Shown piece by piece: positions 1 to 64,000 of a stretch of 64,000 nucleotides of DNA. Positions within the stretch are counted from its first letter, which is position 1, and every line of letters begins with the position of its first letter. The stretch lies in sequence record MH719082.1. One strand, written 5' to 3'. Made by a program: the position numbers and the translations under genes. A model generated the notes under the pieces. The model was not told where the DNA came from. It saw only the letters and a program-made list of their open reading frames with translations, and searched no databases. Source of the stretch: Escherichia phage vB_EcoM_IME392.

Positions 1-931
1 TCACATCCAGAGTTGATCCTGGTTGGAACTCTCGACCAACATCTTCCATTACGTATTCTAGAATACTGTGATCGCTATTATAACGAGAAGCAGCATCTTC
101 AAGAGTAGCGATGTAATGCTGGAAGTAGGTACGGATCTTATACCAGGAATTAAGTGATCCGAGATCAATCGTAGTTACCGGAGCTTCATTAATGTCGTCA
201 ACATAAGCTCGGATATTACTTACCTGCTTCTTGATGTTCGACACTTCCGGATACCAGTGGAGATCATCCGTCATCACCACATAGTTGCCCATATCTACTT
301 TGAGCATAGTTGCGATGATTTCCTGGATGATCGTGAACTCCACCAGATTAACGTTAGTCAATCCCCAGATTAGATCATTACTACGGTTGAATACCGTGCA
401 GTCCAGACCACCATTACGGTACTTAAACGATAGAGCAATGTTGCAGATCATATCTGCGGTATTGATGCTGCCGATGCTGTTTACCAAACCTACATCAGAA
501 TCACGGCTGGGATCGTGAATAGTAGCCACGCACTTACGGTTACCCAGGTCAGAACGGAGGCGGTCTGTTACAGTCTGGAGTTGATCGTAGTTATACAGAC
601 GCTCACCGTAAGCACCACGCCAGGTAACCATATCATCGCTAAACATCTTAGCGCGAGGAACCATAATCGACATCCAGTTATCGATTGCATAGCCACCAGA
701 CAGTACCCACAATACTTCCCCCATAATTCCGAGGATATTGTCTTTACGTTCTGGATGAGCCATCCAACGATTAATCGGATTACTTAACTCAACTACAGCA
801 TGACCGATGGATACTACCGCCGAAGAGTTAACAGAAGTTCTGGACTTCTGCAACTCACCAGCCTTATCCATAGTATTGATGCTGTTAACCAGGATTTCAG
901 TATTACTGTTACCGCGAATTACCGAGATCAT
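1..931 (-). CDS. Thymidylate-synthase-superfamily enzyme, probable deoxypyrimidylate hydroxymethylase (C-terminus lies beyond window edge)
   Basis: Not in the ORF track because there is no stop in the window. My translation of the minus strand from ATG 931-929 stays open for 310 codons (MISVIRGNSNTEILV...). TS-fold motifs: WRGAYGERLY, NRKCVATIHDPSRD, Cys segment ADMICNIALSFKY (Cys codon 445-443), RSNDLIWGLTNVN, TDDLHWY. The start overlaps the kinase stop as ATGA (928-931). Confidence 0.75.
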   Translation of the reverse strand, partial: MISVIRGNSNTEILVNSINTMDKAGELQKSRTSVNSSAVVSIGHAVVELSNPINRWMAHPERKDNILGIMGEVLWVLSGGYAIDNWMSIMVPRAKMFSDDMVTWRGAYGERLYNYDQLQTVTDRLRSDLGNRKCVATIHDPSRDSDVGLVNSIGSINTADMICNIALSFKYRNGGLDCTVFNRSNDLIWGLTNVNLVEFTIIQEIIATMLKVDMGNYVVMTDDLHWYPEVSNIKKQVSNIRAYVDDINEAPVTTIDLGSLNSWYKIRTYFQHYIATLEDAASRYNSDHSILEYVMEDVGREFQPGSTLDV

Positions 932-1650
932 TTAGAGTCCTTACGCACTGAATCAATAGACTTAACTGCAGAGGACAGTAACTCCAGACGGGCCTCCTGA
1001 GGGATCATACCAGATGGCTCATTCAGGATCATAATACCTTTACCAGTATTAGTAAAACGAGCTGTGATTGATCCAGGATACACCGGATGATTCAGAGTTA
1101 CAGAATTACACAACGCAGCACCGAATCGCTCCTCGTAGGCACGCATAGTTACCTTAAGGAGAGTAGAACTGACTGCTACAGAGTATTCCGGATCAACAAC
1201 ACGGAAGTTATTGTCCTCAATACTCTTATCCTTCGTATTGAAGAACAGAGTCATGTTATAATAATCAATAGACTCGTTACTGAGACGTAATGCCTCATCA
1301 CGAGCTTCCTGGCTAGCAAACATACTGTTATGCAGCAGGAAGTAAACGTACGAATCGAATACCGCACGATCACTGACGATCAACTCGCCACGATTGTAGG
1401 CATCCTTGAACATCTGAGTTCGCTGACGAATAAGACGCAGCTGGAACTCTACCGCTTCCATAGGATCTTCCACAGCTAAGCGCAGAATATCCATATGGGA
1501 TGTTACTCCCAGAGGAAGATGGTCACGAGTCTGTACTGCACGGAAGGTACATTCGGTTGATTCTTCCCAGCCTTTAGCCAGAGTAGATTTACCGGTACCC
1601 TGCGCACCAGACATAATTACACTGTAGCCTGGGATACTATAGTCTCTCAT
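928..1650 (-). CDS. P-loop kinase of deoxynucleoside/dNMP-kinase type (candidate hm-dNMP kinase or 5-hmdU DNA kinase)
   Basis: Walker A SGAQGTGKSTLAKG. IVSDRAVFDSYVYF resembles the ERS..D..F motif of dNK/TMPK-type kinases. I prefer ATG at 1650 (GGAGAGAATA-ATG) over the TTG at 1662 used by the track. Confidence 0.6.
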   Translation of the reverse strand: MRDYSIPGYSVIMSGAQGTGKSTLAKGWEESTECTFRAVQTRDHLPLGVTSHMDILRLAVEDPMEAVEFQLRLIRQRTQMFKDAYNRGELIVSDRAVFDSYVYFLLHNSMFASQEARDEALRLSNESIDYYNMTLFFNTKDKSIEDNNFRVVDPEYSVAVSSTLLKVTMRAYEERFGAALCNSVTLNHPVYPGSITARFTNTGKGIMILNEPSGMIPQEARLELLSSAVKSIDSVRKDSK

Positions 1651-1682
1651 TATTCTCTCCAATTAAGAATCTTTCCCACATT

Positions 1683-1713
1683 TTAACAGCCTTTCAAGAC
1701 CCTAAAAGAGCGG
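1683..1713 (-). promoter_or_regulatory. Conserved early/middle promoter-like motif, copy 1 of 15
   Basis: Minus strand reads CCGCTCTTTTAGGGTCTTGAAAGGCTGTTAA followed by AAT (TGTTAAAAT, an extended -10-like element). It lies about 30 nt upstream of the kinase ATG. Confidence 0.6.
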
Positions 1714-1739
1714 ACTAAAAAGGCTGGTGTAAATGTGAA

Positions 1740-2711
1740 CTAGCTAAACTTATACCAGCGAGGTCTCATACGGATCTCGTGATTCAGTTTATGTAGTTTC
1801 GAGAATTCGCAGAATGAGTTGGTGAACATCTGACGAGTATAGAACCGCTCATCCTCCGGCATGAAGTGGAACCATTTCTCCGGCTCCCATGCATACCCGA
1901 AATGAGCACATATCTCTTTGATGTTCTGATACCACCATTCCACGAACATCTGGTAGCCGCAAGGAGGGTTCTGGTCATTAAGCATGTACCATACCCCATC
2001 CTGCGTCCCGGGTCCACATACGATAGCATCGTTATCTGTGTACGCAGTCTCTTTAGAGTAGGACATAGTTGCCCAGCATTGATATGCCATGAACGGACCT
2101 AATCCAGATACCTGTAACAGATGCTCGATGGCCTCGGTAGCGAACGGAGACTTCCATGCCAGTAAGATAGGATCACTGTAGGTCTTCACCAGATAGGCTC
2201 TGGCAGCTACACTGTACTTAATATCCTCTGGACATACTTCATTAGCCATCTTAACTGCTGTGCTAAGGAAGTAGGCATTTGATTGCTGTGGAGCAGTGAA
2301 CGGAGGACCATCCTCATAACGACGTAGCTCTTCACGACCCATGTTATGTATGTCGTCATAGCTCATCTCATAAAGAGGAAGGACTCTGCGGAAGCGATCC
2401 ATATATGAATCACCACGGTTTATCATCTGGAAGAGTACCACGTTAAGCGCCTTACTCTCCCAGCTTAGGGAATCGTTCTCCAGAATGTTCTTGATAGCCC
2501 ATACTGTTTCACGATCGTGCTTACGGAACACGTTAGTGAATTTAAACTTACTAATCCACTTATGTTCTGTCCACGGAGGAGGTAGCTTAAGTATCTCCTT
2601 CTTATAATAAACCTCAGTCCGCTCGCGGTTATACTCCACATACTCACGTAGCTCCTCGGGATTTATCATCCCGAGTAACCCGTCGAAGTGCAAACCTAAC
2701 GGTTTAGACAT
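1740..2711 (-). CDS. Conserved 323-aa protein; tentative aGPT-Pplase-like (alpha-glutamyl/putrescinyl thymine pyrophosphorylase family) DNA hypermodification enzyme
   Basis: Clean ORF with a TAATG overlap to the upstream gene (2709-2713). The segment PPPWTEHKWISKFKFTNVFRKHDRETVW matches what I recall of aGPT-Pplase-type proteins (memory only). It sits between a DNA-glucosyltransferase-like gene and a P-loop kinase plus TS-like pair. Confidence 0.4.
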   Translation of the reverse strand: MSKPLGLHFDGLLGMINPEELREYVEYNRERTEVYYKKEILKLPPPWTEHKWISKFKFTNVFRKHDRETVWAIKNILENDSLSWESKALNVVLFQMINRGDSYMDRFRRVLPLYEMSYDDIHNMGREELRRYEDGPPFTAPQQSNAYFLSTAVKMANEVCPEDIKYSVAARAYLVKTYSDPILLAWKSPFATEAIEHLLQVSGLGPFMAYQCWATMSYSKETAYTDNDAIVCGPGTQDGVWYMLNDQNPPCGYQMFVEWWYQNIKEICAHFGYAWEPEKWFHFMPEDERFYTRQMFTNSFCEFSKLHKLNHEIRMRPRWYKFS

Positions 2712-3790
2712 TAAAGAATACCTTCTTTGGTAAAGTAGTCTATTACTTCATCCTGAAGTTCTTGTGCGTAATCCTTGCGCAGATATAGATTCTCATACTG
2801 ATGTTTCAGCAGAGCATCACGATCTTTCAGTTTCTCTGCAATCTCCGCATTACTGGAGACGATCAGAGGAGCCAGTAGCTCTTCGGGGACGCCGCTCCGG
2901 ATTATTGTTCCAGCAGCATCTTTATCCACCAGCATCAGAGTACCAGAGCTCAGGTATTCGTAATAACGGTTAGGTGGGCTGGTATAGAACGAATTACTGG
3001 AGTTCCAGTCTTCGATAAGCAGTACCGCTGCATATTTAGCCACTTCATCCAGCATCTCTGACAGCTTAAACTTAGGCAGCCAGTTAATCGGAGCAGCAGG
3101 TCCCAGCCACTTACGTTCTTTAGGATCCAGCTCTTCCCAGTTTTCCTGCTCGTAGCCGTCAAATCCTGCAAGACCACCAGTATGTTTAGCGATGGACATC
3201 TGAGCTTTGTAGCTCGGCACCGACATAAACAGTTCCAGACCATCTTGCTGGGAGAAGTACTGAGTGAACTTATGGAAGCGGCCTTCACGAGCAGCACCGT
3301 AATACAGCAGGCTATTGTCCGGCTTATCTGACGATCCATAGCGAGGCTTACGACCAGGAACGTAGGTAAGACGGTTCCAGTTAATGTGATGATAGTTCTC
3401 TTCGCTAGGAGAATACTGATTACCCCAGGAAGTACGTTCAAATGCTGCTACAACTTTAAATACAGTAGCTGCGGTGATGTGTCTCCACTGCGGACCCTGG
3501 ATACGCATCTTAGACGAGTAATCCTGTCCAATCCAGTAGAACTTAGCTCCGACATCTGCCTGGTCTACCCAGAACTTATACATCTCGTCGCGGAACTTAC
3601 AGAAGGTAGGAACACCATTGATGGCGATAATCACGTCATATTTAGTGCCATCTTCCATAGCCTTAACGAACTTAGGAGTATCGTCCAACAGGTCAGCTTG
3701 AAGTCCGTAGGCTAACCAGGAAGCCAGAGTATTACTGGCAATGATGGATTTATCGCTGCATGGCGAAAAGTTAGTTACTGCAATCTTCAT
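2711..3790 (-). CDS. T4 beta-glucosyltransferase-like DNA glycosyltransferase (GT-B, GT63-like)
   Basis: 359 aa versus 351 aa for T4 BGT. Colinear matches to my recollection of T4 BGT: MKIAVTNFS / MKIAIINMG; YDVIIAINGVPTF / YDRLIVVNSSINF; LLYYGAAREGRFHKF / DVIYGGSFRSGQRESK; AAVLLIEDWNSSNSF...TLMLVDKD / IAALIIGDKNYNDNF...AVMLIDEE. Confidence 0.6.
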   Translation of the reverse strand: MKIAVTNFSPCSDKSIIASNTLASWLAYGLQADLLDDTPKFVKAMEDGTKYDVIIAINGVPTFCKFRDEMYKFWVDQADVGAKFYWIGQDYSSKMRIQGPQWRHITAATVFKVVAAFERTSWGNQYSPSEENYHHINWNRLTYVPGRKPRYGSSDKPDNSLLYYGAAREGRFHKFTQYFSQQDGLELFMSVPSYKAQMSIAKHTGGLAGFDGYEQENWEELDPKERKWLGPAAPINWLPKFKLSEMLDEVAKYAAVLLIEDWNSSNSFYTSPPNRYYEYLSSGTLMLVDKDAAGTIIRSGVPEELLAPLIVSSNAEIAEKLKDRDALLKHQYENLYLRKDYAQELQDEVIDYFTKEGIL

Positions 3791-3818
3791 GTTTAATTTC
3801 TCCGTAGGCTGTCACAAT

Positions 3819-3849
3819 TTAACAGCCTTTTAGCTCATCAAAGAAGCGA
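3819..3849 (-). promoter_or_regulatory. Conserved promoter-like motif, copy 2
   Basis: Minus strand reads TCGCTTCTTTGATGAGCTAAAAGGCTGTTAA followed by ATT. The upstream half overlaps the stop of the GT2 gene. It lies about 25 nt before ATG 3790. Confidence 0.55.
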
Positions 3850-4872
3850 GTTAGCTGATGCCCAGCTCAGCCAGTTATCGTTGAGATCGGTCAGGTAGGA
3901 GTAATCCTTATTCAGACCGAATACAGTACGGTTAGTTCCGTCGAACTTCATTATACCAGCGCCAGGAGCTCTGATGATTGCATCTTCCGTAGCCAGACAA
4001 TATTCTTTCAAGTATTCCTGGATGTTGGGACGAATACGACGGAAGGAACTATCTGCCGAGTCATAGTGGAACATATCTGCGCAGTGCCACTGTACGTAGG
4101 ATTTATCCGGACGGCTGAGTAGTTCATTACGGGTAACCATATCTTTAGGAGAATATCCCAGCTTAGCTACAGTGACTTCGTGAATACCTCCACCATTAGA
4201 CGAAGTATCCATCAGCCAGTTTTCGTCCCAGTAGAACGAAGTACCAGTACCAGTTACCTGTCCAACCTTCCAGCCCATCGCCATACCTTTAAACAACAGG
4301 TAGCAATCTTCTCCTACGGTCAACTGTTGGAAGGTTATATCGAACAGCCAGAACATCTTCTCACTGGTCTTGACCATGATACCGAGGTCAGTGGCCGGAG
4401 CAGTGTTATTATGTGACTGACGATCGCATAGTTCAACAATCTTGTAGTTACGATTCTTGAAGCTACGGACGAACGCCATCTCAAACTCAGATCCCTCGAA
4501 GTCTATAACGGAACGGTCCAGATGGAAAATATTATCTGCGAACCAGACATCATCATCCACGAAGTAGCAGATGTCTGGACACCAGTTCTGATCCTCCATT
4601 AAAATCCATGCCTTATCAAGAGCATGAGCTCGGATTCTTCCGATTACCGGATTATCGTACTTAGGACGATGCCAGAAATTAAACTGCTCGTCCCCACCGA
4701 ACTGCTCTTCCAGAACTGCCTTATCTTCTTCGGAGGCATCCTGCATAAAGTAGAAGAAACGATACTCGATAGAGTCGTCAGTCTTCTTAGCATCTTTGAA
4801 CGACTGAATCTGACGGAGTACCGACTTCATACGATGATAGGTTGGGATGATAAAAGCCACTTTGGTAGTCAT
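3838..4872 (-). CDS. Family-2-type (GT-A) glycosyltransferase
   Basis: N-terminal VAFIIPTYHRMKSV (the GT2 signature IPTYNR-like) and a DXD-like YFVDDDVWF. Only 6 nt separate it from the upstream deacetylase gene. Confidence 0.7.
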   Translation of the reverse strand: MTTKVAFIIPTYHRMKSVLRQIQSFKDAKKTDDSIEYRFFYFMQDASEEDKAVLEEQFGGDEQFNFWHRPKYDNPVIGRIRAHALDKAWILMEDQNWCPDICYFVDDDVWFADNIFHLDRSVIDFEGSEFEMAFVRSFKNRNYKIVELCDRQSHNNTAPATDLGIMVKTSEKMFWLFDITFQQLTVGEDCYLLFKGMAMGWKVGQVTGTGTSFYWDENWLMDTSSNGGGIHEVTVAKLGYSPKDMVTRNELLSRPDKSYVQWHCADMFHYDSADSSFRRIRPNIQEYLKEYCLATEDAIIRAPGAGIMKFDGTNRTVFGLNKDYSYLTDLNDNWLSWASANSLL

Positions 4873-4878
4873 ATTTAT

Positions 4879-5490
4879 TTATCCAATTTGACGAACTAAG
4901 CGAAACCCTTCGGCGTACGGCCACTGGGCAGAATATCCACGTAAGGTGGCTAGAGCTAAGATACTCTGGGTATCTCGGTCTGACTTAATCTGGGAGTCGA
5001 ATCGTCCCATAGCCTGGCACTTACACTCAATATCGTCCTTATTCAGACGCTCGAAGTAATTAGGTTCCATCTGACCGAACTGGGTCAGGGACTCGGCATA
5101 CTCATATTCCAGGATAAGCCAGTTATACGCTCGGAGAGCTACACGAGCAGCATGATTAACTAGTTGATGGTCCTGGTGTAGGCTACTGAACGGAATATAG
5201 ACTACATCCGGCCTGATTTTAGCAACATAGTCCGCAATATCCTTAGCCAATTGCGGAATATCCTTCTGAGTCATACCATCGCCTGTGGAGGCATCGTTAC
5301 GCTCCAGGCAATGTACTTCTTTGATATTCGGATAGACACCGAATGCTGCTTCGGCTTCACCACGACGGGTCTCGTCCGGAGCAGTTACTTCGAGGATGAA
5401 AAATTGGTCGTCGCGGAATTTGCTCATAATACCTCCGCAACCCAGAATCTCATCATCGTGATGTGGGCTGATAATCAATCGTGACTTCAT
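4879..5490 (-). CDS. PIG-L/LmbE-family N-acetylglucosaminyl deacetylase
   Basis: LIISPHHDDEILGCGG (PIG-L motif HPDDE) and a later HQDHQLV metal-binding-type motif. RBS GAGGA lies before ATG 5490. Confidence 0.8.
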   Translation of the reverse strand: MKSRLIISPHHDDEILGCGGIMSKFRDDQFFILEVTAPDETRRGEAEAAFGVYPNIKEVHCLERNDASTGDGMTQKDIPQLAKDIADYVAKIRPDVVYIPFSSLHQDHQLVNHAARVALRAYNWLILEYEYAESLTQFGQMEPNYFERLNKDDIECKCQAMGRFDSQIKSDRDTQSILALATLRGYSAQWPYAEGFRLVRQIG

Positions 5491-5505
5491 TATTAATCCT
5501 CGCTA

Positions 5506-5541
5506 CACAAAAATGGGGTTAGGCCGTAGAGACCTAACCCC
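5506..5541 (-). terminator. Rho-independent terminator-like hairpin
   Basis: 9-bp stem ggggttagg / cctaacccc (5515-5523 / 5533-5541), followed on the minus strand by TTTTT (plus-strand aaaaa 5509-5513). It shares the 17-nt string ctacacaaaaatggggt with the terminator at 13341-13357. Confidence 0.6.
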
Positions 5542-5557
5542 GTACGCCTCTGACACC

Positions 5558-5588
5558 TTAACAGCCTTTTAGGTCATCAAACAGGAGG
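5558..5588 (-). promoter_or_regulatory. Conserved promoter-like motif, copy 3
   Basis: Minus strand reads CCTCCTGTTTGATGACCTAAAAGGCTGTTAA followed by GGT. It overlaps the 3' end of the transporter gene and lies upstream of the 5515-5541 hairpin. Confidence 0.5.
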
Positions 5589-6959
5589 AGTTTCCTTAGC
5601 CAAGAATACTTTAGGTACAAAGATCTTGAGGAACCCGAATAGAATACACAATACCCCAATCAGTACCGGAACAGCCGATACAGCTACCAGAGTCTTCGTT
5701 ACAGTTACTACGTCACCACCTGCCCAGTTAAGTGCAGCAGCAACTACACCCATGCTTACAATCCAGAATACACGAGTTCTAGGAGCGGTCATGGACTCTA
5801 CCGTAATACCTGCTGAGTCATGACCTGTAATAAAGAACAGAATCACAGACACGAGGGTAATTACTGAGAATATCCATCCGCCTGGGAAATTAGCCAGAAG
5901 CTGGAAGATATCCTGAGCACCATGTTGCAAACCGGCTACACCGAATACGGTAAACCATACGTTACTGATAATGGTAGGGAACAGTACACATCCCAGGATC
6001 AGTTCGCGAATAGTACGGCCGTAAGAGATACGTGCCACAAACGCTCCGACGAATAATGCCCAACCTACCCAGGCTGCATAGTAAGCATAAGGCCAGCTAG
6101 CCAGCCATTGCTTCTCTTCAGCAGTACTGCCAATGTTTACCGACATAGGAATAATCTGGAGCAGATAGCTGCCAGAATAGGTGATGGTCTTCCAGAGGTA
6201 TTCAAAGAATGTACCACTTACAGCAACGAATGCCATAATAGATAGAGCTACGATTACATTATATCTGGATAACCACTTAACCCCACGATCGACACCAGTT
6301 ACGGCACTAAGTACAGTGCCCAGAGTCAGGAGTGCGATAATGGTGTAAGGACCAACATCCACACCAAGGAACTCTTTAAATCCAGAACTGATCGGGCCTA
6401 CTGCGTAGACGAACGACAGGGTTAAGCCTATGATGGTCGAGAAGAGTAAGCTTATCGTATTAAGGTTATTCAGAGTTCGGGACTTGAATAACTGATTAAG
6501 CGGACGGTCTTCACCACGTACATGCAGTAAGTACCCGAATGCCACCCCTACGACTGCATACACAGCCCATGCATTAAGTCCCCAGTCAAAGAAGGTAGTT
6601 ACCATATTCTGACGTTCGGACATACCCTCCTGATGATGGTACATAGGTTCGAGTACGCCATAATAAATCATGGATACACCCATACCGGTACTAAACATCA
6701 TAGAGTAATAGGTAAAGCGATTGTATTTCGGAGTACCTTTACCCAGCTTAATGTTACCATGTTTGCTGAATACAAAGAATGCCAGGAACGCCAGGAAGAT
6801 CAGCGAAGACCAGGTAAATATGAATCCATACTGAGATATAAATACAGACTTACTCCAGTCCATTACAGCACCAAACTGGGTGGGAGCAAACATAATGGCG
6901 AGTACAATACCCACCGTTACCAGCACCGTCCCCCAGGTAACTACCTTTGAATCGGACAT
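5577..6959 (-). CDS. BCCT-family (betaine/carnitine/choline-type) secondary transporter
   Basis: 460 aa, hydrophobic throughout with about 11-12 predicted helices by eye. FSKHGNIKLGKGTPKYNRFTYYSMMFSTGMGVSMIYYGVLEP matches the BCCT N-terminal block (RLG...F..SWFAMLFAAGMGIGL.FWGVAEP). WPYAYYAAWVGWALFVGAFVARISYGRTIRE matches the BCCT signature W.....W..W.PFVG.FIARIS.GRTIRE. Confidence 0.75.
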   Translation of the reverse strand: MSDSKVVTWGTVLVTVGIVLAIMFAPTQFGAVMDWSKSVFISQYGFIFTWSSLIFLAFLAFFVFSKHGNIKLGKGTPKYNRFTYYSMMFSTGMGVSMIYYGVLEPMYHHQEGMSERQNMVTTFFDWGLNAWAVYAVVGVAFGYLLHVRGEDRPLNQLFKSRTLNNLNTISLLFSTIIGLTLSFVYAVGPISSGFKEFLGVDVGPYTIIALLTLGTVLSAVTGVDRGVKWLSRYNVIVALSIMAFVAVSGTFFEYLWKTITYSGSYLLQIIPMSVNIGSTAEEKQWLASWPYAYYAAWVGWALFVGAFVARISYGRTIRELILGCVLFPTIISNVWFTVFGVAGLQHGAQDIFQLLANFPGGWIFSVITLVSVILFFITGHDSAGITVESMTAPRTRVFWIVSMGVVAAALNWAGGDVVTVTKTLVAVSAVPVLIGVLCILFGFLKIFVPKVFLAKETPPV

Positions 6960-6962
6960 TGA

Positions 6963-7871
6963 TTATTCCTCAATTACGCCCTTAGCGATTAACTGGCGAC
7001 GGACGTATGCGTAGCCAGCAGGTGAAGTAGCGAGGACGATGTCCGCACTACGGAAGTTGGTTTCGATATAGAAGCACTCCTGAAGATCCCGAGTACAGAA
7101 GAGCTCAGTACTCATCATACCCTCGCGTACGTTACATGCATCTGCAACGAATTGCGCAACATCTTCGAAGTGGTCTACCGAATGACTATAGCCGAATCCA
7201 CGGGCATCAGTAGATATAACGTAGTTAGGGCAGTACGGAGTGAAGTCAGTATCTTCGTAGGATTTACCCTGGATAGTGAAGATATCTGCATAGTCCTTGA
7301 ACCCGCTCGGGCTAACCAGAAGATCCCAGGCAACTACCATACCATCGATAACATCTGCCTGAAGTACCAGAGAGGTAGTATATTCGTCCGGTGCCTTATC
7401 GCAGACCAAAATTGGGGAGTCTCCCAGAAGGTCCGACATAGTGCCCGCACCCTTGCCCCCGTGAACACGATCACGGCGTACAAACGCCTCCTGAGGCCTC
7501 TGGTACAGTCTGAACGACGGTACAATCAGCGAATCAGGCAGAGTTCCCAGGTTAGCTTCGGAGCGAAGGCAGGATAATTGGTCAGCTTTAGACCACGTAC
7601 TTTCGATAGCGTGCAGATCGTTACCGATTTTGGTATAGATATAGCTTTCCGGATTACGGCACTTACCCTGATTCAACTCTTCGATAACCGAGTCGAAATA
7701 AGGAAGTCGTACTGATCCCTCACGAGGAGCAGTTAACGCTACTGAGCCATGCTTGGTATGATCCTGATCAACTACCATAACCTGGTCCAGACTTACACCC
7801 ATCTTAAGAATCTGGGATAATGTAGCTGCCGTGTGATTAGTGCAGCCAATCATCAAATCTAACTTCTTCAT
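6963..7871 (-). CDS. ATP-grasp-like ligase (tentative)
   Basis: 302 aa. Glycine-rich RRDRVHGGKGAGT and C-terminal FYIETNFRSAD (the E-x-N metal-binding motif of ATP-grasp enzymes). A 3-nt gap to the transporter gene implies co-transcription. Confidence 0.4.
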   Translation of the reverse strand: MKKLDLMIGCTNHTAATLSQILKMGVSLDQVMVVDQDHTKHGSVALTAPREGSVRLPYFDSVIEELNQGKCRNPESYIYTKIGNDLHAIESTWSKADQLSCLRSEANLGTLPDSLIVPSFRLYQRPQEAFVRRDRVHGGKGAGTMSDLLGDSPILVCDKAPDEYTTSLVLQADVIDGMVVAWDLLVSPSGFKDYADIFTIQGKSYEDTDFTPYCPNYVISTDARGFGYSHSVDHFEDVAQFVADACNVREGMMSTELFCTRDLQECFYIETNFRSADIVLATSPAGYAYVRRQLIAKGVIEE

Positions 7872-7899
7872 TTTAATTCCTCAGTTAACTTGTACAACC

Positions 7900-7930
7900 T
7901 AACAGCCTTTCGAACCCTAAAAAGAGCGAA
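7900..7930 (-). promoter_or_regulatory. Conserved promoter-like motif, copy 4 (variant CTAACAG)
   Basis: Minus strand reads TCGCTCTTTTTAGGGTTCGAAAGGCTGTTAG followed by GTT. It lies about 28 nt upstream of ATG 7871. Confidence 0.5.
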
Positions 7931-7965
7931 ATAATAGATATCTAGCCATCTCGTAAGATGGCTAT
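7931..7965 (-). terminator. Terminator-like hairpin after the methyltransferase gene
   Basis: 9-bp stem tagccatct / agatggcta (7944-7952 / 7957-7965) with a 4-nt loop. The minus-strand downstream tract is T-rich but interrupted (GATATCTATTATTT). Confidence 0.45.
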
Positions 7966-7972
7966 GTATATA

Positions 7973-8713
7973 TTACTTTAATTCGGAGAGATCTGCGATC
8001 TTCACCTTAGCTGATACATCCCAGATTCCTTCACCAAATCCGGTATCTTCCAGCAGCTTAGGCACTTCACGTTTCTGTACCTTAGATTGCTCGTACTTAA
8101 GCAGAGGAATATTACCGGTCTTATCTGATTGATCCCACAGATAAGTAGCAGCACCGATGTTATCGAACAGTGCGAGATCTGGATTAAACTGGGTAAGGAG
8201 TCGGCAGTCCCAGTGAGACTTATGTTCCTCGAAAGGATTAGTTTCCGTGCCACGCTGACGATACTCATAGTTAGGAGTACCGATCACGATTTTAGCCTTA
8301 GACTGGAATAGCTTAGACAACACCATAAGCCCGTCTTCGCTATCCAGATGCTCCAACACATCCAGCCAGATAATAGTGCCGAATTTATCCAGCTCTTCAA
8401 TAGGAAGATCTTTCAACAGTTCAACGATATTGCAGATATAGATATCGCTATATACATTTACACTGCCTTTGATGTAGTCTTCGCAGATGTCCAGACCTGT
8501 AATCTGACCATCGAATCCTGCGTTACGGAGAGCAAGACCAATTTCTCCACGACCTAATCCCATATCCAGGATTGGCCCGGAGATAATTTCGTTACGGAGC
8601 ATCCATTGGAGAAAGTGCTTCTGGACTAAGTAGGAGGTGCCTCCGTTGCCCAGTGAAGCCTTCGTGACCTTAGTACCAGGAACGAAATTACACTCGATAT
8701 GTTTACCAAACAT
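7973..8713 (-). CDS. Class I SAM-dependent methyltransferase
   Basis: Motif I ILDMGLGRGEIG, GLDICEDY, and the IIWLDVLEHL block typical of Methyltransf_11/23-type enzymes. Confidence 0.75.
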   Translation of the reverse strand: MFGKHIECNFVPGTKVTKASLGNGGTSYLVQKHFLQWMLRNEIISGPILDMGLGRGEIGLALRNAGFDGQITGLDICEDYIKGSVNVYSDIYICNIVELLKDLPIEELDKFGTIIWLDVLEHLDSEDGLMVLSKLFQSKAKIVIGTPNYEYRQRGTETNPFEEHKSHWDCRLLTQFNPDLALFDNIGAATYLWDQSDKTGNIPLLKYEQSKVQKREVPKLLEDTGFGEGIWDVSAKVKIADLSELK

Positions 8714-8739
8714 GTTCTGTCCTCATTAGTTTCGACACC

Positions 8740-8770
8740 TTAACAGCCTTTGGAGCCGTAAAAGAAGTGG
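8740..8770 (-). promoter_or_regulatory. Conserved promoter-like motif, copy 5
   Basis: Minus strand reads CCACTTCTTTTACGGCTCCAAAGGCTGTTAA followed by GGT. It sits between the 8785-8812 terminator and ATG 8713. Confidence 0.6.
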
Positions 8771-8784
8771 TATTGTACATATTC

Positions 8785-8812
8785 AAAAATTAGGGTGGCC
8801 GAAGCCACCCTA
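8785..8812 (-). terminator. Rho-independent terminator (UUCG loop)
   Basis: Stem tagggtggc / gccacccta (8791-8799 / 8804-8812). The loop cgaa is UUCG on the minus strand. A T5 run follows on the minus strand (plus-strand aaaaa 8785-8789). Confidence 0.75.
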
Positions 8813-8817
8813 GTTAG

Positions 8818-10065
8818 TTACAGTTTACCGATCATCTTCTGAATCATCTCGTCAGAAGTCTGATTCTCTACCTTAGCACGACGTTCTTGCAGATTAGCAA
8901 TGCGGTCGTCGTGATCTTTCTTACGTAGCATGCTGATGCTACGGCTAAGGCAGGAATTCAACACTTCCTGGGTAATACCGAGAGCTTTGATGATCTGAGC
9001 ATCAGACTTATCCTGCATAACCAGCTCGCCCACTTTAGGAAGAATCTGGTAAATCTCGATGTCTCGGTCAATCTTCTTAAGAGACTCAGTCTTATGGACG
9101 GAGAATGCCTGATTGTAGAGAGCCATCGTGACTGCAATCCAGTCGCGAATACCCATCGTCACCAGTTGACCATTGTAGGCTACCTGGATACGATGCGAGC
9201 GGTTCATGTAAGCAATATTCATGCATGCTTCGTGAACCTCGTCCATATCGATGGTCCTGATACGGGGAGCCTTCATTACTCGGATATAGATCTTATCCTT
9301 GGACATGTTCTTGACCAGGATCTTACCTTCTGATAACCACTTATTCAGGAACCCGATGCGAGGAGTAATTACCTCACCAGACCCGATGATGTCGATGGTG
9401 TCGGTATTGACGCGAGTTACCTTAAGGGTAAGGCCTAAGCGACCTACACCAGTTTCCCATAAGGACTTAAGGTCTGACTTACTCGGCACGATATCATACC
9501 CGTACTGAGCCTTAAGCAGATTATAATCGTCATGCTTGTAGGCTTCCAGCAGACTCTCGTAAGTGAATGCTGGGATACGGGACTGAATACCAGTAGCCCA
9601 TGAGAAGGTACCATACATCAGAGCATACGGAATAGGCACTGGAAGGTATGCGTATTCCATCTTCTCTTCACCTTCAACCTGCGGAACATAGTCCGCTAGA
9701 CCGAAGTAGTATTCTGCACGATCTTCGTTCAGGCCAACCTTCGTGTAACGAGGAGCAGCACCAGGAACTTCTTCCAGCAACTTAACGCCGAAAGATCCCT
9801 GACCATCAATAGCACCGATGCGAGCAAGACGGGAAATAGTCCCATCGATAGACTGGTCACCGAATGGGTGTAGCGACTGAGTTTCTGAGATAGCGCTCAG
9901 AGTCCCCACCAGCTTCCCACGAGCAATGCTATTCAGAGCCATGTAGATACGGCGCTGGGCAGGAATCAGGCCATCGATACCGGGAACTACACGATGAAGA
10001 GCACAATACACACTGTAGTCAGTGTAGTTCTTGGTGATGAATTCAGAAATCTTTACCTGTTCCAT
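8818..10065 (-). CDS. DNA topoisomerase II, DNA-cleavage subunit (T4 gp52-like / GyrA N-terminal-like)
   Basis: DGLIPAQRRIYMAL (GyrA/ParC motif DGLKPVQRR) and AAPRYTKVGL (active-site Tyr context). Adjacent to the ATPase/Toprim subunit. Confidence 0.85.
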   Translation of the reverse strand: MEQVKISEFITKNYTDYSVYCALHRVVPGIDGLIPAQRRIYMALNSIARGKLVGTLSAISETQSLHPFGDQSIDGTISRLARIGAIDGQGSFGVKLLEEVPGAAPRYTKVGLNEDRAEYYFGLADYVPQVEGEEKMEYAYLPVPIPYALMYGTFSWATGIQSRIPAFTYESLLEAYKHDDYNLLKAQYGYDIVPSKSDLKSLWETGVGRLGLTLKVTRVNTDTIDIIGSGEVITPRIGFLNKWLSEGKILVKNMSKDKIYIRVMKAPRIRTIDMDEVHEACMNIAYMNRSHRIQVAYNGQLVTMGIRDWIAVTMALYNQAFSVHKTESLKKIDRDIEIYQILPKVGELVMQDKSDAQIIKALGITQEVLNSCLSRSISMLRKKDHDDRIANLQERRAKVENQTSDEMIQKMIGKL

Positions 10066-10067
10066 AA

Positions 10068-12053
10068 TTACTCCTTAAACAGACCGTAGTCTTCTAACAG
10101 TTGGCGACGAGCACGAGATGAGTACAGCAACTTACGAGCGGCATCGAGATGCTCTTCATTATCATCGTAGGTTACCTGGATAAGACGGCGAGATTTCGAG
10201 TTAATGATGAATTGCTCAGTTTCTTCTTCGGTATATGACCCGAGTCCCTTACGACGTTCAACATAGCACTTATCGAAGTCGATCTTATCCTTCTCGTCAG
10301 CGTAGTAGAACTCGGTCTTCTTACCATTCTTAACTACATAGAACGGAGCTTCGAGTTTATACAGACGACCATCTTTAACCAGCTCTGGAGCATGGATAAG
10401 GAAGATTGAGCTAATGAGGTTACTGATGTGCTGACCATCAACATCAAGGTCGGTCATAATGATGATCTTACCGTAACGAGCCTTATCTATGTCAAACATC
10501 TGGCCCATACCACACCCGATAGTATTGATGATCGCCAGCAGCTCTGGGTTATTCACGAATTCCATGATATCCATGGAAGCCGAGTTACGCATCTTACCGC
10601 GAAGAGGAAGCACCGACTGATACTCATTACGCAACTTGATGATATTACCAGAAGCAGACGGACCCTCTGTGATGAACAGCTCACGAAGATCCCAGCGGTC
10701 GGACGGAGATTCGTAGATCTTCGCCATGTCACCATCCATAGCGGCCTTACGGTGATCATCACCCATCACCAGCTTAGACTTAATGAAGTCCATGTTGGAG
10801 AGTTTATTCAGGCTAGCTTTGTAAGCCAGGATCTTGGCAATCAGAGCATCAAAGAATTGCTTATTCTTCTCGTATACCAGGCTGAAGTAGAATGTGAGCT
10901 GACTCAGGCATTCTTTCTCGTAGAAGAAGTACTCGCCATAATAGTCGTAATCGTTGATTTGCTCATCATTCAGCATCAACTTATTCTTAGCCATGATTTC
11001 CCAGTCGCTCCAGGACATACCGAGGCCAGTTAACTTCTCCTTAGTCTGCGAGGAGAATGCTGTACGATAGCTGGAGAAGACGTTAGTGAACACGATCAAT
11101 CCCAGCTTAGCATCACCAACAGTGATAGCAGAGTTAACTTTATTCAGCATACCGCCGAGCGCTCTCGTGACCAGCTTCTCATGCAGACCACCATGCGGGT
11201 TATTGATCAAGTTGATCATGTCTACATGGGAGTAGGACATATTCTTATCAGAGTAGCCCAACTCACCAGAGAAGGTCAGACGATCGTTGAACGAGAACTC
11301 GTACTTGACTGTAGTATCGAGGAACAGCTTCTCATTCTCTGCAACATCACGACGAAAATCCCAGGTAGCCAGAGCTTCACCATTAACGGTGATAGTTGCA
11401 TCACGACCAATCAGGGAGATCTTCAGAGGAACAGTATCCACATCAGACCAGATGCTGCGGTACAGAGTCGCATCAGGCACCATGAAGACTGCTGTGGAGA
11501 AGTCGGTAGCCTTTAACGTCTCGAGCACTTCGTCTGGGAAGCCATCGTCGTGAAGATCATTCAGATCATTGATCACTCCATCGATTTCCATAACACCACG
11601 GCGGAATCCGAGGACATAGAACTGACCTGGCTCCATAGGGATGTGTGCCTTATCTCCCTGCATTACGCGACGGATTACAACGAATCGCTCGGACACTGCG
11701 TTAACAGCGGAGCTACCTACGCCATGGGTACCAGAGGTAATTTCACGGTTATCGCCCAGCTTAGAGCCAGCATGCAGATCTGTTACAGTAGAGAACAGAA
11801 TAGATTTAGACGGATCTTCCGGATCAGCGTAGATAGGAATACCACGTCCGTTATCGGTAACCAACTTGTAGGCTTCACGGTTAATGATCTGCACTAGGTT
11901 AGCATAACCATTAAGCAGCTCGTCCTCCGCATTATTGATTATTTCCTGGAGAGGATGAGTGTAGTTAATCGGGTCACCGAGATACATGGATACGTTCTGA
12001 CGAACGTTATCAGGGTAACGCAATCTTGTGATTTCAATAGCATGTTCTGACAT
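10068..12053 (-). CDS. DNA topoisomerase II, ATPase + Toprim subunit (T4 gp39-like / GyrB-like)
   Basis: NNAEDE, DNGRGIP, GTHGVGSSAVNAVS (GHKL ATPase blocks), ITEGPSASG and MTDLDVDGQHI (Toprim). Confidence 0.9.
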   Translation of the reverse strand: MSEHAIEITRLRYPDNVRQNVSMYLGDPINYTHPLQEIINNAEDELLNGYANLVQIINREAYKLVTDNGRGIPIYADPEDPSKSILFSTVTDLHAGSKLGDNREITSGTHGVGSSAVNAVSERFVVIRRVMQGDKAHIPMEPGQFYVLGFRRGVMEIDGVINDLNDLHDDGFPDEVLETLKATDFSTAVFMVPDATLYRSIWSDVDTVPLKISLIGRDATITVNGEALATWDFRRDVAENEKLFLDTTVKYEFSFNDRLTFSGELGYSDKNMSYSHVDMINLINNPHGGLHEKLVTRALGGMLNKVNSAITVGDAKLGLIVFTNVFSSYRTAFSSQTKEKLTGLGMSWSDWEIMAKNKLMLNDEQINDYDYYGEYFFYEKECLSQLTFYFSLVYEKNKQFFDALIAKILAYKASLNKLSNMDFIKSKLVMGDDHRKAAMDGDMAKIYESPSDRWDLRELFITEGPSASGNIIKLRNEYQSVLPLRGKMRNSASMDIMEFVNNPELLAIINTIGCGMGQMFDIDKARYGKIIIMTDLDVDGQHISNLISSIFLIHAPELVKDGRLYKLEAPFYVVKNGKKTEFYYADEKDKIDFDKCYVERRKGLGSYTEEETEQFIINSKSRRLIQVTYDDNEEHLDAARKLLYSSRARRQLLEDYGLFKE

Positions 12054-12089
12054 AATTTCTCCGGTCAGGTTTAAATAAGCTCACACAGT

Positions 12090-12120
12090 TTAACAGCCTT
12101 TGGAGGCCTCAAAGGAGCGG
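12090..12120 (-). promoter_or_regulatory. Conserved promoter-like motif, copy 6
   Basis: Minus strand reads CCGCTCCTTTGAGGCCTCCAAAGGCTGTTAA followed by ACT. It lies inside the last 10 codons of ORF 12090-12752 and about 35 nt before ATG 12053. Confidence 0.55.
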
Positions 12121-12752
12121 TTCACGAACAGGACTAAATCCTCTACTCTGGACTTATCTACCCACTCTGTTCTTCCTGGTAAGGACCTATTAGACTCGGA
12201 GAAGAAAGATAATCTCACTTTTGATTCTAAATCCACTCCCTCTTCTTTAGGCATCTCGATTAAGATTAGCGGGGTCATACCGATGCCTAATCCATCTAAT
12301 CTTCTTTCTATATTTGAAGTAATCCCATATTTAGCATTTCCAGATTGGTCCAATACGATATAAAAGACCACCTTACCTTCTGGAATGGTAGATATCGCTA
12401 GGTTCTTAATCACAGAGTTAGCGTATTCAGGATTCAACCATCGTTTATGATTTGAAGAGGATATCACTTTAGACATCTTCTTCTGGTAGTTCTCATCTTC
12501 CCACATTTTAATGTTGCGATTAGTCATGGAAACAGACCTAGCCCTGGTGGCGCATTCTGATCTTCCACATGTAGGACGATAGCCCTTAATCACGGATTTA
12601 AAGGAGCAGGGTTTTCCACATGAACATATTTTTACAGGAAAGAATTTTAAGTAATATTCATGCGGAGTTAAGCCATGAGATTTGGCATGGGAGGGAAATG
12701 CCTGGCCTCTTACTTCGGCAGAGCATATTCTACATTTATGATTCATAATCAT
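12090..12752 (-). CDS. Free-standing homing-endonuclease-like protein (N-terminal Zn-ribbon, DNA-binding repeats, C-terminal T5orf172/GIY-YIG-like domain)
   Basis: CRICSAEV...SHAKSHGLTPHEYY; repeats W.D.NY.KKMS / RWLNPEY; C-terminal VVFYIVLDQSGNAKYGITSNIERRL. Visibly more AT-rich than the flanking topoisomerase genes. Confidence 0.5.
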   Translation of the reverse strand: MIMNHKCRICSAEVRGQAFPSHAKSHGLTPHEYYLKFFPVKICSCGKPCSFKSVIKGYRPTCGRSECATRARSVSMTNRNIKMWEDENYQKKMSKVISSSNHKRWLNPEYANSVIKNLAISTIPEGKVVFYIVLDQSGNAKYGITSNIERRLDGLGIGMTPLILIEMPKEEGVDLESKVRLSFFSESNRSLPGRTEWVDKSRVEDLVLFVNRSFEASKGC

Positions 12753-12990
12753 ACCACTTAGTTAATTCAAGGAAGTCATCCATCGCGGAATTAAAGAAGG
12801 AGTCTATCTCCTTAGCCATTTCCTTGGCGAAGCGACCAGATTCGGTCGACATCACTACCTTAGCCTCGCCCATAGGGTGCTTGACCACTTCGTAGATTCC
12901 CAGATTTGGGTAATACACTATGCTGGATAGGAAGTTTACAGACTTAACCACCACAGTATTGAATTGAGTTACTTCCACCATCTTAATCAT
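12736..12990 (-). CDS. Hypothetical 84-aa protein (paralog of the next gene)
   Basis: ORF with overlapping junctions. Shares the pattern Y.P....Y.V ... DSF....D.FL with ORF 12987-13226. Confidence 0.5.
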   Translation of the reverse strand: MIKMVEVTQFNTVVVKSVNFLSSIVYYPNLGIYEVVKHPMGEAKVVMSTESGRFAKEMAKEIDSFFNSAMDDFLELTKWYDYES

Positions 12991-13226
12991 GCTTCACCTA
13001 CCATTTTCAGGAAGGTGTCTACCATAATCGGGTCGAAGCTATCGACATCGGCAGTATGCATCAGGGCGGAGAATAATGAGTTAGCCCAGTGCTCCGTAAC
13101 TCCGTCTTTACCTTCGAGAATTACGCAGTACTGATCTTTGGAAGGATGGTACTGAATCTTAGCAACATTGCGATTCGAGGTCAGGACCAAAATCTTGGTT
13201 CCCGAGATAGTGAAGATTCTAGACAT
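12987..13226 (-). CDS. Hypothetical 79-aa protein
   Basis: I place the start at ATG 13226 (MSRIFTISG). The track's longer start at 13301 would run into the terminator/promoter region. Confidence 0.45.
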   Translation of the reverse strand: MSRIFTISGTKILVLTSNRNVAKIQYHPSKDQYCVILEGKDGVTEHWANSLFSALMHTADVDSFDPIMVDTFLKMVGEA

Positions 13227-13345
13227 ATAATAATCCCAAATTAGAAGATCCGCAGCGGGAACGCCCCGCCACCCAAAAGAACGGGCTTTAGGAGGTCCCA
13301 TAAATCGTTTTATTTTTCATTATTTGAAAAATAAAATAATCTACA

Positions 13346-13370
13346 CAAAAATGGGGTCCGAAGACCCCAT
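13346..13370 (-). terminator. Rho-independent terminator (UUCG loop)
   Basis: Stem atggggtc / gaccccat (13351-13358 / 13363-13370), loop cgaa, then a T5 run on the minus strand. It lies 4 nt after the stop of the Mre11-Rad50 gene. Confidence 0.75.
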
Positions 13371-13373
13371 CAA

Positions 13374-16139
13374 CTACTCTTCCATAAACGTAGTTACGTT
13401 ATTGGAAAGGTAGGCACCAATTTTAGTGTTATATCTCTGGAAGGTAGGAACATGGGTAACCAGGATGATGTGGTTAACCGGAATGTCCTGAAGAGCATCA
13501 ATAGCTACGTCCAGAGTATTTACGTCCAGATTTCGCAGAGACTCATCCAGAATCAGACATCCTGCTCCCTTACTGAGGCTAATCAGCTTACCGATGAACA
13601 GTACGTCCACCAGGTTCTGTTGGCCACCAGACAGATCAGCATACGGAATTAACAGATCTCCAACTTTGTATTGAACATCGAAGTCAATCTTGATAGCTCC
13701 GTTAGCCTGTTCACGAACAGTAGAAATTACCATATCTCCACCAGTCATCATAGCAGCTACTTCTTTGAAGATAGAAGCAGTTACATCGCCGCTATTAGTG
13801 AACAGGCTCTGATACTCAACCAGTTTCTGATACTTAGGCTGGAGAATAGCCAACTGCGCATTAGCATCGTCGAGTTTCTTCTGAGCCTCGTCCATACGAG
13901 TCTTCAGACTACGAAGAGTAGCCATAGCGCCGATGGTAGAGTTGATCTCGATTAGCTCCTGCTCCAGCTTAGCCACTTCCTCTTCGAGAACCTGCACGGA
14001 AGGATAGGACTTAGTCTTACTCTTAAGCACTTCCACGTCGCTATTAACGGTATGGATCTTCTGACGAAGAGTAGCCACATCGTTCAGCAGACCGGACTTA
14101 CGTCTTAGTTCGGCTAATTCACTATTCTTAACGTTAAGCTTCTCTCTGAGTTCATCAGACTTAGGAGCCTTACTGATCTCAGCCTCGACAGCATCCAGCT
14201 TAGTAACAGATGCAGATCCTTGGGTTTCGAGATCATCCATCTTAGCTCTGATAGACTTCTCTACTTCTTTAATGTCCTCTTCCTTAAGGGACTGCTTACA
14301 GGTTGGGCACGTAGTAGGGATGTTGCGCATCTCGGTCTCGAGCTTAGTTAACTCCTTCTCTAAGCGAGTTAACTCATTAGTCAGAGATTCACTCTGATTA
14401 TGCAGTGACCGGATGTTACCTTCTACTTCAGATACCTCGGCATCCAGAGTAGTGATTTCGTCCCGGACCTTAGCGAGAGCGGAGTTAACCTCCTCTTCGT
14501 TAAAGTCAATCTTGAACGCAGCCAGAGAATCTTCCAGCATCTGGAGACTCTGTAGCTTACTGTCCAGATTACCCAGCTCACGGATCTTCTGACGAATATC
14601 ATCAATCTGTGGCAGGATTCGAGACTTATCTTCTTCCAGATTACTCACGTCCTTAAGTTTGGAGAAGTCGTGATCCTCCATGGTCTTAAGGACTTCTTCC
14701 TGAGCAGTTACCTGGGTCTGATAGTTACTGATCTCTACCTTACAGTTCTTAGCCGAGGCCTTTGCGACAGCTTCGTACTGGTTAATTACGGTAAGACCGA
14801 GCATCTTCGTGATCAGGTTAATACGTTCGTTGAATCCGAACTGGCTCAAGAACGGAGGACTATTCTGGGAACGATACAGAAGATCGAAGTGTTCGAGGAA
14901 TGGCAACATCTCCCAGAGCTTAGCTTCACGCTCTCGGATACTACCACCATCCATCTCATCACCATCAATCCAGACTCGGAAAGTCTGACCACCAGCCCAA
15001 TGGCGACTGATCAGGAATTCACGACCACCATACTCTAGCATCACTTCTACCAGAAGATGGTCTTGACCGCGTCTCACCACGTTACGAGGACTGTCGCTAC
15101 CAGTTAAGCAGTAGTTAAGAGCTCTCAGCAACGAGGATTTACCGTTACCAGTTTCGCCGTAGAGATAAGTAAGACCTCGCTTAAAGTTAAGCTCCAGCTT
15201 ATCAATACTGCGGAAGTTCTCTACCTTAATACTATTCAAGGTAAAGTTAAGGTCGAAGACCGACTCGGAACGATCAACGTGGGTAGACATCTCATCATGG
15301 ATATCTTTAAGACCCTTTGCCCGAACGACTTTGTCGATTACTTCTTCAACATCGATAGATTTAACTGAGATGCGTGAAGCATCCATCATCTGAGCTCTTT
15401 CACGAACTACCAGATGAGGGTAATTATCCATACCGGCAGGTACTTCATCTTCCCAGTACATCTTGAGGTATTTGTAGGAGTCAGACTCTACCGGAACCCG
15501 CTGCCAGGAAAGATCTTTAAGATCCAGCAGCACCAAGCTACCGTCCTGACAGTCACCCATCCCGTGAGGAATAGGTACGTTAACCGAGTGGGTATGACCG
15601 ATGCTGATAGGACGATGGATGTCACCAGCAAATCCCAGCTCATACTTAGTATCGTCGAACTCCTGACCAAACATAGAGGACAGAGTAATGTGGCCAATAA
15701 GGACATCTACTTTATCTTCGATAAAACTGAAGTCCTGGGTAGGACGCCAGTCGCTAAAGGCGACCTTACGGCCACCTAAGTTCAGGATTTTACCATCGAC
15801 ATATTCTGCCTTACCAGCGAGGATCGGCACCAGTGAGTTCTGGTAGTGATCAGCATCTACTGATTTGGAGTTAATGTCGTGGTTACCCAGAATATAATAA
15901 ATCTCGGTAAACTGCTCACCGAGGATCTCCATAAACTGGGATGTAGCGTGTGCAATTTTAGGCTCATGCTGAGCCTTATGCACTAAGTCGCCAGCGATAG
16001 ACAGACAGGTTACTTTATGTTCCCTGCCCATCTCCGCCATACGATGAGCTAAACCGATAAACTGCTTTAAGCGAAACCCTTCCGAGTTATGCTGCTGAAA
16101 TTCATGGATATGAATATCAGCTACGATCAACATTTTCAT
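13374..16139 (-). CDS. Fused Mre11/SbcD-like nuclease + Rad50/SbcC-like ATPase (T4 gp47+gp46 equivalents in one 921-aa chain)
   Basis: N-terminus has phosphoesterase motifs ADIHIH, AGDLVHK, LGNHD, GHITL, GDIHRP, GHTH. From about aa 300: Walker A YGETGNGKSSLL, long coiled coil, zinc hook CPTCKQ, signature LSGGQQ, Walker B CLILDE. Confidence 0.85.
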   Translation of the reverse strand: MKMLIVADIHIHEFQQHNSEGFRLKQFIGLAHRMAEMGREHKVTCLSIAGDLVHKAQHEPKIAHATSQFMEILGEQFTEIYYILGNHDINSKSVDADHYQNSLVPILAGKAEYVDGKILNLGGRKVAFSDWRPTQDFSFIEDKVDVLIGHITLSSMFGQEFDDTKYELGFAGDIHRPISIGHTHSVNVPIPHGMGDCQDGSLVLLDLKDLSWQRVPVESDSYKYLKMYWEDEVPAGMDNYPHLVVRERAQMMDASRISVKSIDVEEVIDKVVRAKGLKDIHDEMSTHVDRSESVFDLNFTLNSIKVENFRSIDKLELNFKRGLTYLYGETGNGKSSLLRALNYCLTGSDSPRNVVRRGQDHLLVEVMLEYGGREFLISRHWAGGQTFRVWIDGDEMDGGSIREREAKLWEMLPFLEHFDLLYRSQNSPPFLSQFGFNERINLITKMLGLTVINQYEAVAKASAKNCKVEISNYQTQVTAQEEVLKTMEDHDFSKLKDVSNLEEDKSRILPQIDDIRQKIRELGNLDSKLQSLQMLEDSLAAFKIDFNEEEVNSALAKVRDEITTLDAEVSEVEGNIRSLHNQSESLTNELTRLEKELTKLETEMRNIPTTCPTCKQSLKEEDIKEVEKSIRAKMDDLETQGSASVTKLDAVEAEISKAPKSDELREKLNVKNSELAELRRKSGLLNDVATLRQKIHTVNSDVEVLKSKTKSYPSVQVLEEEVAKLEQELIEINSTIGAMATLRSLKTRMDEAQKKLDDANAQLAILQPKYQKLVEYQSLFTNSGDVTASIFKEVAAMMTGGDMVISTVREQANGAIKIDFDVQYKVGDLLIPYADLSGGQQNLVDVLFIGKLISLSKGAGCLILDESLRNLDVNTLDVAIDALQDIPVNHIILVTHVPTFQRYNTKIGAYLSNNVTTFMEE

Positions 16140-16993
16140 GCCGACTCCAGTATCTTAGCCGTAACGGATCTGTTATATTTACCCAGTACACCATGGAAGT
16201 ACGGAGGGAATCTGAATCCTGGACAGAACTCTTCCAGAGTAGGTAGGATGCGCTGTTGCATCTGTACCTTAGACTCCTGTTCTTTAATGATGCTGTGGAC
16301 TTCTGTATCGGTTAGGATTCTGTCTAGACGCATCAGTTCCATATTAGAACGAATACGGAATTCAACCGATTGGCTTAAGCTACCATCTTTGTAGGCATTA
16401 ATCGCCTCCTTAACAGTGCTTAATCCAGTAGCCACTCCTGGAATGTTGTCGGAGCCGTCCCCGACGATGGCTTTGTAGATGAGATAATCCTTATGATCGT
16501 CCAGATCGTAGGTCTTCATTAACCAAGGAAGATCCACTAAACCATCGTCAGGATTTAAGACACAAGTATTCTCATTAATTGATAAGTACCAGTCACGGTC
16601 ACGAGAATGCAACATAACCGGACGTCCTGAATGAGCATAGTAGTAGCCTAAATCATCGGCTTCCACACCAGACACCTGGATACACTTAATACCCAATGCT
16701 GGGAAGATCTGCTCATGAAGTACATTCATAGCAGCCCACAATGCCTCAAAGCTCTCGTCATACTCACGATTAGCTTTATACTCCGGATTCTTATCTTTAG
16801 GCCTGTATCTCCACTTGCCTCGATCATATAGCATGATTAGCTCGGAGTTATATCCGTCTTCCTTAATCAACTTCGCTACACTACCAATAGTGGAGGAGAC
16901 CGTAGGACCTAAGTCCTGGGACTTACCGGCTGCGAACCAGTTACGAAGAGTCAGCCACTGACAATCGACTGGTATTAACGGGATGTCATTCAT
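16136..16993 (-). CDS. 5'-3' exonuclease / flap endonuclease (T4 RNase H-like)
   Basis: GVEADDLGYY and IVGDGSDNIPGV motifs of the FEN/Pol I 5'-nuclease family. ATGA-type overlap with the upstream gene. Confidence 0.85.
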   Translation of the reverse strand: MNDIPLIPVDCQWLTLRNWFAAGKSQDLGPTVSSTIGSVAKLIKEDGYNSELIMLYDRGKWRYRPKDKNPEYKANREYDESFEALWAAMNVLHEQIFPALGIKCIQVSGVEADDLGYYYAHSGRPVMLHSRDRDWYLSINENTCVLNPDDGLVDLPWLMKTYDLDDHKDYLIYKAIVGDGSDNIPGVATGLSTVKEAINAYKDGSLSQSVEFRIRSNMELMRLDRILTDTEVHSIIKEQESKVQMQQRILPTLEEFCPGFRFPPYFHGVLGKYNRSVTAKILESA

Positions 16994-17008
16994 AGTCTAC
17001 CTAGAGCG

Positions 17009-17038
17009 TCAAAAATAAAGGGACCGAAGTCCCTTTAT
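17009..17038 (-). terminator. Rho-independent terminator (UUCG loop)
   Basis: 10-bp stem ataaagggac / gtccctttat (17015-17024 / 17029-17038), loop cgaa, T-run on the minus strand (plus-strand aaaaa 17011-17015). Confidence 0.8.
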
Positions 17039-17045
17039 TAGTTAA

Positions 17046-18056
17046 TTAATTTTTACGGAACTTGGCGAAACGGGAAGCTGCACCACCTTCTTCCTGACCT
17101 TCGTCAGACTTATCTTCGCCGGCATCTTCGACTTTATCTTCAGACTTCTCTTCGGACTTAGTTTCAGATTTATCTTCACCAGCTTCGTCAGACTTAGCCT
17201 GATCTTCGGTAGGCTCGGACTTAGCGTCAGACTTAGTATCTTCAACTTTATCGTCTGATTTAGCTTCTTCAGCCTTAGCCTCTTCCTCAGCTTTGAGCTC
17301 TTCGAAGCCATCTTCACCAACTAACGGCAGACCCTTAGCCTTACGCTGGGAGCGAATTTCGTCCAGATCTTTACGGACACGCTTAACCAGACCTACGTAC
17401 TTATCTTTATCGAAACCTTCACGAATATAAGCCTGAGACAGAGGCTGGTAAGTCTGATCCACAACTACCGGATCAGCTTTGCTGAACAGCGGAGTGAAAG
17501 TTACAGATCCCTGGTTACCACGTACCACGGTAATTTTAACCGGAGATCCTTTGACGTCTTTATCCAGCATACCTTCCAGAACTTCTGGAGAGTCTTCCGC
17601 CAGCGCCGTAATGAAGTCGGTCAGTGCGTTAGCCACTTTACCGTTACCGATCACCGCATACAGAGTATTCGGCTTCCAGTTATCAGACGGAGTGTCGGTT
17701 TTCTGCAGGAAGAAGTAGAACAGGATGTTGTACTTCAGACCGTATTTCCAGTGATTGTACTCATTCAGCTCTTCGAGCATGTCATCCAGCTCGGCATAGT
17801 TGAAGTTCTCAGGAAGATCTTCACAGTCAGACGGAGTCTGAATACCATAACTGAAGTAACCGTGAGTACGGACTTCGCGATACAGGTTACCGACAGGGTC
17901 AGTGATGATACGACCCTGATGGCTACCTTCTGGTAAGAACGTAGCATTTGGGAAGTTACCGGTACCGCCGGACTTCTCTTTACGTTCTTTCATTTTACCT
18001 GCGAGGGCTTTGATACCGGCTACGTCTAACTTCTTAACTTGAGTTTGTTCAGTCAT
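17046..18056 (-). CDS. Putative ssDNA-binding protein (gp32-like organisation) with long acidic K/E/D/S tail
   Basis: N-terminus (AGIKALAGKMKE...ATFLPEG) loosely parallels T4 gp32 (AELAAQMAKLNG...IRFLPS). The C-terminal ~90 aa are low-complexity acidic (EEAKSDDKVEDTKSDAKSE...). Sits in the replication gene neighbourhood. Confidence 0.45.
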   Translation of the reverse strand: MTEQTQVKKLDVAGIKALAGKMKERKEKSGGTGNFPNATFLPEGSHQGRIITDPVGNLYREVRTHGYFSYGIQTPSDCEDLPENFNYAELDDMLEELNEYNHWKYGLKYNILFYFFLQKTDTPSDNWKPNTLYAVIGNGKVANALTDFITALAEDSPEVLEGMLDKDVKGSPVKITVVRGNQGSVTFTPLFSKADPVVVDQTYQPLSQAYIREGFDKDKYVGLVKRVRKDLDEIRSQRKAKGLPLVGEDGFEELKAEEEAKAEEAKSDDKVEDTKSDAKSEPTEDQAKSDEAGEDKSETKSEEKSEDKVEDAGEDKSDEGQEEGGAASRFAKFRKN

Positions 18057-18117
18057 CTTTGTGATCTCTATTTAAACAATGTTTCAACAATCATAATCAG
18101 AGTTGCCCTCTGACACC

Positions 18118-18148
18118 TTAACAGCCTTTCGACCCTCCAAAAGAGCGG
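18118..18148 (-). promoter_or_regulatory. Conserved promoter-like motif, copy 7
   Basis: Minus strand reads CCGCTCTTTTGGAGGGTCGAAAGGCTGTTAA followed by GGTGTCAGAGG, the same downstream string as copy 3. It lies about 60 nt before ATG 18056. Confidence 0.6.
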
Positions 18149-18152
18149 CGGA

Positions 18153-19193
18153 CTACACTTTACGCAATCGATCTATCATTTTAGCACGATGCTGCTCTTC
18201 TGTATTGATGATCGAGTACATACGAACCAACACTGACGGATCATTATCCACTCTGTTAGCCAACTTATCCAGAGCTCCTAAGTAGATACTGGTTTCTTCC
18301 TTGATTACCTTACGGACTGAGTCAGCGAAGGTAAATCCAATACTGTCTGGGTCGAACGTAATACCGTCCAGCATCACAGCCAGCATGACATTATCCTGGA
18401 AGATATCTGACTTAATGGAATCCAGCACGCTATTCTTGCGCACTGCTTCCAATATAGAAACTACCTTAGATACCTTCGGGAACCCTTTCCGGCCATTTAG
18501 TAATTCCAGGAAGGTAAAGAACTTGCCTATGTCTTTGATAGATGTGAGCAGCAGAAACAGTTCCGGATGGTGCTCTGCTAGGATCGACAGAAACATCATC
18601 TTCTCTGTATTCGTCTTAGGAATCAGATCCTGTATCGCTTTAATATCTACGTCGGTCACGATTGCTCCCATGTGTTCGAGTATGCGAGTCACGATGATCC
18701 TGTCTGTAAGATCAAGATGCTCGACCATAACCACTCCCCAGTCTAAATATAGCTGGATGATAGGTTTAAATCGTTTAGGGAGGAACTGATTCCAAAGATT
18801 AACATAGCGATGGACAGCTACCTCCTGTCGCACGCTGTAACTATTGCCTAACTCCAGAGCCTTGTAAAAATCTGAGTTCTCGGCTAATTCGGGTTCTAAC
18901 ATGTCGATCGATACTTGCTTTACTTCTTTCTTAATTATCGATTCTAGATGATCCCGAGTAACTTCTTCTGTAGTAGTTAACAGCATGTAGGTCAGGCTGG
19001 TTACTGCAGAAGATAATGCCTCTTCGGTCTGTCCTCTGAATTTATAATAAGTACACACCCGTCGGACGATCGCCAGGGATAGGGTGAATAGGGTACGAGA
19101 ATCCCTCTTCACTGAATTAATTTCCCTATTCACCAGTTCCACTAGCTTATCGACGGTAGCGTTCTCGAGGATCTCTACCATCTCTTTTATCAT
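18153..19193 (-). CDS. Hypothetical 346-aa protein
   Basis: Long ORF translationally coupled to the downstream genes. No motif recognised. Confidence 0.6.
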   Translation of the reverse strand: MIKEMVEILENATVDKLVELVNREINSVKRDSRTLFTLSLAIVRRVCTYYKFRGQTEEALSSAVTSLTYMLLTTTEEVTRDHLESIIKKEVKQVSIDMLEPELAENSDFYKALELGNSYSVRQEVAVHRYVNLWNQFLPKRFKPIIQLYLDWGVVMVEHLDLTDRIIVTRILEHMGAIVTDVDIKAIQDLIPKTNTEKMMFLSILAEHHPELFLLLTSIKDIGKFFTFLELLNGRKGFPKVSKVVSILEAVRKNSVLDSIKSDIFQDNVMLAVMLDGITFDPDSIGFTFADSVRKVIKEETSIYLGALDKLANRVDNDPSVLVRMYSIINTEEQHRAKMIDRLRKV

Positions 19194-19417
19194 TTAAATA
19201 TCTTCCTTAAGCCAGCATCTGGATCTCCTTCGTCAACCAGATCTTGCTTCATGCTAACAGCATCATTGATAGATATTTTGAACTCCTCGTCTGTTACACG
19301 AGTTATAGTTCCGTACTTACTTTCTATGGAATTACCTGGGCTGATGGAACTAAGCACCATGAATACCATAGCTTCGTTGGGCAGGGTACCTACGATATCG
19401 GACAGCTTTACACTCAT
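19190..19417 (-). CDS. Hypothetical 75-aa protein
   Basis: ORF in an operon context (4-nt overlap downstream). Confidence 0.5.
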   Translation of the reverse strand: MSVKLSDIVGTLPNEAMVFMVLSSISPGNSIESKYGTITRVTDEEFKISINDAVSMKQDLVDEGDPDAGLRKIFK

Positions 19418-19420
19418 ATA

Positions 19421-19870
19421 TTACCCCATACTTGATAAAGAGATAGACTTTTCGTCTAGTTCGCATACCTCCATGATTAAAATCAGGTATTCGTAATTAT
19501 CTTTATCGTTTATTAGTTTATCCATATTTAAGGTGATGGTGAACCGATCATCTATGCTAATAGCTTCCTTGACAGCATCTTCCACTGCTTTAATTAGGTT
19601 AGATACGTCACGAGTCCAGAATGACTGGCTAAACGAGAATATCATCCTAATATTCAGCATCACAGGCTTACCTTTATATACCAGGAAGTCTTCACGAGCT
19701 CCTTGCATATCTAGGGAGGATTTAACCCACTCTTTAAAGTCCTTGATGCTGGGGTCGAGATAGACCCATGATCTTCCTCCACGAGCCCTCCCGACTTTAT
19801 ACATCTCGTTTACGGAGGGGAAGTTCCCTCCGTATTGCAGCAGGTAGTTATGAGTTCCTAATACTTCCAT
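19421..19870 (-). CDS. RusA-family Holliday-junction resolvase
   Basis: PSVNEMYK (RusA P-S-x-N) and RDVSNLIKAVEDAVKEAISIDDRF (D-x-x-N..K...D......DD catalytic block). Confidence 0.7.
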   Translation of the reverse strand: MEVLGTHNYLLQYGGNFPSVNEMYKVGRARGGRSWVYLDPSIKDFKEWVKSSLDMQGAREDFLVYKGKPVMLNIRMIFSFSQSFWTRDVSNLIKAVEDAVKEAISIDDRFTITLNMDKLINDKDNYEYLILIMEVCELDEKSISLSSMG

Positions 19871-21129
19871 TAGTTCCTCCGGCCACCTCTGCCACCATAA
19901 GTCTGCATACGTGAGTATACATCACGACCGATCTGCTCGATTTCACCATGAGATCGCATAATCCATGGAGAACTAACTCCATCTTTACCACGACGGCATT
20001 TAGCTACTTTCAAGATCCCGCAGTGTTTCTCACTACGAGGACTCAGACCTACGGTTATCATCATATCCACGTTCTGCTGTTTACGAGCAGACTCACCAGC
20101 CGAGTCGATATTCAGTTCTTCCTCGCCCCAGTATTGAATCTTAGGCTGGGAAGCAACGAATACCAGACGAGCAGGTTCGTAGATAGGTTTAGCAATAGAT
20201 GTAAGTATGTCATAGATATGACCACCATCATCATACATGCTACCAGTTTCAGGACGCTTAAGGTTAGAGTCATAGTCGACTACCAGACAGTCATAGCGTT
20301 TCTTACCGCGGCAACTATCCAGATACTCTTCCAAATCTTCAGCACCTAAGCTACGAGACGGAACCGTAATCAGATCGATATAGTTCAGGATCTCACGAAC
20401 GTCGTCGGTGAGATGTTTATTAAGTTCGGCAACTACCTTGGCATAAGGAGTACCGGTGATCACTGCCGTAGCACGAGATAGGAAGTCATAGCGAGTTAAG
20501 TCTCCAAGAGCTACCCATAACGTGCGGCGACCCTGTGTAGCAAATCCGAGGACTTCCTGTAGCATGATAGCAGACTTACCACCACCAGGACGACCTACGA
20601 ACTGAATTACCTGACCAGGAATATAGCCATTGAATACTGATGCTTCAGTAACCACATCCAGAGTAGACTGGAATACGCCATCTAAACCACCGATGTCATG
20701 CTCCATTACAGTATCTACATCCAGACCACCCAGAGTATGTACCGGAATAGTTGAAGTAAGACTACGAGGAATCTCGCGAATCATATCAATCAACATTCCG
20801 GTATCTTCGGAGTTAGCCTTCATGATCTCGGTCAGTTTACGTTCCTGATAGAACTTGAAGAAGTTATTTACAATCTTCTCTATTTCTTTAGGATCCGTAA
20901 CCAGACGGAAGTTTTCAGCTAACTCCACAAAGTTAGATATGTCCTCGGCAGGACATATTTCACCAAGTATCGAATGAATTACAGCTGGGGTAGCATCCGG
21001 TAACTTAATACCGGACTCCACGAGGGCTCTTGCAATCTCAGTAGACCAGGGAAGATCATTAATAGTGAGTCCCATAGACTCTTTGATCTTAGGGTTAAAC
21101 AAACTTGCTACGTGTGTGATCTCTGACAT
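19870..21129 (-). CDS. DnaB-like / RecA-fold replicative helicase
   Basis: Walker A VGRPGGGKSAIMLQE, Walker B-like CLVVDYDS, N-terminal helical domain, replication neighbourhood. Confidence 0.65.
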   Translation of the reverse strand: MSEITHVASLFNPKIKESMGLTINDLPWSTEIARALVESGIKLPDATPAVIHSILGEICPAEDISNFVELAENFRLVTDPKEIEKIVNNFFKFYQERKLTEIMKANSEDTGMLIDMIREIPRSLTSTIPVHTLGGLDVDTVMEHDIGGLDGVFQSTLDVVTEASVFNGYIPGQVIQFVGRPGGGKSAIMLQEVLGFATQGRRTLWVALGDLTRYDFLSRATAVITGTPYAKVVAELNKHLTDDVREILNYIDLITVPSRSLGAEDLEEYLDSCRGKKRYDCLVVDYDSNLKRPETGSMYDDGGHIYDILTSIAKPIYEPARLVFVASQPKIQYWGEEELNIDSAGESARKQQNVDMMITVGLSPRSEKHCGILKVAKCRRGKDGVSSPWIMRSHGEIEQIGRDVYSRMQTYGGRGGRRN

Positions 21130-21138
21130 TTCTATGTC

Positions 21139-22779
21139 CTATTTGCGAAATGATACCTTAGCGTGACTGATTACTTTCAGTCTACTTTTAATAGTTTCCA
21201 TCTTGGACTTCATCTGCTTATTCAGCATATAGTTATGCTTATCGAAGAAGAGTCCTACCTTAACTGCATCACCACGAGCCGAACGACCGATCGTCTGAAT
21301 TACGCTCTTGTATGACTTACCAGTTAATGGTATAATAGAATCTAAGTTAGGGATGTCGATCCCTTCGGTACCTACGGATGTAGTAATCAGCACTTTGAAT
21401 GCTAAATCCTGAGCTAGTTCCTTGAGTTCATCAAGTCCCAACCCATCCGCTTCGCCTACAGGTGTCCAAACTACCGAACTCGAGAAGAATACAGTATCAA
21501 TTCCAATAGCATTCAGATTCTTAGCGATCTGAACACCATCCTCGACCTGCACCATCGGGATATAGGTTATTCCTTTACCACCGAATACTTCATTATAGGT
21601 TCGTTTAATAGCCTCAGCAGTCATCATGCTACCCATATGCAGGTACAAACTACCTAACATATACTCGGGTCGCTCTTTCTGATACTTGGCAATAACAGAT
21701 CTGTCTTCTGACATCTCAACCAGTATTTCTGTCAACTCTACCGGAACAGGTAGGTCGTGCTCAATAATGGATGGTCCGCAATATGCTAATACAGCCATCC
21801 CTTTACTTGATGCTCCGAACTTAAATCCTTCTACGAGTAAACTGACGCCTTCCAGAGAATCTCCGGTAGCCGTAGTTCCCCAGATATACTCGGGATCAAT
21901 TAGTTCGGTAAGTCTCTGCCAACCAGATGCAGAGAAGTGGTGAGCCTCGTCGGCTATAATACAGTTTACCTGTTTAAAGAACTCGGCATACTCACCTTTC
22001 TTGTATTTATTAGTTCTCTGGAGTCCAGCAGGATTAATAACGTTAATCGGGCTATTTACATCCAGATCCCACGGAATAGTTACCCCGTACTTCTCAGCAC
22101 GTAGAATAATCTCTTCCTTAACTCTGTTAGCGAAAGTATAGATTAGTACTTTCTCTGTCAGACCCGCTTCCAGTACAGATTCGGCAGTACCGATCAGCAG
22201 TTCTGTCTTACCAGCACCGGTATATAAGCCAATAATTCCGAACTTAGAGTGGCAGATAGCATCTGCTGCACTCATCTGAATTTTACCCTTCTCTGGCTTA
22301 GGGTGATTCTGATAGATATCTATCCATTTCTGGCTAAAGTTAAATGCTGGATCTTCCAGACTATTATCGAACTGGGTAGGATCATCAGCAGTAGCGAACG
22401 CTGTAGCTCCTGGAATTACATCAGCTCCAGAGTTAATCAGCTGATATAACATCTGACCGACGCCTAATTGGCAGTTAACCTCTCCAGAGAATAGACTCGT
22501 ATATTTAATTTCTTTACGAGTCGGTAACATTCTCTTCATCCGCCAATTGTATTCCATAACATCTTCGATGGCGGTAGCGAACATGTGAATCTGTTTCAGA
22601 GCTTCCTGATCGTCAGCCGTGATCTTGCACAGCATACGAGGCTCGCGAGTAAAATGTACATTGTACGTTTTACCTACAGACTCGTTCTTAATCTTGGCCA
22701 GTTCCATGCGGATAGCTTTAGACACATCCGGATTTACTTTAGCCTTCTTACCTACAAGATCCTCTAGCTTTACAGACAT
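21139..22779 (-). CDS. Superfamily-2 DEAH-box helicase (UvsW/ResIII-like)
   Basis: Motif I YTGAGKTE, motif II IIADEAHHF, motif III TTATGD, GTEGIDIPN, motif VI QTIGRSARG. Confidence 0.8.
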   Translation of the reverse strand: MSVKLEDLVGKKAKVNPDVSKAIRMELAKIKNESVGKTYNVHFTREPRMLCKITADDQEALKQIHMFATAIEDVMEYNWRMKRMLPTRKEIKYTSLFSGEVNCQLGVGQMLYQLINSGADVIPGATAFATADDPTQFDNSLEDPAFNFSQKWIDIYQNHPKPEKGKIQMSAADAICHSKFGIIGLYTGAGKTELLIGTAESVLEAGLTEKVLIYTFANRVKEEIILRAEKYGVTIPWDLDVNSPINVINPAGLQRTNKYKKGEYAEFFKQVNCIIADEAHHFSASGWQRLTELIDPEYIWGTTATGDSLEGVSLLVEGFKFGASSKGMAVLAYCGPSIIEHDLPVPVELTEILVEMSEDRSVIAKYQKERPEYMLGSLYLHMGSMMTAEAIKRTYNEVFGGKGITYIPMVQVEDGVQIAKNLNAIGIDTVFFSSSVVWTPVGEADGLGLDELKELAQDLAFKVLITTSVGTEGIDIPNLDSIIPLTGKSYKSVIQTIGRSARGDAVKVGLFFDKHNYMLNKQMKSKMETIKSRLKVISHAKVSFRK

Positions 22780-22781
22780 AA

Positions 22782-23300
22782 TTACTCCTCTTTACTCTGG
22801 TAAAGTAACTGGATATCTGCCGAGTTCTCGACATATTCCTGAGCTATTCGAATAGCTCTAACGACCATAGCCTTCTCTCCCCAGCTTAGGAATTCTGGGG
22901 TAGCAGCCATCTTAACTACTAACTCGCGAGAAAGATCTTCGATACACTTAATCTTGTTCGAGACCTTAGGGAACGCAAGTCTATTATTAATAGTTATACG
23001 ATCAGCAGGAATCTGGGTGAAGGTCTCGCTGAATAGTCTATCGAAATCTCCGATATTTAATTCAGTGAAATAACCCTTACCCTCTTCTGTATCGAATATA
23101 CCATGAACAACTACTTCTTGTCGAATAGATACATTTAGTAAGTACTTCGAGTTCAACAAGATAACGTAGATGCTCGAATAGCTCCGAAGATCTCGTTTCC
23201 ATGCTGATAGGGACTCAGTAGGTGATCCCTTGTATTCTACTCCCGAATTCAGAAGCATCTTACAAAATGGGTCTAGGCTGTTAATTACTACAGTACTCAT
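22782..23300 (-). CDS. Hypothetical 172-aa protein
   Basis: I place the start at ATG 23300 (GAGGAGAATACA-ATG). The track's GTG at 23321 would sit on the promoter -10 region. Confidence 0.55.
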   Translation of the reverse strand: MSTVVINSLDPFCKMLLNSGVEYKGSPTESLSAWKRDLRSYSSIYVILLNSKYLLNVSIRQEVVVHGIFDTEEGKGYFTELNIGDFDRLFSETFTQIPADRITINNRLAFPKVSNKIKCIEDLSRELVVKMAATPEFLSWGEKAMVVRAIRIAQEYVENSADIQLLYQSKEE

Positions 23301-23324
23301 TGTATTCTCCTCACGTGCCACAGT

Positions 23325-23355
23325 TTAACAGCCTTTCGACGCTAATTAAAGGTGG
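23325..23355 (-). promoter_or_regulatory. Conserved promoter-like motif, copy 8
   Basis: Minus strand reads CCACCTTTAATTAGCGTCGAAAGGCTGTTAA followed by ACT. It lies 24 nt before ATG 23300. Confidence 0.55.
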
Positions 23356-23657
23356 TCTTTAACAGTTCCCAGGATAGCTTCTCTGGTGTGGATTAGGCCA
23401 GATCGATTAATCTCTACTTTGGTGGTAGTCACCATTTCGAATACTTCCAGCTCAATACCAGGATGAGCCATGCATGTATGAATCAATACAGACAGAGCAT
23501 CATCATAGCTGGGATAACCAGTGGCATATTTATGATTGTCGTTCCACAGGCGGTCGGTTGCATGCCTGCGTTCGCTGATGTAAGATATCTTACCTTCTTT
23601 CATCCGGCCTACATAATACTTAGCTTCGGAATTATCCGAAATATGTAACGTTTCCAT
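23346..23657 (-). CDS. Hypothetical 103-aa protein
   Basis: Start placed at ATG 23657 (AGGAGAAATT-ATG, METLHISDN...). Confidence 0.5.
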   Translation of the reverse strand: METLHISDNSEAKYYVGRMKEGKISYISERRHATDRLWNDNHKYATGYPSYDDALSVLIHTCMAHPGIELEVFEMVTTTKVEINRSGLIHTREAILGTVKDHL

Positions 23658-23701
23658 AATTTCTCCTAATGGGGAGTTTTTACCTCCCCCGAGCAAAGGT
23701 A

Positions 23702-23947
23702 TTAGAATGGGCTATGACGAGATTCCGTTACTTGCAGACCGGAGAGGATCTGACCGATAAAGTCATAGCTTACACCATCTTCTACAGATGTAATCTTAAC
23801 TTCATTGGTATTTTCGATCTTCTGGCCAGTTGCCAGTAATCCGTTAGGGAGGACGACGCCTACGAATTCACGAGTATCGACTGGCTTACGAAAGTGCTTC
23901 TTAGCTGGTTTCTTATGTCTCATGAACGGATTGTTATTATAAGGCAT
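23702..23947 (-). CDS. Hypothetical 81-aa basic protein
   Basis: ORF in an operon; overlaps the upstream ORF by 11 nt. Confidence 0.45.
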   Translation of the reverse strand: MPYNNNPFMRHKKPAKKHFRKPVDTREFVGVVLPNGLLATGQKIENTNEVKITSVEDGVSYDFIGQILSGLQVTESRHSPF

Positions 23948-24254
23948 TGTCTGATTCCCCTTTTATAGTATGATCTTTGAAAACTCTTAAACTATACGGA
24001 TTCTCTATTTCTTCGAACTGTAGACCATCAAAGCCATGTATCATATTCACATAGTTCATACTATACATAGTAATTCTGATTTGCCAGATCGTCGAATTAG
24101 AGGACTTACGAAATACTCTACACGGCTCACTAACTACAGCACCCTTAATCTTCCCAAGTTCCCTGAGAATACCAGTTATGTCCTCGATCTCGCAGAACGA
24201 TTGAAAGATGCGGGATGGACATCGTCTTATGGGACTAACGTCTGAACCATACAT
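23937..24254 (-). CDS. Hypothetical 105-aa protein
   Basis: First ORF downstream of motif copy 9. Confidence 0.45.
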   Translation of the reverse strand: MYGSDVSPIRRCPSRIFQSFCEIEDITGILRELGKIKGAVVSEPCRVFRKSSNSTIWQIRITMYSMNYVNMIHGFDGLQFEEIENPYSLRVFKDHTIKGESDNAL

Positions 24255-24310
24255 AATTTTACATAATAGGTAAGTTGGACACAGAAGGACGCAGTCACGC
24301 CTCCACCGTT

Positions 24311-24341
24311 TTAACAGCCTTTTAGGTCATTAAAACGGCGG
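24311..24341 (-). promoter_or_regulatory. Conserved promoter-like motif, copy 9
   Basis: Minus strand reads CCGCCGTTTTAATGACCTAAAAGGCTGTTAA followed by AAC. Confidence 0.55.
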
Positions 24342-24348
24342 AGTTCAA

Positions 24349-25140
24349 TCAGTACCGAGGATCAGTATCCTGATAGTCGCGAATTAGGTCATAGACGAGC
24401 ACATCCAGACGAGTAGCATCTTCACGTTTCATGCGGGTAGGTCTGTACATATGGATACATACACAATGCTTAGACCAGACCTTAGCAGTCTGACGCTCCG
24501 TAAGTTCTTTACGGTCGATAATGTACTTCTCGAATGCGTGATAAGAGATAGGCTTTGATACTTCGACATGCTGGCACATATCGAGGAACTGCGGGTAGTC
24601 GTCAGTTAAGAAGCGACTGAATACGTCCTGGTAATAAGAGTAGTTAGGGAATTTACCACCCTGCTCCAGAGATAACGCATGAGTCTCGATCTCCTTCAAC
24701 ATCAGAGCCATAAATTCCTGATTATTGCTGGGAGAGGTCCACATGTTTATCTCGCAGTAATCTAACCGAGGGGAATAAACACGTACCTGAGTCTCGTGAG
24801 GAGTATACGTTTCGTGAGGGCTTCTGATAAAGAGAGTATCAGCATCTACATAGGAGTAACCACGAAGATCCATCATTACCTGAATCTTGAGTCGCAGATA
24901 GTCACATACAGAGGCCATCTTAGCCTTAGTTTTCAGGATATTATACGCCTTCTCCATAATAGGATCTCTGGCGAATAAATCCTGGATCATAACGCAACGG
25001 CAACCTTCGATAATATTCTCTTCGTTATCGATCACCAGTACATGATCATTAGGTCCGTATTTCTGTAAGGACTTAATGCATTCCCGAACATGGATAGGCA
25101 TTTTGGGTCCTACCCAAAGCTGGAAATAATTCTGACTCAT
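24349..25140 (-). CDS. GT32-like (DXD sugar-binding) glycosyltransferase
   Basis: FQLWVGPKMP (GT32 N-terminal IWIG..lP), ASVCDYLRLKI (SD.lRy block), YSYVDADTLF (DxD). RBS GAGGT lies before ATG 25140. Confidence 0.55.
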   Translation of the reverse strand: MSQNYFQLWVGPKMPIHVRECIKSLQKYGPNDHVLVIDNEENIIEGCRCVMIQDLFARDPIMEKAYNILKTKAKMASVCDYLRLKIQVMMDLRGYSYVDADTLFIRSPHETYTPHETQVRVYSPRLDYCEINMWTSPSNNQEFMALMLKEIETHALSLEQGGKFPNYSYYQDVFSRFLTDDYPQFLDMCQHVEVSKPISYHAFEKYIIDRKELTERQTAKVWSKHCVCIHMYRPTRMKREDATRLDVLVYDLIRDYQDTDPRY

Positions 25141-25775
25141 AGTTACCTCTATGTTATTTATTTTAAACTGGATAGGGACTAATAAAGTAAATAGTAATTA
25201 AATACTTATTAATCTTCCTCTTATCTAATGCTAAGGGAAGCGTACTCGAGGAGTACAGAAGCTTAGCGAAGAGCGGAGTAACCATTTGATTTAAACAGTC
25301 ACCGTAGAGAGCGAAGGAGTCGCGCCCGCTTGAGGCGGCGCGACCTCCGCTTCACCAATCCTACCGGATGGACGCCTGCGACCACCCGAGCCTACCCCTG
25401 CCTCACTCACTAAAGCCACTTCGGGCTTTACCTCGTTCCGCTACGCGATACGCAGGCAGATAGCTACACTAAGTCCCCTGGAGATGGCTAGTAAGTATCC
25501 GTTACCAGACCATGTCCAACCTAACATTGACGAAGCCAGGGACTAGGCACTCCTCGCCAATAAGCTACATTAGGATTTATGTCCGTATTTCGAAGATAGG
25601 CCGATCGGGGAGACTATGCATTCATCTCTGCTCAACCAGGAAGCACCGATTAGGGTAAATACCCAAACTATCTTCTTAATGTCACTCCTCCCAGACCGCT
25701 TCGGGACTTAGCTTAAGTCTTATCCGAATAATCTGGCATCTACGACGGACCGTAGTGTATGGAGCGTACTGCAAT
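25141..25775 (-). ncRNA. Candidate ~630-nt structured non-coding RNA or giant 5' leader
   Basis: Immediately downstream (minus strand) of motif copy 10. No ORF >=60 aa in any frame. Locally GC-rich: 43/60 GC at 25321-25380 versus 23/60 in the neighbouring coding line 25021-25080. Multiple hairpins and long-range complementarities (see findings). Confidence 0.35.
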
Positions 25776-25806
25776 TTAACAGCCTTTTGACTCATCAAAA
25801 GAGCGT
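25776..25806 (-). promoter_or_regulatory. Conserved promoter-like motif, copy 10
   Basis: Minus strand reads ACGCTCTTTTGATGAGTCAAAAGGCTGTTAA followed by ATT. It contains a perfect 7-bp dyad CTTTTGA/TCAAAAG. Confidence 0.55.
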
Positions 25807-25923
25807 AATTAGGGCCCGATTATTTCACTTAGCTTCCATCCGTTCGGGCCAACACGGATCGTACATGACGTTACCGTCGTTTCAAGTCACTCGGATTATT
25901 AGTTCCCGGTGCTCATATAAAGA

Positions 25924-25952
25924 TGGTGCCACGTAGGGAATCGAACCCTATA
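25924..25952 (-). pseudogene. tRNA-like 3' fragment (T-arm + acceptor 3' strand + CCA)
   Basis: Minus strand reads TAGGGTTCGATTCCCTACGTGGCACCA, a canonical T-arm. No matching 5' acceptor strand, D-arm or 7-nt anticodon loop could be folded from the upstream ~100 nt. Confidence 0.3.
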
Positions 25953-26065
25953 TCAGGTAAACGTCTAGCCGTAGACTGCTGAGTGCCCTCAGCTACCCTA
26001 TCACTTAACCGAACCATCGGCAAATCTTTCACAGATACTTACACGTGATTTTCTCTGATCGGATC

Positions 26066-26092
26066 TGGTGATTCCTCGGAGTCGAACCGAGG
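26066..26092 (-). pseudogene. tRNA-like 3' fragment (T-arm + ACCA-like end)
   Basis: Minus strand reads CCTCGGTTCGACTCCGAGGAATCACCA. It starts only about 12 nt after the CCA of tRNA-Met, so there is no room for a 5' half. Confidence 0.3.
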
Positions 26093-26104
26093 AGTGGCAT
26101 AATA

Positions 26105-26180
26105 TGGTGGTCCATACTGGTTTCGAACCAGTGACCAAGCGATTATGAGTCGCCTGCTCTCACCACTGAGCTAATGGACC
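26105..26180 (-). tRNA. tRNA with CAU anticodon (elongator Met, or Ile2 if lysidinylated)
   Basis: Hand-folded cloverleaf: GGTCCAT-TA-GCTC-AGTGGTGA-GAGC-A-GGCGA-CTCATAA-TCGCT-TGGTC-ACTGG-TTCGAAA-CCAGT-ATGGACC-A-CCA. All stems are perfect. G1-C72, so not an initiator. Confidence 0.9.
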
Positions 26181-26649
26181 GAACTAGATTGAGCGATAGG
26201 CTATGGAGTACCTTACCATCGGGCGTCTTTCGCTAAATAGCCCATCATGGGCTACCGCAGGGGCATGACACCTATCGCTCAAATTGGTCGGGATCGTGGC
26301 CCACGTCGGAGGATTTGCCAAACTCCCCATTATCATAGCCTAAGCTATCCAGACGGCCGTAACTACCCTGCTCCGGTACATGCGATAATGGGGACGTATC
26401 CAAAGATGTGGAGATCCCGTTAAAATATCTTAAGCTTCTCGCTATGTGTGTCCTACACTCTACCCTTGCGGGGTACCGGAGGATGAATCCGAACTTCCTG
26501 CGACCACACACGGAGGCCCTTGCAGACGTGCTTTATTGCGCTCATCCTGGCATAGCGAGAACTTAAGATATCTATTGATGCGCACCAGATAAGTATTTCC
26601 CAAGCCATGAACTTAATCTGGGATCTTGACCTATCCAGTGCGACTTATG
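26181..26649 (-). ncRNA. 469-nt structured inter-tRNA spacer (processing substrate or independent ncRNA)
   Basis: 12-bp perfect long-range helix 26189-26200 / 26271-26282. 21-bp helix with one bulged C, 26425-26446 / 26551-26571. Nested hairpins such as tagccca-tca-tgggcta at 26238-26254. Confidence 0.35.
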
Positions 26650-26725
26650 TGGTACTCCCTACTGGATTCGAACCAGTGACCGTCGGTTTAGAAGACCGAT
26701 GCTCTATCCTCTGAGCTAAGGGAGC
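26650..26725 (-). tRNA. tRNA-Arg (UCU)
   Basis: Hand-folded cloverleaf: GCTCCCT-TA-GCTC-AGAGGATA-GAGC-A-TCGGT-CTTCTAA-ACCGA-CGGTC-ACTGG-TTCGAAT-CCAGT-AGGGAGT-A-CCA. G1-U72 wobble, other stems perfect. Reads the rare AGA codon. Confidence 0.9.
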
Positions 26726-26735
26726 TTAACTTTAG

Positions 26736-26802
26736 GATGACCTCTTAGCTTACCATCGCGAAAGCTACATGGAGTGTAGTTAACGTGAACTAAGAGGTCA
26801 TC
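26736..26802 (-). other. 13-bp-stem hairpin immediately 5' of tRNA-Arg
   Basis: gatgacctcttag (26736-26748) pairs with ctaagaggtcatc (26790-26802). The loop holds two small hairpins and shares cttaccatcg and atggagt strings with the element 5' of tRNA-Met. Confidence 0.5.
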
Positions 26803-26812
26803 ATAAAATCAG

Positions 26813-26905
26813 TTACTGACGAATTATACTTTCCCAACCATCCACATATACTGCGTTGGCTATGTAAAGAATGCAGAACAAGCCAACGATTAAAGGATTA
26901 ATCAT
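26813..26905 (-). CDS. Possible 30-aa hydrophobic micro-protein
   Basis: Below the track cutoff. Minus strand reads GGAGAAGTACA-ATG ATT AAT CCT..., giving MINPLIVGLFCILYIANAVYVDGWESIIRQ*. Single TM-like segment with a good SD. Confidence 0.3.
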   Translation of the reverse strand: MINPLIVGLFCILYIANAVYVDGWESIIRQ

Positions 26906-27302
26906 TGTACTTCTCCATTTAATTAAGTTACCTGCTTACTGTTACAGGGACGCCGTTCGTCGCGCCAGATTACCAATTGGCGTATTAAGCCAATCTCGCC
27001 AACCGCGTAACGCCATTGGCTGGTATCACATAGGCTTGTAGCCCTCAGTCAACCTATCCTGAGGATGAAGATCAGATACTCTCTAACGGCGGGATTGATA
27101 GTCCCAGAGTACGATCTCTTTGCCATTCTCGTATGACCTAGGAGACGACTGCCCTGGTTAAGGAGACCAGACAGCTGATATGGTTTAGTTTATTTTTAAT
27201 TTGAGTCCCACTCATACCTTACAGACTCAAGCACTGCAGACCACCATGAAGCCGACTCGTACGCTAACAGTCGACACCACGGATCCATGAAACTCCAACA
27301 AT

Positions 27303-27333
27303 TTAACAGCCTTTCGACTCATCAAAAGAGTGT
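27303..27333 (-). promoter_or_regulatory. Conserved promoter-like motif, copy 11
   Basis: Minus strand reads ACACTCTTTTGATGAGTCGAAAGGCTGTTAA followed by ATT. No ORF follows for about 400 nt. Confidence 0.5.
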
Positions 27334-27485
27334 TAAATTGTCCGCTCCCTATCACCGAGCACTGTGATGATGGGAAAATAGGGAGCGAAGCGATTCCTAA
27401 GTTTTATCTCTTCTCTAAGTGATTAACCGTTACATACGATGTACCTTCTCGAAAGAATTAAGCCGGTATTGGCACTTCAGACACT

Positions 27486-27516
27486 TTAACAGCCTTTCGA
27501 CCGTACAAAAGAGCGG
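27486..27516 (-). promoter_or_regulatory. Conserved promoter-like motif, copy 12
   Basis: Minus strand reads CCGCTCTTTTGTACGGTCGAAAGGCTGTTAA followed by AGT. The 31-mer is identical to copy 15. Confidence 0.5.
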
Positions 27517-27521
27517 CGTAA

Positions 27522-28064
27522 TTAGACGCTCGCCTCAGGCACTTTAACAGCCTTTGGACGTGTAAAAAGAGCGGGATTATACCATTCTGGGGTACGATAG
27601 AAAGAGATCTTACGACCCTCTTTCTTCCAGAAGTAGAATTTATCGTTGAGGTAGTTACGGTACTTCTCGTAGACTGTCTCACCAGGAGCACCTGATACAC
27701 ATGCATACGGAGTCATATCGGTCTCTGGACCTACTACCAGATTTTTAGGTAGTGCCACAAGACGGGATAAAATTTCTTCGGTTGCATGGAGCCGTCCGGT
27801 ACGTTCAAAGAATAGCATGCATAAATAGCTTGCCAAGTCACGAACGAAGTTGTAGTTACCTGACGATTCACGAACCCACTTAGCACACGGATGATTAACA
27901 TGCGTCTGCTTATAAATACCCTCGATAGCGTTTTCGCCATCCAGAACATGATGAGCAGTAGATAATAACTGAGCACACTCAATAATCATTTTATTCTGGT
28001 GCATAGGCATACAGTGGTCCATAGCACATTCTAACGCATCTTCGTGAGTACGGAAAATATTCAC
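27522..28064 (-). CDS. Conserved hypothetical 180-aa protein (THVNHPCAKW motif)
   Basis: GTG start with AGGAGTAATTATT upstream. The KMIIECAQLLSTAHH...YKQTHVNHPCAKWVRES block is one I recall seeing in unrelated phages, function unknown. The last ~17 codons overlap motif copy 13. Confidence 0.55.
   Translation of the reverse strand: MNIFRTHEDALECAMDHCMPMHQNKMIIECAQLLSTAHHVLDGENAIEGIYKQTHVNHPCAKWVRESSGNYNFVRDLASYLCMLFFERTGRLHATEEILSRLVALPKNLVVGPETDMTPYACVSGAPGETVYEKYRNYLNDKFYFWKKEGRKISFYRTPEWYNPALFTRPKAVKVPEASV
27544..27574 (-). promoter_or_regulatory. Conserved promoter-like motif, copy 13
   Basis: Minus strand reads CCGCTCTTTTTACACGTCCAAAGGCTGTTAA followed by AGT. It lies 58 nt upstream of copy 12. 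Confidence 0.5.
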
Positions 28065-28148
28065 AATAATTACTCCTAACGTGGTTGCTTACTTTAAGTC
28101 TCTCGTGAAAGATTTAGAGTAAGCATCGGAGGAATTACCTCCGACACT

Positions 28149-28179
28149 TTAACAGCCTTTCGACGGCACAAAAGAGCGG
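28149..28179 (-). promoter_or_regulatory. Conserved promoter-like motif, copy 14
   Basis: Minus strand reads CCGCTCTTTTGTGCCGTCGAAAGGCTGTTAA followed by AGTGT, then the hairpin CGGAGG-TAATT-CCTCCG. Confidence 0.55.
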
Positions 28180-28181
28180 TT

Positions 28182-28343
28182 TTAAATTTTACATGCATCT
28201 CCGCAGTCGTCGTCACCAGGCTGGCTGATAACTTCGTCTACGTTAACCATGCGATCTTCTACACGACGAGATGCCTCGTCTAATTCTTCCTGAGATGGGA
28301 GATTGGAGAAATCCAATTCTTCACCAGATTTATTGCCTGACAT
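28182..28343 (-). CDS. Small acidic 53-aa protein
   Basis: Start placed at ATG 28343 (GGAGTGATT-ATG; MSGNKSGEELDF...DDDCGDACKI). The track start at 28388 lies inside the upstream gene. Confidence 0.45.
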   Translation of the reverse strand: MSGNKSGEELDFSNLPSQEELDEASRRVEDRMVNVDEVISQPGDDDCGDACKI

Positions 28344-28812
28344 AATCACTCCACACGTTAATAACTTCTTTACCACAGGATTTAGCATAGGCTACACAGT
28401 TACCTGTGCCACCCGAACTACCATCCCATAGGGCTAATCCCATCTGACTACGGTTAACCATGTATCGGTTACGCACCATCATCTTGAAGGAATCATACCC
28501 AGGCTCGGACACTATAATTGTGCGACGACTTTTTCTGCATAGCTCAGTCCATTTTTCTGTATCTGCAGATCGCCACATTTTGGGTTGGTCAATCATAGGG
28601 ATTGTTGCAAAGTATGGTATTCCGAGATTGGCACATGCCTGAGCACATGCCATATCCCATCCTAACGCCATACCTATAAACCAGCAGTCCACGCTATTCT
28701 TAGCTGTAAGCTCCTGGATGTGATGTTCGGCAAACTGGGTAAGATGATCATGGCTAAAGTTATCCCATCCACCCAGCTTATCTGGCCTATGACCAGTCAC
28801 GAACATAAACAT
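28330..28812 (-). CDS. SLOG-superfamily protein of the YpsA/DUF1273 type
   Basis: Colinear with my recollection of B. subtilis YpsA: VTGHRPDKLG / ITGYKPFELG; IGMALGWDMACAQAC / ISGQLGVELWAAEAA; TIPMIDQPKMW / ITPFYEQEKNW; GLALWDGSSGGTGNCV / LLLLYDPEKEGSPKYM. Confidence 0.65.
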   Translation of the reverse strand: MFMFVTGHRPDKLGGWDNFSHDHLTQFAEHHIQELTAKNSVDCWFIGMALGWDMACAQACANLGIPYFATIPMIDQPKMWRSADTEKWTELCRKSRRTIIVSEPGYDSFKMMVRNRYMVNRSQMGLALWDGSSGGTGNCVAYAKSCGKEVINVWSDYVRQ

Positions 28813-29153
28813 TACTTCTTGCCCATCTTAGCCTGCATAGCACGGACGGTATCCATGGCGCTGGCCAATTTGGCTGAAGTATCCTGCGGACCATCTTCTT
28901 CTAGCTGTTTCTTAAGGGACTCCATACGATCAGTAGTACCCTTAGTATCCATCTCGATTAATTCGTTGATGGTCGAACCACCCACGTTAGGTAACTTACC
29001 CAGCTGAGTAAGATCCTTAACTTCTGGGATTTTAACATGAAGTTGAATAGACTGGGATGCTCTCGCGAACGACCCAGCACGACGATTGTCTCCTACCTTA
29101 TTGTACAGGGAAGATAGGTTACCCAGGAACGTAATGATATCAGCAGTTTTCAT
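28812..29153 (-). CDS. Stand-alone DNA polymerase beta N-terminal (8-kDa, HhH, dRP-lyase-type) domain protein
   Basis: Start placed at ATG 29153 (GGAGGAATCAAAT-ATG). IITFLGNLSSLYNKVGDNRRAGSFARASQSIQ...LGKLPNVGGSTINELIEMDTKG parallels the Pol beta segment ITDMLTELANFEKNV...YNAYRKAASVIAK...[22 protein letters not shown]. Confidence 0.55.
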   Translation of the reverse strand: MKTADIITFLGNLSSLYNKVGDNRRAGSFARASQSIQLHVKIPEVKDLTQLGKLPNVGGSTINELIEMDTKGTTDRMESLKKQLEEDGPQDTSAKLASAMDTVRAMQAKMGKK

Positions 29154-29172
29154 ATTTGATTCCTCCAACAAG

Positions 29173-29203
29173 TTAACAGCCTTTCGACCGTACAAAAGAG
29201 CGG
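29173..29203 (-). promoter_or_regulatory. Conserved promoter-like motif, copy 15 (first of the leftward transcription arm)
   Basis: Minus strand reads CCGCTCTTTTGTACGGTCGAAAGGCTGTTAA followed by CTT. It lies 20 nt before ATG 29153. Confidence 0.6.
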
Positions 29204-29349
29204 TTTTTACTCAAAAAGACTCTTAAAATTATGTTTTCGAGCTTTACAGGACGCCCCTGCGGTCTAAAGATAGGCCTCAAAAGGGTGTTTTTGTGAAGGT
29301 TGTCCGAGGCCCGTCCGTGACGTCTTCAATTATAAACAGGAGAAATACA

Positions 29350-29823
29350 ATGGGCGAGTTAGCTAAGCAAAACTTAAGTACTATTCAAAAGGGTCTTTCC
29401 TTAGTTAATTCGGAGGGCTCTGAATCCGTAAACGTTAAAGCCCTACAAGGTAAAGAAATAGGCTTACAGATTCTTCAGTTAGGTCTGGCAGAATCCGAGG
29501 CTAACCGAGTAGCAAAGCTTAACGGGATTATAGAGATCCTGGAAAAGAAAATATTCGATCCTGAGCGATTAGATAGACTTACCGAGAAGGAGCAGATCGA
29601 GAGATATCAGCTGGCCTTAGCTAGCGCATCTCAATCGGCAGCATTCGTTAAATCGACCATCGGCTCGATTAACTGGACAGCTATCGAAGTTTCTCTCTTA
29701 AGTCTGGCATCCGCCATTGAGACAGCCAACGAAGGTCAGTCTCCTAAGGATCGTAAAGACATGTCTACTATTGCCAATAACTTGATTAAGCAGTTGGCAG
29801 AAGGCATTGGTCCTAAGGGGTAA
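29350..29823 (+). CDS. Putative terminase small subunit
   Basis: Position directly upstream of the large terminase. Start placed at ATG 29350 (AGGAGAAATACA-ATG) rather than the track's GTG at 29293. Confidence 0.4.
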   Translation: MGELAKQNLSTIQKGLSLVNSEGSESVNVKALQGKEIGLQILQLGLAESEANRVAKLNGIIEILEKKIFDPERLDRLTEKEQIERYQLALASASQSAAFVKSTIGSINWTAIEVSLLSLASAIETANEGQSPKDRKDMSTIANNLIKQLAEGIGPKG

Positions 29824-29826
29824 GCC

Positions 29827-31653
29827 ATGGCTGATGCATTAGATGAGTTTATTGAAGCATGTGGCTCTAGACTCGAAGCTATGCATCAGTTAGCATTGAT
29901 GAGTGGCTACGAGGAGCGGGTTCCAACGATCCAAGAGTTCGTAATGGATCCATACTACCTGGGTAAGTCCTTGGTAGATGCTGATGGTGTCTGCTCGGTC
30001 TATCCTATTTGGATGGATGCTCTGGCTAAGATTTATCCTACTCCGTACACTTCACCAGCCGTAGAGATTTATCTCACTGGTGGTATCGGTCTTGGTAAGT
30101 CTACTGCTGCTAAGATTATCACTCTCTATGACTTGTGCAAATTGCTATGTCTTAGAGATCCTCGTGCACATTTTAAACTTCTGCCATCCACAGTAATTCG
30201 CTGGATGCTGATGAACGCCACTAAAGGTCTGTCCTACGATGTACTCTATGCAGAGATCATCGAGTGGATAGAGAATAGCCCATTCTTCAAAGGTAAGATG
30301 ACTGGTGGTAAGAATCCTCGTACTCTGTTCATTAAGAACGTAGACTTAGGATTCGGTTCTCGTGGTCAAGATGCTCTGGGTCAGGCTACCGTAGGTGCCA
30401 TCTTCTCAGAGATAAACGACATGACCGTAGTTCACGGTCAAGCAGAAGATAACTTTGATACCATCTATACTCGTATGAACTCTCGTTTCGGGGGTAAAGG
30501 GGTAGAGATGATTGGCCACTTGATTCTGGACTCTTCGAATAAGGGAAACCGTTCCTTTATCGATGTTCGTCTAGAGGATAAGGCCAAGAAAGGAATTCAC
30601 GACTATCTGTTATTCAGATACGCTCACTGGGAAGCTAAATGGCACCTCGGCGGGTATTCTGGGGAAATGTTCTACGTCTATGCTGGTGACCAGTATCGAG
30701 ATCCGTTTATCTTCGATGAGAATACTCTCAAGATTAAAGACGGTCTGGAGCCATCTCGTATTATCTCTGTACCTGTTGAACATAGACAGGAATTCGAGAC
30801 TAACATTGTTAAGTCTCTTAGGGATCTTGCAGGTGTGTCCACATTCGGTACATGGTCGTTCATCTCGTCCTACGAGGTGCTTAACCGAGCTGCTGATCAC
30901 ATTAACCCTACTGAATCTAACGTGGTGGTTCTGGACTTCTTCGATAAGGAGCAGACTCTTCACCAGACTATAGATATTCCTAGACTTGCCTTCCTTAATA
31001 AGAAGGATAGGTTCATCCATATTGACTTGGGTCTTAAGAACGACTCAACTGGTATAGCCTGTTCCTATCTCGATGGTTATGTTGACCAAGAGACTTACGA
31101 TCCTCTAACCAGTACGCGCATGGTTACTCGTGAACCTAAGATCGTTACTGAGTGGGCGTTAGAAATTACCTGCCAGCCTGGTCAGGAAGTTCCTATCTAC
31201 AAGATTAAGAACTTCTTAATAGAAGCATCTCAGCAGGGTTACCCAATTAAAATGGTAACCACCGATGGATACCAATCCACTAACTTACGTCAGGATTTAA
31301 CTCTGGCTGGGTTCGAGACTGCTCTGCTATCTGTTGACCGGACTAAAGATCCATATAACTACTTAAGGAACTCGATTCTCGAAGGTCGCAGCACTATTCC
31401 AGCTGTACCTAAGTTGATCAAAGAACTTAAGGAGCTAGAGGAAGGCGAAGGTAAATTCGACCATCCACCAGATGGCTCTAAGGATATCGCGGATGCCGTA
31501 TGTGGATCCCAATGGTCTGTTAAGGAGAATATCCATAAGATCGGGTCTACTGCTACGGTTGAAGATCTTCAAGTTGCACTCCACGAACTTAATAAGTCTA
31601 GGGATGCGAAGGAGATGTTTCGGAACATTATTAAGCAACGAGTGGGTGGCTAA
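29827..31653 (+). CDS. Terminase large subunit
   Basis: Walker A LTGGIGLGKSTAAK. C-terminal RNase-H-like nuclease acidic residues (IHIDLGLKNDSTGIA, TTDGYQS, DHPPDGSKDIADAV). Confidence 0.85.
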   Translation: MADALDEFIEACGSRLEAMHQLALMSGYEERVPTIQEFVMDPYYLGKSLVDADGVCSVYPIWMDALAKIYPTPYTSPAVEIYLTGGIGLGKSTAAKIITLYDLCKLLCLRDPRAHFKLLPSTVIRWMLMNATKGLSYDVLYAEIIEWIENSPFFKGKMTGGKNPRTLFIKNVDLGFGSRGQDALGQATVGAIFSEINDMTVVHGQAEDNFDTIYTRMNSRFGGKGVEMIGHLILDSSNKGNRSFIDVRLEDKAKKGIHDYLLFRYAHWEAKWHLGGYSGEMFYVYAGDQYRDPFIFDENTLKIKDGLEPSRIISVPVEHRQEFETNIVKSLRDLAGVSTFGTWSFISSYEVLNRAADHINPTESNVVVLDFFDKEQTLHQTIDIPRLAFLNKKDRFIHIDLGLKNDSTGIACSYLDGYVDQETYDPLTSTRMVTREPKIVTEWALEITCQPGQEVPIYKIKNFLIEASQQGYPIKMVTTDGYQSTNLRQDLTLAGFETALLSVDRTKDPYNYLRNSILEGRSTIPAVPKLIKELKELEEGEGKFDHPPDGSKDIADAVCGSQWSVKENIHKIGSTATVEDLQVALHELNKSRDAKEMFRNIIKQRVGG

Positions 31654-33231
31654 ATGGCAGAAAACGAAGTGGTCTCTAAGCAAGACTTAGATGACAAACC
31701 TGGTTCTCGCCAGGAGGTCTTAGCAAAGTTGCTAGACGATACCATCACTATGAAGCATAGTGATGGATTGTTGGGCACGGTACAGGCTTACCTTACCGAT
31801 CGCCTTACCAATATGGTAACCACTCGTGAAAAGTATTTCAACGAGCTGGCGAGATTTCGCTATAACTATATCACAGCTGGTATCTATGATATCATCTGCA
31901 ATGACGTGCTCACCAATACGGATGATGGTGGATTCGTCATAGAGATTGAAGGTGATGAAGAACTGACTCAGGAGGCGAACGAGCTAATTAAGGCTCTGGC
32001 CATCCCGGACTTCCTCACCTCCATTTTGCCGGAGTTACTGCACTATGGATCATACCCCTTAAGACCGTCACTGGAAGATGGCGAGGGATTGATTGGGTTG
32101 GTGGATGATTTTGATCCGCGTGATGTTATCGCAGTAACTGATTCATCCGGCCTTCCTATTTTCTTCTTCGTGAATTACACGACTAAAGATGCTGGGTACA
32201 TAGACTATGAGTCTCGTCAGAAGATGGAGTATCTAGGTCCTCAAGAGGTATCTTACCTCTCTCTGGATCAGAACTTCATTAAGCTGCCGATTCCCGATAA
32301 AGTCACTGCCCAGATGAAGCGTAAAATTACGGAAGAGTTGGGTGAAGACGAACCTATGGCTAAGCTCATGGGTAAGTCGATTAAAATTCGTTCGTCCTTG
32401 TCATTCTTATGGGGATCTCTGGATAAGCTCAAGAATATCTTGATGCTGGATAAGGTTAACGTCTATAAGACGCTGGCTAACCTCCTGAGTCCGTCTGTAA
32501 TCGGTGTTCCTCTCCCGAATAATAACGACATTAAGCAGATGAAGTCTATAGTCAACGACTATGACCAAATCATTAACAGTACTAACCTGTTTGCTGCTGA
32601 TATGAGTAACCTCCAGTTTAACCTGCAGGATATTGTATCAGTTAAAGTCGTTCCTATCTCTGGAGATCGGTCTGTACCTCAGATCCTGGATACTGGTAAG
32701 TCGGATAACACTATCGATCCAGAGAAGATCAGATCCGAGTTAGAGGTTCTGTTACAGTCCTATGGTATTCCTCTGGAATTATTCCTCGGAAGCCTTTCCT
32801 CTAAGGATAACCTAAGGACGAATATTCGTTATGCTAAGAAGATCAAGCGCATCGGTAAGAGCCTGTGTAAATGGCTGCAATATCTGCTGCTGTTACACTT
32901 CGGCTTTAAATACGAGAATCTGGATCTCGAGTTATCTGAAATTAAGGTAACACTGAAGTCCTCTATTAACGTAGATGCTCTTGAGAATATGGAGACTCAA
33001 GATCTTCTTATCACAAGTATTAATGGTATGACTGGGATGCTGGATTCTCTGAAGAACGAGATCGAGAACTCCAATTATACTATTGATAACGATGCTCTGC
33101 TTAAGGTAGTCGCGGATACTCTCGCAGACATAGGCTCTCCGTTCCACGGAGTAATTAAGCTTAAGTCCGAGGTCCCTATAACCCAGCAGACTCCTCCTGC
33201 TCCCCCAGAAGATGGTGAAGAGAATGAATAA
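31654..33231 (+). CDS. Portal protein
   Basis: 525 aa, immediately after TerL (the TAA and ATG abut), acidic C-terminus. Assigned by position and size. Confidence 0.65.
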   Translation: MAENEVVSKQDLDDKPGSRQEVLAKLLDDTITMKHSDGLLGTVQAYLTDRLTNMVTTREKYFNELARFRYNYITAGIYDIICNDVLTNTDDGGFVIEIEGDEELTQEANELIKALAIPDFLTSILPELLHYGSYPLRPSLEDGEGLIGLVDDFDPRDVIAVTDSSGLPIFFFVNYTTKDAGYIDYESRQKMEYLGPQEVSYLSLDQNFIKLPIPDKVTAQMKRKITEELGEDEPMAKLMGKSIKIRSSLSFLWGSLDKLKNILMLDKVNVYKTLANLLSPSVIGVPLPNNNDIKQMKSIVNDYDQIINSTNLFAADMSNLQFNLQDIVSVKVVPISGDRSVPQILDTGKSDNTIDPEKIRSELEVLLQSYGIPLELFLGSLSSKDNLRTNIRYAKKIKRIGKSLCKWLQYLLLLHFGFKYENLDLELSEIKVTLKSSINVDALENMETQDLLITSINGMTGMLDSLKNEIENSNYTIDNDALLKVVADTLADIGSPFHGVIKLKSEVPITQQTPPAPPEDGEENE

Positions 33232-33478
33232 ATCTGAGCTGCTTATGCAAGCTGTTGATGAGTCTGCTGCTACTACGTACACGCTGACTCGCCTTGCAAA
33301 AGATAACAGCGATACCGTAAATGGTGTGCTGGATAACTTCCTCCGTGACGTGCAGATCCACGATGCTGGCGCTACTGCATCTACCGATGACAATGGCGAT
33401 CTCACAGTAACTACTCGCCTCGGCGATGGTCTGACTTATATCATGGAAAAGTACGGCTTCAGCTACACTAAGTCGTAA
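33212..33478 (+). CDS. Hypothetical small head-module protein
   Basis: ORF overlapping the portal 3' end. The real start could be the ATG at 33224. Confidence 0.45.
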   Translation: MVKRMNKSELLMQAVDESAATTYTLTRLAKDNSDTVNGVLDNFLRDVQIHDAGATASTDDNGDLTVTTRLGDGLTYIMEKYGFSYTKS

Positions 33479-33490
33479 TAAGGAACCGCT

Positions 33491-34927
33491 ATGGAAGTCG
33501 TAGACTCAGTCAATGCTGTTGACTTAGTTGAGGTATCCGAGGCAGTCCAATTCGACGTAGTTGAAAACGCATCCGAAGTTGATGGAAAATACGTCCTAGC
33601 GAAAGCTGTAGGTCCTGCGTTCTTTCCTGGTCAAACCTCTGGTAATAAAGTTTATTACCCCGAGGCGCTCTGGGAAAAAGTGCTGGCCGATGGGGACGTT
33701 AATTCCCGGCTGCAAAACCGTACCATGTTTGGTACGATTGGTCACGACATTGAGGATATCAATGACGAGGTCATCCGTCGAGGCGAACTGTCTCATATCG
33801 TAACTAAACTTTTTGTAGATGATGCTGGTGTAGGTCGAGCTGAGTATCTGGTGGTCAATACCCCGACTGGTCAGATTCTCAACACGCTACTCCGAGCAGG
33901 CTCTAAGCTGCGGGTGTCTACAAAGGCTAAGGGAGCGTTGTCCCATCCAGATGAGAATGGGGTCAAAACTCTCAGAAGCTACTATCTTAAAAGGATAGAC
34001 TTCGTACTTACCCCAGGATTCGAGCAGGCACTGCCCGAAGTAGCAGAGTCTCTGAACAAAATCCGTAACCAACTACCAGATCCCGTCGAGGAGAGTAAAA
34101 TGGAACAGAACGAATTCATTGAGCACCTTAAGACTGAGAACGCTCAGCTGAAGGCTCAGGTTGATGAATCCAAGCAGGCCAATACGGTCCTGAAAACTCA
34201 GCTGGATGAAGCGAAGACCCAACTGGCTACCGCTACCGCCCAGCTGGCTGAAGTTAACGAGTCCCTGGCTAAATACCAGACTCTGGGTACCTTCGAGCAG
34301 GTAGACGAAGCACTGACTAAAGGTGCGGAAACTATCACCACTCTGAAAGAGTCTCTGAACGAGGCTATCGAAGAGTCTGCTCACGACGTCCACGATCTGG
34401 AAGTCGTAGAAGAAGCTCTGGAGAAATACAAAGAGCTGGGTACTCCTGAAGAGATCTCCGAAGCTATCGCCACCCTGAATGGCTTGATCGAAGAGAAAGA
34501 GACCCAGGTCTGCGAATCTCTGGCCAAGAAATTCAAACGCAGCCCGAGCATGATTAAAACCATGCAGACTGCGCTGGGTGGCCTGGATAAAGTCGAAGAA
34601 GCTCTGGTAGCTGAAGCTGCCGAACTGGGCATCAAAATCGACGAATCCGACGATGGCGAAGATAAAGGCGACGGTAAAGACGATAAGGGTGATGACAAAT
34701 CCGACAAGAAAGATGGTGGGGATGACAAAGGCGACGATGCCGATGAATCCAAGAAAACTCCGTCTAAAGTCGAAGAGTCCCTGAATCGTGTAAATCGCCT
34801 GGGATCTCTGATGTCTACCAAACAGATCCGCACCAATCTGATTAATACCCAGAAAGTTGACGAGTCTGCTGGTAAAACTGCCGACGCGCCTCAATCTCGT
34901 GCCGGTAAACTGATGTCTCGTCGATAA
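33491..34927 (+). CDS. Prohead scaffolding protein, possibly protease-scaffold fusion
   Basis: Globular N-terminal ~190 aa, then long coiled-coil Q/E/A/L-rich region and a K/D/G-rich acidic tract. Lies between portal and capsid. Confidence 0.5.
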   Translation: MEVVDSVNAVDLVEVSEAVQFDVVENASEVDGKYVLAKAVGPAFFPGQTSGNKVYYPEALWEKVLADGDVNSRLQNRTMFGTIGHDIEDINDEVIRRGELSHIVTKLFVDDAGVGRAEYLVVNTPTGQILNTLLRAGSKLRVSTKAKGALSHPDENGVKTLRSYYLKRIDFVLTPGFEQALPEVAESLNKIRNQLPDPVEESKMEQNEFIEHLKTENAQLKAQVDESKQANTVLKTQLDEAKTQLATATAQLAEVNESLAKYQTLGTFEQVDEALTKGAETITTLKESLNEAIEESAHDVHDLEVVEEALEKYKELGTPEEISEAIATLNGLIEEKETQVCESLAKKFKRSPSMIKTMQTALGGLDKVEEALVAEAAELGIKIDESDDGEDKGDGKDDKGDDKSDKKDGGDDKGDDADESKKTPSKVEESLNRVNRLGSLMSTKQIRTNLINTQKVDESAGKTADAPQSRAGKLMSRR

Positions 34928-34982
34928 CAGACTCAGTATCCGTAAGTGTAATTTGACTTTCCATGATTAAGGACTAATTTTC

Positions 34983-36410
34983 ATGACTAAGCAGAATATC
35001 GTGCTGTCTAACGTCGACGAGGCCTCCGCAGATGTAATGGCTAACGCCTACTTCGACAAATACAGCGAGCAAATGGATGCATACGCATCTAACTCCATCC
35101 TGGCGCGTGTTAACGAAAGCCTGTCTCCGTTCGAAATGATCGCAGTCGGCCAGACTCTGGACCAGTACCAGGGTTACCAGAAGTACGTCAACGAATCCAT
35201 GAGTGGCCTGGCATCTATGGGTGCTATTCCGGCAATCGCTCTGGACGTTATTACCGCATCTGTCGGTAACTCAATCCTGCCTCTGATCTGCTCTATCCAG
35301 CCGATCCCTGAAGAGCATGGTATTGTTTACTACCGTCAGATCAAAGCATCCCAGACCTCCGGCGGTTACAACGCAGGCGACGTGATCCGTGATCCGCTGT
35401 CTCGTGATAATCCTGGCGAAGGTACCCTGGGTGCCCAGCGTCGTCAGCAGGTAATCGGCACCGGTAACGGCACCGAAACTAACTTCGCTGCTACTCTGGA
35501 ACTGTATCCTGTTCGTCCGAACATGGTCTTCGTCAACATCCCTGGTGTTGGTAATGGTCAGGACGACGGTAACGGTAAGATCCTGGGCTTCGGCTTCGAT
35601 GGTACCATCAACTACAAAACTGGCGCGATCACTATCGCAGCTAAAGCAGCTGTTCCTAACACTGCTCAGGTTGCTGTTCGCTTCGACGTTGATGTTGATC
35701 TGCTGGATAACCTGGATAAAATCCAGGCTGGTCTGATCTCCAAAGATATCCGTGCGGAAATCTGGACCCTGGCTGCTGATATCGGCACCTTCGCTAACTT
35801 CGCCTTCCAGAATCGCTTCGGCCGTTCTGCAGAAGACGAAGTCGCATCCGACCTGTCCAACGAAATCACTAACGTCCTGAACGTTCGTGCTATCAAACAG
35901 ATCGCTGCGATGGCTATCGGAGAAACTATCTGGGATCAGACTCCTCCGGCTGGTGTTTCCTACGCTGAGCACAAACTGACTCTGGTTGATACCTTTGCTC
36001 GTGCTGAATCCGTGTTGCACAACAACGCTGGTGTAGGCTCTGTGAACCGTATCATCTGCGGTCGCTCTGCTGCTGCGGTATTCCGTGGTATGCCTGAGTT
36101 CACCCCAGCAGGTCAGTCTGTCGGTACTTCCGTATCTCTGTACGGCTTCTACGACGGCGTGCCGGTAATTCGTGCAACTGGTGTTATCGAAGATAACGCT
36201 GCGTATCTGATCTGCAACCCGGACGGTTACTTCAACTGCCCGCTGGCATACTCTCCGTTCATGCCGCTGATCGTTACCGATACCATCCAGAACCCGAACA
36301 ACCCGTTCCGTGGTACTAAAGCTGCTGGCGTTTGGGCGGGTATGACCCAGCTGAACCCGAACCTGGTAACCAAACTGACCTTCAAACTGGCTAACTTCTC
36401 TGGTAGCTAA
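34983..36410 (+). CDS. Major capsid protein
   Basis: 475 aa following the scaffold. Strongly E. coli-optimal codons (ctg, cgt, ggt, aac), followed by a strong terminator. Confidence 0.7.
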   Translation: MTKQNIVLSNVDEASADVMANAYFDKYSEQMDAYASNSILARVNESLSPFEMIAVGQTLDQYQGYQKYVNESMSGLASMGAIPAIALDVITASVGNSILPLICSIQPIPEEHGIVYYRQIKASQTSGGYNAGDVIRDPLSRDNPGEGTLGAQRRQQVIGTGNGTETNFAATLELYPVRPNMVFVNIPGVGNGQDDGNGKILGFGFDGTINYKTGAITIAAKAAVPNTAQVAVRFDVDVDLLDNLDKIQAGLISKDIRAEIWTLAADIGTFANFAFQNRFGRSAEDEVASDLSNEITNVLNVRAIKQIAAMAIGETIWDQTPPAGVSYAEHKLTLVDTFARAESVLHNNAGVGSVNRIICGRSAAAVFRGMPEFTPAGQSVGTSVSLYGFYDGVPVIRATGVIEDNAAYLICNPDGYFNCPLAYSPFMPLIVTDTIQNPNNPFRGTKAAGVWAGMTQLNPNLVTKLTFKLANFSGS

Positions 36411-36436
36411 GATTTGATGCGTTAAGTTGGCATTAG

Positions 36437-36469
36437 CTACGGCCTCTTATTGAGGCCGTAGTTTTTCTT
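36437..36469 (+). terminator. Rho-independent terminator after the capsid gene
   Basis: 10-bp stem ctacggcctc / gaggccgtag (36437-36446 / 36452-36461), then ttttt 36462-36466. Confidence 0.8.
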
Positions 36470-36482
36470 GTTTTAATTTACT

Positions 36483-36512
36483 TTGACATATCTCGATTAG
36501 TCAAACTAAATT
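36483..36512 (+). promoter_or_regulatory. Sigma70-like promoter
   Basis: TTGACA (36483-36488), an 18-nt spacer, then TAAATT (36507-36512). It lies about 45 nt upstream of ATG 36560. Confidence 0.45.
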
Positions 36513-36559
36513 TAGTCAGGACGACACACTAGCACTAACCACCAACCAAAGAGGTAGAT

Positions 36560-37276
36560 ATGTATAAGGTAACTAATAAGTCCGAGTACACTGTTCAAGC
36601 TAACCTATCCGCAGACGGTCCGGTAAGCATCGCTCCTAAAGAGAGTCTGACCATTCGTAACCCGTCTCGCGATTTCGTTAAAGAGATCGGTCGCGTATCT
36701 AACCTGCTTTCCTATACGGAAGTAAGTGGTGATGCGTCTGGTGATCAGACCGATAAAGACGAAGTGGTCGTAGCTGAGCCAGAACATCCGAACTCGCTGG
36801 ACAAAGAGCCAGGTACTGTTATTCAGGGTACTGCTCTGACCAAAGAAGAAATTAACACTGCTGCTGAGCGCTCTGATCATAAGATCAATGACAAAGTGCC
36901 CGACACTGCGGTAGTTGGCGCTAACCAGGATGCTGCTGCACCTAAAACTGGTGGCGAGTCTAACGTCGCTCCTAAAGAAGTGACTGACGCAGAATTAAAT
37001 AACGCTGGCGCTGGCGCTGCTGCCGGTGGTGAAGATCAGGGTACTGGTAATGCGGAAGATGCTTCTGCAGATAAATCCGACTCTGGCATCCGTCAGTTTA
37101 CCGGTGAAGAACCTACCAAATCTGAAGATGACGGCGAAGGTGAGCAGTACACTCGCGAAGAGCTGGAATCTACTCACTGGGCTACCGTTAAGAGCATCGC
37201 GGAATCTAACGGTATTGACTACACCAACAAAGGTGAAGCGATCACCGCTATTCTGGATGCTAAAGTAACCAAGTAA
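36560..37276 (+). CDS. Acidic 238-aa protein with C-terminal HeH/Rho-N-like motif
   Basis: Own promoter-like element and the preceding terminator. Low-complexity acidic middle. C-terminal HWATVKSIAESNGIDYTNKGEAITAIL resembles HeH/SAP-type helix-extension-helix modules. Confidence 0.4.
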   Translation: MYKVTNKSEYTVQANLSADGPVSIAPKESLTIRNPSRDFVKEIGRVSNLLSYTEVSGDASGDQTDKDEVVVAEPEHPNSLDKEPGTVIQGTALTKEEINTAAERSDHKINDKVPDTAVVGANQDAAAPKTGGESNVAPKEVTDAELNNAGAGAAAGGEDQGTGNAEDASADKSDSGIRQFTGEEPTKSEDDGEGEQYTREELESTHWATVKSIAESNGIDYTNKGEAITAILDAKVTK

Positions 37277-37309
37277 TAGCTAAAATTCAACGAGCCTACG
37301 GAGCATAGT

Positions 37310-37846
37310 ATGGATATTCGCAGTTTAGTTCTCCAGGGAACAGATACTCTCAGGAAGAATCAATATCCTACTGGTAAAGTAGGCTCGTTCGATTTTAACT
37401 ATGTTATGAGAAATAAACAGCTCATCGTTAAATCTCAGGCACGCCCTTCCAGTGGTGAATCGTATTCGGCATATCAGTCCCAGATTGTATTCTCTGGAGT
37501 AGGTTATTCTGATGTTCCGTCTCCTGATTTCCCTCTGACGTACAATTCTCCTAACGGGAAGATTTATCTTCAGAAGCCTACCACTCGGAATACTGTCCAG
37601 ATCAGATGTTCTTGTAAGGACGATTATTTCATGTGGCAGTACCCTAATAAGTCTAAGGGTGCTCTCCTGGGTAGATTTAAGCCGTATGTACGTAAAACAA
37701 CGGATCGTCCTCCTAGAAACCCAGGCAACGTACCAGGAATGTGTAAACATGCTCTGGCTCTCGTGAAGAATCTGTTTTCTATGGGAGTTCTCCAGCCTGA
37801 TTCTCAGGTACAAGAGTACTTATCAAGACCAACTAGGAGTATATAA
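37310..37846 (+). CDS. SWIM zinc-finger protein
   Basis: CxC...CxH pattern: IRCSCKDDYFMW ... GMCKHALALV. Confidence 0.55.
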   Translation: MDIRSLVLQGTDTLRKNQYPTGKVGSFDFNYVMRNKQLIVKSQARPSSGESYSAYQSQIVFSGVGYSDVPSPDFPLTYNSPNGKIYLQKPTTRNTVQIRCSCKDDYFMWQYPNKSKGALLGRFKPYVRKTTDRPPRNPGNVPGMCKHALALVKNLFSMGVLQPDSQVQEYLSRPTRSI

Positions 37847-38133
37847 TGGTAACTGCAGCAGAAGTTCTTTCGTCTGTTGACGAAGCCACTTATACGATCA
37901 AGCGCATCAAACAGATTCGTGACGGTCGTCTGGTGATTCGTCAGAAGCGTCAGTACGCTGGTCCGGCACCTAAGCCAGGATTTAAGCGTAATCCTCAGAC
38001 TGGCAACATCGAGAAGATGACAGCTACTGAGCACCGTAAGCGTTCTAAAGCTGTCCGTAAGGTACAGCGTAAGGCCACGGTTAAGCTGAAACGCGCTAAA
38101 TCAATTCGTCGCAGAGAGGCTATGGGGTTATGA
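37846..38133 (+). CDS. Small basic protein
   Basis: 95 aa, K/R-rich C-terminus. ATGA-type overlaps on both sides. Confidence 0.45.
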   Translation: MVTAAEVLSSVDEATYTIKRIKQIRDGRLVIRQKRQYAGPAPKPGFKRNPQTGNIEKMTATEHRKRSKAVRKVQRKATVKLKRAKSIRRREAMGL

Positions 38134-38759
38134 GTCTGAGCTATGATGAACTCGTTGAATCGTTCCTGTTAGAATCAGGGCAATTTATTCTGGATAGTCT
38201 GGATGATACTGCTCTTACGCAGGACCGAGTGGAGCTTATCATAGCTAAAGAGCTAGCCACCTACTCCAGATATAAACCTAATCTGGTTACTGGAGCTTTG
38301 AATCTCTGGAATAACCGAAGATTTACTGGTAAGGATGAGCACGGTAATCCTGAGCCCATCCCTATCGTAATTCACCGACTATTCGTTAATGGTGGTTTTA
38401 CTCGCTTGATCACCAACAATAGATTCGGTACCATCTCCCAGAACTACTGGCGCTTCGATAACGGAGTGTTCAATATGTATATGGAAGATGGGCAGTACTT
38501 GTGTGAGTATGCAGTAGCGCACACCTATAATAAAGAAACTAAGTCAATCGACTCCTTAGACTTAACAGCAACTACGTTCATGAGTATGGTTCATGGTAAG
38601 ATGATGCAAGTCTTAGGCAGGTCCCGACGAGCCTTCCAGATCAGTGATAGTCCTATACTGATGGATGGTGATGCACTAATAGCGGACGGCCAACAGATGT
38701 ATGACCAGGCTATGGAAGATCTTAAAACCCAGAGCGATTACATGTTGGCTTCTATGTAA
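38130..38759 (+). CDS. Head completion / connector protein (by position only)
   Basis: ORF between the head and tail modules. Confidence 0.35.
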   Translation: MSLSYDELVESFLLESGQFILDSLDDTALTQDRVELIIAKELATYSRYKPNLVTGALNLWNNRRFTGKDEHGNPEPIPIVIHRLFVNGGFTRLITNNRFGTISQNYWRFDNGVFNMYMEDGQYLCEYAVAHTYNKETKSIDSLDLTATTFMSMVHGKMMQVLGRSRRAFQISDSPILMDGDALIADGQQMYDQAMEDLKTQSDYMLASM

Positions 38760-38768
38760 GAGGCTTTT

Positions 38769-39332
38769 ATGGAGAAGAGAACTCACCAGGATAGACTGGA
38801 GGAGGCTTCCCGCAAGTTCGCATTAGTTCAAATACCTTTAGCAGTGAAAACTGCTGGTATATATTGTCGGTTGTATCGTAAAGTCAACGACCTACGTGAT
38901 GAGGTCTACGGCAATTACGGAGGAGTCGACGAACTAATCCCCATTACAGCGAACTCGGTGTATTCTGGCATGGATAATGCAGTTGCATCGGCATCAGGTT
39001 CGTCGCTGGACTTATCCAGCTTGGGTACTTTAGAGGACGGTGCGCTAGCTCAGAACGAAATCGACGTCTCTTCGGGCTACGAAGTAGAAGACGAGTTCCG
39101 AGTGCTGCTTACCGCATCTCAATGGCGAATAGTAGCGGGCTATGAGGGAGGCTTCCTCGAGGATAGCGGGTATGCTTTTGCTCTTACCTCCAAGGACTTA
39201 AAGACAGGTGATGTCGTAGAGTTCGACAGGAAAGACGGAGCTCTCGCGAGATTCCGAGTAATTAAGCCGGTATCTCTTGGTCGAAAAGTGGATATCGTTA
39301 CCAGATTCCAATTATCAAACATAGGGGATTGA
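38769..39332 (+). CDS. Head-tail joining protein (by position only)
   Basis: ORF between the head and tail modules. Confidence 0.3.
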   Translation: MEKRTHQDRLEEASRKFALVQIPLAVKTAGIYCRLYRKVNDLRDEVYGNYGGVDELIPITANSVYSGMDNAVASASGSSLDLSSLGTLEDGALAQNEIDVSSGYEVEDEFRVLLTASQWRIVAGYEGGFLEDSGYAFALTSKDLKTGDVVEFDRKDGALARFRVIKPVSLGRKVDIVTRFQLSNIGD

Positions 39333-39333
39333 T

Positions 39334-39999
39334 ATGGCTAGTTTGGCGATCACTCCTGCTGATGTAATTGCTGCTCTTAATAAGTGGTTAGCTACTAACT
39401 ATAAGACTGTTAAGAGTATCGTGTTTGATCCTATGGCTGGTTATGAAACATCCATAGAGAATGTCAGAGCCACGAGTATTCAATTGAATAACTATCGTGA
39501 GGCTAAATCCACGATGCCGATTCTGTCGTGGAACCGGACGCCCTTCCGCAGAGGAGATATGGGTAAAACCATATCCCAGAAGATGAAAGGTGCCGATGGT
39601 AAATGGTACAACGTAACTGTAGCCATGATGAAGATGGACTACAGATTCGTATTCTTCGCCACGAATATGAAAGATGTTGAGCAGTTTGAGGTTGACTGGT
39701 TAACACAGCGTGGGTTAAACGGGATTACGAATGCTACAGTGAACATGGGGCAGTCGCTAGGTGAATTTACCTTCGCCTTAAACTGGGGCATGTCTCTGGA
39801 AGATATAACCTTTAATCTGGAGACTAATTACTACAAAGCCTTAACTGGCTCTGCGGAGATTAGTGGACCGGTTATATCAGCCACGGAACTGGGTGAGGAT
39901 GACCTCAATAACCTTATCGAGGTGGTTGAGTTCCAACTCCAGTCCTGTAATGGCGGAGTACTTCCGGATAAGTTTACAATTACAGATCTCGGAGATTAA
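39334..39999 (+). CDS. Tail completion / neck protein (by position only)
   Basis: ORF preceding the sheath gene cluster. Confidence 0.3.
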   Translation: MASLAITPADVIAALNKWLATNYKTVKSIVFDPMAGYETSIENVRATSIQLNNYREAKSTMPILSWNRTPFRRGDMGKTISQKMKGADGKWYNVTVAMMKMDYRFVFFATNMKDVEQFEVDWLTQRGLNGITNATVNMGQSLGEFTFALNWGMSLEDITFNLETNYYKALTGSAEISGPVISATELGEDDLNNLIEVVEFQLQSCNGGVLPDKFTITDLGD

Positions 40000-40000
40000 G

Positions 40001-40192
40001 ATGTCTGAACAAAATAAAACCGACGCCCCAGTTAGCGAAAAGGTTCGCCTGTTCTCTATTGTGGATTATGACGTCGAGATCACCATTAAAGGTGGTCAAA
40101 CTATCCTCGTTCCTCCGAAGGGCATCCTGAAAGATGTTCCTAAAGAGTGGCTGGAAGATGTCAAACTTCCTGCTGGCGTTAAGATGAAATAA
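40001..40192 (+). CDS. Hypothetical 63-aa protein
   Basis: Start placed at ATG 40001 (GGAGATTAAG-ATG). The track's 39863 start overlaps the previous gene. Confidence 0.45.
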   Translation: MSEQNKTDAPVSEKVRLFSIVDYDVEITIKGGQTILVPPKGILKDVPKEWLEDVKLPAGVKMK

Positions 40193-40202
40193 GGAGATTT
40201 AA

Positions 40203-42002
40203 ATGTCTGCACCACGCGTAAGCTATGCGGAGCGCGATCTGAGTGCGTACGTTCCTGCCACTGAGACTATTTATGCGGCTATCGTAGTTGATGCTGTTAA
40301 AGGTCCGGTAGAGAAACCGATCGTGCCTGGCAATGCTCCCAACTTCCTGAAAATCTTTACGCCAAATGAGCAAATCGACATCGGTATGTCTACTGCGCAC
40401 TTCTCTGCGCTAACCGTGTTGGAGAAATACTCCAGCGTGGTGGTAGTTCGTGCTGCTTCTGCTGATGCTCGCTATTCAGGCGCTCTGGTAAATAAAGACG
40501 GTACCGTCGTTACTGCCAGTGATATTAAAGATCCGTCTGCAGTGGATATGGACGACGAGTCCTTCCTGATCGCAGCAGCTAACCAGGGTCTTTGGGGTGA
40601 TGAACTCCGCTTCCAGGTACTCGGCTATAAAGCTACTGAGACTGTCGCCGTAACTGGTGGTATTCTTAAGTCTACCCAGAAATGGGGTGCTGGTTATCCG
40701 GTTAAACTGGCTGGCTCTAACCTGCCTGCTGAAGTAAATGATTACACCACTTACTTCGCAGTACCTGCTGCTGGTGGTATTAAGCTGGCAACCAGCCGAG
40801 CTAATGCTACCGCATCTACTCCTGTTACATTGACCGTGTCCGATGCTACTGGAGTTATCGTATCTCCAGCTGTGGAGTACACCAAGATCCCTAATACCTT
40901 CAATCTGCGGGTATTTAAAGCGGACGATCTGGTTAATCCAGTGCTGGACGTAATCGGTTCTAAGATCAATGGTCTTAAGGATCAGGACAATAAGTCTCTG
41001 TACATCGAAGATGTTACTGCCGACAATATCTACGCTCAGGTGTTTAATAACCCTCTGAACACTGATCCGGTTACTGACATCGTTATCCCAGCAGCATTGG
41101 GTGGTGGTTCTAACGGATCTCCTGTTACCGATGGAGACTGTATTCGTGCTCTGAATAAGCTCAACAACCCTCGTGAATTCGCTATTAAAGTGATCATGAA
41201 CGGTGGTCGTACTTCTCAGGCATACGGTTCAGCGATCATCGCACTGGCAGAGTCCCGTGCTGACTGCGTCGGTATTACCTCGGTTCCTCTGACTGCACAG
41301 GGTGGTGTATCTCCTGCCCAGTCTATGGTTAACTATCGTAAGCACGACACTAACTGGGATACCAGTTATGCTGCCATGTATGCGCCTCACGTTAAGATCT
41401 ACGATCGTTACAACGACCGTAATCTGTGGGTATCTCCGGACGGCGTTGCGACGAAGGCTATCTTCGATACCGCATCTAACTTCGAGATCTGGTACCCAGT
41501 GGGTGGTAACAAGCGTGGCGTGGTTAACGTGCTGGATACGTACGTACACCTGCTAGACTCTGACCAGGATCTTCTGTATGATGCGGGTATTAACCCTATC
41601 GTATTCGAAGAAGGAGAAGGTATCAAGATCTGGGGTCAGAAGACTCTTCAGTATGCCAGCTCTATGCTGGATCGTCTGAATGTCCGACTCCTGCTGGTTA
41701 CCATCGGTCCGGCTATCCGTAAACTGCTGGCGAACTTCCTGTTCGAATTCAACGATGCGGATACTCGTGCGCTGGCTAAAGGTATGGTCGATACCTATAT
41801 GGATTCGATCATGGCTCGTCGCGGTGTTACTAAGTATGTCACTATCTGTGATGATACCAACAACACTGCAAGCGATGTGGATAACCATATCCTGCGAGTA
41901 AGCCTGCTGGTTTGCCCGAATAACTCGACCGAATACATCCCTCTGACTATTGGTATTACCAATAACAGTGTGGACTTCGATCTGGCCGCGGAAGCACTGT
42001 AA
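40203..42002 (+). CDS. Tail sheath protein
   Basis: 599 aa. C-terminal AGINPIVFEEGEGIKIWGQKTL matches the sheath-family block G.NpI....G..vWG.rT. Followed by the tube gene. Confidence 0.8.
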   Translation: MSAPRVSYAERDLSAYVPATETIYAAIVVDAVKGPVEKPIVPGNAPNFLKIFTPNEQIDIGMSTAHFSALTVLEKYSSVVVVRAASADARYSGALVNKDGTVVTASDIKDPSAVDMDDESFLIAAANQGLWGDELRFQVLGYKATETVAVTGGILKSTQKWGAGYPVKLAGSNLPAEVNDYTTYFAVPAAGGIKLATSRANATASTPVTLTVSDATGVIVSPAVEYTKIPNTFNLRVFKADDLVNPVLDVIGSKINGLKDQDNKSLYIEDVTADNIYAQVFNNPLNTDPVTDIVIPAALGGGSNGSPVTDGDCIRALNKLNNPREFAIKVIMNGGRTSQAYGSAIIALAESRADCVGITSVPLTAQGGVSPAQSMVNYRKHDTNWDTSYAAMYAPHVKIYDRYNDRNLWVSPDGVATKAIFDTASNFEIWYPVGGNKRGVVNVLDTYVHLLDSDQDLLYDAGINPIVFEEGEGIKIWGQKTLQYASSMLDRLNVRLLLVTIGPAIRKLLANFLFEFNDADTRALAKGMVDTYMDSIMARRGVTKYVTICDDTNNTASDVDNHILRVSLLVCPNNSTEYIPLTIGITNNSVDFDLAAEAL

Positions 42003-42012
42003 GGAGATCAGG

Positions 42013-42537
42013 ATGCCGCCTATTACTTTGGATCAAGTCCGCAATCTGGGAGACTTCGCCACGATCGTCGACTGGGAATTACAGTTCATCACTGTACCTT
42101 CCGGCCTGAATAATCTGTCGGATGCAGTCTTCCTGCGTTGCGAATCTTCGGATATTCCGAAAAAGACTGGTACTTCCACATCTATCCAGATTCGTGGTCT
42201 GGTGCCAGTTAAACAGCCTGGGATTTACGCTCCTCCTCAGACTCTTACACTAACCTGTAACGAAACTGTGGATAACGCAATCGCTCAGCAGATTGCTAAC
42301 TGGCGTGAAATGTGCTACCAGACTGGTACTGGTGTTGCTGGTCGTACTCAGGATGTTAAGGCGAAACTGCGTCTTAAACGTCTGAATCGTCAGAAAGTCG
42401 GTATCTGGTATTATGATCTCGAAGGTGTATTCCTGGAAGATTATGATGCTGGTGGCCAGCTGGGCTCTACTTCGGCTGACGTACTGAAACCAGTCCTGAC
42501 GTTGTCCTACGACGACTTCAAGGAAGGAGCTCTTTAA
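42013..42537 (+). CDS. Tail tube protein
   Basis: Start placed at ATG 42013 (AAGGAGATCAGG-ATG). 174 aa directly after the sheath. Confidence 0.6.
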   Translation: MPPITLDQVRNLGDFATIVDWELQFITVPSGLNNLSDAVFLRCESSDIPKKTGTSTSIQIRGLVPVKQPGIYAPPQTLTLTCNETVDNAIAQQIANWREMCYQTGTGVAGRTQDVKAKLRLKRLNRQKVGIWYYDLEGVFLEDYDAGGQLGSTSADVLKPVLTLSYDDFKEGAL

Positions 42538-42551
42538 TAGAGAGGTAGACC

Positions 42552-43028
42552 GTGTTTTTGAATAATGTTCAACAAGTACGGTCTATCGAATGGGGACAAA
42601 TGCACTTGTGGGATGTAAGATTCCCTGATGCTCCGTCCCCATTCTCCGACTGGTTTCCTGCTACGGATTATCAGTTGAACTCAGTAACTGGGTTAGCTAT
42701 GTCTCAGCAGTTTTACATGCGAGATTTTAAGTTCCCCCAGAGTAAAGGATCTCCGGATTTAACATTCCAGGTATTGGACGATGAGAAGATGACACTCCAT
42801 GAGTGGTATCAGCATTGGTTCGATGAAATATACCAGGAATCTTCCGGAGTACTTACTTTAGCTGAGTGTGTTAGACCAGTTATAGTAGCTACCTTAAATC
42901 GTCAGAGACAGAGAGTGTTGTTAGAGACATTCTATGTATTCCCAGACGGTGCGGTAAACAGAAGTGGCTCGTCCAATTCGGATCAAGTCAACTTCACAAT
43001 GAACTTCATCATAGCAGGTAAGAACTAA
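42552..43028 (+). CDS. Tail protein (tube-associated or assembly chaperone; by position only)
   Basis: GTG-start ORF between the tube and tape-measure genes. Confidence 0.35.
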   Translation: MFLNNVQQVRSIEWGQMHLWDVRFPDAPSPFSDWFPATDYQLNSVTGLAMSQQFYMRDFKFPQSKGSPDLTFQVLDDEKMTLHEWYQHWFDEIYQESSGVLTLAECVRPVIVATLNRQRQRVLLETFYVFPDGAVNRSGSSNSDQVNFTMNFIIAGKN

Positions 43029-43034
43029 GGATCA

Positions 43035-43865
43035 ATGATGGAAACTGTATCTCGTGAAGAATTAGCGTCCCAGAAGGCTTCCGAGGAAGTCGTTGCTGCG
43101 ACTCCTGTAGTCGATCCGGCTACGTCAGACTCTACTGGTATTCTGATTACCGCGGAACAGCTTCCGTCTCGGTTCTTAGCTTACCCTGCTGGTACCACTA
43201 TTTCGTATAAGCCCTACAGCTTCGGCGAAGTAGAGAGATGGTCCCACGGTAAGATGACTCTTGAGCAGAAGATCGAACTAACCTTCGCCAACATCGAAAC
43301 TCGCGGTATAACTAAGGGACAGATCGTATTCGAAGATCTCCTCCTTATTATGGTACTCCGTAAGTTAACCACGTTCTCTAAGAACGAGTGGCGTCTTTCC
43401 TACACATGCCCAGGTTGCCAGGAATATATCTCCTCTAGCCGTAGCTTAAGCGAGATTATCTTCCAGGACTTAACCGAAATAGAAGAATTGCCTATTATCC
43501 TCGATCTTCCTAATGGGGATACTCTGGAATTCACCCCGTTTACGGTTGATGATATGATGGTGTGCCGTCGTATCTCTCCCGAGCGCTCTGCGGAAGTAGA
43601 GTTGCCTAAGATGGTCCGTAATAAGACCTACGAAGAAGCCAAGAAGATTATCCTCGAGAATAAAGACTCTGATATAATTCAGGCTCTTCAGATGATCGAC
43701 GAGATTCTTGACTTTGGTCGCCAGTATATTGAATGTGCTTGCCCTAAGTGTGGACATAAGGCCGAAGTAACGGTCAAGGGGGTAAGCCAACTGGCGGAAC
43801 CGTTTCGTAGAGATGAAGTCTCTATTAAACATCTCATCTCTTTTGGCAAGAAGAAACATGGTTGA
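43035..43865 (+). CDS. Tail assembly chaperone-like protein with two CxxC pairs
   Basis: Immediately upstream of the tape measure. CPGC ... CPKC zinc-ribbon-like pairs. Confidence 0.35.
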   Translation: MMETVSREELASQKASEEVVAATPVVDPATSDSTGILITAEQLPSRFLAYPAGTTISYKPYSFGEVERWSHGKMTLEQKIELTFANIETRGITKGQIVFEDLLLIMVLRKLTTFSKNEWRLSYTCPGCQEYISSSRSLSEIIFQDLTEIEELPIILDLPNGDTLEFTPFTVDDMMVCRRISPERSAEVELPKMVRNKTYEEAKKIILENKDSDIIQALQMIDEILDFGRQYIECACPKCGHKAEVTVKGVSQLAEPFRRDEVSIKHLISFGKKKHG

Positions 43866-43943
43866 TCTTTACCACGTGAAAAGGATGGACTTTTCCGAGG
43901 CATTCCACCATTATCAAGAAATAGTTGCTGCGGAGAGTAAATA

Positions 43944-46802
43944 ATGGTTAGCATAGTTAGAGGCATATCTGGGATTGCTCGTACAGAAGCTACCGATCCG
44001 ATTAAGGATGCCTCTGATTACGAGCATGCCAGGTCTAAATTGGAAGAAGATCTTATCGGGATCCGTTCTACGGTTAAGATACTCTCCAGCAACGATGTAG
44101 ATGTAGGTCTTAGCTCCGATGAAGTTAAGACCCTGAATACACTGATGGGTAAGTTTTACGGCAGGGCTAAGTTCTCTACCCAGGAAGCTGAGCAGCTGAT
44201 CTCCTTAAGAGATAAAGTCGGCCAGGTTGCGGATATGTACGCTACTGCCGAGGATCAAAAGGCCATCGCTGCGGAATCTTTACTCGACACCTATCAGTCA
44301 ATATTAAATGACTCTAGACTTACTCGTGGCGTCCGTATGACTGCTATGAGAGAACTGAGTGGGTTACTTCGGGTACTTAACGTATCCAATTCCTCACTTA
44401 GTACTATCAATATGCGGAAGAATAACCGCATCATTGAGCAAGCTAGAGCTGAGTTAGCCAATCAGAACGTAAAGATTAAATATTCTGATACGGTAAAGGT
44501 TGCTAACTTAACGAACAGGAGTAAGGATGAGAGGGATACTCTTGACAGATTTAACATACGTCAAACTGGCCGTAATTTAAGGGATTCGTTCCTTAATACC
44601 CCATCGCAGTTTTCCGTAGGTTCTGTCCGCAAGGAAGCACTCTCATCAGGTCTAGGTGCCTTAGGTTTAGGGGACCTGGATAGTGTATTCGGTATATCTG
44701 ATAAATTGGATGGTGCCATATCATCCATGTTCCGTAAAAGGAAAGATGAACCGGATACTACTGACGAAGAATTAAAGGCCATATCTCGAGAGATTCTTAA
44801 ATCAGAAAATAAACCCGATGGAGAATCTTCCACTGAGGCCTCTGCTAAAGTCGACGGTAAAGAGGCTAAGGTCGAGATTACTACTCCAGATGCTACTGTA
44901 AATCCAAAACCCAGTTTCGGACCTACTCCAGAAGAGGAGCAGAATCAGAAGCTGGACGAGATTAACAACAGCATTCGAGAGTTAATTAATGAGACTAGGT
45001 CTGGCCAGGACGAACTGTCCCGTAAGCAGACTCAGTTAATTAATGGTCAGTCTACTTTGGTGGATATCGATGAGCAACTGGTATCGGTAACCAGAGCTAA
45101 TGGAAGAGCTAACCATGAAGAAATTGATCCTTTCGCTAACGAACAGAAGCAGGGTGCTGCTGATTCTATCTTTGATGATCTTATCGGTGGTGGCGATGAG
45201 CGTGGCCGCAGAGGTAGAAGAGGTAGGGGAAGAAGAGGCAGGACTCGTCTCGGTCGTGGACTCAGCAGGTTCGGTAGACTCGGCAGGATGGCAGGCAGAG
45301 CAGTCGACGCAGCTGCCACCGGAGGACTTGCGAGAGGTGCTGCTCGTGGAGGTGGTGCGCTTCTGAGAGCTGGCCTTAAGGGAGCTAAGTTCATCCCAGG
45401 AATCGGGTTAGCCGTAACTGCTGGTATGGGAGTTTATGATGCTGTCTCTGGATGGGATGGAGATAAGGCTAAGGAACTATTCGGTAGTGACGATAACTGG
45501 GCTAAGGCTGGCTCATCTGCAGCCTCACTATCCTCTGGGTTAACTTTAGGGTTAGCATCTCCAGAGGATGTAGTGAATGTCGCTAAGTCTGCTGTAGATA
45601 CTGTACAGAAGACATACGAAGGTGCGGTTAATATTGCAAATAACCTAACGGCGTCATTCTCAGGGATGTATAAGAATGCGTCCGACTGGCTTTCCAAGTC
45701 CGTCTCCGATACATCTAAGTGGTTCTCCGATAGTTACGACTCAGTAACCAAGTCCATAACCGGAGAAATCAGTGAATTATCTAACTTGGTTACAGAATTT
45801 ATAAATGATCCTATGAAGTCTATAGGTGAAGGTATTGGTGGCCTATTTGATTGGCTATCAGACCTACCGGTAGTCGGTGACTTCTTTAAAGGACTTAAGA
45901 AAGGAGCTGTTGCGGTATCCAATGGGATTATCGGAGCAGGTGCCTCCATAGTTAATGGCGCAAGAGCTGTTGGTGGAATAATATCCAATGGTTATGACAG
46001 TGCTGTTGATGCCGGTGGTAGTATCCTACAGTCCGCTATGCAGAATGCCTCTCGATACCTCCCAAGCTCTAAGGAGCAGACGGAGCGTAAGAACAATCTG
46101 GCAGAGTATGCTAAGCAGCAGGGAATCGACGATAAAGAATTGGCTCTATTCATGGGCCAGGTTCAGCATGAATCTGGTAACTTCCGTTATAATAAAGAAC
46201 TAGCCTCTGGTAAAGCGTACGAGGGTCGTAAAGACCTGGGTAACGTAAATCCTGGGGACGGGGTTCGTTATAAGGGTCGTGGCTGGATACAGCTTACTGG
46301 TAGGGCTAATTACCAGAAATATGGTAAGATGCTGGGTATAGATCTCGAAAATAATCCGGAGATGGCTGAAGATCCTGAAATCGCCAATAAGTTGGCGGTT
46401 GCATATTGGAAAGATCGTGTGCGACCACAGCTGGAGAAGAAAGGATCTACTGTTGAAGTGGCAACTAAGGCAGTCAATGGTGGGTATAATGGGTTAGCAG
46501 ACCGTGCTGCATATACTGCAGAATGGATGAAGAATGGTTCTGATGCTGAGGCATCTAAGTCAGGAGCTACCCAGGTTGCTCAGAACGTACCTCTCGAGGT
46601 CCCTAAAGCTCCTACCCCTACAGACGATGTTAATAAACAACGTCAAGATCAGAATAATCAATTGGCTGCTATGGCTGCTGGTTCCACCAGAAATCAGGAT
46701 CCTGCTGCTATAACTCCTAACGTACCTTCAGTGGTTACGGATAAGAGTGACACTATTGATGACTATGGTCTGGCGTTCTTCAACAAGATGGTGTTCTCAT
46801 AA
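43944..46802 (+). CDS. Tape measure protein with C-terminal GH19-type (chitinase-like) peptidoglycan hydrolase domain
   Basis: 952 aa, helical N-terminus, Arg/Gly tract GRRGRRGRGRRGRTRLGRGLSRFGRLGR, glycine-rich hydrophobic segment. GH19 block: QVQHESGNFRYNKE...YEGRKDLGNVNPGDGVRYKGRGWIQLTGRANY. Confidence 0.8.
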   Translation: MVSIVRGISGIARTEATDPIKDASDYEHARSKLEEDLIGIRSTVKILSSNDVDVGLSSDEVKTLNTLMGKFYGRAKFSTQEAEQLISLRDKVGQVADMYATAEDQKAIAAESLLDTYQSILNDSRLTRGVRMTAMRELSGLLRVLNVSNSSLSTINMRKNNRIIEQARAELANQNVKIKYSDTVKVANLTNRSKDERDTLDRFNIRQTGRNLRDSFLNTPSQFSVGSVRKEALSSGLGALGLGDLDSVFGISDKLDGAISSMFRKRKDEPDTTDEELKAISREILKSENKPDGESSTEASAKVDGKEAKVEITTPDATVNPKPSFGPTPEEEQNQKLDEINNSIRELINETRSGQDELSRKQTQLINGQSTLVDIDEQLVSVTRANGRANHEEIDPFANEQKQGAADSIFDDLIGGGDERGRRGRRGRGRRGRTRLGRGLSRFGRLGRMAGRAVDAAATGGLARGAARGGGALLRAGLKGAKFIPGIGLAVTAGMGVYDAVSGWDGDKAKELFGSDDNWAKAGSSAASLSSGLTLGLASPEDVVNVAKSAVDTVQKTYEGAVNIANNLTASFSGMYKNASDWLSKSVSDTSKWFSDSYDSVTKSITGEISELSNLVTEFINDPMKSIGEGIGGLFDWLSDLPVVGDFFKGLKKGAVAVSNGIIGAGASIVNGARAVGGIISNGYDSAVDAGGSILQSAMQNASRYLPSSKEQTERKNNLAEYAKQQGIDDKELALFMGQVQHESGNFRYNKELASGKAYEGRKDLGNVNPGDGVRYKGRGWIQLTGRANYQKYGKMLGIDLENNPEMAEDPEIANKLAVAYWKDRVRPQLEKKGSTVEVATKAVNGGYNGLADRAAYTAEWMKNGSDAEASKSGATQVAQNVPLEVPKAPTPTDDVNKQRQDQNNQLAAMAAGSTRNQDPAAITPNVPSVVTDKSDTIDDYGLAFFNKMVFS

Positions 46803-47437
46803 TGGCAGTATTAGACATCGAGAAGCTATACGCGAATCCAGATGCTAGAATTGTCTTAGTCCATCCTGGTAACAAGTCCCGTACTGTAGGTCTTATAGAG
46901 ACGGATTTCGGATTCGATATTTCGTCTCTGTTTGAATCTGGTGAAAACTTGATGGCTGGTACCTTAACGCGAGGTGCTAACGCGGTAGCTAATACCGTGG
47001 GTATGGATCAGATGGTTATACGAAATATTCGTGAAACTATCGCTCAGTGGCGAGGAAGTACCAAACCAGTATTTCCAGTGCCTCTGACAATTATCTCATA
47101 CAATCCATCCATCAGACCTTTGGACATAGTTAAAGAGTTCCTGGCTGGGGTAACATACACTACCAAGAACGGACTTATGTTCGGAGCTCCTAATGGGTAC
47201 TCTGTAACCAAGGCGACTGGTAATTTCAATCCGGATACCGCTATAACAGGTACATGGACTCTGCAGATCGGCCAGTGGTTCAGGGCAACTAGCCTTATAC
47301 TCGTGAACGTGTCGACTCAGTACAGCAAGGAAATAGCTCGCTCTACTGGTCAGCCGTTATGGGCTAAGGTGCAACTGTCCTTCACCCCAGCATATCTGCC
47401 GGATGAGGATCATGTAAGATCCTGGTTTATTAAATAG
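46802..47437 (+). CDS. Baseplate/tail protein (unassigned)
   Basis: ATGA-type overlap with the tape measure (the TAA and ATG share 46802). Confidence 0.35.
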   Translation: MAVLDIEKLYANPDARIVLVHPGNKSRTVGLIETDFGFDISSLFESGENLMAGTLTRGANAVANTVGMDQMVIRNIRETIAQWRGSTKPVFPVPLTIISYNPSIRPLDIVKEFLAGVTYTTKNGLMFGAPNGYSVTKATGNFNPDTAITGTWTLQIGQWFRATSLILVNVSTQYSKEIARSTGQPLWAKVQLSFTPAYLPDEDHVRSWFIK

Positions 47438-47444
47438 GTGACTT

Positions 47445-47822
47445 ATGTTCAAGATAGACTCAGACAAATTGGCTCAGAGGTATGATATCTCTAAATTCAT
47501 GTCTAATGAGAATGGGTCTATCTTGGACTCTGTTGATTCTGAATTTATGTACAAACTGAAGAATCTTTCTCGGTATGGTACATATACAGTGATCTCAGAA
47601 GTGGGTAGACCCGACCTACTCTCAGAACGAATCTATGGTGCTGGATTGACTCAGTACTGGTGGATTCTTATGATGGTGAATGAGTTGCGGTTCCCATGGG
47701 ACTTAACCATGAACTTAGTTCTGAGATATCCACTGATTGACGATCTGGAAGATATTTACTTCTCGCTGACTCCAGATGTGTCATCTGTCTCCGCTACTGC
47801 TAAAGTGGAGAGCTTATCATGA
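47445..47822 (+). CDS. LysM-like tail protein X (P2 gpX-like)
   Basis: RPDLLSERIYGAGLTQYWWILMMVNEL...LRYP parallels the P2 gpX / LysM pattern. Assignment also rests on position. Confidence 0.4.
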   Translation: MFKIDSDKLAQRYDISKFMSNENGSILDSVDSEFMYKLKNLSRYGTYTVISEVGRPDLLSERIYGAGLTQYWWILMMVNELRFPWDLTMNLVLRYPLIDDLEDIYFSLTPDVSSVSATAKVESLS

Positions 47823-48943
47823 TAGGTGTAAAAGGTCAATATGTTGCCATGTTTAAGATTGGCGACTTTAAAGACTTCATCGGCCCTAGAGATCTTATCC
47901 AGTTTAAGATCATCGAAGAGGCTGGTAACGTTATGCCTACTTATGAGCTAGTTTTCGAGTGCCGAGATGAGCAAATAGTCTCAGTACTCAAGGAAGGCAA
48001 TTTCATTTATGCCAGTTTCGGTCGTAACGAAGCTAGCATGATTAACGTTAAGTTAGCCATCCTAAAACGTCAGAAAACTAATTTCGGAGTAGGGTCTCAA
48101 ATCCTCAGAGTACTGGGAGTCTTCGGAGCTGTTCCGTACAGAATAGATTCCCAGGCAGCAAGTCATACTGGTACCTCAATAGAGGTGATGAAGTCTATAG
48201 TCTCTAAGTATTTTAAGGCAGACTTCAATTGCCCAGCATCTGATAACAAGATGAACTGGCTGCAGAATAACATTAACGATCGAGATTTCGTTAACCAGTT
48301 ATGGCTTCACAGTAATTTAAACTCCGATACTCCATTGGTAGGTATTACTACTGATGGTTTGTTTAGGGTCCGGTCTATCTCTACAGCAGTGGACAGGAAT
48401 AATCCTAACTGGAAGTTAACTTCCCTAGAGACCAAAGATGCCGGTGCTATTTATTACGATAAGCCACCTAACATCTATAGCGATTCAGGAGCAGTAAATG
48501 CTCTTGGTGGCTATGCCAAATCCAGGATTGTTCACAATCAGAGCGACAATCAGTCGTTCTACTCCACTCCTCAGGGATCCCCTATCCTATCAGTATCGAG
48601 TAATCAGGAAGTCTCGGATACGGGACGGCGTCTGGGAGGAGTGTCCATCCTTAATGAGAATGTACATTCTTCCTACCATTCGTCCTTCGATTACAACATC
48701 CGAAACCTCCTCCGATTATCCATGATGAAAGCCAAGGTCGAGATTACTGGGTATTATTTCAATATCAGAGTTCTCGATTCTGTGTTACTTAAAGAAGACT
48801 CTGATGCTCGTCGTAAGGAAGCCAATATGGATTCGTCAGGTCTTTGGCTAACCCAGAAGGTGTGCAGGATCTTCACTAACAAAGACTTATGTACCGTCCT
48901 TACGTTATGCAGAGATGGGATGAATAATTCCAGAGAGGTTTAA
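47819..48943 (+). CDS. Baseplate hub protein (P2 gpD / Mu gp44-like; by position and size)
   Basis: 374 aa between the gpX-like and spike genes. Confidence 0.4.
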   Translation: MIGVKGQYVAMFKIGDFKDFIGPRDLIQFKIIEEAGNVMPTYELVFECRDEQIVSVLKEGNFIYASFGRNEASMINVKLAILKRQKTNFGVGSQILRVLGVFGAVPYRIDSQAASHTGTSIEVMKSIVSKYFKADFNCPASDNKMNWLQNNINDRDFVNQLWLHSNLNSDTPLVGITTDGLFRVRSISTAVDRNNPNWKLTSLETKDAGAIYYDKPPNIYSDSGAVNALGGYAKSRIVHNQSDNQSFYSTPQGSPILSVSSNQEVSDTGRRLGGVSILNENVHSSYHSSFDYNIRNLLRLSMMKAKVEITGYYFNIRVLDSVLLKEDSDARRKEANMDSSGLWLTQKVCRIFTNKDLCTVLTLCRDGMNNSREV

Positions 48944-48945
48944 GT

Positions 48946-49605
48946 ATGATAAATATTATAGACCTCATGCGTAATGGTCAGGATCCTCTGAAGGCCATCC
49001 ATAAGGGAGTAGTCGTTGATAATAACGACCCTGCCCAAAAATGCAGAGTAAAGGTTAGGGTTCCTGGGGTACTCGATGGTGATGGTATCCCATGGGCCAT
49101 TCCTATTGCATCTGCATTCCTGGGGGATGGGGAATCTGACCGTGTGGAAATACCAGAAGTAGGTACCGAGGTATCTGTCTCGTTCCCCACAGGAGATCAG
49201 CATTTCCCATTCTACACTGGGAGATGGCACTCTAAGGAAGTCCCGGAAGAGTTTAAAGAGAATTATCCCAATAGGTACGGATTTAAGGATTCTACCGGCA
49301 CTGTATTCTATATAGATAAAGTGTCTAAGGAAGTTCATTTTAAGCACTGTTCTGGATTTCAGTTCGATATTGACCAAGAGGCTAATTTTACTCTCACCAC
49401 CCCAGGAGGAGGTAAGGTCGATATCGCTAAAGCTCTGGAGATAATCGCCAAAGAGCATATCAAACTGGATACTCCTCTTGTCGATGGAACAGGAGAGATC
49501 AAGGACAAGGTTCGCAAGATGTCGGAAGATCGCGCTATCTACAACGGTCACGATCATGTTGGCGATAGTGGTGGTAGTACATCTCCGCCTAACTCTAAAC
49601 AGTAG
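48946..49605 (+). CDS. Baseplate central spike (gpV / gp5 OB-fold family)
   Basis: GVVVDNNDPAQKCRVKVRVPGVLDGDGIPWAIP matches the gpV/VgrG N-terminal OB-fold block. Confidence 0.65.
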   Translation: MINIIDLMRNGQDPLKAIHKGVVVDNNDPAQKCRVKVRVPGVLDGDGIPWAIPIASAFLGDGESDRVEIPEVGTEVSVSFPTGDQHFPFYTGRWHSKEVPEEFKENYPNRYGFKDSTGTVFYIDKVSKEVHFKHCSGFQFDIDQEANFTLTTPGGGKVDIAKALEIIAKEHIKLDTPLVDGTGEIKDKVRKMSEDRAIYNGHDHVGDSGGSTSPPNSKQ

Positions 49606-49609
49606 GTTC

Positions 49610-49981
49610 ATGATGGTTCAGCCAATTTATCGAGATATAGACCAGACCCTTAAGCGTAACTCGCTTAAGGATGGTGATGCAGTATTTCAGGCCATAGTTA
49701 ATGTACTGAAGACTCGCAAAGGTACCAGAATGTTTAATATGGAGTTTGGTTCTAATCTCGAAGATATCATCATGGAACCATGCGACGATATCACTGGTCT
49801 GCAAGTTTATGCAGAGGTGGTCGACGCTGTTACGAGATGGGAGCCAAGAGCCCTGTTAGACCGAGGTAAAACTAAGGTTACTCCTGATCCGGATAATCAC
49901 ATATTCTGGGTAGACTTATGGTTCTCTGTCAAAGGAATCGATGGTCAAGAATTTAACTACGAGGTGGGTCTGAAACGATGA
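49610..49981 (+). CDS. Baseplate wedge protein, gp25/GPW family
   Basis: LKTRKGTRMFNMEFGSNLEDIIMEP ... VTRWEPRA match GPW_gp25 blocks. Start placed at ATG 49610. Confidence 0.7.
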   Translation: MMVQPIYRDIDQTLKRNSLKDGDAVFQAIVNVLKTRKGTRMFNMEFGSNLEDIIMEPCDDITGLQVYAEVVDAVTRWEPRALLDRGKTKVTPDPDNHIFWVDLWFSVKGIDGQEFNYEVGLKR

Positions 49982-51351
49982 ACATAATTCAAGATTCCTC
50001 TCTATCCTTCGACCAGATCAGAACGGATTTAGAGAACTATATTAAGTCTCTTCCAGATTATGAGACTAAGTGGAAGGACTTCTACGAGGCTGGTGCTGGC
50101 GAAACAGTACTTAATACTGGTGCTGGTATCACTGCATTCTTAGCTTACGCTGCCTACATGAACCGCCGAGATTCGTTACTGGATTTCGGCAATATGACCT
50201 CGACCATCGTGTCTATTGGGTCTGCATTAGGTTACGTGTATAATCGTAAATCTGCTCCTCTTCTCCAGATTACGTTTACATCCACTGAGCAAGTTTACTG
50301 GGATAAGGAAGATCCTATCGGTAACTACATGGGTCGTTCTCTGGTTCTCACCAACTCCACCCAAATAGAAGTTGGCGTGAACACCATTGTGGTTGCTATA
50401 GGTGATTGGGTCTCTCAGGAGATAACCATCACTGATGCTAAGGATTTTAAAGGTATCAACGTACCTATTCAGCCTGATAATAATCTGGTTAACCTGTATA
50501 TCGATGGAGAGAAGATCTCCTACACCACAGCTGCGGAAGATATGGATTCGGACAATGTCCTAATTCGTTCTTACTTCTCGGGAATATTCATTATCTTCGG
50601 GAACGGGTCACTGGGCAGGAAGGCTGCTGTTAACCAGGTACTTAAGATAGAGTACGTTGCTCCCGCTGATAAACTAGATGGGTTAACTCTGGATCCTACC
50701 AAGATTCAGTTATACGTTGAAAATACGAGTAACTCATCTGAAGTTAAATACCCTGGGTCAGACCCTGATAGTCCTGAGAAGATCGTTGCTATTGCTCCTG
50801 GTTATTATTCAGCCAAGAGACGTCTGGTTACTCTGGACGATTACGCTTCGATAGGTGCTTCTTATCAGGGTGTGGTAAGTGCTAACGCTGCTCTTCCGAC
50901 TACTTCTTGCTGCTCGGTTAACGTCTCGTACCTACGAGCCGATGAATTAACCATGAATGATGCTATGAAGGCAGATTTCGAGAAGTATATGCTGCAGTAC
51001 GCCATGCTGGGTTCTAACATAAATGTTATAGACCCTATCAGGATCATGGTCGATGTTAAGATGCGAGTGGTTATTGACTCCGGAGCTGATACGGATGCCA
51101 TTACCAAGAAGATTCGTGAAACCATAAATAAAAAGTGCATGACTAACGGTGCATTCTTTACGGTTAACGATATGACTCTGCCAGAGTCTCTTCGCGTTAG
51201 ACGTATCTACATTAAGCAGCCTATTCTTGACCGACAGGCTAAGTACAATGAGTACTATAAGCTCCGCAAACTGGAGATCAGTTATACGGAAGATCGGACT
51301 CTGGTAGATTCCGGAGGCACAGATAAGAATGCGGGGTATGAGTATGGCTAA
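49978..51351 (+). CDS. Baseplate J-like protein (gp6/gpJ)
   Basis: 457 aa directly after the gp25-like gene with a 4-nt overlap, the canonical W-J order. Confidence 0.55.
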   Translation: MNIIQDSSLSFDQIRTDLENYIKSLPDYETKWKDFYEAGAGETVLNTGAGITAFLAYAAYMNRRDSLLDFGNMTSTIVSIGSALGYVYNRKSAPLLQITFTSTEQVYWDKEDPIGNYMGRSLVLTNSTQIEVGVNTIVVAIGDWVSQEITITDAKDFKGINVPIQPDNNLVNLYIDGEKISYTTAAEDMDSDNVLIRSYFSGIFIIFGNGSLGRKAAVNQVLKIEYVAPADKLDGLTLDPTKIQLYVENTSNSSEVKYPGSDPDSPEKIVAIAPGYYSAKRRLVTLDDYASIGASYQGVVSANAALPTTSCCSVNVSYLRADELTMNDAMKADFEKYMLQYAMLGSNINVIDPIRIMVDVKMRVVIDSGADTDAITKKIRETINKKCMTNGAFFTVNDMTLPESLRVRRIYIKQPILDRQAKYNEYYKLRKLEISYTEDRTLVDSGGTDKNAGYEYG

Positions 51352-52822
51352 GTTCAACACTCTAGATTACTTCTCTCCTAACCTTAGAGGGAACGAGTTA
51401 TATAAGTTCTTCTCGCAGGTGCTGGATCATGGTCTAGAGACTGTTGTCTTTCCGGAGATGGATAAAAATACGGCGATTTATGATCCTAGTAAACCGTCTT
51501 ATGATCCGATTTATATCCTGGAGCTACTGGGTCAACCAGACTTAGCAGATCTCATAACTACCGAGGTAGACCAGAACTCAGTATCTGTACTCCTCCCAAG
51601 TATCCTTGATAACAAGGGTATGAAGGATGGGGTTGATCTTATCTTTAAGCTGATAAATGTAGAGATAGAAGAGATATTGTATCAGAAGACTCCGGAAGGC
51701 TGCTCACTGGCAACCATCCTGCTTCCTAAGAACGTGATCTTGTCTACTCGGCAGATTAAGCTAATTGATCGTCTGTCGCGTAAGGTATTTCCGATATGCG
51801 TAAGACTTACCGGTATCGCTAACTGTCTTCCAGATGGCGTTGAATCTCTCGGAAGCGCCTCCTTGGACACCAGTTGGTTGCTAGACACATCAATCCTGGA
51901 TGGTTCAGTAGGTATACGAGTCCCAGATATTTCGGATACTCTATGGCTGCGATTCTGTCTCGATATTATGTCGGAGATGGAAGTACCTCTTGAAGTGTTG
52001 ATTGATCGCTTCTCGGATCGTCTGATGAACTCTTATCTGACTGTATTCGATAGGAGAACTATCAAGCTAGATAATGGTCTTATTCTGGATATGGGTACAT
52101 ACTTAGATCTCCAGAATACCGACACTGCTCACAGCAGACTCTATAGCTCATTGGCTAAGTTTAATGTAGATTTAAGCGCCGATTCCAGAACTACTGAGAT
52201 TGAGTCCTTACTGGACTTATCAGACTTGGTAGCTGGGTTGGAGTTTAAGTCCTCTATGCTGCGTGAGATCTTCCTGTTCTTGGATATCGACCTCTCAGAG
52301 TTCGGATTCCAGAATTACATGGATAGGAAGATAGAGCACTTATCCAAGGGGATAGAGCAAGTAAATTATGGATATGAGGGTGGTAATTACGCTGATGGTT
52401 ACGATTTAACTAACTATCAGGGTTTCGAATACGAGAACTTATACGTAATCCAATCTCATCGTGATGGCCAAACTCAGCGTAGCGGGACGGCTTATTACGG
52501 ATTGCCGGAAATAGACTGGCTACACTTCGAAGGTATGGACTTCATTAATGGGTCTTACCTGCTGGATGGTACTCGTTATCTTCACCAGGAGTTCATTAAA
52601 AAGATCAAAGTGTACGATTGGTATACTCATTGGTCTAGCTACCGAGAAGCTATGTTCCTAACCACTCATAAGACCGAAAGACTCTTAGAGAAACGGGATG
52701 GGACTATTCTCCATGACGGAACTTATAATCGCGGTGAGAAAGTAACTCGTTACGGATTCGAACCTCTGTACAACGACGTTATTAGTCACGATGATACTTA
52801 CTATCGCGATGCCAATCTATAG
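51329..52822 (+). CDS. Baseplate/fiber-attachment protein (gpI-like position)
   Basis: Follows the J-like gene. An alternative start is ATG 51344. Confidence 0.35.
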   Translation: MRGMSMAKFNTLDYFSPNLRGNELYKFFSQVLDHGLETVVFPEMDKNTAIYDPSKPSYDPIYILELLGQPDLADLITTEVDQNSVSVLLPSILDNKGMKDGVDLIFKLINVEIEEILYQKTPEGCSLATILLPKNVILSTRQIKLIDRLSRKVFPICVRLTGIANCLPDGVESLGSASLDTSWLLDTSILDGSVGIRVPDISDTLWLRFCLDIMSEMEVPLEVLIDRFSDRLMNSYLTVFDRRTIKLDNGLILDMGTYLDLQNTDTAHSRLYSSLAKFNVDLSADSRTTEIESLLDLSDLVAGLEFKSSMLREIFLFLDIDLSEFGFQNYMDRKIEHLSKGIEQVNYGYEGGNYADGYDLTNYQGFEYENLYVIQSHRDGQTQRSGTAYYGLPEIDWLHFEGMDFINGSYLLDGTRYLHQEFIKKIKVYDWYTHWSSYREAMFLTTHKTERLLEKRDGTILHDGTYNRGEKVTRYGFEPLYNDVISHDDTYYRDANL

Positions 52823-52830
52823 GTGATTAG

Positions 52831-53598
52831 ATGAGCAATTATACTGGGGCATTTAACTTTCATGCTCAGGTGTACCAATTTGAAGAAAGTGATGTGGTTA
52901 AAGGTGGCCCGGACGGCATTGATAACGTGCCTCTTACCCAGCTGTCAGATCGTACGTTTTATCTTAAGGCTCTTGCTGACTTTACATTCCTTAAGCTATT
53001 CAATCTTAATCCTCTCGGCTCGTTCAAACAAGGATTCCAGATTAACGTGGCTGGGTATGCGGTCTTCGACGAGGCCTCCGGTAAGTGGTTTAAGTGGACA
53101 GGATCTCTACCTAAAGTAGTGGTTAAGTCTTCTAAGCCAGAAACTACTGGAGGTATCTATGATCCAACCACCAATCCGAGCGGTAAGTGGGTGGCTATTG
53201 ACTTCAGTGTTCTAGACCTTGGCGCTGGGGTTAAGATCCCTACAGCAGCTGCTCCTGGTAATCTGTATAGCGGTAAGTACAATCCAGCCTTCGTTAAGAT
53301 TGAGAATGTCTCCAATCTAGACATAGCAGAAGCCATATATACCAGACTAGGGAATGTGGTTACTGTTAATGGCAAGATCACTGCTTCTGCTACCGATGCC
53401 GGAGAAGTAATGAAAATAGGAATTGGCTTACCTATTAACGCTACCTTCTCAGATGACTCAAGCCTCTCAGGAGTTGGCGTTGGTATAGTAGCTGGTCAGA
53501 TTTATGCCGATGTGGACAGTAGTGTGGCTGTTCTTGAGATTAATCAGGGTAGTACAGACGAGCTGTCTCTGAGATACACGTTCTCTTACACTATATAA
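52831..53598 (+). CDS. Receptor-binding protein 1 (short fiber/spike with shared N-terminal adaptor)
   Basis: N-terminal GGPDGIDNVPLTQLSDRTFYLK and GKWFKWTGSLPKVVVKSSKPETTGG adaptor motifs, shared with ORFs 53611, 59505 and 62616. Confidence 0.6.
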   Translation: MSNYTGAFNFHAQVYQFEESDVVKGGPDGIDNVPLTQLSDRTFYLKALADFTFLKLFNLNPLGSFKQGFQINVAGYAVFDEASGKWFKWTGSLPKVVVKSSKPETTGGIYDPTTNPSGKWVAIDFSVLDLGAGVKIPTAAAPGNLYSGKYNPAFVKIENVSNLDIAEAIYTRLGNVVTVNGKITASATDAGEVMKIGIGLPINATFSDDSSLSGVGVGIVAGQIYADVDSSVAVLEINQGSTDELSLRYTFSYTI

Positions 53599-53610
53599 TA
53601 GGATATCGAA

Positions 53611-54528
53611 ATGGGTACTTATCAGGGTAAAAATCAGTACGTAGAGGACATCTATACCTTCGAACGTACTGACAAAGTGTCGGGTGGTGATGACGGTATT
53701 GATAACGTACCCATTAAGAATCTTACCGACAGAACTACATATCTCCGTAGTCTAGCATTGAATTCATTCCTGGATATCTATGGGATTAACCCAGTAGGTA
53801 CTTTCGGGATAGGATTTGATCTCCAGGACTCTGGGGATGGTGTGTATGACGAGGTGTCTGGCAAGTGGTATTACTGGCTAGGCTCCTTCCCCAAATCTGT
53901 TGCCGAGAATTCTTCTCCGGAAGATACTGGTGGTATCTTCGACCCAGAAAGTAATCCAGATGGATTATGGACTGAGGTAATTCCGGTAAACCAGCGTCAG
54001 GTAGATATGGCTGCTCGGGCATTCCGAGTTAAGACCGAAGAAGTCCAGTTCATGAAAGTAGGTCGTCCTCTCGACGGCTTTCGTGTATTGTATGACTTAG
54101 CTTCCCAGGAAGCTTATCGTTTACCTATGGATATCCCTGAAGGATCAACTATTGTTAGCTTAACAGACGGAGGGTGGCTAGAGCATAGCAATGGCAGGGT
54201 AAACTTATCTGCTTACGCCGTCGAATTAGAAGAGTATAAGTACTTTACCGGAGGCGACTTCAGTACCGGCTTTACTCTACGTCAGAACCACTGCATAGTT
54301 ATGCATGATGGTGTTCTGTATCGCTGGGATGGCGATTTTCCGAAGACCGTAAATGCTAACAGTACTCCAGAATCAGACGGTATTGGTGATGGTAAATGGG
54401 TTCCTGTTAAGACTGGTGCCCTGTATCGCTATGCTACTGTTGCCCAGTTAGATAGTGTTGAGAATGCTCTAACTACTCGCATAAACGAAGTAGAGAGCGC
54501 CGCTTTTGTTAACGCATTACTGTTCTAA
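53611..54528 (+). CDS. Receptor-binding protein 2 (paralogous N-terminus)
   Basis: GGDDGIDNVPIKNLTDRTTYLR and GKWYYWLGSFPKSVAENSSPEDTGG. A second copy of the W..G.FPK motif occurs near the C-terminus (YRWDGDFPKTVNANSTPESDG). Confidence 0.6.
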   Translation: MGTYQGKNQYVEDIYTFERTDKVSGGDDGIDNVPIKNLTDRTTYLRSLALNSFLDIYGINPVGTFGIGFDLQDSGDGVYDEVSGKWYYWLGSFPKSVAENSSPEDTGGIFDPESNPDGLWTEVIPVNQRQVDMAARAFRVKTEEVQFMKVGRPLDGFRVLYDLASQEAYRLPMDIPEGSTIVSLTDGGWLEHSNGRVNLSAYAVELEEYKYFTGGDFSTGFTLRQNHCIVMHDGVLYRWDGDFPKTVNANSTPESDGIGDGKWVPVKTGALYRYATVAQLDSVENALTTRINEVESAAFVNALLF

Positions 54529-54537
54529 GGAATACCC

Positions 54538-54879
54538 ATGGCAGCTAAATTTAAACGAGCTAGCGCTACGCTAACTAAATCTGAATCTACCATTTATACT
54601 ACTCCGGCTACTGGTGCTATAATCGTTGGAATCCTGGCAGCCCATAATGGTGTTACAGATGCTGCAGCTCAGTTTCAGCTTAAGATTAAACCTGCATCTG
54701 GAAATGATGTATACCTGCTAGGTAAAGACACTAATCTTCCTCAGAAGTCGGCATTGAATATCGATTCTGCTAAGGTAATTCTCATGGATGGTGATCAGGT
54801 AGTAGCTTCAGCATCTGCTGTAGATACTTCTAATAACTCGAACATGGTAGACCTGACTCTTTCCATTGTGGAGAACTAA
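54538..54879 (+). CDS. Hypothetical 113-aa protein in the fiber locus
   Basis: ORF with tight spacing in the fiber locus. Confidence 0.4.
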   Translation: MAAKFKRASATLTKSESTIYTTPATGAIIVGILAAHNGVTDAAAQFQLKIKPASGNDVYLLGKDTNLPQKSALNIDSAKVILMDGDQVVASASAVDTSNNSNMVDLTLSIVEN

Positions 54880-54880
54880 T

Positions 54881-56227
54881 ATGGGTGGTTATATTGGTTT
54901 CAATCCATCTGATGGTGCTGGTGAACTTCGTAATGAATTGACTCCTAAGATCAAGAACAACCAGGATAACATCATCGAGTTGTGGGCGAATGACTTAGCC
55001 GATTGTGGTTACAATCTGGCAGCTACTTTCGAGTTCGGTGGTATCTTATCTAACCGATTCGATCTGGTAGTATCTCTTGATCGTCAGCGTGCATATTCAT
55101 GGAAGGGTAACTTTCCAGTAGATATTGCAAACGCACCTATCACCCATTCTAATTGGGTACCTTGGTCGATCGACCAAATGGGTGCTGGTAACTTATTGGA
55201 AGTTAAGTGGGTATCCTCTCGTAAGTTATTAGGGTCACCATTATGGGGTGGATTCGTAGCAGCTGATGGTGGTATCTTCTCACGTATCTTGTATCCTGAT
55301 ACTTGGGCAGCAGTCAATGCTGGACTAGTACAAGTATGTCCTGAAGCTGACTGGGTAGCTGATCCTACTAAGCGCCACTGCTATACTACTGGTGATGGTA
55401 CTACTACCTTCCGAGTACCTGACTTAAATGGTGCGTACCGTCATCCTAGTGACTCCTCTAAGAACTCCATTCCAGGATTATTCTTACGTGGTGATAATGG
55501 TAGTGACTACGGATACGTCCAGCGTAATGCTGCACCTAATATTACTGGTATTATACAAGGTCGTACTTCTGGTACTTATGGTCGACTATTCAGTCAATCT
55601 ACTATTAATAGTGGAGCATTACAAACTAGTGATGAGAATGGTGGTGAATTCGCTACTGGTACAGTAACTGCATCGACTCCATCTGATCGTATGAGTAAGT
55701 TACTATTTGATGCATCAAAATCACTTACACCAGGTGCTGAGGCTTACGGTCGTGCTGAACCTAATGGTGCACCTGCTGATGAAGTCCGACCTAACAGTGC
55801 AGTAGGTTGTTACGCTATCCGTCTACAAGGTCGAGTTGTGAATCCCGGTACGGTGGATCTGTTATCATTAGTTGATACAGTTGCAGGTATGACTATAGGT
55901 AATACACCTAGCAGTAATCAGATTCCTAACATGAAGCATTGGACTCGTGGAGGGTCAGGTCGTGCATGGTGGAGGAAAGAACCTGATGGATTCATTAGAC
56001 AGGGAGGATTCTTTACTGCTAATGTTAGACCTGGTTCAGGTACTAAAGTGTACGTTGATGTAACATGGGCTATACCATTCCCTAATGAATGTAACTCAGT
56101 AACCGTAGGTGATGCTGGATTCGGTGATGGTAATATGTGGGGCGCCACTAATATCACCAGGACTGGAGCTCGTTTATGGTGTAGCGCAGTAGGCGAGGGT
56201 GGTTACTACTTGGCTGAGGGCTACTAA
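54881..56227 (+). CDS. Tail fiber protein with tail-collar-type domain
   Basis: Start placed at ATG 54881 (GGAGAACTAAT-ATG). TFRVPDLNG motif. 141-nt segment 55292-55432 is paralogous to 57033-57173. Confidence 0.65.
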   Translation: MGGYIGFNPSDGAGELRNELTPKIKNNQDNIIELWANDLADCGYNLAATFEFGGILSNRFDLVVSLDRQRAYSWKGNFPVDIANAPITHSNWVPWSIDQMGAGNLLEVKWVSSRKLLGSPLWGGFVAADGGIFSRILYPDTWAAVNAGLVQVCPEADWVADPTKRHCYTTGDGTTTFRVPDLNGAYRHPSDSSKNSIPGLFLRGDNGSDYGYVQRNAAPNITGIIQGRTSGTYGRLFSQSTINSGALQTSDENGGEFATGTVTASTPSDRMSKLLFDASKSLTPGAEAYGRAEPNGAPADEVRPNSAVGCYAIRLQGRVVNPGTVDLLSLVDTVAGMTIGNTPSSNQIPNMKHWTRGGSGRAWWRKEPDGFIRQGGFFTANVRPGSGTKVYVDVTWAIPFPNECNSVTVGDAGFGDGNMWGATNITRTGARLWCSAVGEGGYYLAEGY

Positions 56228-56655
56228 TGGCTAATTATCTATATAGCAATTCTCGTAAATCGTTCTATCCAGTATCGTTAATAGAAAATTATCAAAATAG
56301 CATAAACGGATTACCTGAAGATTTAGTAGAAGTCAGTGATTCTGACTTTAATGAATTTTCTCAGAGTCGTACTAATGAGTGCTGTAATTTAACTGAATCA
56401 GGATTCGAGTGGATTCCTAAAGGTCCTGAACCAGTATCAGTCGAAGATGCTCATCGTATCAAGAGTATCTTGATAAATAGTGCTAATAAGACTATTAGTA
56501 CCTGGCAGACTAAGTTGATGCTTAATAGACTATCTGACGAAGATAAAGTCAAACTGAATGCTTGGTTGGACTACATCGATGAGCTGGAAGCTATCAATCC
56601 TGACTCAGTAGAAGATACATCAGCTATCCCGTGGCCTACTGCTCCTGAAGCATAA
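56227..56655 (+). CDS. Tail fiber assembly chaperone (Tfa/gpG-like)
   Basis: C-terminal LSDEDKVKLNAWLDYIDELEAINPD...IPWPTAPEA is the typical Tfa ending. ATGA-type junction with the fiber gene. Confidence 0.7.
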   Translation: MANYLYSNSRKSFYPVSLIENYQNSINGLPEDLVEVSDSDFNEFSQSRTNECCNLTESGFEWIPKGPEPVSVEDAHRIKSILINSANKTISTWQTKLMLNRLSDEDKVKLNAWLDYIDELEAINPDSVEDTSAIPWPTAPEA

Positions 56656-56666
56656 AGAGGTATAAA

Positions 56667-58118
56667 ATGTCAAATGGATATATTGGTACCTACCCTAAAT
56701 TCGCTATTTATTCTCCTGAGAAATTGGCGAAAGGTACCACCACTAAGACTCTGCAGTATGCTCCAGGATCAGCTTATGCAATTCTGGTAGTAGTAGGCGG
56801 GGCGATTCAGGAACCTAACGTAGCCTATACTGTAGCAGGTAATGTCATTACTTTCACGGAGACGCTCCCGTACGATGGATGGGTTCAGTACCGTGGACTT
56901 GAAGGTAAGGATGCTACTGACTTTATCGCAGCTGCAGGTGATCCAGTACTATCAGCACGTTGGGCATTCTCACGTGATCATATCTGGGATGGATTCGTTC
57001 CACTAGATGGTCAGGAATTATCTCGTGCTATGTACCCGTCAGCATGGGAGGCTATCAATGCTGGATTAGTACCAGTCGAGGATGATGCTGCATGGTTGGC
57101 TGATCCCAAGAAACGTGCATCGTTTACTAAGGGTGATGGTACTTCAACATTCCGAGTACCTGACCTTAATGGTAAGTTGGGTGATTCTATAAAGGGACTG
57201 CACATCCGTGGAGATAATGGTGATTCAGCTCGTACCGGTAAAGTACTCCAGAATGGCGCTCCGAATATTACAGGATACACTAATTTATTAGGGTATAACA
57301 CATGGGCAAATAATGCCGGAGCGGCCAACGGTGCATTAAACTTAAGCCAGGGTTTAGCATTCTCCAACGGTACCGATTTAGTTGTAAACTCTTCTTACAG
57401 AGAATTAAGAGCTAATTTAGATGCATCTAAATCTAATGCATCTTATGGTCGTGACGGCACTGATGAAGTGCGTCCTAATGCAGCTATTGGATGCTGGGTA
57501 GTCAAGTTATTCGCAGGTATCGCTAATGCTGGTGTAGCTGATCTGCAGCAAGTGCTAGTCACGTTAGCTGGTAAGATGGATAAGACCAAGTACGAATTCG
57601 GTGTACCAATGATTGGCGTACCATTCTACTGGCCATCGGATAAGATGCCTGATGAAGTATATCCTGAGCTGAAAGGTATGCACTTCATCCAAGCTCGTGG
57701 TGATAACTTCGATGCTGAACTGTATCCTAAGTTAGCTACTGTTTATCCTAATAATAAGTTACCAGATTTACGTGGTGAATTCATCCGTGGTTGGGATGAC
57801 GGACGTGAAGTGGATACTGGACGAGCTCTGCTATCGCGTCAATCACATTCAATTATTGAACACTCACACTATATGGAGTTGTGGACAGGTGACGTACTTC
57901 ATTCTGGGGATGCTAGAGATGGGGTAAATGCAGGAGTACTGGCTACCTATGGTGATGGTGGGTCAATTAAATCTGACGAATCAGGTAATCATGTACCCTC
58001 CTTAGTACGAGCTATTAATACTCGTAATATTAATCGTTACAACGTAAATAGCGAAAATATAAGCACAGAAAACCGTCCACGTAACGTAGCATATAACATC
58101 ATTGTAAGGGCATTATAA
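56667..58118 (+). CDS. Tail fiber protein with two collar-type domains
   Basis: TFRVPDLNG and LPDLRGEFIRGWDDGR motifs. Paralogous to ORFs 54881 and 58802. Confidence 0.65.
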   Translation: MSNGYIGTYPKFAIYSPEKLAKGTTTKTLQYAPGSAYAILVVVGGAIQEPNVAYTVAGNVITFTETLPYDGWVQYRGLEGKDATDFIAAAGDPVLSARWAFSRDHIWDGFVPLDGQELSRAMYPSAWEAINAGLVPVEDDAAWLADPKKRASFTKGDGTSTFRVPDLNGKLGDSIKGLHIRGDNGDSARTGKVLQNGAPNITGYTNLLGYNTWANNAGAANGALNLSQGLAFSNGTDLVVNSSYRELRANLDASKSNASYGRDGTDEVRPNAAIGCWVVKLFAGIANAGVADLQQVLVTLAGKMDKTKYEFGVPMIGVPFYWPSDKMPDEVYPELKGMHFIQARGDNFDAELYPKLATVYPNNKLPDLRGEFIRGWDDGREVDTGRALLSRQSHSIIEHSHYMELWTGDVLHSGDARDGVNAGVLATYGDGGSIKSDESGNHVPSLVRAINTRNINRYNVNSENISTENRPRNVAYNIIVRAL

Positions 58119-58726
58119 TGAGCATTGAATTTAACGATCAAGGTTTTGCCACCACTTCTGGTAAAGTGATGGTTTATAACTACAATGAAGATACTCGTGA
58201 ATTCACATTTAATCGTGAAGAGTTTATCTACGTAGGTGTATCGGTACCAGCTCACTCCACAATCGTTCCAGTGCCTGCAGAACGTGAAGGATATGCTCGA
58301 GTGTATCATGAAGATACCAAGAAGTGGGAATATGTAGAAGATCACCGTGGAGTAGAAGTTTACTCAAAAGCTGATCAAACTAAAGTAACTATCCAGGAAC
58401 TCGGACCTATCGACGATATCTACACTACGATTGCTCCTACTTCAATCCATGATAATTGGGATGAAGATACTGGTGCATGGGTACTAGATGAAGTTGCTGA
58501 GCACGAAGCTAAGGTGGTTGCGGCTGATGCCAAGAAAGTAACATTGATTGAGGATGCTAATGCTTATATCAATAGTAAGCAGTGGCCATCCAAACTGGCA
58601 ATGGGCCGACTGAGCGATGCTGATAAAGTCAAGTTCAATTTGTGGCTAGATTATCAGGAGGAAGTAGAAGCTATTGAAACTACTGATCCTGATACTATCG
58701 TATGGCCAGAAGCACCTGCTAAGTAA
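58118..58726 (+). CDS. Tail fiber assembly chaperone (Tfa/gpG-like), second copy
   Basis: C-terminal LSDADKVKFNLWLDYQEEVEAIETTDPDTIVWPEAPAK. 1-nt overlap with the fiber stop. Confidence 0.7.
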   Translation: MSIEFNDQGFATTSGKVMVYNYNEDTREFTFNREEFIYVGVSVPAHSTIVPVPAEREGYARVYHEDTKKWEYVEDHRGVEVYSKADQTKVTIQELGPIDDIYTTIAPTSIHDNWDEDTGAWVLDEVAEHEAKVVAADAKKVTLIEDANAYINSKQWPSKLAMGRLSDADKVKFNLWLDYQEEVEAIETTDPDTIVWPEAPAK

Positions 58727-58801
58727 TATTTATTAAGGGGTAGTTATGTCAATTAATTACATGACTCCAGATAGTATCGTGATTGTAAGTGAGGTGTCAA
58801 T

Positions 58802-59425
58802 ATGAGCCTCACCCGTCTTAAGTATTTAATGAACGAAGGTACAGATGCTGAAGTTGAAGCGTATCTACGCCAGCTGGGTATCGGTAATGGAGCTCCATTA
58901 ATAGGAGTACCGTTCCCGTGGGTTCATCCTACCAAGATGCCTGATGAGATATTTACTTCAATGAAGGGTATGCGATTTCTGAAGATGAATGGTCAGACAT
59001 TCGATCCAGAAACATACCCAGAACTGGCTAAGCTATGGACAACTAATCAGTTACAAGATCTACGTGCACAATTTATCCGTGGATGGGATGACGGTCGAGG
59101 CATGGATGCAGGACGAACGATCAATACTGGTCAGTCAGATTCTGCCCCAGAAATATCTGGTTGGTTCAGGACTGTTAATACTGAGAATGCATCAATCTGG
59201 GAAAGCATAACATCAGGATTTGGTTCTGGAGCTCTCTACGGTACTAATACTAAAGGTCAGTATTATAGATTAGCGGGACTTCCAATGGATATTAACGCTA
59301 CCTATAAGTATCCTACAGTAATTAACTTCTTGGCATCACGATCATCTTCAGTATATGGACGAAACGGCACCAATGAAATTGTACCTAAAAACGTAGCATT
59401 TCTGTACATCGTTCGAGCTAAATAA
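58802..59425 (+). CDS. Short tail-fiber tip protein (collar-domain only)
   Basis: GVPFPWVHPTKMPDE...LQDLRAQFIRGWDDGR is homologous to the C-terminal half of ORF 56667 (nt 58904-59098 versus 57615-57806). Confidence 0.55.
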   Translation: MSLTRLKYLMNEGTDAEVEAYLRQLGIGNGAPLIGVPFPWVHPTKMPDEIFTSMKGMRFLKMNGQTFDPETYPELAKLWTTNQLQDLRAQFIRGWDDGRGMDAGRTINTGQSDSAPEISGWFRTVNTENASIWESITSGFGSGALYGTNTKGQYYRLAGLPMDINATYKYPTVINFLASRSSSVYGRNGTNEIVPKNVAFLYIVRAK

Positions 59426-59504
59426 ATAAATAGCTACAATAGCAGGTGCAACTTGTACATGGGTTATGATAAACGAAGTGTTGACAATATCATAGGGTGA
59501 TTAA

Positions 59505-62492
59505 ATGTCTTATAATCCAATTGTAGAAGGGTCAACTTGGCCCGAGACTATTCGCCGCTTAGAAAAGACGGATAGGGCAGAAGGCGGTCAACTAGTTACT
59601 AATTCTAAGGATGAACCAGTATCCGGACATATTAATCATCCAATAACCCAATTAGCTACTAGAACCTCCATTTTAAAAAAGTCTAATTTATCGATAATTA
59701 ATAATACTAAAGAACAGTGGAAGTTATTACTCGGTGACTTAGGACTAACTCTTGTTGGCACTTTTGAAGAAGGTGCTACAGTAAACAGTAAAAAGGATGC
59801 TGTCTGGCATATTGATGGTGGCCAGTGCTACGTGTGGGGTGGCGTGCTCCCTAAGACTGTATATGCTAACTCCTCACCGCTAACTACTGGTGGTGTCTCT
59901 TCTGATGCTTGGGTTAGTATTGGTGATACCGCACTGCGAGGGCAAATATCAGACCCGGATGGTGCAACAAAATACCCCGAATTGCAGATTGCTCGATGGC
60001 GTGACATTTTCGACCCTCGTGGTTGGGGAGCTAAAGGTGATGGATTAGTCGATGATACTGTGGCTCTTAATAATCTGTTAAGCGCTGCTCCAGTAGGTCA
60101 GAAAATTAATGGTAACGGCAGAACCTATAAAGTATCCGCACTTCCAGATATTAGCAGATTCGTTAACACTCGTTTCGTTTATGAGCGTATTCCTGGCCAG
60201 CCGCTTTATTATGTATCTGACGAGTTTGTTCAGGGTGAGTTAATTAAAATAACCGATACCCCTTATTACAATGCTTGGCCTCAGGATAAAGCGTTCGTTT
60301 ACGACGATGTTATTTACTGTCCGTTCATGGCTAGCGATCGGCACGGGGTTAGCAGGCTTCATGTATCCTGGGTTCGCTCAGGTGATGACGGACAGACCTG
60401 GACGACCCCGGAGTGGCTAACTGACCTACACCCTAATTACCCAACAGTTAACTACCACTGTATGAGTATGGGGGTGATGCGTAATCGTCTCTTTGCGATG
60501 ATTGAGACCCGTACTTTAGCAGCTAACGCATTAGTGACCTGTGAGTTGTGGGATCGCCCCATGTCCCGTAACTACCATCTGACAGGTGGTATAACAAAAG
60601 CTGCCAACCAGCCTGTGGCTGTAATTACCATCCCTGAACACGGTCTTTTTGCTGGGGATTTTGTTAACTTCTCGAACTCTGGGGTGACTGGCGTTTCTGG
60701 GAATATGACTGTAACTTCAGTTATTGACCGCAACACGTTTACAGTTACCACGCCAAATCAACAAGCATTCGACCAAAATAACTCTACCAGCCGCTGGCAT
60801 ATGGGGACATCGTTCCATCAGTCACCATGGCGTAAAACCAGCCTTGGATTGATCCCTATGGTTACCGAGGTTCACAGTTTTACCGCCATCAATAACGATT
60901 CATTCATGATGGGGTACCATCAGGGTGATGTTGCTCCGCGTGAAGTAGGTATGTTGTATTTCCCTGATGCATTTAACAATCCTGGGCATTATATAAAACG
61001 ACGTATCCCTGCTGAATATGAGCCGGATGCGGCAGAACCCTGTGTTAAATATTTTGACGGTGTTCTTTATGTTGTAACCCGTGGAACTCGGTCGGACCGT
61101 CTGGGTAGTTCGCTTCATCGTAGTAATGATTTGGGTATAACCTGGCAATCATTGAGGTTCCCGAATAATGTCCACCACTCCACCCTGCCATTCGCTAAGG
61201 TAGGAAACGAACTGATTCTTTTCGGCACTGAACGCGCCGACAACGAGTGGGAAGCAAACGCACCCGACCAGCGATATTTTAGTTCTTACCCACGAACGTT
61301 TTACACGCGAGTGAACCTCGACACCTGGAACCTGGATAATACTCAGTGGGTGAATATCACTGACCAGATTTATCAGGGTGGTATTGTTAACTCTGGCGTC
61401 GGTGTCGGATCGGTCGTCGTGAAAGATAGTTATATCTATTACATGTTCGGTGGGGAAGACCATCTGAACCCATGGACATATGGAGATAACTTAGAGAAAG
61501 ACCCATTCAAATCAGACGGTCATCCCTCAGATTTGTATTGTTACAAAATGCAGATCGGTCCAGACAATCGTGTTTCTCGTGATTTCAGGTACGGTGCTGT
61601 ACCTGACAGAGCGGTTCCAGTGTTTTTTGATACGAATGGAGTTCGCACTGTTCCTGCTCCAATGGAATTTACAGGGGATTTGGGTTTAGGTCATGTGACC
61701 ATTAGAGCCAGCACCAGTAGTAACATTCGCTCTGAAGTTTTAATGGAAGGTGAGTATGGGTTTATCGGGAAATCTGTACCGACTAATAACCCTGCAGGTC
61801 AGCGCATCATATTTTGCGGAGGCGACGGTACCAGTTCTTCTACTGGTGCACAGATTACGCTTTACGGTGCGAGTAACACAGCTTCTCGCAGGATAGTTTA
61901 CAACGGAGATGAGCATCTGTTTCGGAGTGCTGATGTTAAGCCTTATAACGATAACGTCATTGCGCTTGGTGGGCCTAGCAACCGTTTCACCACTGCATAC
62001 CTCGGAAGCAACCCTATTGTTACTTCTAACGGAGAGAAGAAAACAGAGCCGGTAGTTTTTGATGATGCTTTTTTAGATGCTTGGGGCGATGTTCATTACA
62101 TCATGTATCAGTGGTTGGATTCTGTACACCTGAAAGGAAATGACGCTAGAATCCATTTTGGCGTAATTGCTCAGCAGATCCGCGATGTATTCATTGCTCA
62201 CGGTCTGATGGATGAGAACAGCACGGATTGCCGCTATGCTGTTCTGTGTTACGACAAATATCCTCGCATGACAGACATGGTGTTCTCTCACTATGAAATA
62301 GTTGAACACACTGACGAGGAGGGTAATGTCACTACCACGGAAGAACCTGTATACACCGAGGTGGTTATTCACGAAGAGGGTGAGGAGTGGGGTGTGAGGC
62401 CTGATGGAATTTTCTTTGCTGAGGCAGCATTCCAGAGAAGAAGACTGGAAAGAATCGAAGCCAGACTTTCCGATCTTGAAAAGAAGCAGTAA
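59505..62492 (+). CDS. Endosialidase tailspike (endo-N-acetylneuraminidase, GH58) with C-terminal intramolecular chaperone domain
   Basis: Asp-boxes SGDDGQTW and SNDLGITW. Long colinear stretches match my recollection of coliphage K1F endoNF (GWGAKGDG..., QKINGNGRTYKV, ITDTPYYNAWPQDKAFVY, GDVAPREVG, GHPSDLYCYKM...). The C-terminal S74-type chaperone domain has a Ser-Lys dyad in VTS-NGEKK (Ser codon 62025-62027, residue 841; Lys 846). Confidence 0.85.
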   Translation: MSYNPIVEGSTWPETIRRLEKTDRAEGGQLVTNSKDEPVSGHINHPITQLATRTSILKKSNLSIINNTKEQWKLLLGDLGLTLVGTFEEGATVNSKKDAVWHIDGGQCYVWGGVLPKTVYANSSPLTTGGVSSDAWVSIGDTALRGQISDPDGATKYPELQIARWRDIFDPRGWGAKGDGLVDDTVALNNLLSAAPVGQKINGNGRTYKVSALPDISRFVNTRFVYERIPGQPLYYVSDEFVQGELIKITDTPYYNAWPQDKAFVYDDVIYCPFMASDRHGVSRLHVSWVRSGDDGQTWTTPEWLTDLHPNYPTVNYHCMSMGVMRNRLFAMIETRTLAANALVTCELWDRPMSRNYHLTGGITKAANQPVAVITIPEHGLFAGDFVNFSNSGVTGVSGNMTVTSVIDRNTFTVTTPNQQAFDQNNSTSRWHMGTSFHQSPWRKTSLGLIPMVTEVHSFTAINNDSFMMGYHQGDVAPREVGMLYFPDAFNNPGHYIKRRIPAEYEPDAAEPCVKYFDGVLYVVTRGTRSDRLGSSLHRSNDLGITWQSLRFPNNVHHSTLPFAKVGNELILFGTERADNEWEANAPDQRYFSSYPRTFYTRVNLDTWNLDNTQWVNITDQIYQGGIVNSGVGVGSVVVKDSYIYYMFGGEDHLNPWTYGDNLEKDPFKSDGHPSDLYCYKMQIGPDNRVSRDFRYGAVPDRAVPVFFDTNGVRTVPAPMEFTGDLGLGHVTIRASTSSNIRSEVLMEGEYGFIGKSVPTNNPAGQRIIFCGGDGTSSSTGAQITLYGASNTASRRIVYNGDEHLFRSADVKPYNDNVIALGGPSNRFTTAYLGSNPIVTSNGEKKTEPVVFDDAFLDAWGDVHYIMYQWLDSVHLKGNDARIHFGVIAQQIRDVFIAHGLMDENSTDCRYAVLCYDKYPRMTDMVFSHYEIVEHTDEEGNVTTTEEPVYTEVVIHEEGEEWGVRPDGIFFAEAAFQRRRLERIEARLSDLEKKQ

Positions 62493-62615
62493 ATAAAGAC
62501 TTTTACCGTAGGTAGGAGAAGGTAGAGGCTTCAATTTAAGATTTAACTTAAACTAATCACCACTCTAAAGTTACTAAGTGTTTGTACATCATGTAATATT
62601 TTATGGAGATCACCA

Positions 62616-64000
62616 ATGGGCGGTCGTTCTAAGTTATTTAGCGAACTGGGCGGAGCTCCTCTTAATACTTATCAGCATGATAACCAGACTCTCGATATTC
62701 GCGAGTTAGAAAATCAGCAGAAAGTATTAGACGAGACTCTTGCCGAAACAATAGGCAACGTTAACGAGTTGCAACAGACTGCTGGTCAGTCTATGTATAT
62801 CCTCGGTAACTATGCCTCCGGAATGGTGATCGAGAACGACCGCCAGTACGTCAGATATGATAATCTGCTGTACTATTGGACTGGTCCTGTACCGTTCACT
62901 ACCACCGGCAACTTCTACGAAGAATCCTACTGGACTGGTGGGGTACAGAGCGGTATCGAGTGGAGTTACGAGGTACAGGAAGATGGGGAATTCGAGTTTA
63001 ATATTCCTTACTCCTTTACCAACGTACGTCTATTCGTAGGTGGTGTCCGCCTTACTCGCGTAGAAGATTACACTATCGATGTGATTAATCGCAAGATCAC
63101 TCTGACTAAGGTTAAGCTGTCGAAGGGTGTCCTGGTGACTGCCGAGCTGAACTCTCGTGATGCTCTTAGCGTTACCCAGGATCGCATCGATAGCCTTACC
63201 AGAGAGATCTCAGAGAAAGTAGGTTTCGTTAATTACAAACTTACTGATCTGTCTGAAGGTCAGAGCCTGACTCTCACTACCAGAGTCCAGACTGTAAGCT
63301 TCTCAGTAAATGGGGAGTATTATAAATGGGATGGCGTTCTTCCTAAAGTTGTTAATTATGGAGATCCGGAGCCATCTCAATCTGAACAGGGGACTGGTAA
63401 GTGGATTCCTGTAGGTTCTGGTGCTCTTAAGTCAGAGCTCATGACTGCTGGCGAAACTACTGGTGCTGCTATTGTCTATCTGAGATATGGTGGCACGGTG
63501 GCTGATGGTATTCGATACATCACCCCAGAAATGGCTCGAGCTAAAGGCGACGGTACTACGGACGATACAGCAGCTCTTCGCTCTGCTGTTACCCTGGCTA
63601 AGACTTATGGTCTTAAGCTTATGGGTATGGGTACTTACAAGATCTCTAACCAATCGGTGGATATTTCCGGGGTAGTGATCGAGAACCTAACCATAGTTGG
63701 TACCGGTGCTAGTTCACAGCTGCTGGTTAATGGCGATACGGACATAACTAAGCTGAACCTTAGCAAATGCGGTATTCGTCACATCAACGGTATCTTTAAA
63801 CTCGACCAGTTCGAAATTAATGACTGTTCTGCGACTGCTGCTCTGCTGTGTCAGCAATTAGCAGCTAATAGCCAACTGTTCGTCACTAATGGTATTATGC
63901 GTCGCTGTAACTATGGTTACCTCCGTCAGGGTAGTCCTGCATCTTCCAAGCCGCTCACTGCGACTCTGCTACAGAACTTACAGTTCTTCGACATGAAGAG
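62616..64000 (+). CDS. Tailspike with right-handed beta-helix (pectate-lyase-like) depolymerase domain, 3'-truncated by window
   Basis: Not in the track because there is no stop in the window. My translation from ATG 62616 (GGAGATCACCA-ATG) is open to 64000: MGGRSKLFSELGG... It has the adaptor motif YYKWDGVLPKVVNYGDPEPSQSEQGTGKW, then ARAKGDGTTDDTAALRSA, typical of beta-helix tailspikes. Confidence 0.7.
   Translation, partial: MGGRSKLFSELGGAPLNTYQHDNQTLDIRELENQQKVLDETLAETIGNVNELQQTAGQSMYILGNYASGMVIENDRQYVRYDNLLYYWTGPVPFTTTGNFYEESYWTGGVQSGIEWSYEVQEDGEFEFNIPYSFTNVRLFVGGVRLTRVEDYTIDVINRKITLTKVKLSKGVLVTAELNSRDALSVTQDRIDSLTREISEKVGFVNYKLTDLSEGQSLTLTTRVQTVSFSVNGEYYKWDGVLPKVVNYGDPEPSQSEQGTGKWIPVGSGALKSELMTAGETTGAAIVYLRYGGTVADGIRYITPEMARAKGDGTTDDTAALRSAVTLAKTYGLKLMGMGTYKISNQSVDISGVVIENLTIVGTGASSQLLVNGDTDITKLNLSKCGIRHINGIFKLDQFEINDCSATAALLCQQLAANSQLFVTNGIMRRCNYGYLRQGSPASSKPLTATLLQNLQFFDMK

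Follow-up and report, generated by a model that had tools for sequence, protein, structure and literature searches.

The stretch of DNA analyzed here (64,000 nucleotides of record MH719082.1, below called the window) carries the host-recognition gene cluster of the E. coli myovirus vB_EcoM_IME392, and this cluster is assembled from swappable modules. It contains two tailspikes that degrade capsule or slime, two tail fibers that depend on chaperones, and several small adaptor-like proteins. The "Swiss-army-knife" phage tail is real in IME392 and of a kind that is already familiar. The ORFs of the locus, designated by their first position in the window (Table 1), exactly match the IME392 proteins AXY86119–AXY86125, and contractile-tail genes for the tail sheath and the baseplate wedge are found upstream. 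Every ORF named in an earlier reading of the letters alone (the sequence-only reading) is present on the plus strand at the claimed position. That reading had left out the 113-aa ORF 54538, and its locus bounds of 52831–64000 fell short at both ends, as the locus reaches into the C-terminal half of 51329 and beyond 64000. The ORFs are tightly spaced within modules (−1 to 12 nt), with 75–123 nt where modules meet. PHROG matches to tail fibers or tailspikes were obtained for seven of seven proteins, namely 52831, 53611, 54881, 56667, 58802, 59505, and 62616. In the record, which was published in 2021, the genes of the locus are labeled only as "putative tail fibers".

Table 1. Features of the IME392 host-recognition locus (window positions)
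Feature	Position	Strand	Remarks
Peripheral baseplate protein, 497 aa	51329..52822	+	C-terminal ~300 aa are the putative docking site for receptor-binding protein (RBP) anchors
255-aa protein: anchor aa 1-57, PF18668 aa 63-111, all-beta C-terminal domain aa ~126-255	52831..53598	+	Candidate adaptor or minor RBP
305-aa "body-less tailspike"	53611..54528	+	Corresponds to AXY86119.1; putative docking/branching adaptor
113-aa single jelly-roll protein	54538..54879	+	First cassette gene; putative small virion or adaptor protein
Tail fiber 1, 448 aa	54881..56227	+	Corresponds to AXY86120.1
Tfa chaperone for fiber 1	56227..56655	+	PF02413 Caudo_TAP E 8e-19, phrog_188
Tail fiber 2, 483 aa	56667..58118	+	AXY86122.1, "putative collar fiber protein"
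Tfa chaperone for fiber 2	58118..58726	+	PF02413 E 9e-17, phrog_105 E 1e-57
207-aa tip-only collar module, no N-terminal anchor, no Tfa of its own	58802..59425	+	Candidate accessory tip or fossil
Spike N-terminal part: anchor and PF18668, aa 1-141	59505..59927	+	PF18668 aa 85-141
Endosialidase body: N-terminal extension, beta-propeller with inserted beta-barrel, stalk, C-terminal intramolecular chaperone	59928..62492	+	
Colanidase-like beta-helix tailspike	62616..64000	+	First 461 of ~873 codons lie inside the window

The adaptor motif (Y/W).W.G..PK.V.....P...GG, which had been proposed to be shared by 52831, 53611, 59505, and 62616, belongs to a genuine attachment or head domain of branched tailspike complexes, supported by Pfam and PDB matches. 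It corresponds to PF18668 (Tail_spike_N), the head domain of the CBA120 and G7C tailspikes, which is found above the gathering score in all four proteins, with two such copies in 53611. Taken literally, however, the pattern matches only 59505 and the first copy in 53611, as in 52831 the first position is occupied by F, and 62616 lacks the GG and is spaced differently. When the window was translated in all six frames, the core W.G..PK.V was found five times, always within these four ORFs and with two of the copies in 53611, against a chance expectation of ~0.02 by a rough residue-frequency estimate. Two more copies are degenerate, one near aa 72 of 54881 (Pfam E 0.014, sub-threshold) and one near aa 86 of 62616. 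The proteins 52831, 53611, and 59505 have in common that PF18668 follows an N-terminal anchor with the pattern E..D...GG..G..N.P...L..RT..L, which could be aligned over these three paralogous positions and four relatives. None of the domains of the locus matched T4 gp10 or the TSP4-N entry. An XD docking platform might be formed by the PF18668 copies next to the anchor, with a D2-type head as the alternative. The XD domains of G7C gp66 are reported to resemble XD3 of TSP4 (PMC8825819), and the domain scheme is described for CBA120 and RaK2 (PMC8825819, PMC10253068).

The enzymatic nature of spike 59505, which had been called an endosialidase, is clearly supported by matches to all five endosialidase Pfam domains, with E-values of 1e-35 for PF12218, 2e-205 for PF12217, 4e-40 for PF12195, and 8e-78 for PF12219. 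In a phmmer search, the protein matched endoNF (1V0E) with 1338 bits over aa 176–840, and the match to 1V0E and 3GVL is nearly end-to-end (aa 171–840). The residues E511, R526, and R577 align with E581, R596, and R647 of endoNF, which we take to be its catalytic residues (Glu581, Arg596, Arg647). The position of R647 is backed by the mutant entry 3GVJ, which shows an ER-to-EA difference in the same alignment. Ser841 aligns with the cleavage serine directly after the "NPIVT" end of the mature chain, where cleavage is predicted, and is followed by a PF13884 Peptidase_S74 domain (aa 844–901) and a match to the C-terminal part of endoNF (3GW6, E 2e-175). Judged by this domain content, 59505 is a complete K1F-type endosialidase, and its predicted substrate is the alpha-2,8 polysialic acid of the K1 capsule.

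The DNA of this body is 79–90% identical to that of phages K1F, UE-S5a, and YX22 from window position ~59902 onward, just where the PF18668 domain ends. The DNA of the N-terminal part is instead 86–93% identical to the contigs L002 and L003, whose spikes bear different bodies. At the protein level, identity to L002 and L003 is 56–60% over aa 1–195, and over its first 59 aa the protein shares 49% identity with a 560-aa protein of phage EP_H11.

The second enzymatic spike, 62616, had been described as a beta-helix depolymerase, in agreement with its similarity to phi92 gp150 (6E0V, E 2e-14, aa 278–440 of the part in the window). It matched phrog_6117 "colanic acid degradation" (E 1e-38), and its PF18668 domain is at aa 217–267. 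A 98%-identical protein in L002 comprises 873 aa, of which aa 278–866 align with chain positions 30–616 of gp150 (6E0V, E 6e-69). PF27800 WcaM is listed for this relative in precomputed Pfam data, and there was a partial match to TIGR04004 WcaM far below the cut-off. Via this relative, 62616 is judged to be a full-length homolog of the phi92 gp150 colanidase. As the body is only 30–40% identical to annotated colanic-acid-degrading proteins, colanic acid is not a certain substrate. Over its N-terminal 204 aa, 62616 shares 47.5% identity with an 824-aa protein of EP_H11.

Between the small anchor proteins and the endosialidase lies the fiber cassette. Fiber 1 (54881) has a short N-terminus ("MGGYIG"), the degenerate PF18668-like motif, a T5 pb1-like domain (8HQZ, L-shaped tail fiber, E 8e-30, aa 107–324), and a Gp53-like C-terminal tip (PF21882 Gp53-like_C, E 1e-6). 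Fiber 2 (56667) consists of a small N-terminal domain, a T5 pb1-like domain (8HQZ, E 1e-33), and a collar-type tip (PF07484 Collar, E 2e-10; T4 gp37 tip 2XGF, E 4e-10). The pb1-like middle domain common to both is 40% identical. The two predicted Tfa chaperones were readily confirmed, with PF02413 scores of 68.5 bits (56227) and 61.9 bits (58118) at a cut-off of 22.1. They are of the lambda gpK type, and their start codons each overlap the stop codon of the preceding fiber by 1 nt. The view that 54881, 56667, and 58802 are all collar-domain fibers holds for 56667 (PF07484, 40.9 bits at a threshold of 24) but not for 54881, which has no Pfam Collar match. The short 58802 is sub-threshold (17.8 bits at a threshold of 24), yet it is a clear homolog of the fiber 2 tip, with 35% identity to the collar region of 56667 (aa 312–482) and 33–45% identity to the C-terminal tips of HK97 Stf and P2-type fibers. 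It is preceded by a ribosome-binding site (GAGG, 7 nt upstream), and in both L008 and L009 a 176-aa counterpart occupies its place.

The cassette as a whole is 80–92% identical in the 113-kb contig L008 (76% for 54881, 81% for 56667, and 89% for 58118 individually), whereas the baseplate proteins of L008 are only 23–28% identical to those of the window. Homologs of 52831 and 53611 were not detectable within the 11 kb of L008 that were inspected. As the cassette there adjoins baseplate genes without them, the fibers may not need these proteins as adaptors.

Over aa 1–123, the small proteins 52831 and 53611 share 49% identity. In 53611, the anchor (aa 1–57) and the first PF18668 copy (aa ~60–123) are followed by a D1-D2 head (aa 126–272) that includes the second copy, a short coiled-coil neck, and then the stop codon. 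The head matched CBA120 TSP3 (6NW9, E 2e-28), TSP1 (4OJ5), and TSP4 (5W6H) as well as G7C gp63.1 (4QNL), and tblastn found only N-termini of Kuttervirus and N4-like tailspikes. A 983-aa relative, P0009, has the same head, here fused to a body of 700 aa that includes a Peptidase_G2 domain. For the C-terminal domain of 52831 (~130 aa), a PDB sequence search gave no match, and the AlphaFold2 model of the protein was poor (pLDDT 46). As this domain evolves faster than the remainder of the protein (dN 0.25 in comparison to L005), it could still bind a receptor. 52831 matches an IME392 protein at 100% identity and its relatives at 91% and 75% (dN/dS 0.08–0.13), and 53611 is 88–93% identical in four Logan contigs (dN/dS 0.06–0.09). 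Both genes are intact in the window and in the Logan contigs L002–L005, and the dN/dS values of 0.06–0.13 at dS up to 0.7–1.3 point to sustained purifying selection. Because of this selection, and because both proteins are 91–93% conserved among relatives with entirely different fibers, they are more likely structural adaptors than specificity determinants.

The neighboring 51329 follows gp25-like and gp6-like wedge genes and had no match in Pfam and PHROG searches. Compared with EP_H11, its aa 1–200 are 94–100% identical, but aa 201–497 only 24–56%, and the DNA homology to EP_H11 ends at window position 52096. In relatives that retain the same 255- and 305-aa proteins, 51329 is 98% identical. 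Its C-terminal half thus diverges exactly where the set of RBPs differs, and because the divergence tracks this set, we infer a docking role for this half.

The alignment with L002 reveals conserved blocks at 43611–54561 (96.7%), 59487–59927 (86%), and 62553–64000 (95.9%), and variable blocks at 54562–59486 and 59928–62552. At the position of the cassette, L002 has three separate short fibers with similar C-terminal domains. As read from these alignments, three kinds of parts make up the mosaic locus: a conserved scaffold, a mobile cassette of six genes (54538–59425), and an endosialidase body that was swapped in directly behind PF18668. Of the sequenced phages in the collection, EP_H11 (OP688485.1) is the nearest relative. 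It shares 95.5% DNA identity in the structural genes as far as the middle of 51329 and has the three anchor classes in the same order (780-, 560-, and 824-aa proteins). However, it has a single full-length 780-aa spike with the same anchor in place of the 255-/305-aa pair of IME392, it lacks the fiber/Tfa cassette, its other two spikes have different bodies, and it has no endosialidase.

The multivalent adsorption apparatus of phi92 (Justusliebigvirus), to which the locus had been likened, is described by Schwarzer et al. (2012), as cited in PMC12210895, and by cryo-EM in PMC13450770. Both phages are contractile-tailed E. coli phages that encode several different appendages, both have non-enzymatic fibers, and 59505 and 62616 are direct homologs of the endosialidase gp143 (4HIZ, E 8e-231) and the colanidase gp150 (6E0V, E 6e-69 with the full-length relative of 62616). 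Because of this direct homology of both spikes, the comparison is apt for function. The backbones are nonetheless unrelated: in megablast, the structural region of IME392 matched only EP_H11, and its genome has 116 kb as compared to the 146–149 kb stated for the subfamily of phi92. Moreover, the 59505 body gives a much higher score with K1F endoNF (1338 bits, 1V0E) than with gp143 (772 bits, 4HIZ), the IME392 spikes have CBA120/G7C-type PF18668 heads, and IME392 has Tfa-dependent fiber cassettes.

With the branched tailspike complexes of CBA120 (TSP1–4, Ackermannviridae) and G7C (gp63.1/gp66) (PMC8825819, PMC11414711), IME392 shares the D1-D2/PF18668 heads, the combination of conserved N-terminal assembly domains with variable C-terminal enzymatic bodies, and recombination directly after the head. 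Phage YX22 has the same endosialidase body behind a TSP3-type head. IME392 differs in that its anchor sequence is another one, with no recognizable match to XD1/T4 gp10, in that the anchor is present on three proteins rather than one (TSP4), two of which have no enzymatic body, and in that the locus also holds Tfa-dependent fibers; branching in IME392 is presumed. The fibers resemble HK97 Stf, P2 gpH/gpG, and T5 pb1 in their pb1 repeat domain (8HQZ, in 54881 and 56667), their collar or gp37-like tips, and the Caudo_TAP chaperone after each fiber, but they are much shorter (448–483 aa), have unrelated N-termini, and are located inside a tailspike-type locus with a jelly-roll gene and a tip-only ORF.

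The view of this region as a multivalent adsorption locus is supported. The proposed number of at least six RBPs is an overcount, as clear receptor-engaging modules are present in four proteins (54881, 56667, 59505, and 62616). 53611 ends after head and neck with no receptor-binding body, 52831 has just its small C-terminal domain of no recognized fold, and 58802 is a tip with neither anchor nor chaperone of its own. We consider it likely that the tail appendages encoded by the host-recognition module of IME392 are trimers that form a modular and probably branched set. As suggested by homology and co-variation, the shared anchors would dock on the variable C-terminal half of 51329, and PF18668 and the D1-D2 domains would build trimeric platforms resembling those of CBA120 TSP4/TSP2 and G7C gp66. 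52831 and 53611 would mainly be structural adaptors or branch points, and the cassette (jelly-roll, fiber, Tfa, fiber, Tfa, tip module) would be a plug-in complete in itself. In the course of infection, the spikes would strip capsule and colanic acid, giving fibers and baseplate access to outer-membrane or LPS receptors and allowing them to trigger contraction.

Three other explanations need to be weighed. The cassette could in principle encode one composite fiber, with fiber 1 proximal, fiber 2 distal, and the 113- and 207-aa proteins as joints or tips, which would leave about three specificities (one fiber and two spikes). The six genes move as a unit between unrelated backbones, the pb1-like middle domains of both fibers are homologous, the PF18668-like motif is present, though sub-threshold, in fiber 1 only, and the different small N-terminal domain of fiber 2 could dock on fiber 1. 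However, each fiber has its own Tfa directly downstream, and chaperone-dependent tips of the Tfa type are normally free C-terminal receptor-binding ends. L002, moreover, has its three separate short fibers at this position, and we regard a composite fiber as rather unlikely.

Still less plausible, and in our view improbable, is that all seven proteins with PHROG matches are independent RBPs with six or more specificities, although these matches and the GenBank labels as putative tail fibers would agree with it. The distinct, faster-evolving C-terminal domain of 52831 and the relation of 58802, with its good ribosome-binding site, to HK97 Stf/P2-type receptor-binding tips would also fit. But 53611 has nothing able to bind a receptor, P0009 being the complete version, 58802 has no anchor, and the 91–93% identity of 52831 and 53611 persists while the fibers and the spike body are exchanged, which is the opposite of how specificity determinants usually behave. 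Conversely, 52831, 53611, and 58802 could be functionless leftovers of recombination, i.e., truncated tailspike or fiber genes, with only the four large genes being relevant. The region is clearly recombinogenic, 53611 resembles a spike cut after the neck (full-length versions being P0009 and the EP_H11 780-aa protein), and 58802 resembles a fiber tip displaced by the insertion of a newer tip with its Tfa. This is very improbable, as 52831 and 53611 are under purifying selection and intact in all five sequences, and the counterpart of 58802 holds its position in L008 and L009 in an otherwise unrelated background.

The predicted host range of K1 strains and strains with another polysaccharide is reasonable as a prediction. 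The only host-range data found are spot tests in which IME392 lysed 13 of 28 E. coli strains. It is conceivable, as a tentative extension, that the 255- and 305-aa proteins are tailspikes that lost their bodies and were kept as docking hubs, and that the cassette is a plug-in with its own jelly-roll adaptor, mobile between unrelated baseplates. If this is true, the IME392 tail would be a hybrid, not described as such, of tailspike-branching and Tfa-fiber attachment.

The RBP locus of IME392 has a modular architecture, with attachment domains shared at the N-termini of its proteins and with conserved adaptor-like proteins. The sequence-only reading had placed all ORFs that it named correctly (ORFs are designated here by start position). 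It had linked 52831, 53611, 59505, and 62616 by a common motif, and this link held in that PF18668 (Tail_spike_N) scored above the Pfam threshold in all four, whereas the motif as written was exact in two only. Six-frame translation of the entire window yields five occurrences of the core W.G..PK.V, always inside these four ORFs. Two further copies, both degenerate, are located in 54881 and close to the N-terminal end of 62616. Both proposed Tfa chaperones, 56227 and 58118, were confirmed by PF02413. The designation of 54881, 56667, and 58802 as collar fibers was solid for 56667 and sub-threshold but backed by homology for 58802, and did not apply to 54881, which lacks Collar; 54881 and 56667 (fibers 1 and 2) have a T5 pb1-like domain in common. 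Receptor-engaging modules were recognized in four proteins, the two spikes and the two Tfa-dependent fibers. The view of a multivalent locus with at least six RBPs was right in outline, but it overcounted the RBPs and missed that the two short proteins, 52831 and 53611, are adaptor-like.

The proteins 52831, 53611, and 59505 share a ~57-aa N-terminal anchor (pattern E..D...GG..G..N.P...L..RT..L) followed by PF18668. In 53611, a D1-D2 tailspike head that matches CBA120 TSP3, TSP1, and TSP4 and G7C gp63.1 (E 1e-24 to 1e-28) is followed by a 30-residue coiled-coil neck and then a stop, without a body, and tblastn matches cover no more than the N-terminal parts of tailspikes from Kuttervirus and N4-like phages. 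A 3.7-kb metagenomic Logan contig, P0009, encodes a 983-aa protein with a 53611-type anchor and a head that is by eye ~90% identical to that of 53611 over ~270 aa, to which it adds a beta-helix body and an autoproteolytic chaperone domain of the Peptidase_G2 type. The related phage EP_H11 has a 780-aa spike with a 53611-type anchor at the same position. As P0009 and EP_H11 carry these full-length relatives, 53611 is, judging from sequence, a tailspike that lost its body. The gene is intact in all four Logan contigs L002-L005 (88-93% identical, dN/dS 0.06-0.09) and is not decaying; for 52831, the relatives in these contigs are 75-91% identical (dN/dS 0.08-0.13). Since 52831 and 53611 are conserved in relatives whose fibers and spike body are all replaced, we read both as putative structural adaptors; the C-terminal domain of 52831, which evolves faster, may have a role in receptor binding. 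A structure model of 52831, built from three sequences, had a pLDDT of 46, and the fold search re-found the identical UniProt entry and was otherwise uninformative. The C-terminal domain alone gave only chance matches to PDB sequences, a scan of IMG/VR found no relatives of 53611, and NCBIfam added nothing for the short ORFs.

Both spikes had been regarded as enzymatic, and the domain evidence agreed. In Pfam, 59505 has every endosialidase domain and the C-terminal intramolecular chaperone, and it aligns nearly end to end with K1F endoNF (1V0E, 1338 bits). Its residues E511, R526, and R577 align with the catalytic residues of endoNF, which we take to be Glu581, Arg596, and Arg647 (for R647, the mutant entry 3GVJ, also part of this alignment, lends support), and Ser841 aligns with the cleavage serine. 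From window position ~59902, the DNA of the endosialidase body has counterparts, at 79-90% identity, in K1F, in the 73-kb UE-S5a group, and in YX22, a phage of 155 kb. As K1F-like DNA starts there and homology to L002 ends at 59927, the crossover lies at codons ~133-141, which coincides exactly with the end of the PF18668 domain. Sequence comparison showed that YX22 has the same endosialidase body behind a TSP3-type D1-D2 head.

The second spike, 62616, is cut at the window end after 461 codons, and the part inside the window matches the beta-helix of phi92 gp150 (6E0V, E 2e-14). For the part past position 64000, the L002 relative served as a stand-in; it is 98% identical to 62616 over the entire 461-residue stretch, has a length of 873 aa, matches gp150 with aa 278-866 (E 6e-69), and has a precomputed Pfam hit to WcaM. 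The next gene in L002 encodes a 483-aa Phage_tail_beta protein, and in EP_H11 proteins of 472, 273, and 1014 aa precede the lysis genes. Colanic acid is our best guess for the predicted substrate, and it is not certain because identity to proteins that carry the label 'colanic acid degradation' in other phages is only 30-40%.

A DNA comparison of the window with L002, a 113-kb contig, resolved the region into alternating conserved and unrelated blocks, which are listed together with other features.

Features of the window, with identities of mosaic blocks referring to L002
Feature	Position	Strand	Remark
BCCT-family (betaine/carnitine/choline) transporter, full-length	5577-6959	-	460 aa; PF02028, E 1e-92
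Region of the 921-aa ORF and type II topoisomerase	13374-16139, 8818-12053	-	
Conserved block	43611-54561		96.7%
952-aa tail protein	43944-46802	+	Glyco_hydro_19 chitinase/lysozyme-type domain, aa ~730-827
Unrelated block 1	54562-59486		six-gene fiber cassette
19-codon ORF MSINYMTPDSIVIVSEVSI	58747-58806	+	has a ribosome-binding site (AAGGGG) of its own; occupies the gap that separates Tfa 58118 from 58802
TTGTACAT	59453-59460, 62582-62589	+	intergenic, just upstream of both spike genes
Conserved block	59487-59927		86%
Unrelated block 2	59928-62552		endosialidase body
Conserved block	62553-64000		95.9%

The cassette comprises, in this order, a 113-aa protein, fiber 1, a Tfa, fiber 2, a Tfa, and a tip-only ORF. 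The same six genes, at 80-92% DNA identity, occupy positions 6418-11246 of another 113-kb contig, L008 (GCA_958333155.1 CATUWF010000011.1), whose baseplate proteins share only 23-28% identity with their counterparts in the window. Its occurrence in L008 beside a different baseplate gene set, which includes a PAAR-motif protein, is evidence that the fiber cassette is mobile among phage lineages. On the left, the module as a whole begins within the baseplate gene 51329, of which aa 1-200 are 94-100% and aa 201-497 are 24-56% identical to EP_H11. The co-variation of this C-terminal half with the RBP set suggests that it is the docking place of the anchors. A promoter scan yielded fewer promoter-like sites than in shuffles, and no convincing terminators were found at the module borders. 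The TTGTACAT word was dropped as a late-promoter candidate, as it was not enriched (4 matches in the window vs 2.15 expected).

The 113-aa protein, 54538, was absent from the sequence-only reading. It was confidently modelled as a single jelly roll (pLDDT 87.5), and the nearest structures in the model-based search were TNF-like trimers and trimeric cement and turret proteins of phages. A BFVD search turned up similar proteins of ~110 aa, among them three cyanophage proteins that bear the name virion (structural) protein; 19 representatives make up its small sequence family. As 54538 travels with the fibers, we infer that it is a small virion or adaptor component. The tip-only ORF, 58802, has homologues in the C-terminal tips of HK97 Stf and P2-type fibers and in the 56667 tip. 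Its ribosome-binding site is GAGG; it lacks an anchor and a Tfa of its own, and it has a counterpart at the same position in L008 and L009. The 19-codon ORF ends in a stop that overlaps the 58802 start codon (ATATGA), and the two may therefore be translationally coupled.

Multi-RBP tails with swappable parts are already well known from phi92, CBA120, G7C, and RaK2, and the IME392 genome is public. The proposed likeness to phi92 is borne out functionally, as a 'Swiss-army-knife' tail, and by two directly homologous components, the spikes being related to phi92 gp143 and gp150. The attachment domains of the CBA120 and G7C tailspikes are also those of the locus. IME392 belongs to neither lineage. 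By analogy with the scheme for CBA120, G7C, and RaK2 (PMC8825819, PMC10253068), trimeric anchors would bind the baseplate periphery, PF18668-type domains would be platforms on which other trimers dock to form a branched bundle, and the enzymes would strip capsule and slime so that fibers and baseplate could get to the outer membrane. That the body-less tailspike heads are hubs for the mobile, self-contained fiber cassette is a tentative and rather doubtful idea. The sole host-range datum found, lysis of 13 of 28 strains in spot tests, is compatible with multivalency and is no test of it.

The proteins of 53611, 54881, 56227, 56667, 58118, 58802, and 59505 are exact matches of AXY86119.1-AXY86125.1 of Escherichia phage vB_EcoM_IME392 (116,460 bp, GenBank MH719082.1), and a further protein of this phage shares 100% identity with the 255-aa product of 52831. 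The contig index contained no exact match for the 59505, 53611, and 56667 proteins. GenBank labels for the locus are 'putative tail fibers protein', 'putative collar fiber protein', and 'putative tail fiber assembly protein', and nothing further. As genes for a tail sheath, a gp25-like protein, gp6-like wedge proteins, and a hub lie upstream, IME392 is contractile-tailed. Within the phage collection, the structural region is matched by EP_H11 (111 kb) only, at 95.5% identity, ending inside gene 51329.

The 952-aa protein probably serves as tape measure or else inside the tail, and its EP_H11 counterpart is annotated as a lytic murein transglycosylase. A single 921-aa ORF unites a Metallophos nuclease domain and an SMC/AAA_23 ATPase in the manner of a fused Mre11-Rad50 or SbcCD, and adjoins a type II topoisomerase of two subunits. 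The BCCT transporter gene sits among phage replication genes; its product has 97.6% identity to an EP_H11 protein whose annotation reads high-affinity choline uptake, and only 25 further records of the phage collection match, all below 60% identity (27-31% among the matches listed). PMC12686479 counts both IME392 and EP_H11 among the phages that have genes for 5hmdU-derived thymidine hypermodification, and it is only a guess that the transporter is tied to substrate import.

The analysis supplies a functional reading for a locus whose GenBank label goes no further than 'putative tail fibers'. The phage lineage has been called 'genetically unique' (Hu et al., 2021, cited in PMC12210895 and PMC12686479). 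The end of PF18668, the start of the 113-aa gene, and the middle of the baseplate gene 51329 offer clean recombination joints for RBP-module swaps. IME392 is predicted to be K1-capsule dependent, which bears on phage therapy against K1 E. coli, and it may also be able to degrade colanic acid.

Follow-up and report, generated by a model that had tools for sequence, protein, structure and literature searches.

A putative endoNF-type endosialidase tailspike of mosaic origin in the myovirus vB_EcoM_IME392

Our analysis of a 64,000-nucleotide window from Escherichia phage vB_EcoM_IME392 (record MH719082.1) revealed that a protein deposited only as a "putative tail fibers protein" (AXY86125.1, 100% identical) is very probably a functional endoNF-type endosialidase tailspike, carried by a myovirus and recombined from three parts. 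ORF calling gave the exact coordinates of the gene, an intact frame of 995 aa on the plus strand (59505..62492), and a literature search found no paper mentioning this accession. The product aligns gap-free with the endosialidase endoNF of phage K1F (gp17) at 80.8% identity (residues 77-994 against 147-1064). A PDB search matched residues 171-840 to endoNF itself (1v0e/3gvl; E=0) and residues 720-994 to 3gw6, a construct of the endoNF chaperone (1.8e-175), and also returned the endosialidase of phi92 (4hiz; 7.7e-231). Overall, endosialidases from unrelated phage families share 79-97% identity with the catalytic part, the stalk and the chaperone of the spike. The first-pass annotation had recognized an endosialidase here, and the presence of all endosialidase Pfam domains, of both Asp-boxes, of the catalytic residues and of the Ser841/Lys846 dyad bears this out. 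Its core reading, a myovirus spike in which horizontal exchange joined an endoNF-type enzyme to an N-terminal adaptor specific to the phage, is likewise upheld by the sheath and baseplate genes and by the swapped slot in sibling contigs, as detailed below (Table 1).

Table 1. Features of the spike gene and its flanks, in window coordinates
Feature	Position	Strand	Evidence
Upstream leader, common with sibling contigs	59479..59504 (26 nt)	+	backbone conservation returns ahead of the gene
Module A, lineage-specific N-terminal anchor (codons 1-72)	59505..59720	+	95.8% aa to P0054
Module B, Tail_spike_N, PF18668 (codons 73-134)	59721..59906	+	Pfam match at residues 85-141, 2.4e-15
Conserved linker AWVSIGDTALRGQISDPDGATKYPELQIARWRDIFDPRGWG (codons 135-175), predicted start of the endosialidase cassette	59907..60029	+	82.5% to YX22 and 983-aa endosialidases
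Endosialidase N-terminal extension, End_N_terminal, PF12218 (codons 176-242)	60030..60230	+	Pfam 1.2e-35
Six-bladed catalytic beta-propeller, End_beta_propel, PF12217 (codons 243-684)	60231..61556	+	Pfam 2.3e-205
Inserted beta-barrel, End_beta_barrel, PF12195 (codons 354-436)	60564-60812	+	Pfam 3.6e-40
Asp-boxes	60378-60401 and 61122-61145	+	motif match
Stalk, End_tail_spike, PF12219 (codons 687-840)	61563..62024	+	Pfam 7.7e-78
C-terminal intramolecular chaperone/Peptidase_S74, PF13884 (codons 841-995 and stop)	62025..62492	+	Pfam match at residues 844-901, 1e-08
Ser841; Lys846	62025-62027; 62040-62042	+	dyad by alignment to K1F
Downstream end of the exchanged cassette, 55 nt beyond the stop	62493..62547	+	no match to siblings
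Backbone resumes: intergenic region and next tailspike gene	62548..64000	+	94.2% nt to L006 5432-6885

The backbone of this 116-kb phage is that of a myovirus with a contractile tail. Besides the myovirus name, the same genome encodes a tail sheath (phrog_23, 2.2e-62), a baseplate wedge (phrog_219, 2.8e-26) and a baseplate hub (phrog_430, 1.2e-12).

The enzymatic part of the spike is well preserved. The End_beta_propel match spans positions 1-366 of the 367 in the profile, and the two Asp-boxes (S-x-D-x-G-x-T-W) named in the first-pass annotation, SGDDGQTW and SNDLGITW, were located at residues 292-299 and 540-547, respectively. The residues of K1F endoNF with described catalytic roles (H350, R549, E581, R596 and R647; PMC12632334) are all five conserved in the gap-free alignment, as H280, R479, E511, R526 and R577. 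At the amino acid level, the propeller is 97.3% identical to that of P0001, 96.4% to UE-S5a, 95.7% to YX22 and 79.4% to K1F, while the N-terminal extension shares 77.6% with K1F. The stalk (687-840) is even closer to K1F (94.2%), and its residues R767, S778 and Q783 align with K1F R837, S848 and Q853, which we take to be the stalk residues that bind polysialic acid.

The C-terminus matches Peptidase_S74 with 35.7 bits against a cut-off of 22 and is 93.5% identical to the corresponding K1F domain. In the string VTSNGEKK (839-846), S841 and K846 align with K1F S911 and K916 at the same i, i+5 spacing, in agreement with the dyad proposed at first pass; the role of this Ser/Lys pair in S74 self-cleavage has been described (PMC3742443). 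Since the K1F record annotates a mature protein of 1-910 and a released domain of 911-1064, and position 910 aligns with T840, the mature spike is predicted to end at Thr840. The earlier proposal of a self-cleaving domain thus stands, with its boundary shifted by one: not an end at Ser841 and a chaperone of 154 aa, but an end at Thr840 and a released part of 155 aa (841-995). By close homology to K1F endoNF, we infer that the spike would trimerize with the help of this intramolecular chaperone, which would then cut itself off between Thr840 and Ser841 through the Ser841/Lys846 dyad. In its mature form (about residues 1-840), the spike would use the active site of the propeller to degrade alpha-2,8-polysialic acid, the polymer of the K1 capsule, and this degradation may allow IME392 to reach the outer membrane. 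IME392 is therefore predicted to target K1-encapsulated E. coli, a capsule type found in neonatal meningitis, avian and urinary-tract pathogenic strains.

Two other views of the enzyme deserve consideration. The sequences of propeller and barrel diverge from K1F by 19-29%, and phi92 gp143 has been reported to be bifunctional, cutting both alpha-2,8 and alpha-2,9 linkages (PMC13450770); the spike might accordingly be suited to another substrate than endoNF, either alpha-2,9 or mixed-linkage polymers (K92, as phi92 gp143) or O-acetylated K1. We consider this improbable, given the conservation of residues in both the catalytic and the stalk site, the origin of the nearest relatives from phages isolated on uropathogenic and avian pathogenic E. 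coli (UPEC and APEC), and an identity of only about 52% to the phi92-type enzyme. It is highly improbable that the spike is catalytically dead, serves for binding only, or is the product of a decaying gene kept for a structural role: the 995-codon frame is intact, the endoNF alignment is free of gaps, every tested catalytic, Asp-box and chaperone residue is conserved, and lytic K1 phages have catalytic domains 96-97% identical to this one, even though the GenBank annotation names no enzyme.

A functional endosialidase being the preferred reading, its arrival in this genome can be followed with the help of two sibling metagenome contigs, L005 and L006, which share 94.6% identity with the window over 48999-54561. 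In blastn comparisons, positions 59479-59720 match L005 9977-10216 and L006 2903-3142 at 92.6%, and the flanks together with codons 1-72 are conserved at 93-95% nt overall. This similarity breaks right after codon 72 (TGG), and blastn found zero similarity to either sibling over 59721-62547. The same slot is filled in L005/L006 by P0054, which has an unrelated spike body from codon 73. On the downstream side, similarity to endosialidase genes stops at 62497, 5 nt past the stop codon, and similarity to the sibling backbone resumes at 62548, ahead of a further tailspike gene that starts at 62616, runs off the window and also contains a Tail_spike_N match (3.2e-06). Horizontal exchange of the spike body in the IME392 lineage is thus supported directly.

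Comparison of the available relatives divides the gene into three predicted modules, namely an anchor (1-72), a Tail_spike_N module (73-134) and the endosialidase cassette (135-995), and the joints of this mosaic fall at predicted domain boundaries. The junction with the backbone had been placed at about residue 130 in the first-pass annotation, but the sibling contigs put it at codon 72/73; near 130 lies a second junction, internal to the gene, where the Tail_spike_N module meets the endosialidase proper. In the same vein, colinearity with K1F had been proposed to start at around residue 130. This holds for the DNA (codon 134) and fails for the protein, which is already colinear and gap-free from residue 77. 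Indeed, DNA similarity to K1F and YX22 begins only at 59902-59906, the endosialidase genes matching from codon 133-134 onward.

The middle module is a Tail_spike_N domain of the TSP1/Gp66 N-terminal type (56.8 bits; cut-off, 25), for which AF2 gave pLDDT values of 71-92 over about residues 70-140. Its best relative, P0056 (72.9% aa; 79.7% nt over codons 79-142), is encoded among the baseplate genes of a myovirus contig of 145 kb, whereas the corresponding domains in other endosialidases are only 41-45% identical. As K1F gp17 has a homologous domain of its own (residues about 157-210, 42% identity), Tail_spike_N belongs to general tailspike architecture and is not a myovirus-only adaptor. The linker that follows recurs in the spikes P0057, P0058, P0061 and P0063, which have unrelated bodies, as well as in the K5 lyase gene of UE-S5a (74.6% nt); it probably served as the site of homologous recombination for the second joint. 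Because the middle-module donor is only 80% identical at the nucleotide level, codons 73-134 could also reflect unsampled endosialidase alleles instead of a separate recombination event.

The anchor is rare and falls in no curated family. Besides its near-identical copy in P0054, it shares 49% identity with residues 1-59 of P0121/EP_H11 e30238 (560 aa) and 61% with residues 1-59 of P0119 (175 aa), each of which joins it to yet another body. An exhaustive HMMER search of 1.84 billion representatives returned only four matches at E<=1e-3, and a PDB search with residues 1-72 gave no match even at E<=10. A word-indexed protein search with the 75-aa anchor also returned nothing, a null that is uninformative since P0054 demonstrably carries the anchor. 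Structure prediction with AF2 yielded pLDDT values of about 38-40 for residues 1-66, from a shallow alignment of 11 sequences, and a model of residues 1-175 was confident only over about 70-140, the structured domain beginning at about residue 69. Eleven positions (E20, D23, G27, G28, G41, N44, P46, L50, R53, T54 and L57) are invariant across the anchor paralogues. Residues 14-139 of the spike distantly resemble the N-termini of the products of two upstream ORFs, 52831-53598 and 53611-54528 (30-32% identity, E about 7e-8), and N-terminal similarity is absent from the adjoining fibre genes (54866-59425). An adaptor shared with neighbouring receptor-binding proteins, as suggested at first pass, is therefore found in distant form for those two ORFs and not for the adjoining fibres. 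Taken together, these comparisons point to an anchor restricted to the IME392/EP_H11 lineage, with paralogues in the N-termini of the two upstream proteins. The first ~60-72 residues would hold the spike on the virion, presumably by attachment to either the baseplate or an adaptor protein.

Base composition follows the same boundary. GC3 rises from 0.278 to 0.429 at codon 72/73 (p = 0.013), in coincidence with the junction, the low value placing the first 72 codons, a small sample, as an outlier with the fibre block. The endosialidase differs from the adjacent fibre genes (GC3 of 0.429 vs 0.309, Fisher p = 1.7e-9), as had been noted earlier, but the fibre genes are the low-GC3 outliers. The endosialidase body agrees with the backbone (0.462, p = 0.06), and the gene is among the most typical of the window in GC, GC3 and codon usage (codon-usage divergence rank 48/49). 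The idea of a compositionally foreign endosialidase was rejected on these grounds. Over 59300-62700, scans for sigma-70 promoters (7 vs 7.0 in shuffles) and intrinsic terminators (4 vs 2.6) stayed at shuffle level. A motif upstream of both the endosialidase and the next spike gene, TTGTACAT, was discarded as chance, with 4 occurrences in the window for 2.15 expected and 14/100 shuffles reaching 4 matches.

Could a simpler history explain the gene? A K1F-like podovirus may have given everything from about residue 130 in one event, the first ~130 residues being a native adaptor. The start of K1F-type DNA similarity at codon 134 and the distant resemblance of residues 14-139 to two upstream IME392 proteins fit such a scheme, which is nevertheless decidedly improbable. 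Codons 73-134 do not belong to the backbone, because the sibling contigs lose all similarity after codon 72, and they are 80% identical in nucleotides to a spike gene that belongs to an unrelated myovirus of 145 kb; furthermore, the catalytic domain shares 96-97% identity with N4-like phages and YX22, against 79% with K1F. Of the "podovirus-type" label given at first pass, the endoNF-type match is sound, but neither a podovirus donor nor a direction of transfer can be read from it, since the nearest propellers occur in N4-like podoviruses and also in the myovirus YX22 (95.7%). An assembly artefact joining IME392 reads to those of a co-isolated K1 phage would account for the exact 995-aa protein being on record from one contig only, namely the genome of IME392, and for the 33-nt junction string having 0 exact matches in IMG/VR. 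This is hardly credible, as both junctions are in frame and at domain boundaries, the backbone resumes downstream, the insert tiles two sources of which one is not an endosialidase phage, and no K1 phage in the collections exceeds 90% nt to the cassette.

The three-part recombinant assigns a function, that of a predicted K1 capsule depolymerase, to a protein labelled merely as a putative tail fibre, and provides an unusually clean natural case of tailspike cassette exchange, with breakpoints to the base. For the engineering of receptor-binding proteins, practical splice points lie at the anchor boundary behind residue 72 and in the linker near residues 135-150. Conceptually, nothing is new in this clear but ordinary swap of a phage receptor-binding module. 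Stummeyer et al. 2006 and Schwarzer et al. 2012 reportedly described modular endosialidase exchange between phage families, including the myovirus phi92. Such exchange among phage families is also covered in PMC13450770 and PMC10408124. A bolder and rather tentative proposal is that IME392 is an unrecognized K1-specific member of a rare, 'genetically unique' myovirus lineage with predicted hypermodified thymidine in its DNA, in which the ...KEQW end of the anchor (codon 72) and the SDPDGATKYPELQIARWRD linker might act as dedicated plug-in sockets. If true, these sockets would let spike bodies cross between T7-like, N4-like, P22-like and Ackermannviridae phages and the IME392 lineage despite DNA modification, and this lineage would be a natural chassis for retargeting.

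Finally, the IME392 spike can be placed among known systems. It has the domain order of K1F gp17 (Tail_spike_N, N-terminal extension, propeller and barrel, stalk, self-cleaving chaperone), but K1F starts with a T7 gp17-type tail-binding domain (PF03906, 1 to about 146) where IME392 has its 72-residue anchor. The closest catalytic, stalk and chaperone regions are those of the Gamaleyavirus (N4-like) phages UE-S5a/PBM-2 and of the metagenomic P0001, with 96-97% aa identity in the propeller and about 90% nt identity to the cassette from position 60018 onward. These proteins differ in their size (1062-1215 aa), in their long unrelated N-termini, with similarity to the IME392 spike starting only at residue 155, and in their podovirus genomes of about 73-76 kb. 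The endoNF-type spike of YX22 (WPH64569.1), an Ackermannviridae myovirus of the Aglimvirinae, is 90.4% identical over residues 81-994, Tail_spike_N included, although it has another N-terminus of 96 residues, a Tail_spike_N only about 45-50% identical and a 155-kb genome. The phi92 gp143 (endoN92; 4hiz)/phAPEC8-type spike has the same fold and, with only about 52% identity, represents a separate endosialidase clade; phi92 is the earlier example of an endosialidase among the multiple spikes of a myovirus baseplate (PMC13450770). The nearest counterpart in genomic context is P0054, the allele of the slot in L005/L006, which shares position, upstream leader and residues 1-72 with the IME392 spike and differs from residue 73 onward by an unrelated body of 606 residues, beta-helix-like and devoid of endosialidase and S74 domains.

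Far beyond chance, homology confirmed that the 995-codon ORF at exactly 59505-62492 encodes a predicted K1-type endosialidase, as the first-pass annotation had proposed from motifs and colinearity with K1F. An exact-sequence look-up identified the product as AXY86125.1, deposited as "putative tail fibers protein" in the 116,460-bp IME392 genome, and its functional annotation is mildly new. The tail sheath and the neighbouring 255-aa product likewise proved to be exact IME392 proteins. All phage endosialidase domains were found by Pfam in canonical order. Among solved structures, the K1F enzyme endoNF (1v0e, 3gvl) matched residues 171-840 with E = 0, the endoNF chaperone construct 3gw6 residues 720-994 (1.8e-175) and the phi92 endosialidase 4hiz residues 176-838 (7.7e-231). 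In local alignment, residues 77-994 form one ungapped block with K1F gp17 (endoNF) 147-1064 at 80.8% identity, in which S841 and K846 correspond to K1F S911 and K916, and H280, R479, E511, R526 and R577 to H350, R549, E581, R596 and R647, the K1F catalytic residues (PMC12632334). The domains, motifs, catalytic residues and Ser/Lys pair were all located.

Features of the window and of the endosialidase product (nucleotide positions unless residues or codons are indicated)
Feature	Position	Strand	Result
5-hmdU DNA kinase helical domain ORF	1740-2711	-	PF18723, 3.2e-35
BCCT transporter ORF, 460 aa	5577-6959	-	near-whole profile, E = 1e-92
921-aa ORF	13374-16139	-	Metallophos nuclease, AAA_23/SMC_N ATPase
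tRNA-Met (CAT)	26105-26180	-	
tRNA-Arg (TCT)	26650-26725	-	
Sibling match, L005	48999-54561		94.6% identity
497-aa baseplate-distal protein	51329-52822	+	
255-aa protein	52831-53598	+	
305-aa protein	53611-54528	+	
Fibre block, composition	54538-59425		GC3 0.309; vs endosialidase body p = 1.7e-9
Fibre block, no similarity to siblings	54562-59478	+	
Fibre and Caudo_TAP chaperone pairs	54866/56227; 56667/58118		
207-aa ORF	58802-59425	+	
Sibling match, L005 and L006	59479-59720		92.6% identity
Endosialidase gene	59505-62492	+	995 codons
No similarity to siblings	59721-62547		
Sibling match, L006	62548-64000		94.2% identity
Next tailspike gene	62616-64000	+	extends past window end
Tail_spike_N	residues 85-141		Pfam
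End_N_terminal	residues 176-242		Pfam
End_beta_propel	residues 243-684		Pfam; End_beta_barrel inserted at 354-436
End_tail_spike	residues 687-840		Pfam
Peptidase_S74	residues 844-901		Pfam
SGDDGQTW	residues 292-299		motif
SNDLGITW	residues 540-547		motif
VTSNGEKK	residues 839-846		motif
Endosialidase anchor	codons 1-72		GC3 0.278; vs codons 73-995 p = 0.013
Endosialidase body	codons 73-995		GC3 0.429; vs backbone p = 0.06
Backbone structural genes			GC3 0.462

By homology to endoNF, three chains would fold with the aid of the C-terminal chaperone, and the Ser841/Lys846 dyad would then cut between Thr840 and Ser841, setting free a 155-residue fragment. This boundary is predicted because the K1F record annotates a mature protein 1-910 and a C-terminal domain 911-1064; the earlier estimate of a spike ending at Ser841 with a 154-aa chaperone was off by one. 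The same homology predicts alpha-2,8-polysialic acid as the polymer degraded by the mature spike. In its stalk, R767, S778 and Q783 are conserved as the equivalents of K1F R837, S848 and Q853, which belong to a polySia-binding site.

Read from its alignments, the gene is a tiling of three modules, namely an anchor (codons 1-72), Tail_spike_N (73-134) and the endosialidase cassette (135-995), since similarity to sibling phages breaks after codon 72 and a second seam lies further downstream. In a sliding identity profile, residues 1 to ~85 are without similarity to three endosialidase carriers, identity is 35-60% over ~86-135 and high beyond. The large protein search returned a 678-aa protein (P0054) that shares residues 1-72 with the query at 95.8% identity, the remainder being unrelated and beta-helix-like. 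Its metagenome contigs, L005 and L006, belong to sibling phages with baseplate genes and gene order as in the window. Their alignment ends directly after codon 72 (...AAA GAA CAG TGG, K-E-Q-W), which, with the sibling matches in the table, delimits the swapped cassette: it starts at codon 73 and ends 55 nt beyond the stop. Within it, codons 79-142 share 79.7% nucleotide and 72.9% amino acid identity with the gene of P0056, a 720-aa spike encoded within the baseplate module on a myovirus contig of 145 kb; Tail_spike_N counterparts in other endosialidases reach just 41-45%. The match to the endosialidase genes of K1F and YX22 (Ackermannviridae) begins only at codons 133-134, and that of the N4-like phage UE-S5a only at codon 172. 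Together, the overlap of the P0056 and endosialidase matches and residues ~135-175 (...AWVSIGDTALRGQISDPDGATKYPELQIARWRDIFDPRGWG) make up a linker that recurs in many tailspikes whose bodies are unrelated (P0057, P0058, P0061, P0063) and even in the UE-S5a K5 lyase gene (74.6% nucleotide identity); homologous recombination could plausibly act on this linker. Patchy nucleotide identity within the cassette (for example, UE-S5a 93-99% and YX22 74-87% over codons 490-609; K1F 98% over codons 730-759 and 820-849) suggests further allele shuffling. The first-pass mosaic interpretation is thus supported, with its junction position and module number corrected; the base-level breakpoints and three-way tiling are mildly new.

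When 1.84 billion cluster representatives were scanned exhaustively with HMMER, only four matched the anchor at E <= 1e-3, and no solved structure did. Over residues 1-59, identity is 49% to the N-terminus of EP_H11 e30238 (P0121, 560 aa) and 61% to P0119 (175 aa), two proteins with differing bodies. The adaptor proposed to be shared with neighbouring receptor-binding proteins exists in a weak, paralogous sense in the 255-aa and 305-aa upstream proteins (~30% identity to the query N-terminus, E about 7e-8; common motif E20, D23, G27-G28, G41, N44, P46, L50, R53-T54, L57 plus Tail_spike_N) but is absent from the directly adjacent fibre genes (54866-59425). In an AF2 monomer (11-sequence alignment), structure is confident only at ~70-140 and residues 1-66 have a pLDDT of about 38-40. 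As weak evidence, this fits an anchor that would need the trimer or a partner to fold, and a domain boundary at the junction. The 305-aa protein has no enzymatic body but bears the anchor motif and a pair of Tail_spike_N domains; it may be a branching adaptor for the spikes. A relative encodes a counterpart of the 255-aa protein (P0057, 708 aa) with a complete spike body and one more Tail_spike_N.

The compositional contrast with the adjacent fibre genes is real, but opposite in sign to that implied, GC3 being low in the fibre block and not in the endosialidase; ranked by how far codon usage departs from the remainder of the window, the endosialidase gene is 48th of 49. Lacking DNA similarity to L005, the fibre block counts as a second cassette that was swapped with respect to that contig; GC3 there (0.29-0.32) is clearly below the genome mean of 0.45. 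The 207-aa ORF has no N-terminal attachment region, and its homology is confined to the C-terminal third of fibre 56667-58118 (residues 312-482, 35%, 4.5e-31); it could be what is left of an earlier exchange, or else an alternative tip of the fibre. In the next tailspike gene, kept in L006 (94% nucleotide identity), Tail_spike_N is accompanied by a similarity to the endosialidase N-terminal extension that stays below threshold; over its first ~330 nt, the gene shares 68% identity with the beginning of an EP_H11 gene (L001 32161).

A tail sheath (phrog_23, 2.2e-62) and the wedge and hub proteins of a baseplate are encoded in the window, so the assignment to myoviruses was correct. In a BLAST phage collection from which IME392 itself is absent, the only backbone relative is EP_H11 (111 kb, unclassified Escherichia phage), 93-95% identical in nucleotides up to ~52,096, then divergent across the whole receptor-binding cluster. 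This divergence begins in the gene of the 497-aa baseplate-distal protein, because DNA similarity stops inside it at about 52,096 (62.6% identity to the EP_H11 counterpart, 97.6% for the preceding wedge protein). According to two recent papers, EP_H11 and IME392 belong to the phages with predicted hypermodified thymidine, which fits the PF18723 domain; an endosialidase in this rare lineage is mildly new. The window also encodes a BCCT betaine/carnitine/choline family transporter. Lytic phage genomes do not usually contain full-length genes for membrane transporters, and we speculate that this one might bring in a precursor of the predicted hypermodification. The 921-aa chain resembles a fusion of the Mre11-Rad50 (SbcCD) kind, and two tRNA genes lie in an ORF-poor stretch between early and structural blocks.

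Modular exchange of endosialidases is well known already, and they are established on myoviruses such as phi92 (PMC13450770). The proposed horizontal exchange of a "podovirus-type" enzyme is supported as exchange, its donor and direction not being decidable from these data. In a 15-billion-sequence collection, no other protein had the same 995-aa architecture and no match covered >94% of the query; the exact sequence was recorded on one contig only, and the junction string was not found in IMG/VR. Related cassettes are present on many backbones: T7-like in K1F, with a PF03906 N-terminus; N4-like in UE-S5a, PBM-2 and the metagenomic P0001; 47-kb phages and prophages, with 983-aa proteins; P22-like prophages, with a PF09008 N-terminus (P0020, 64% identity); SP6-like phages (811 aa, about 62%); phi92/phAPEC8-type myoviruses (about 52%); and YX22 (90%).
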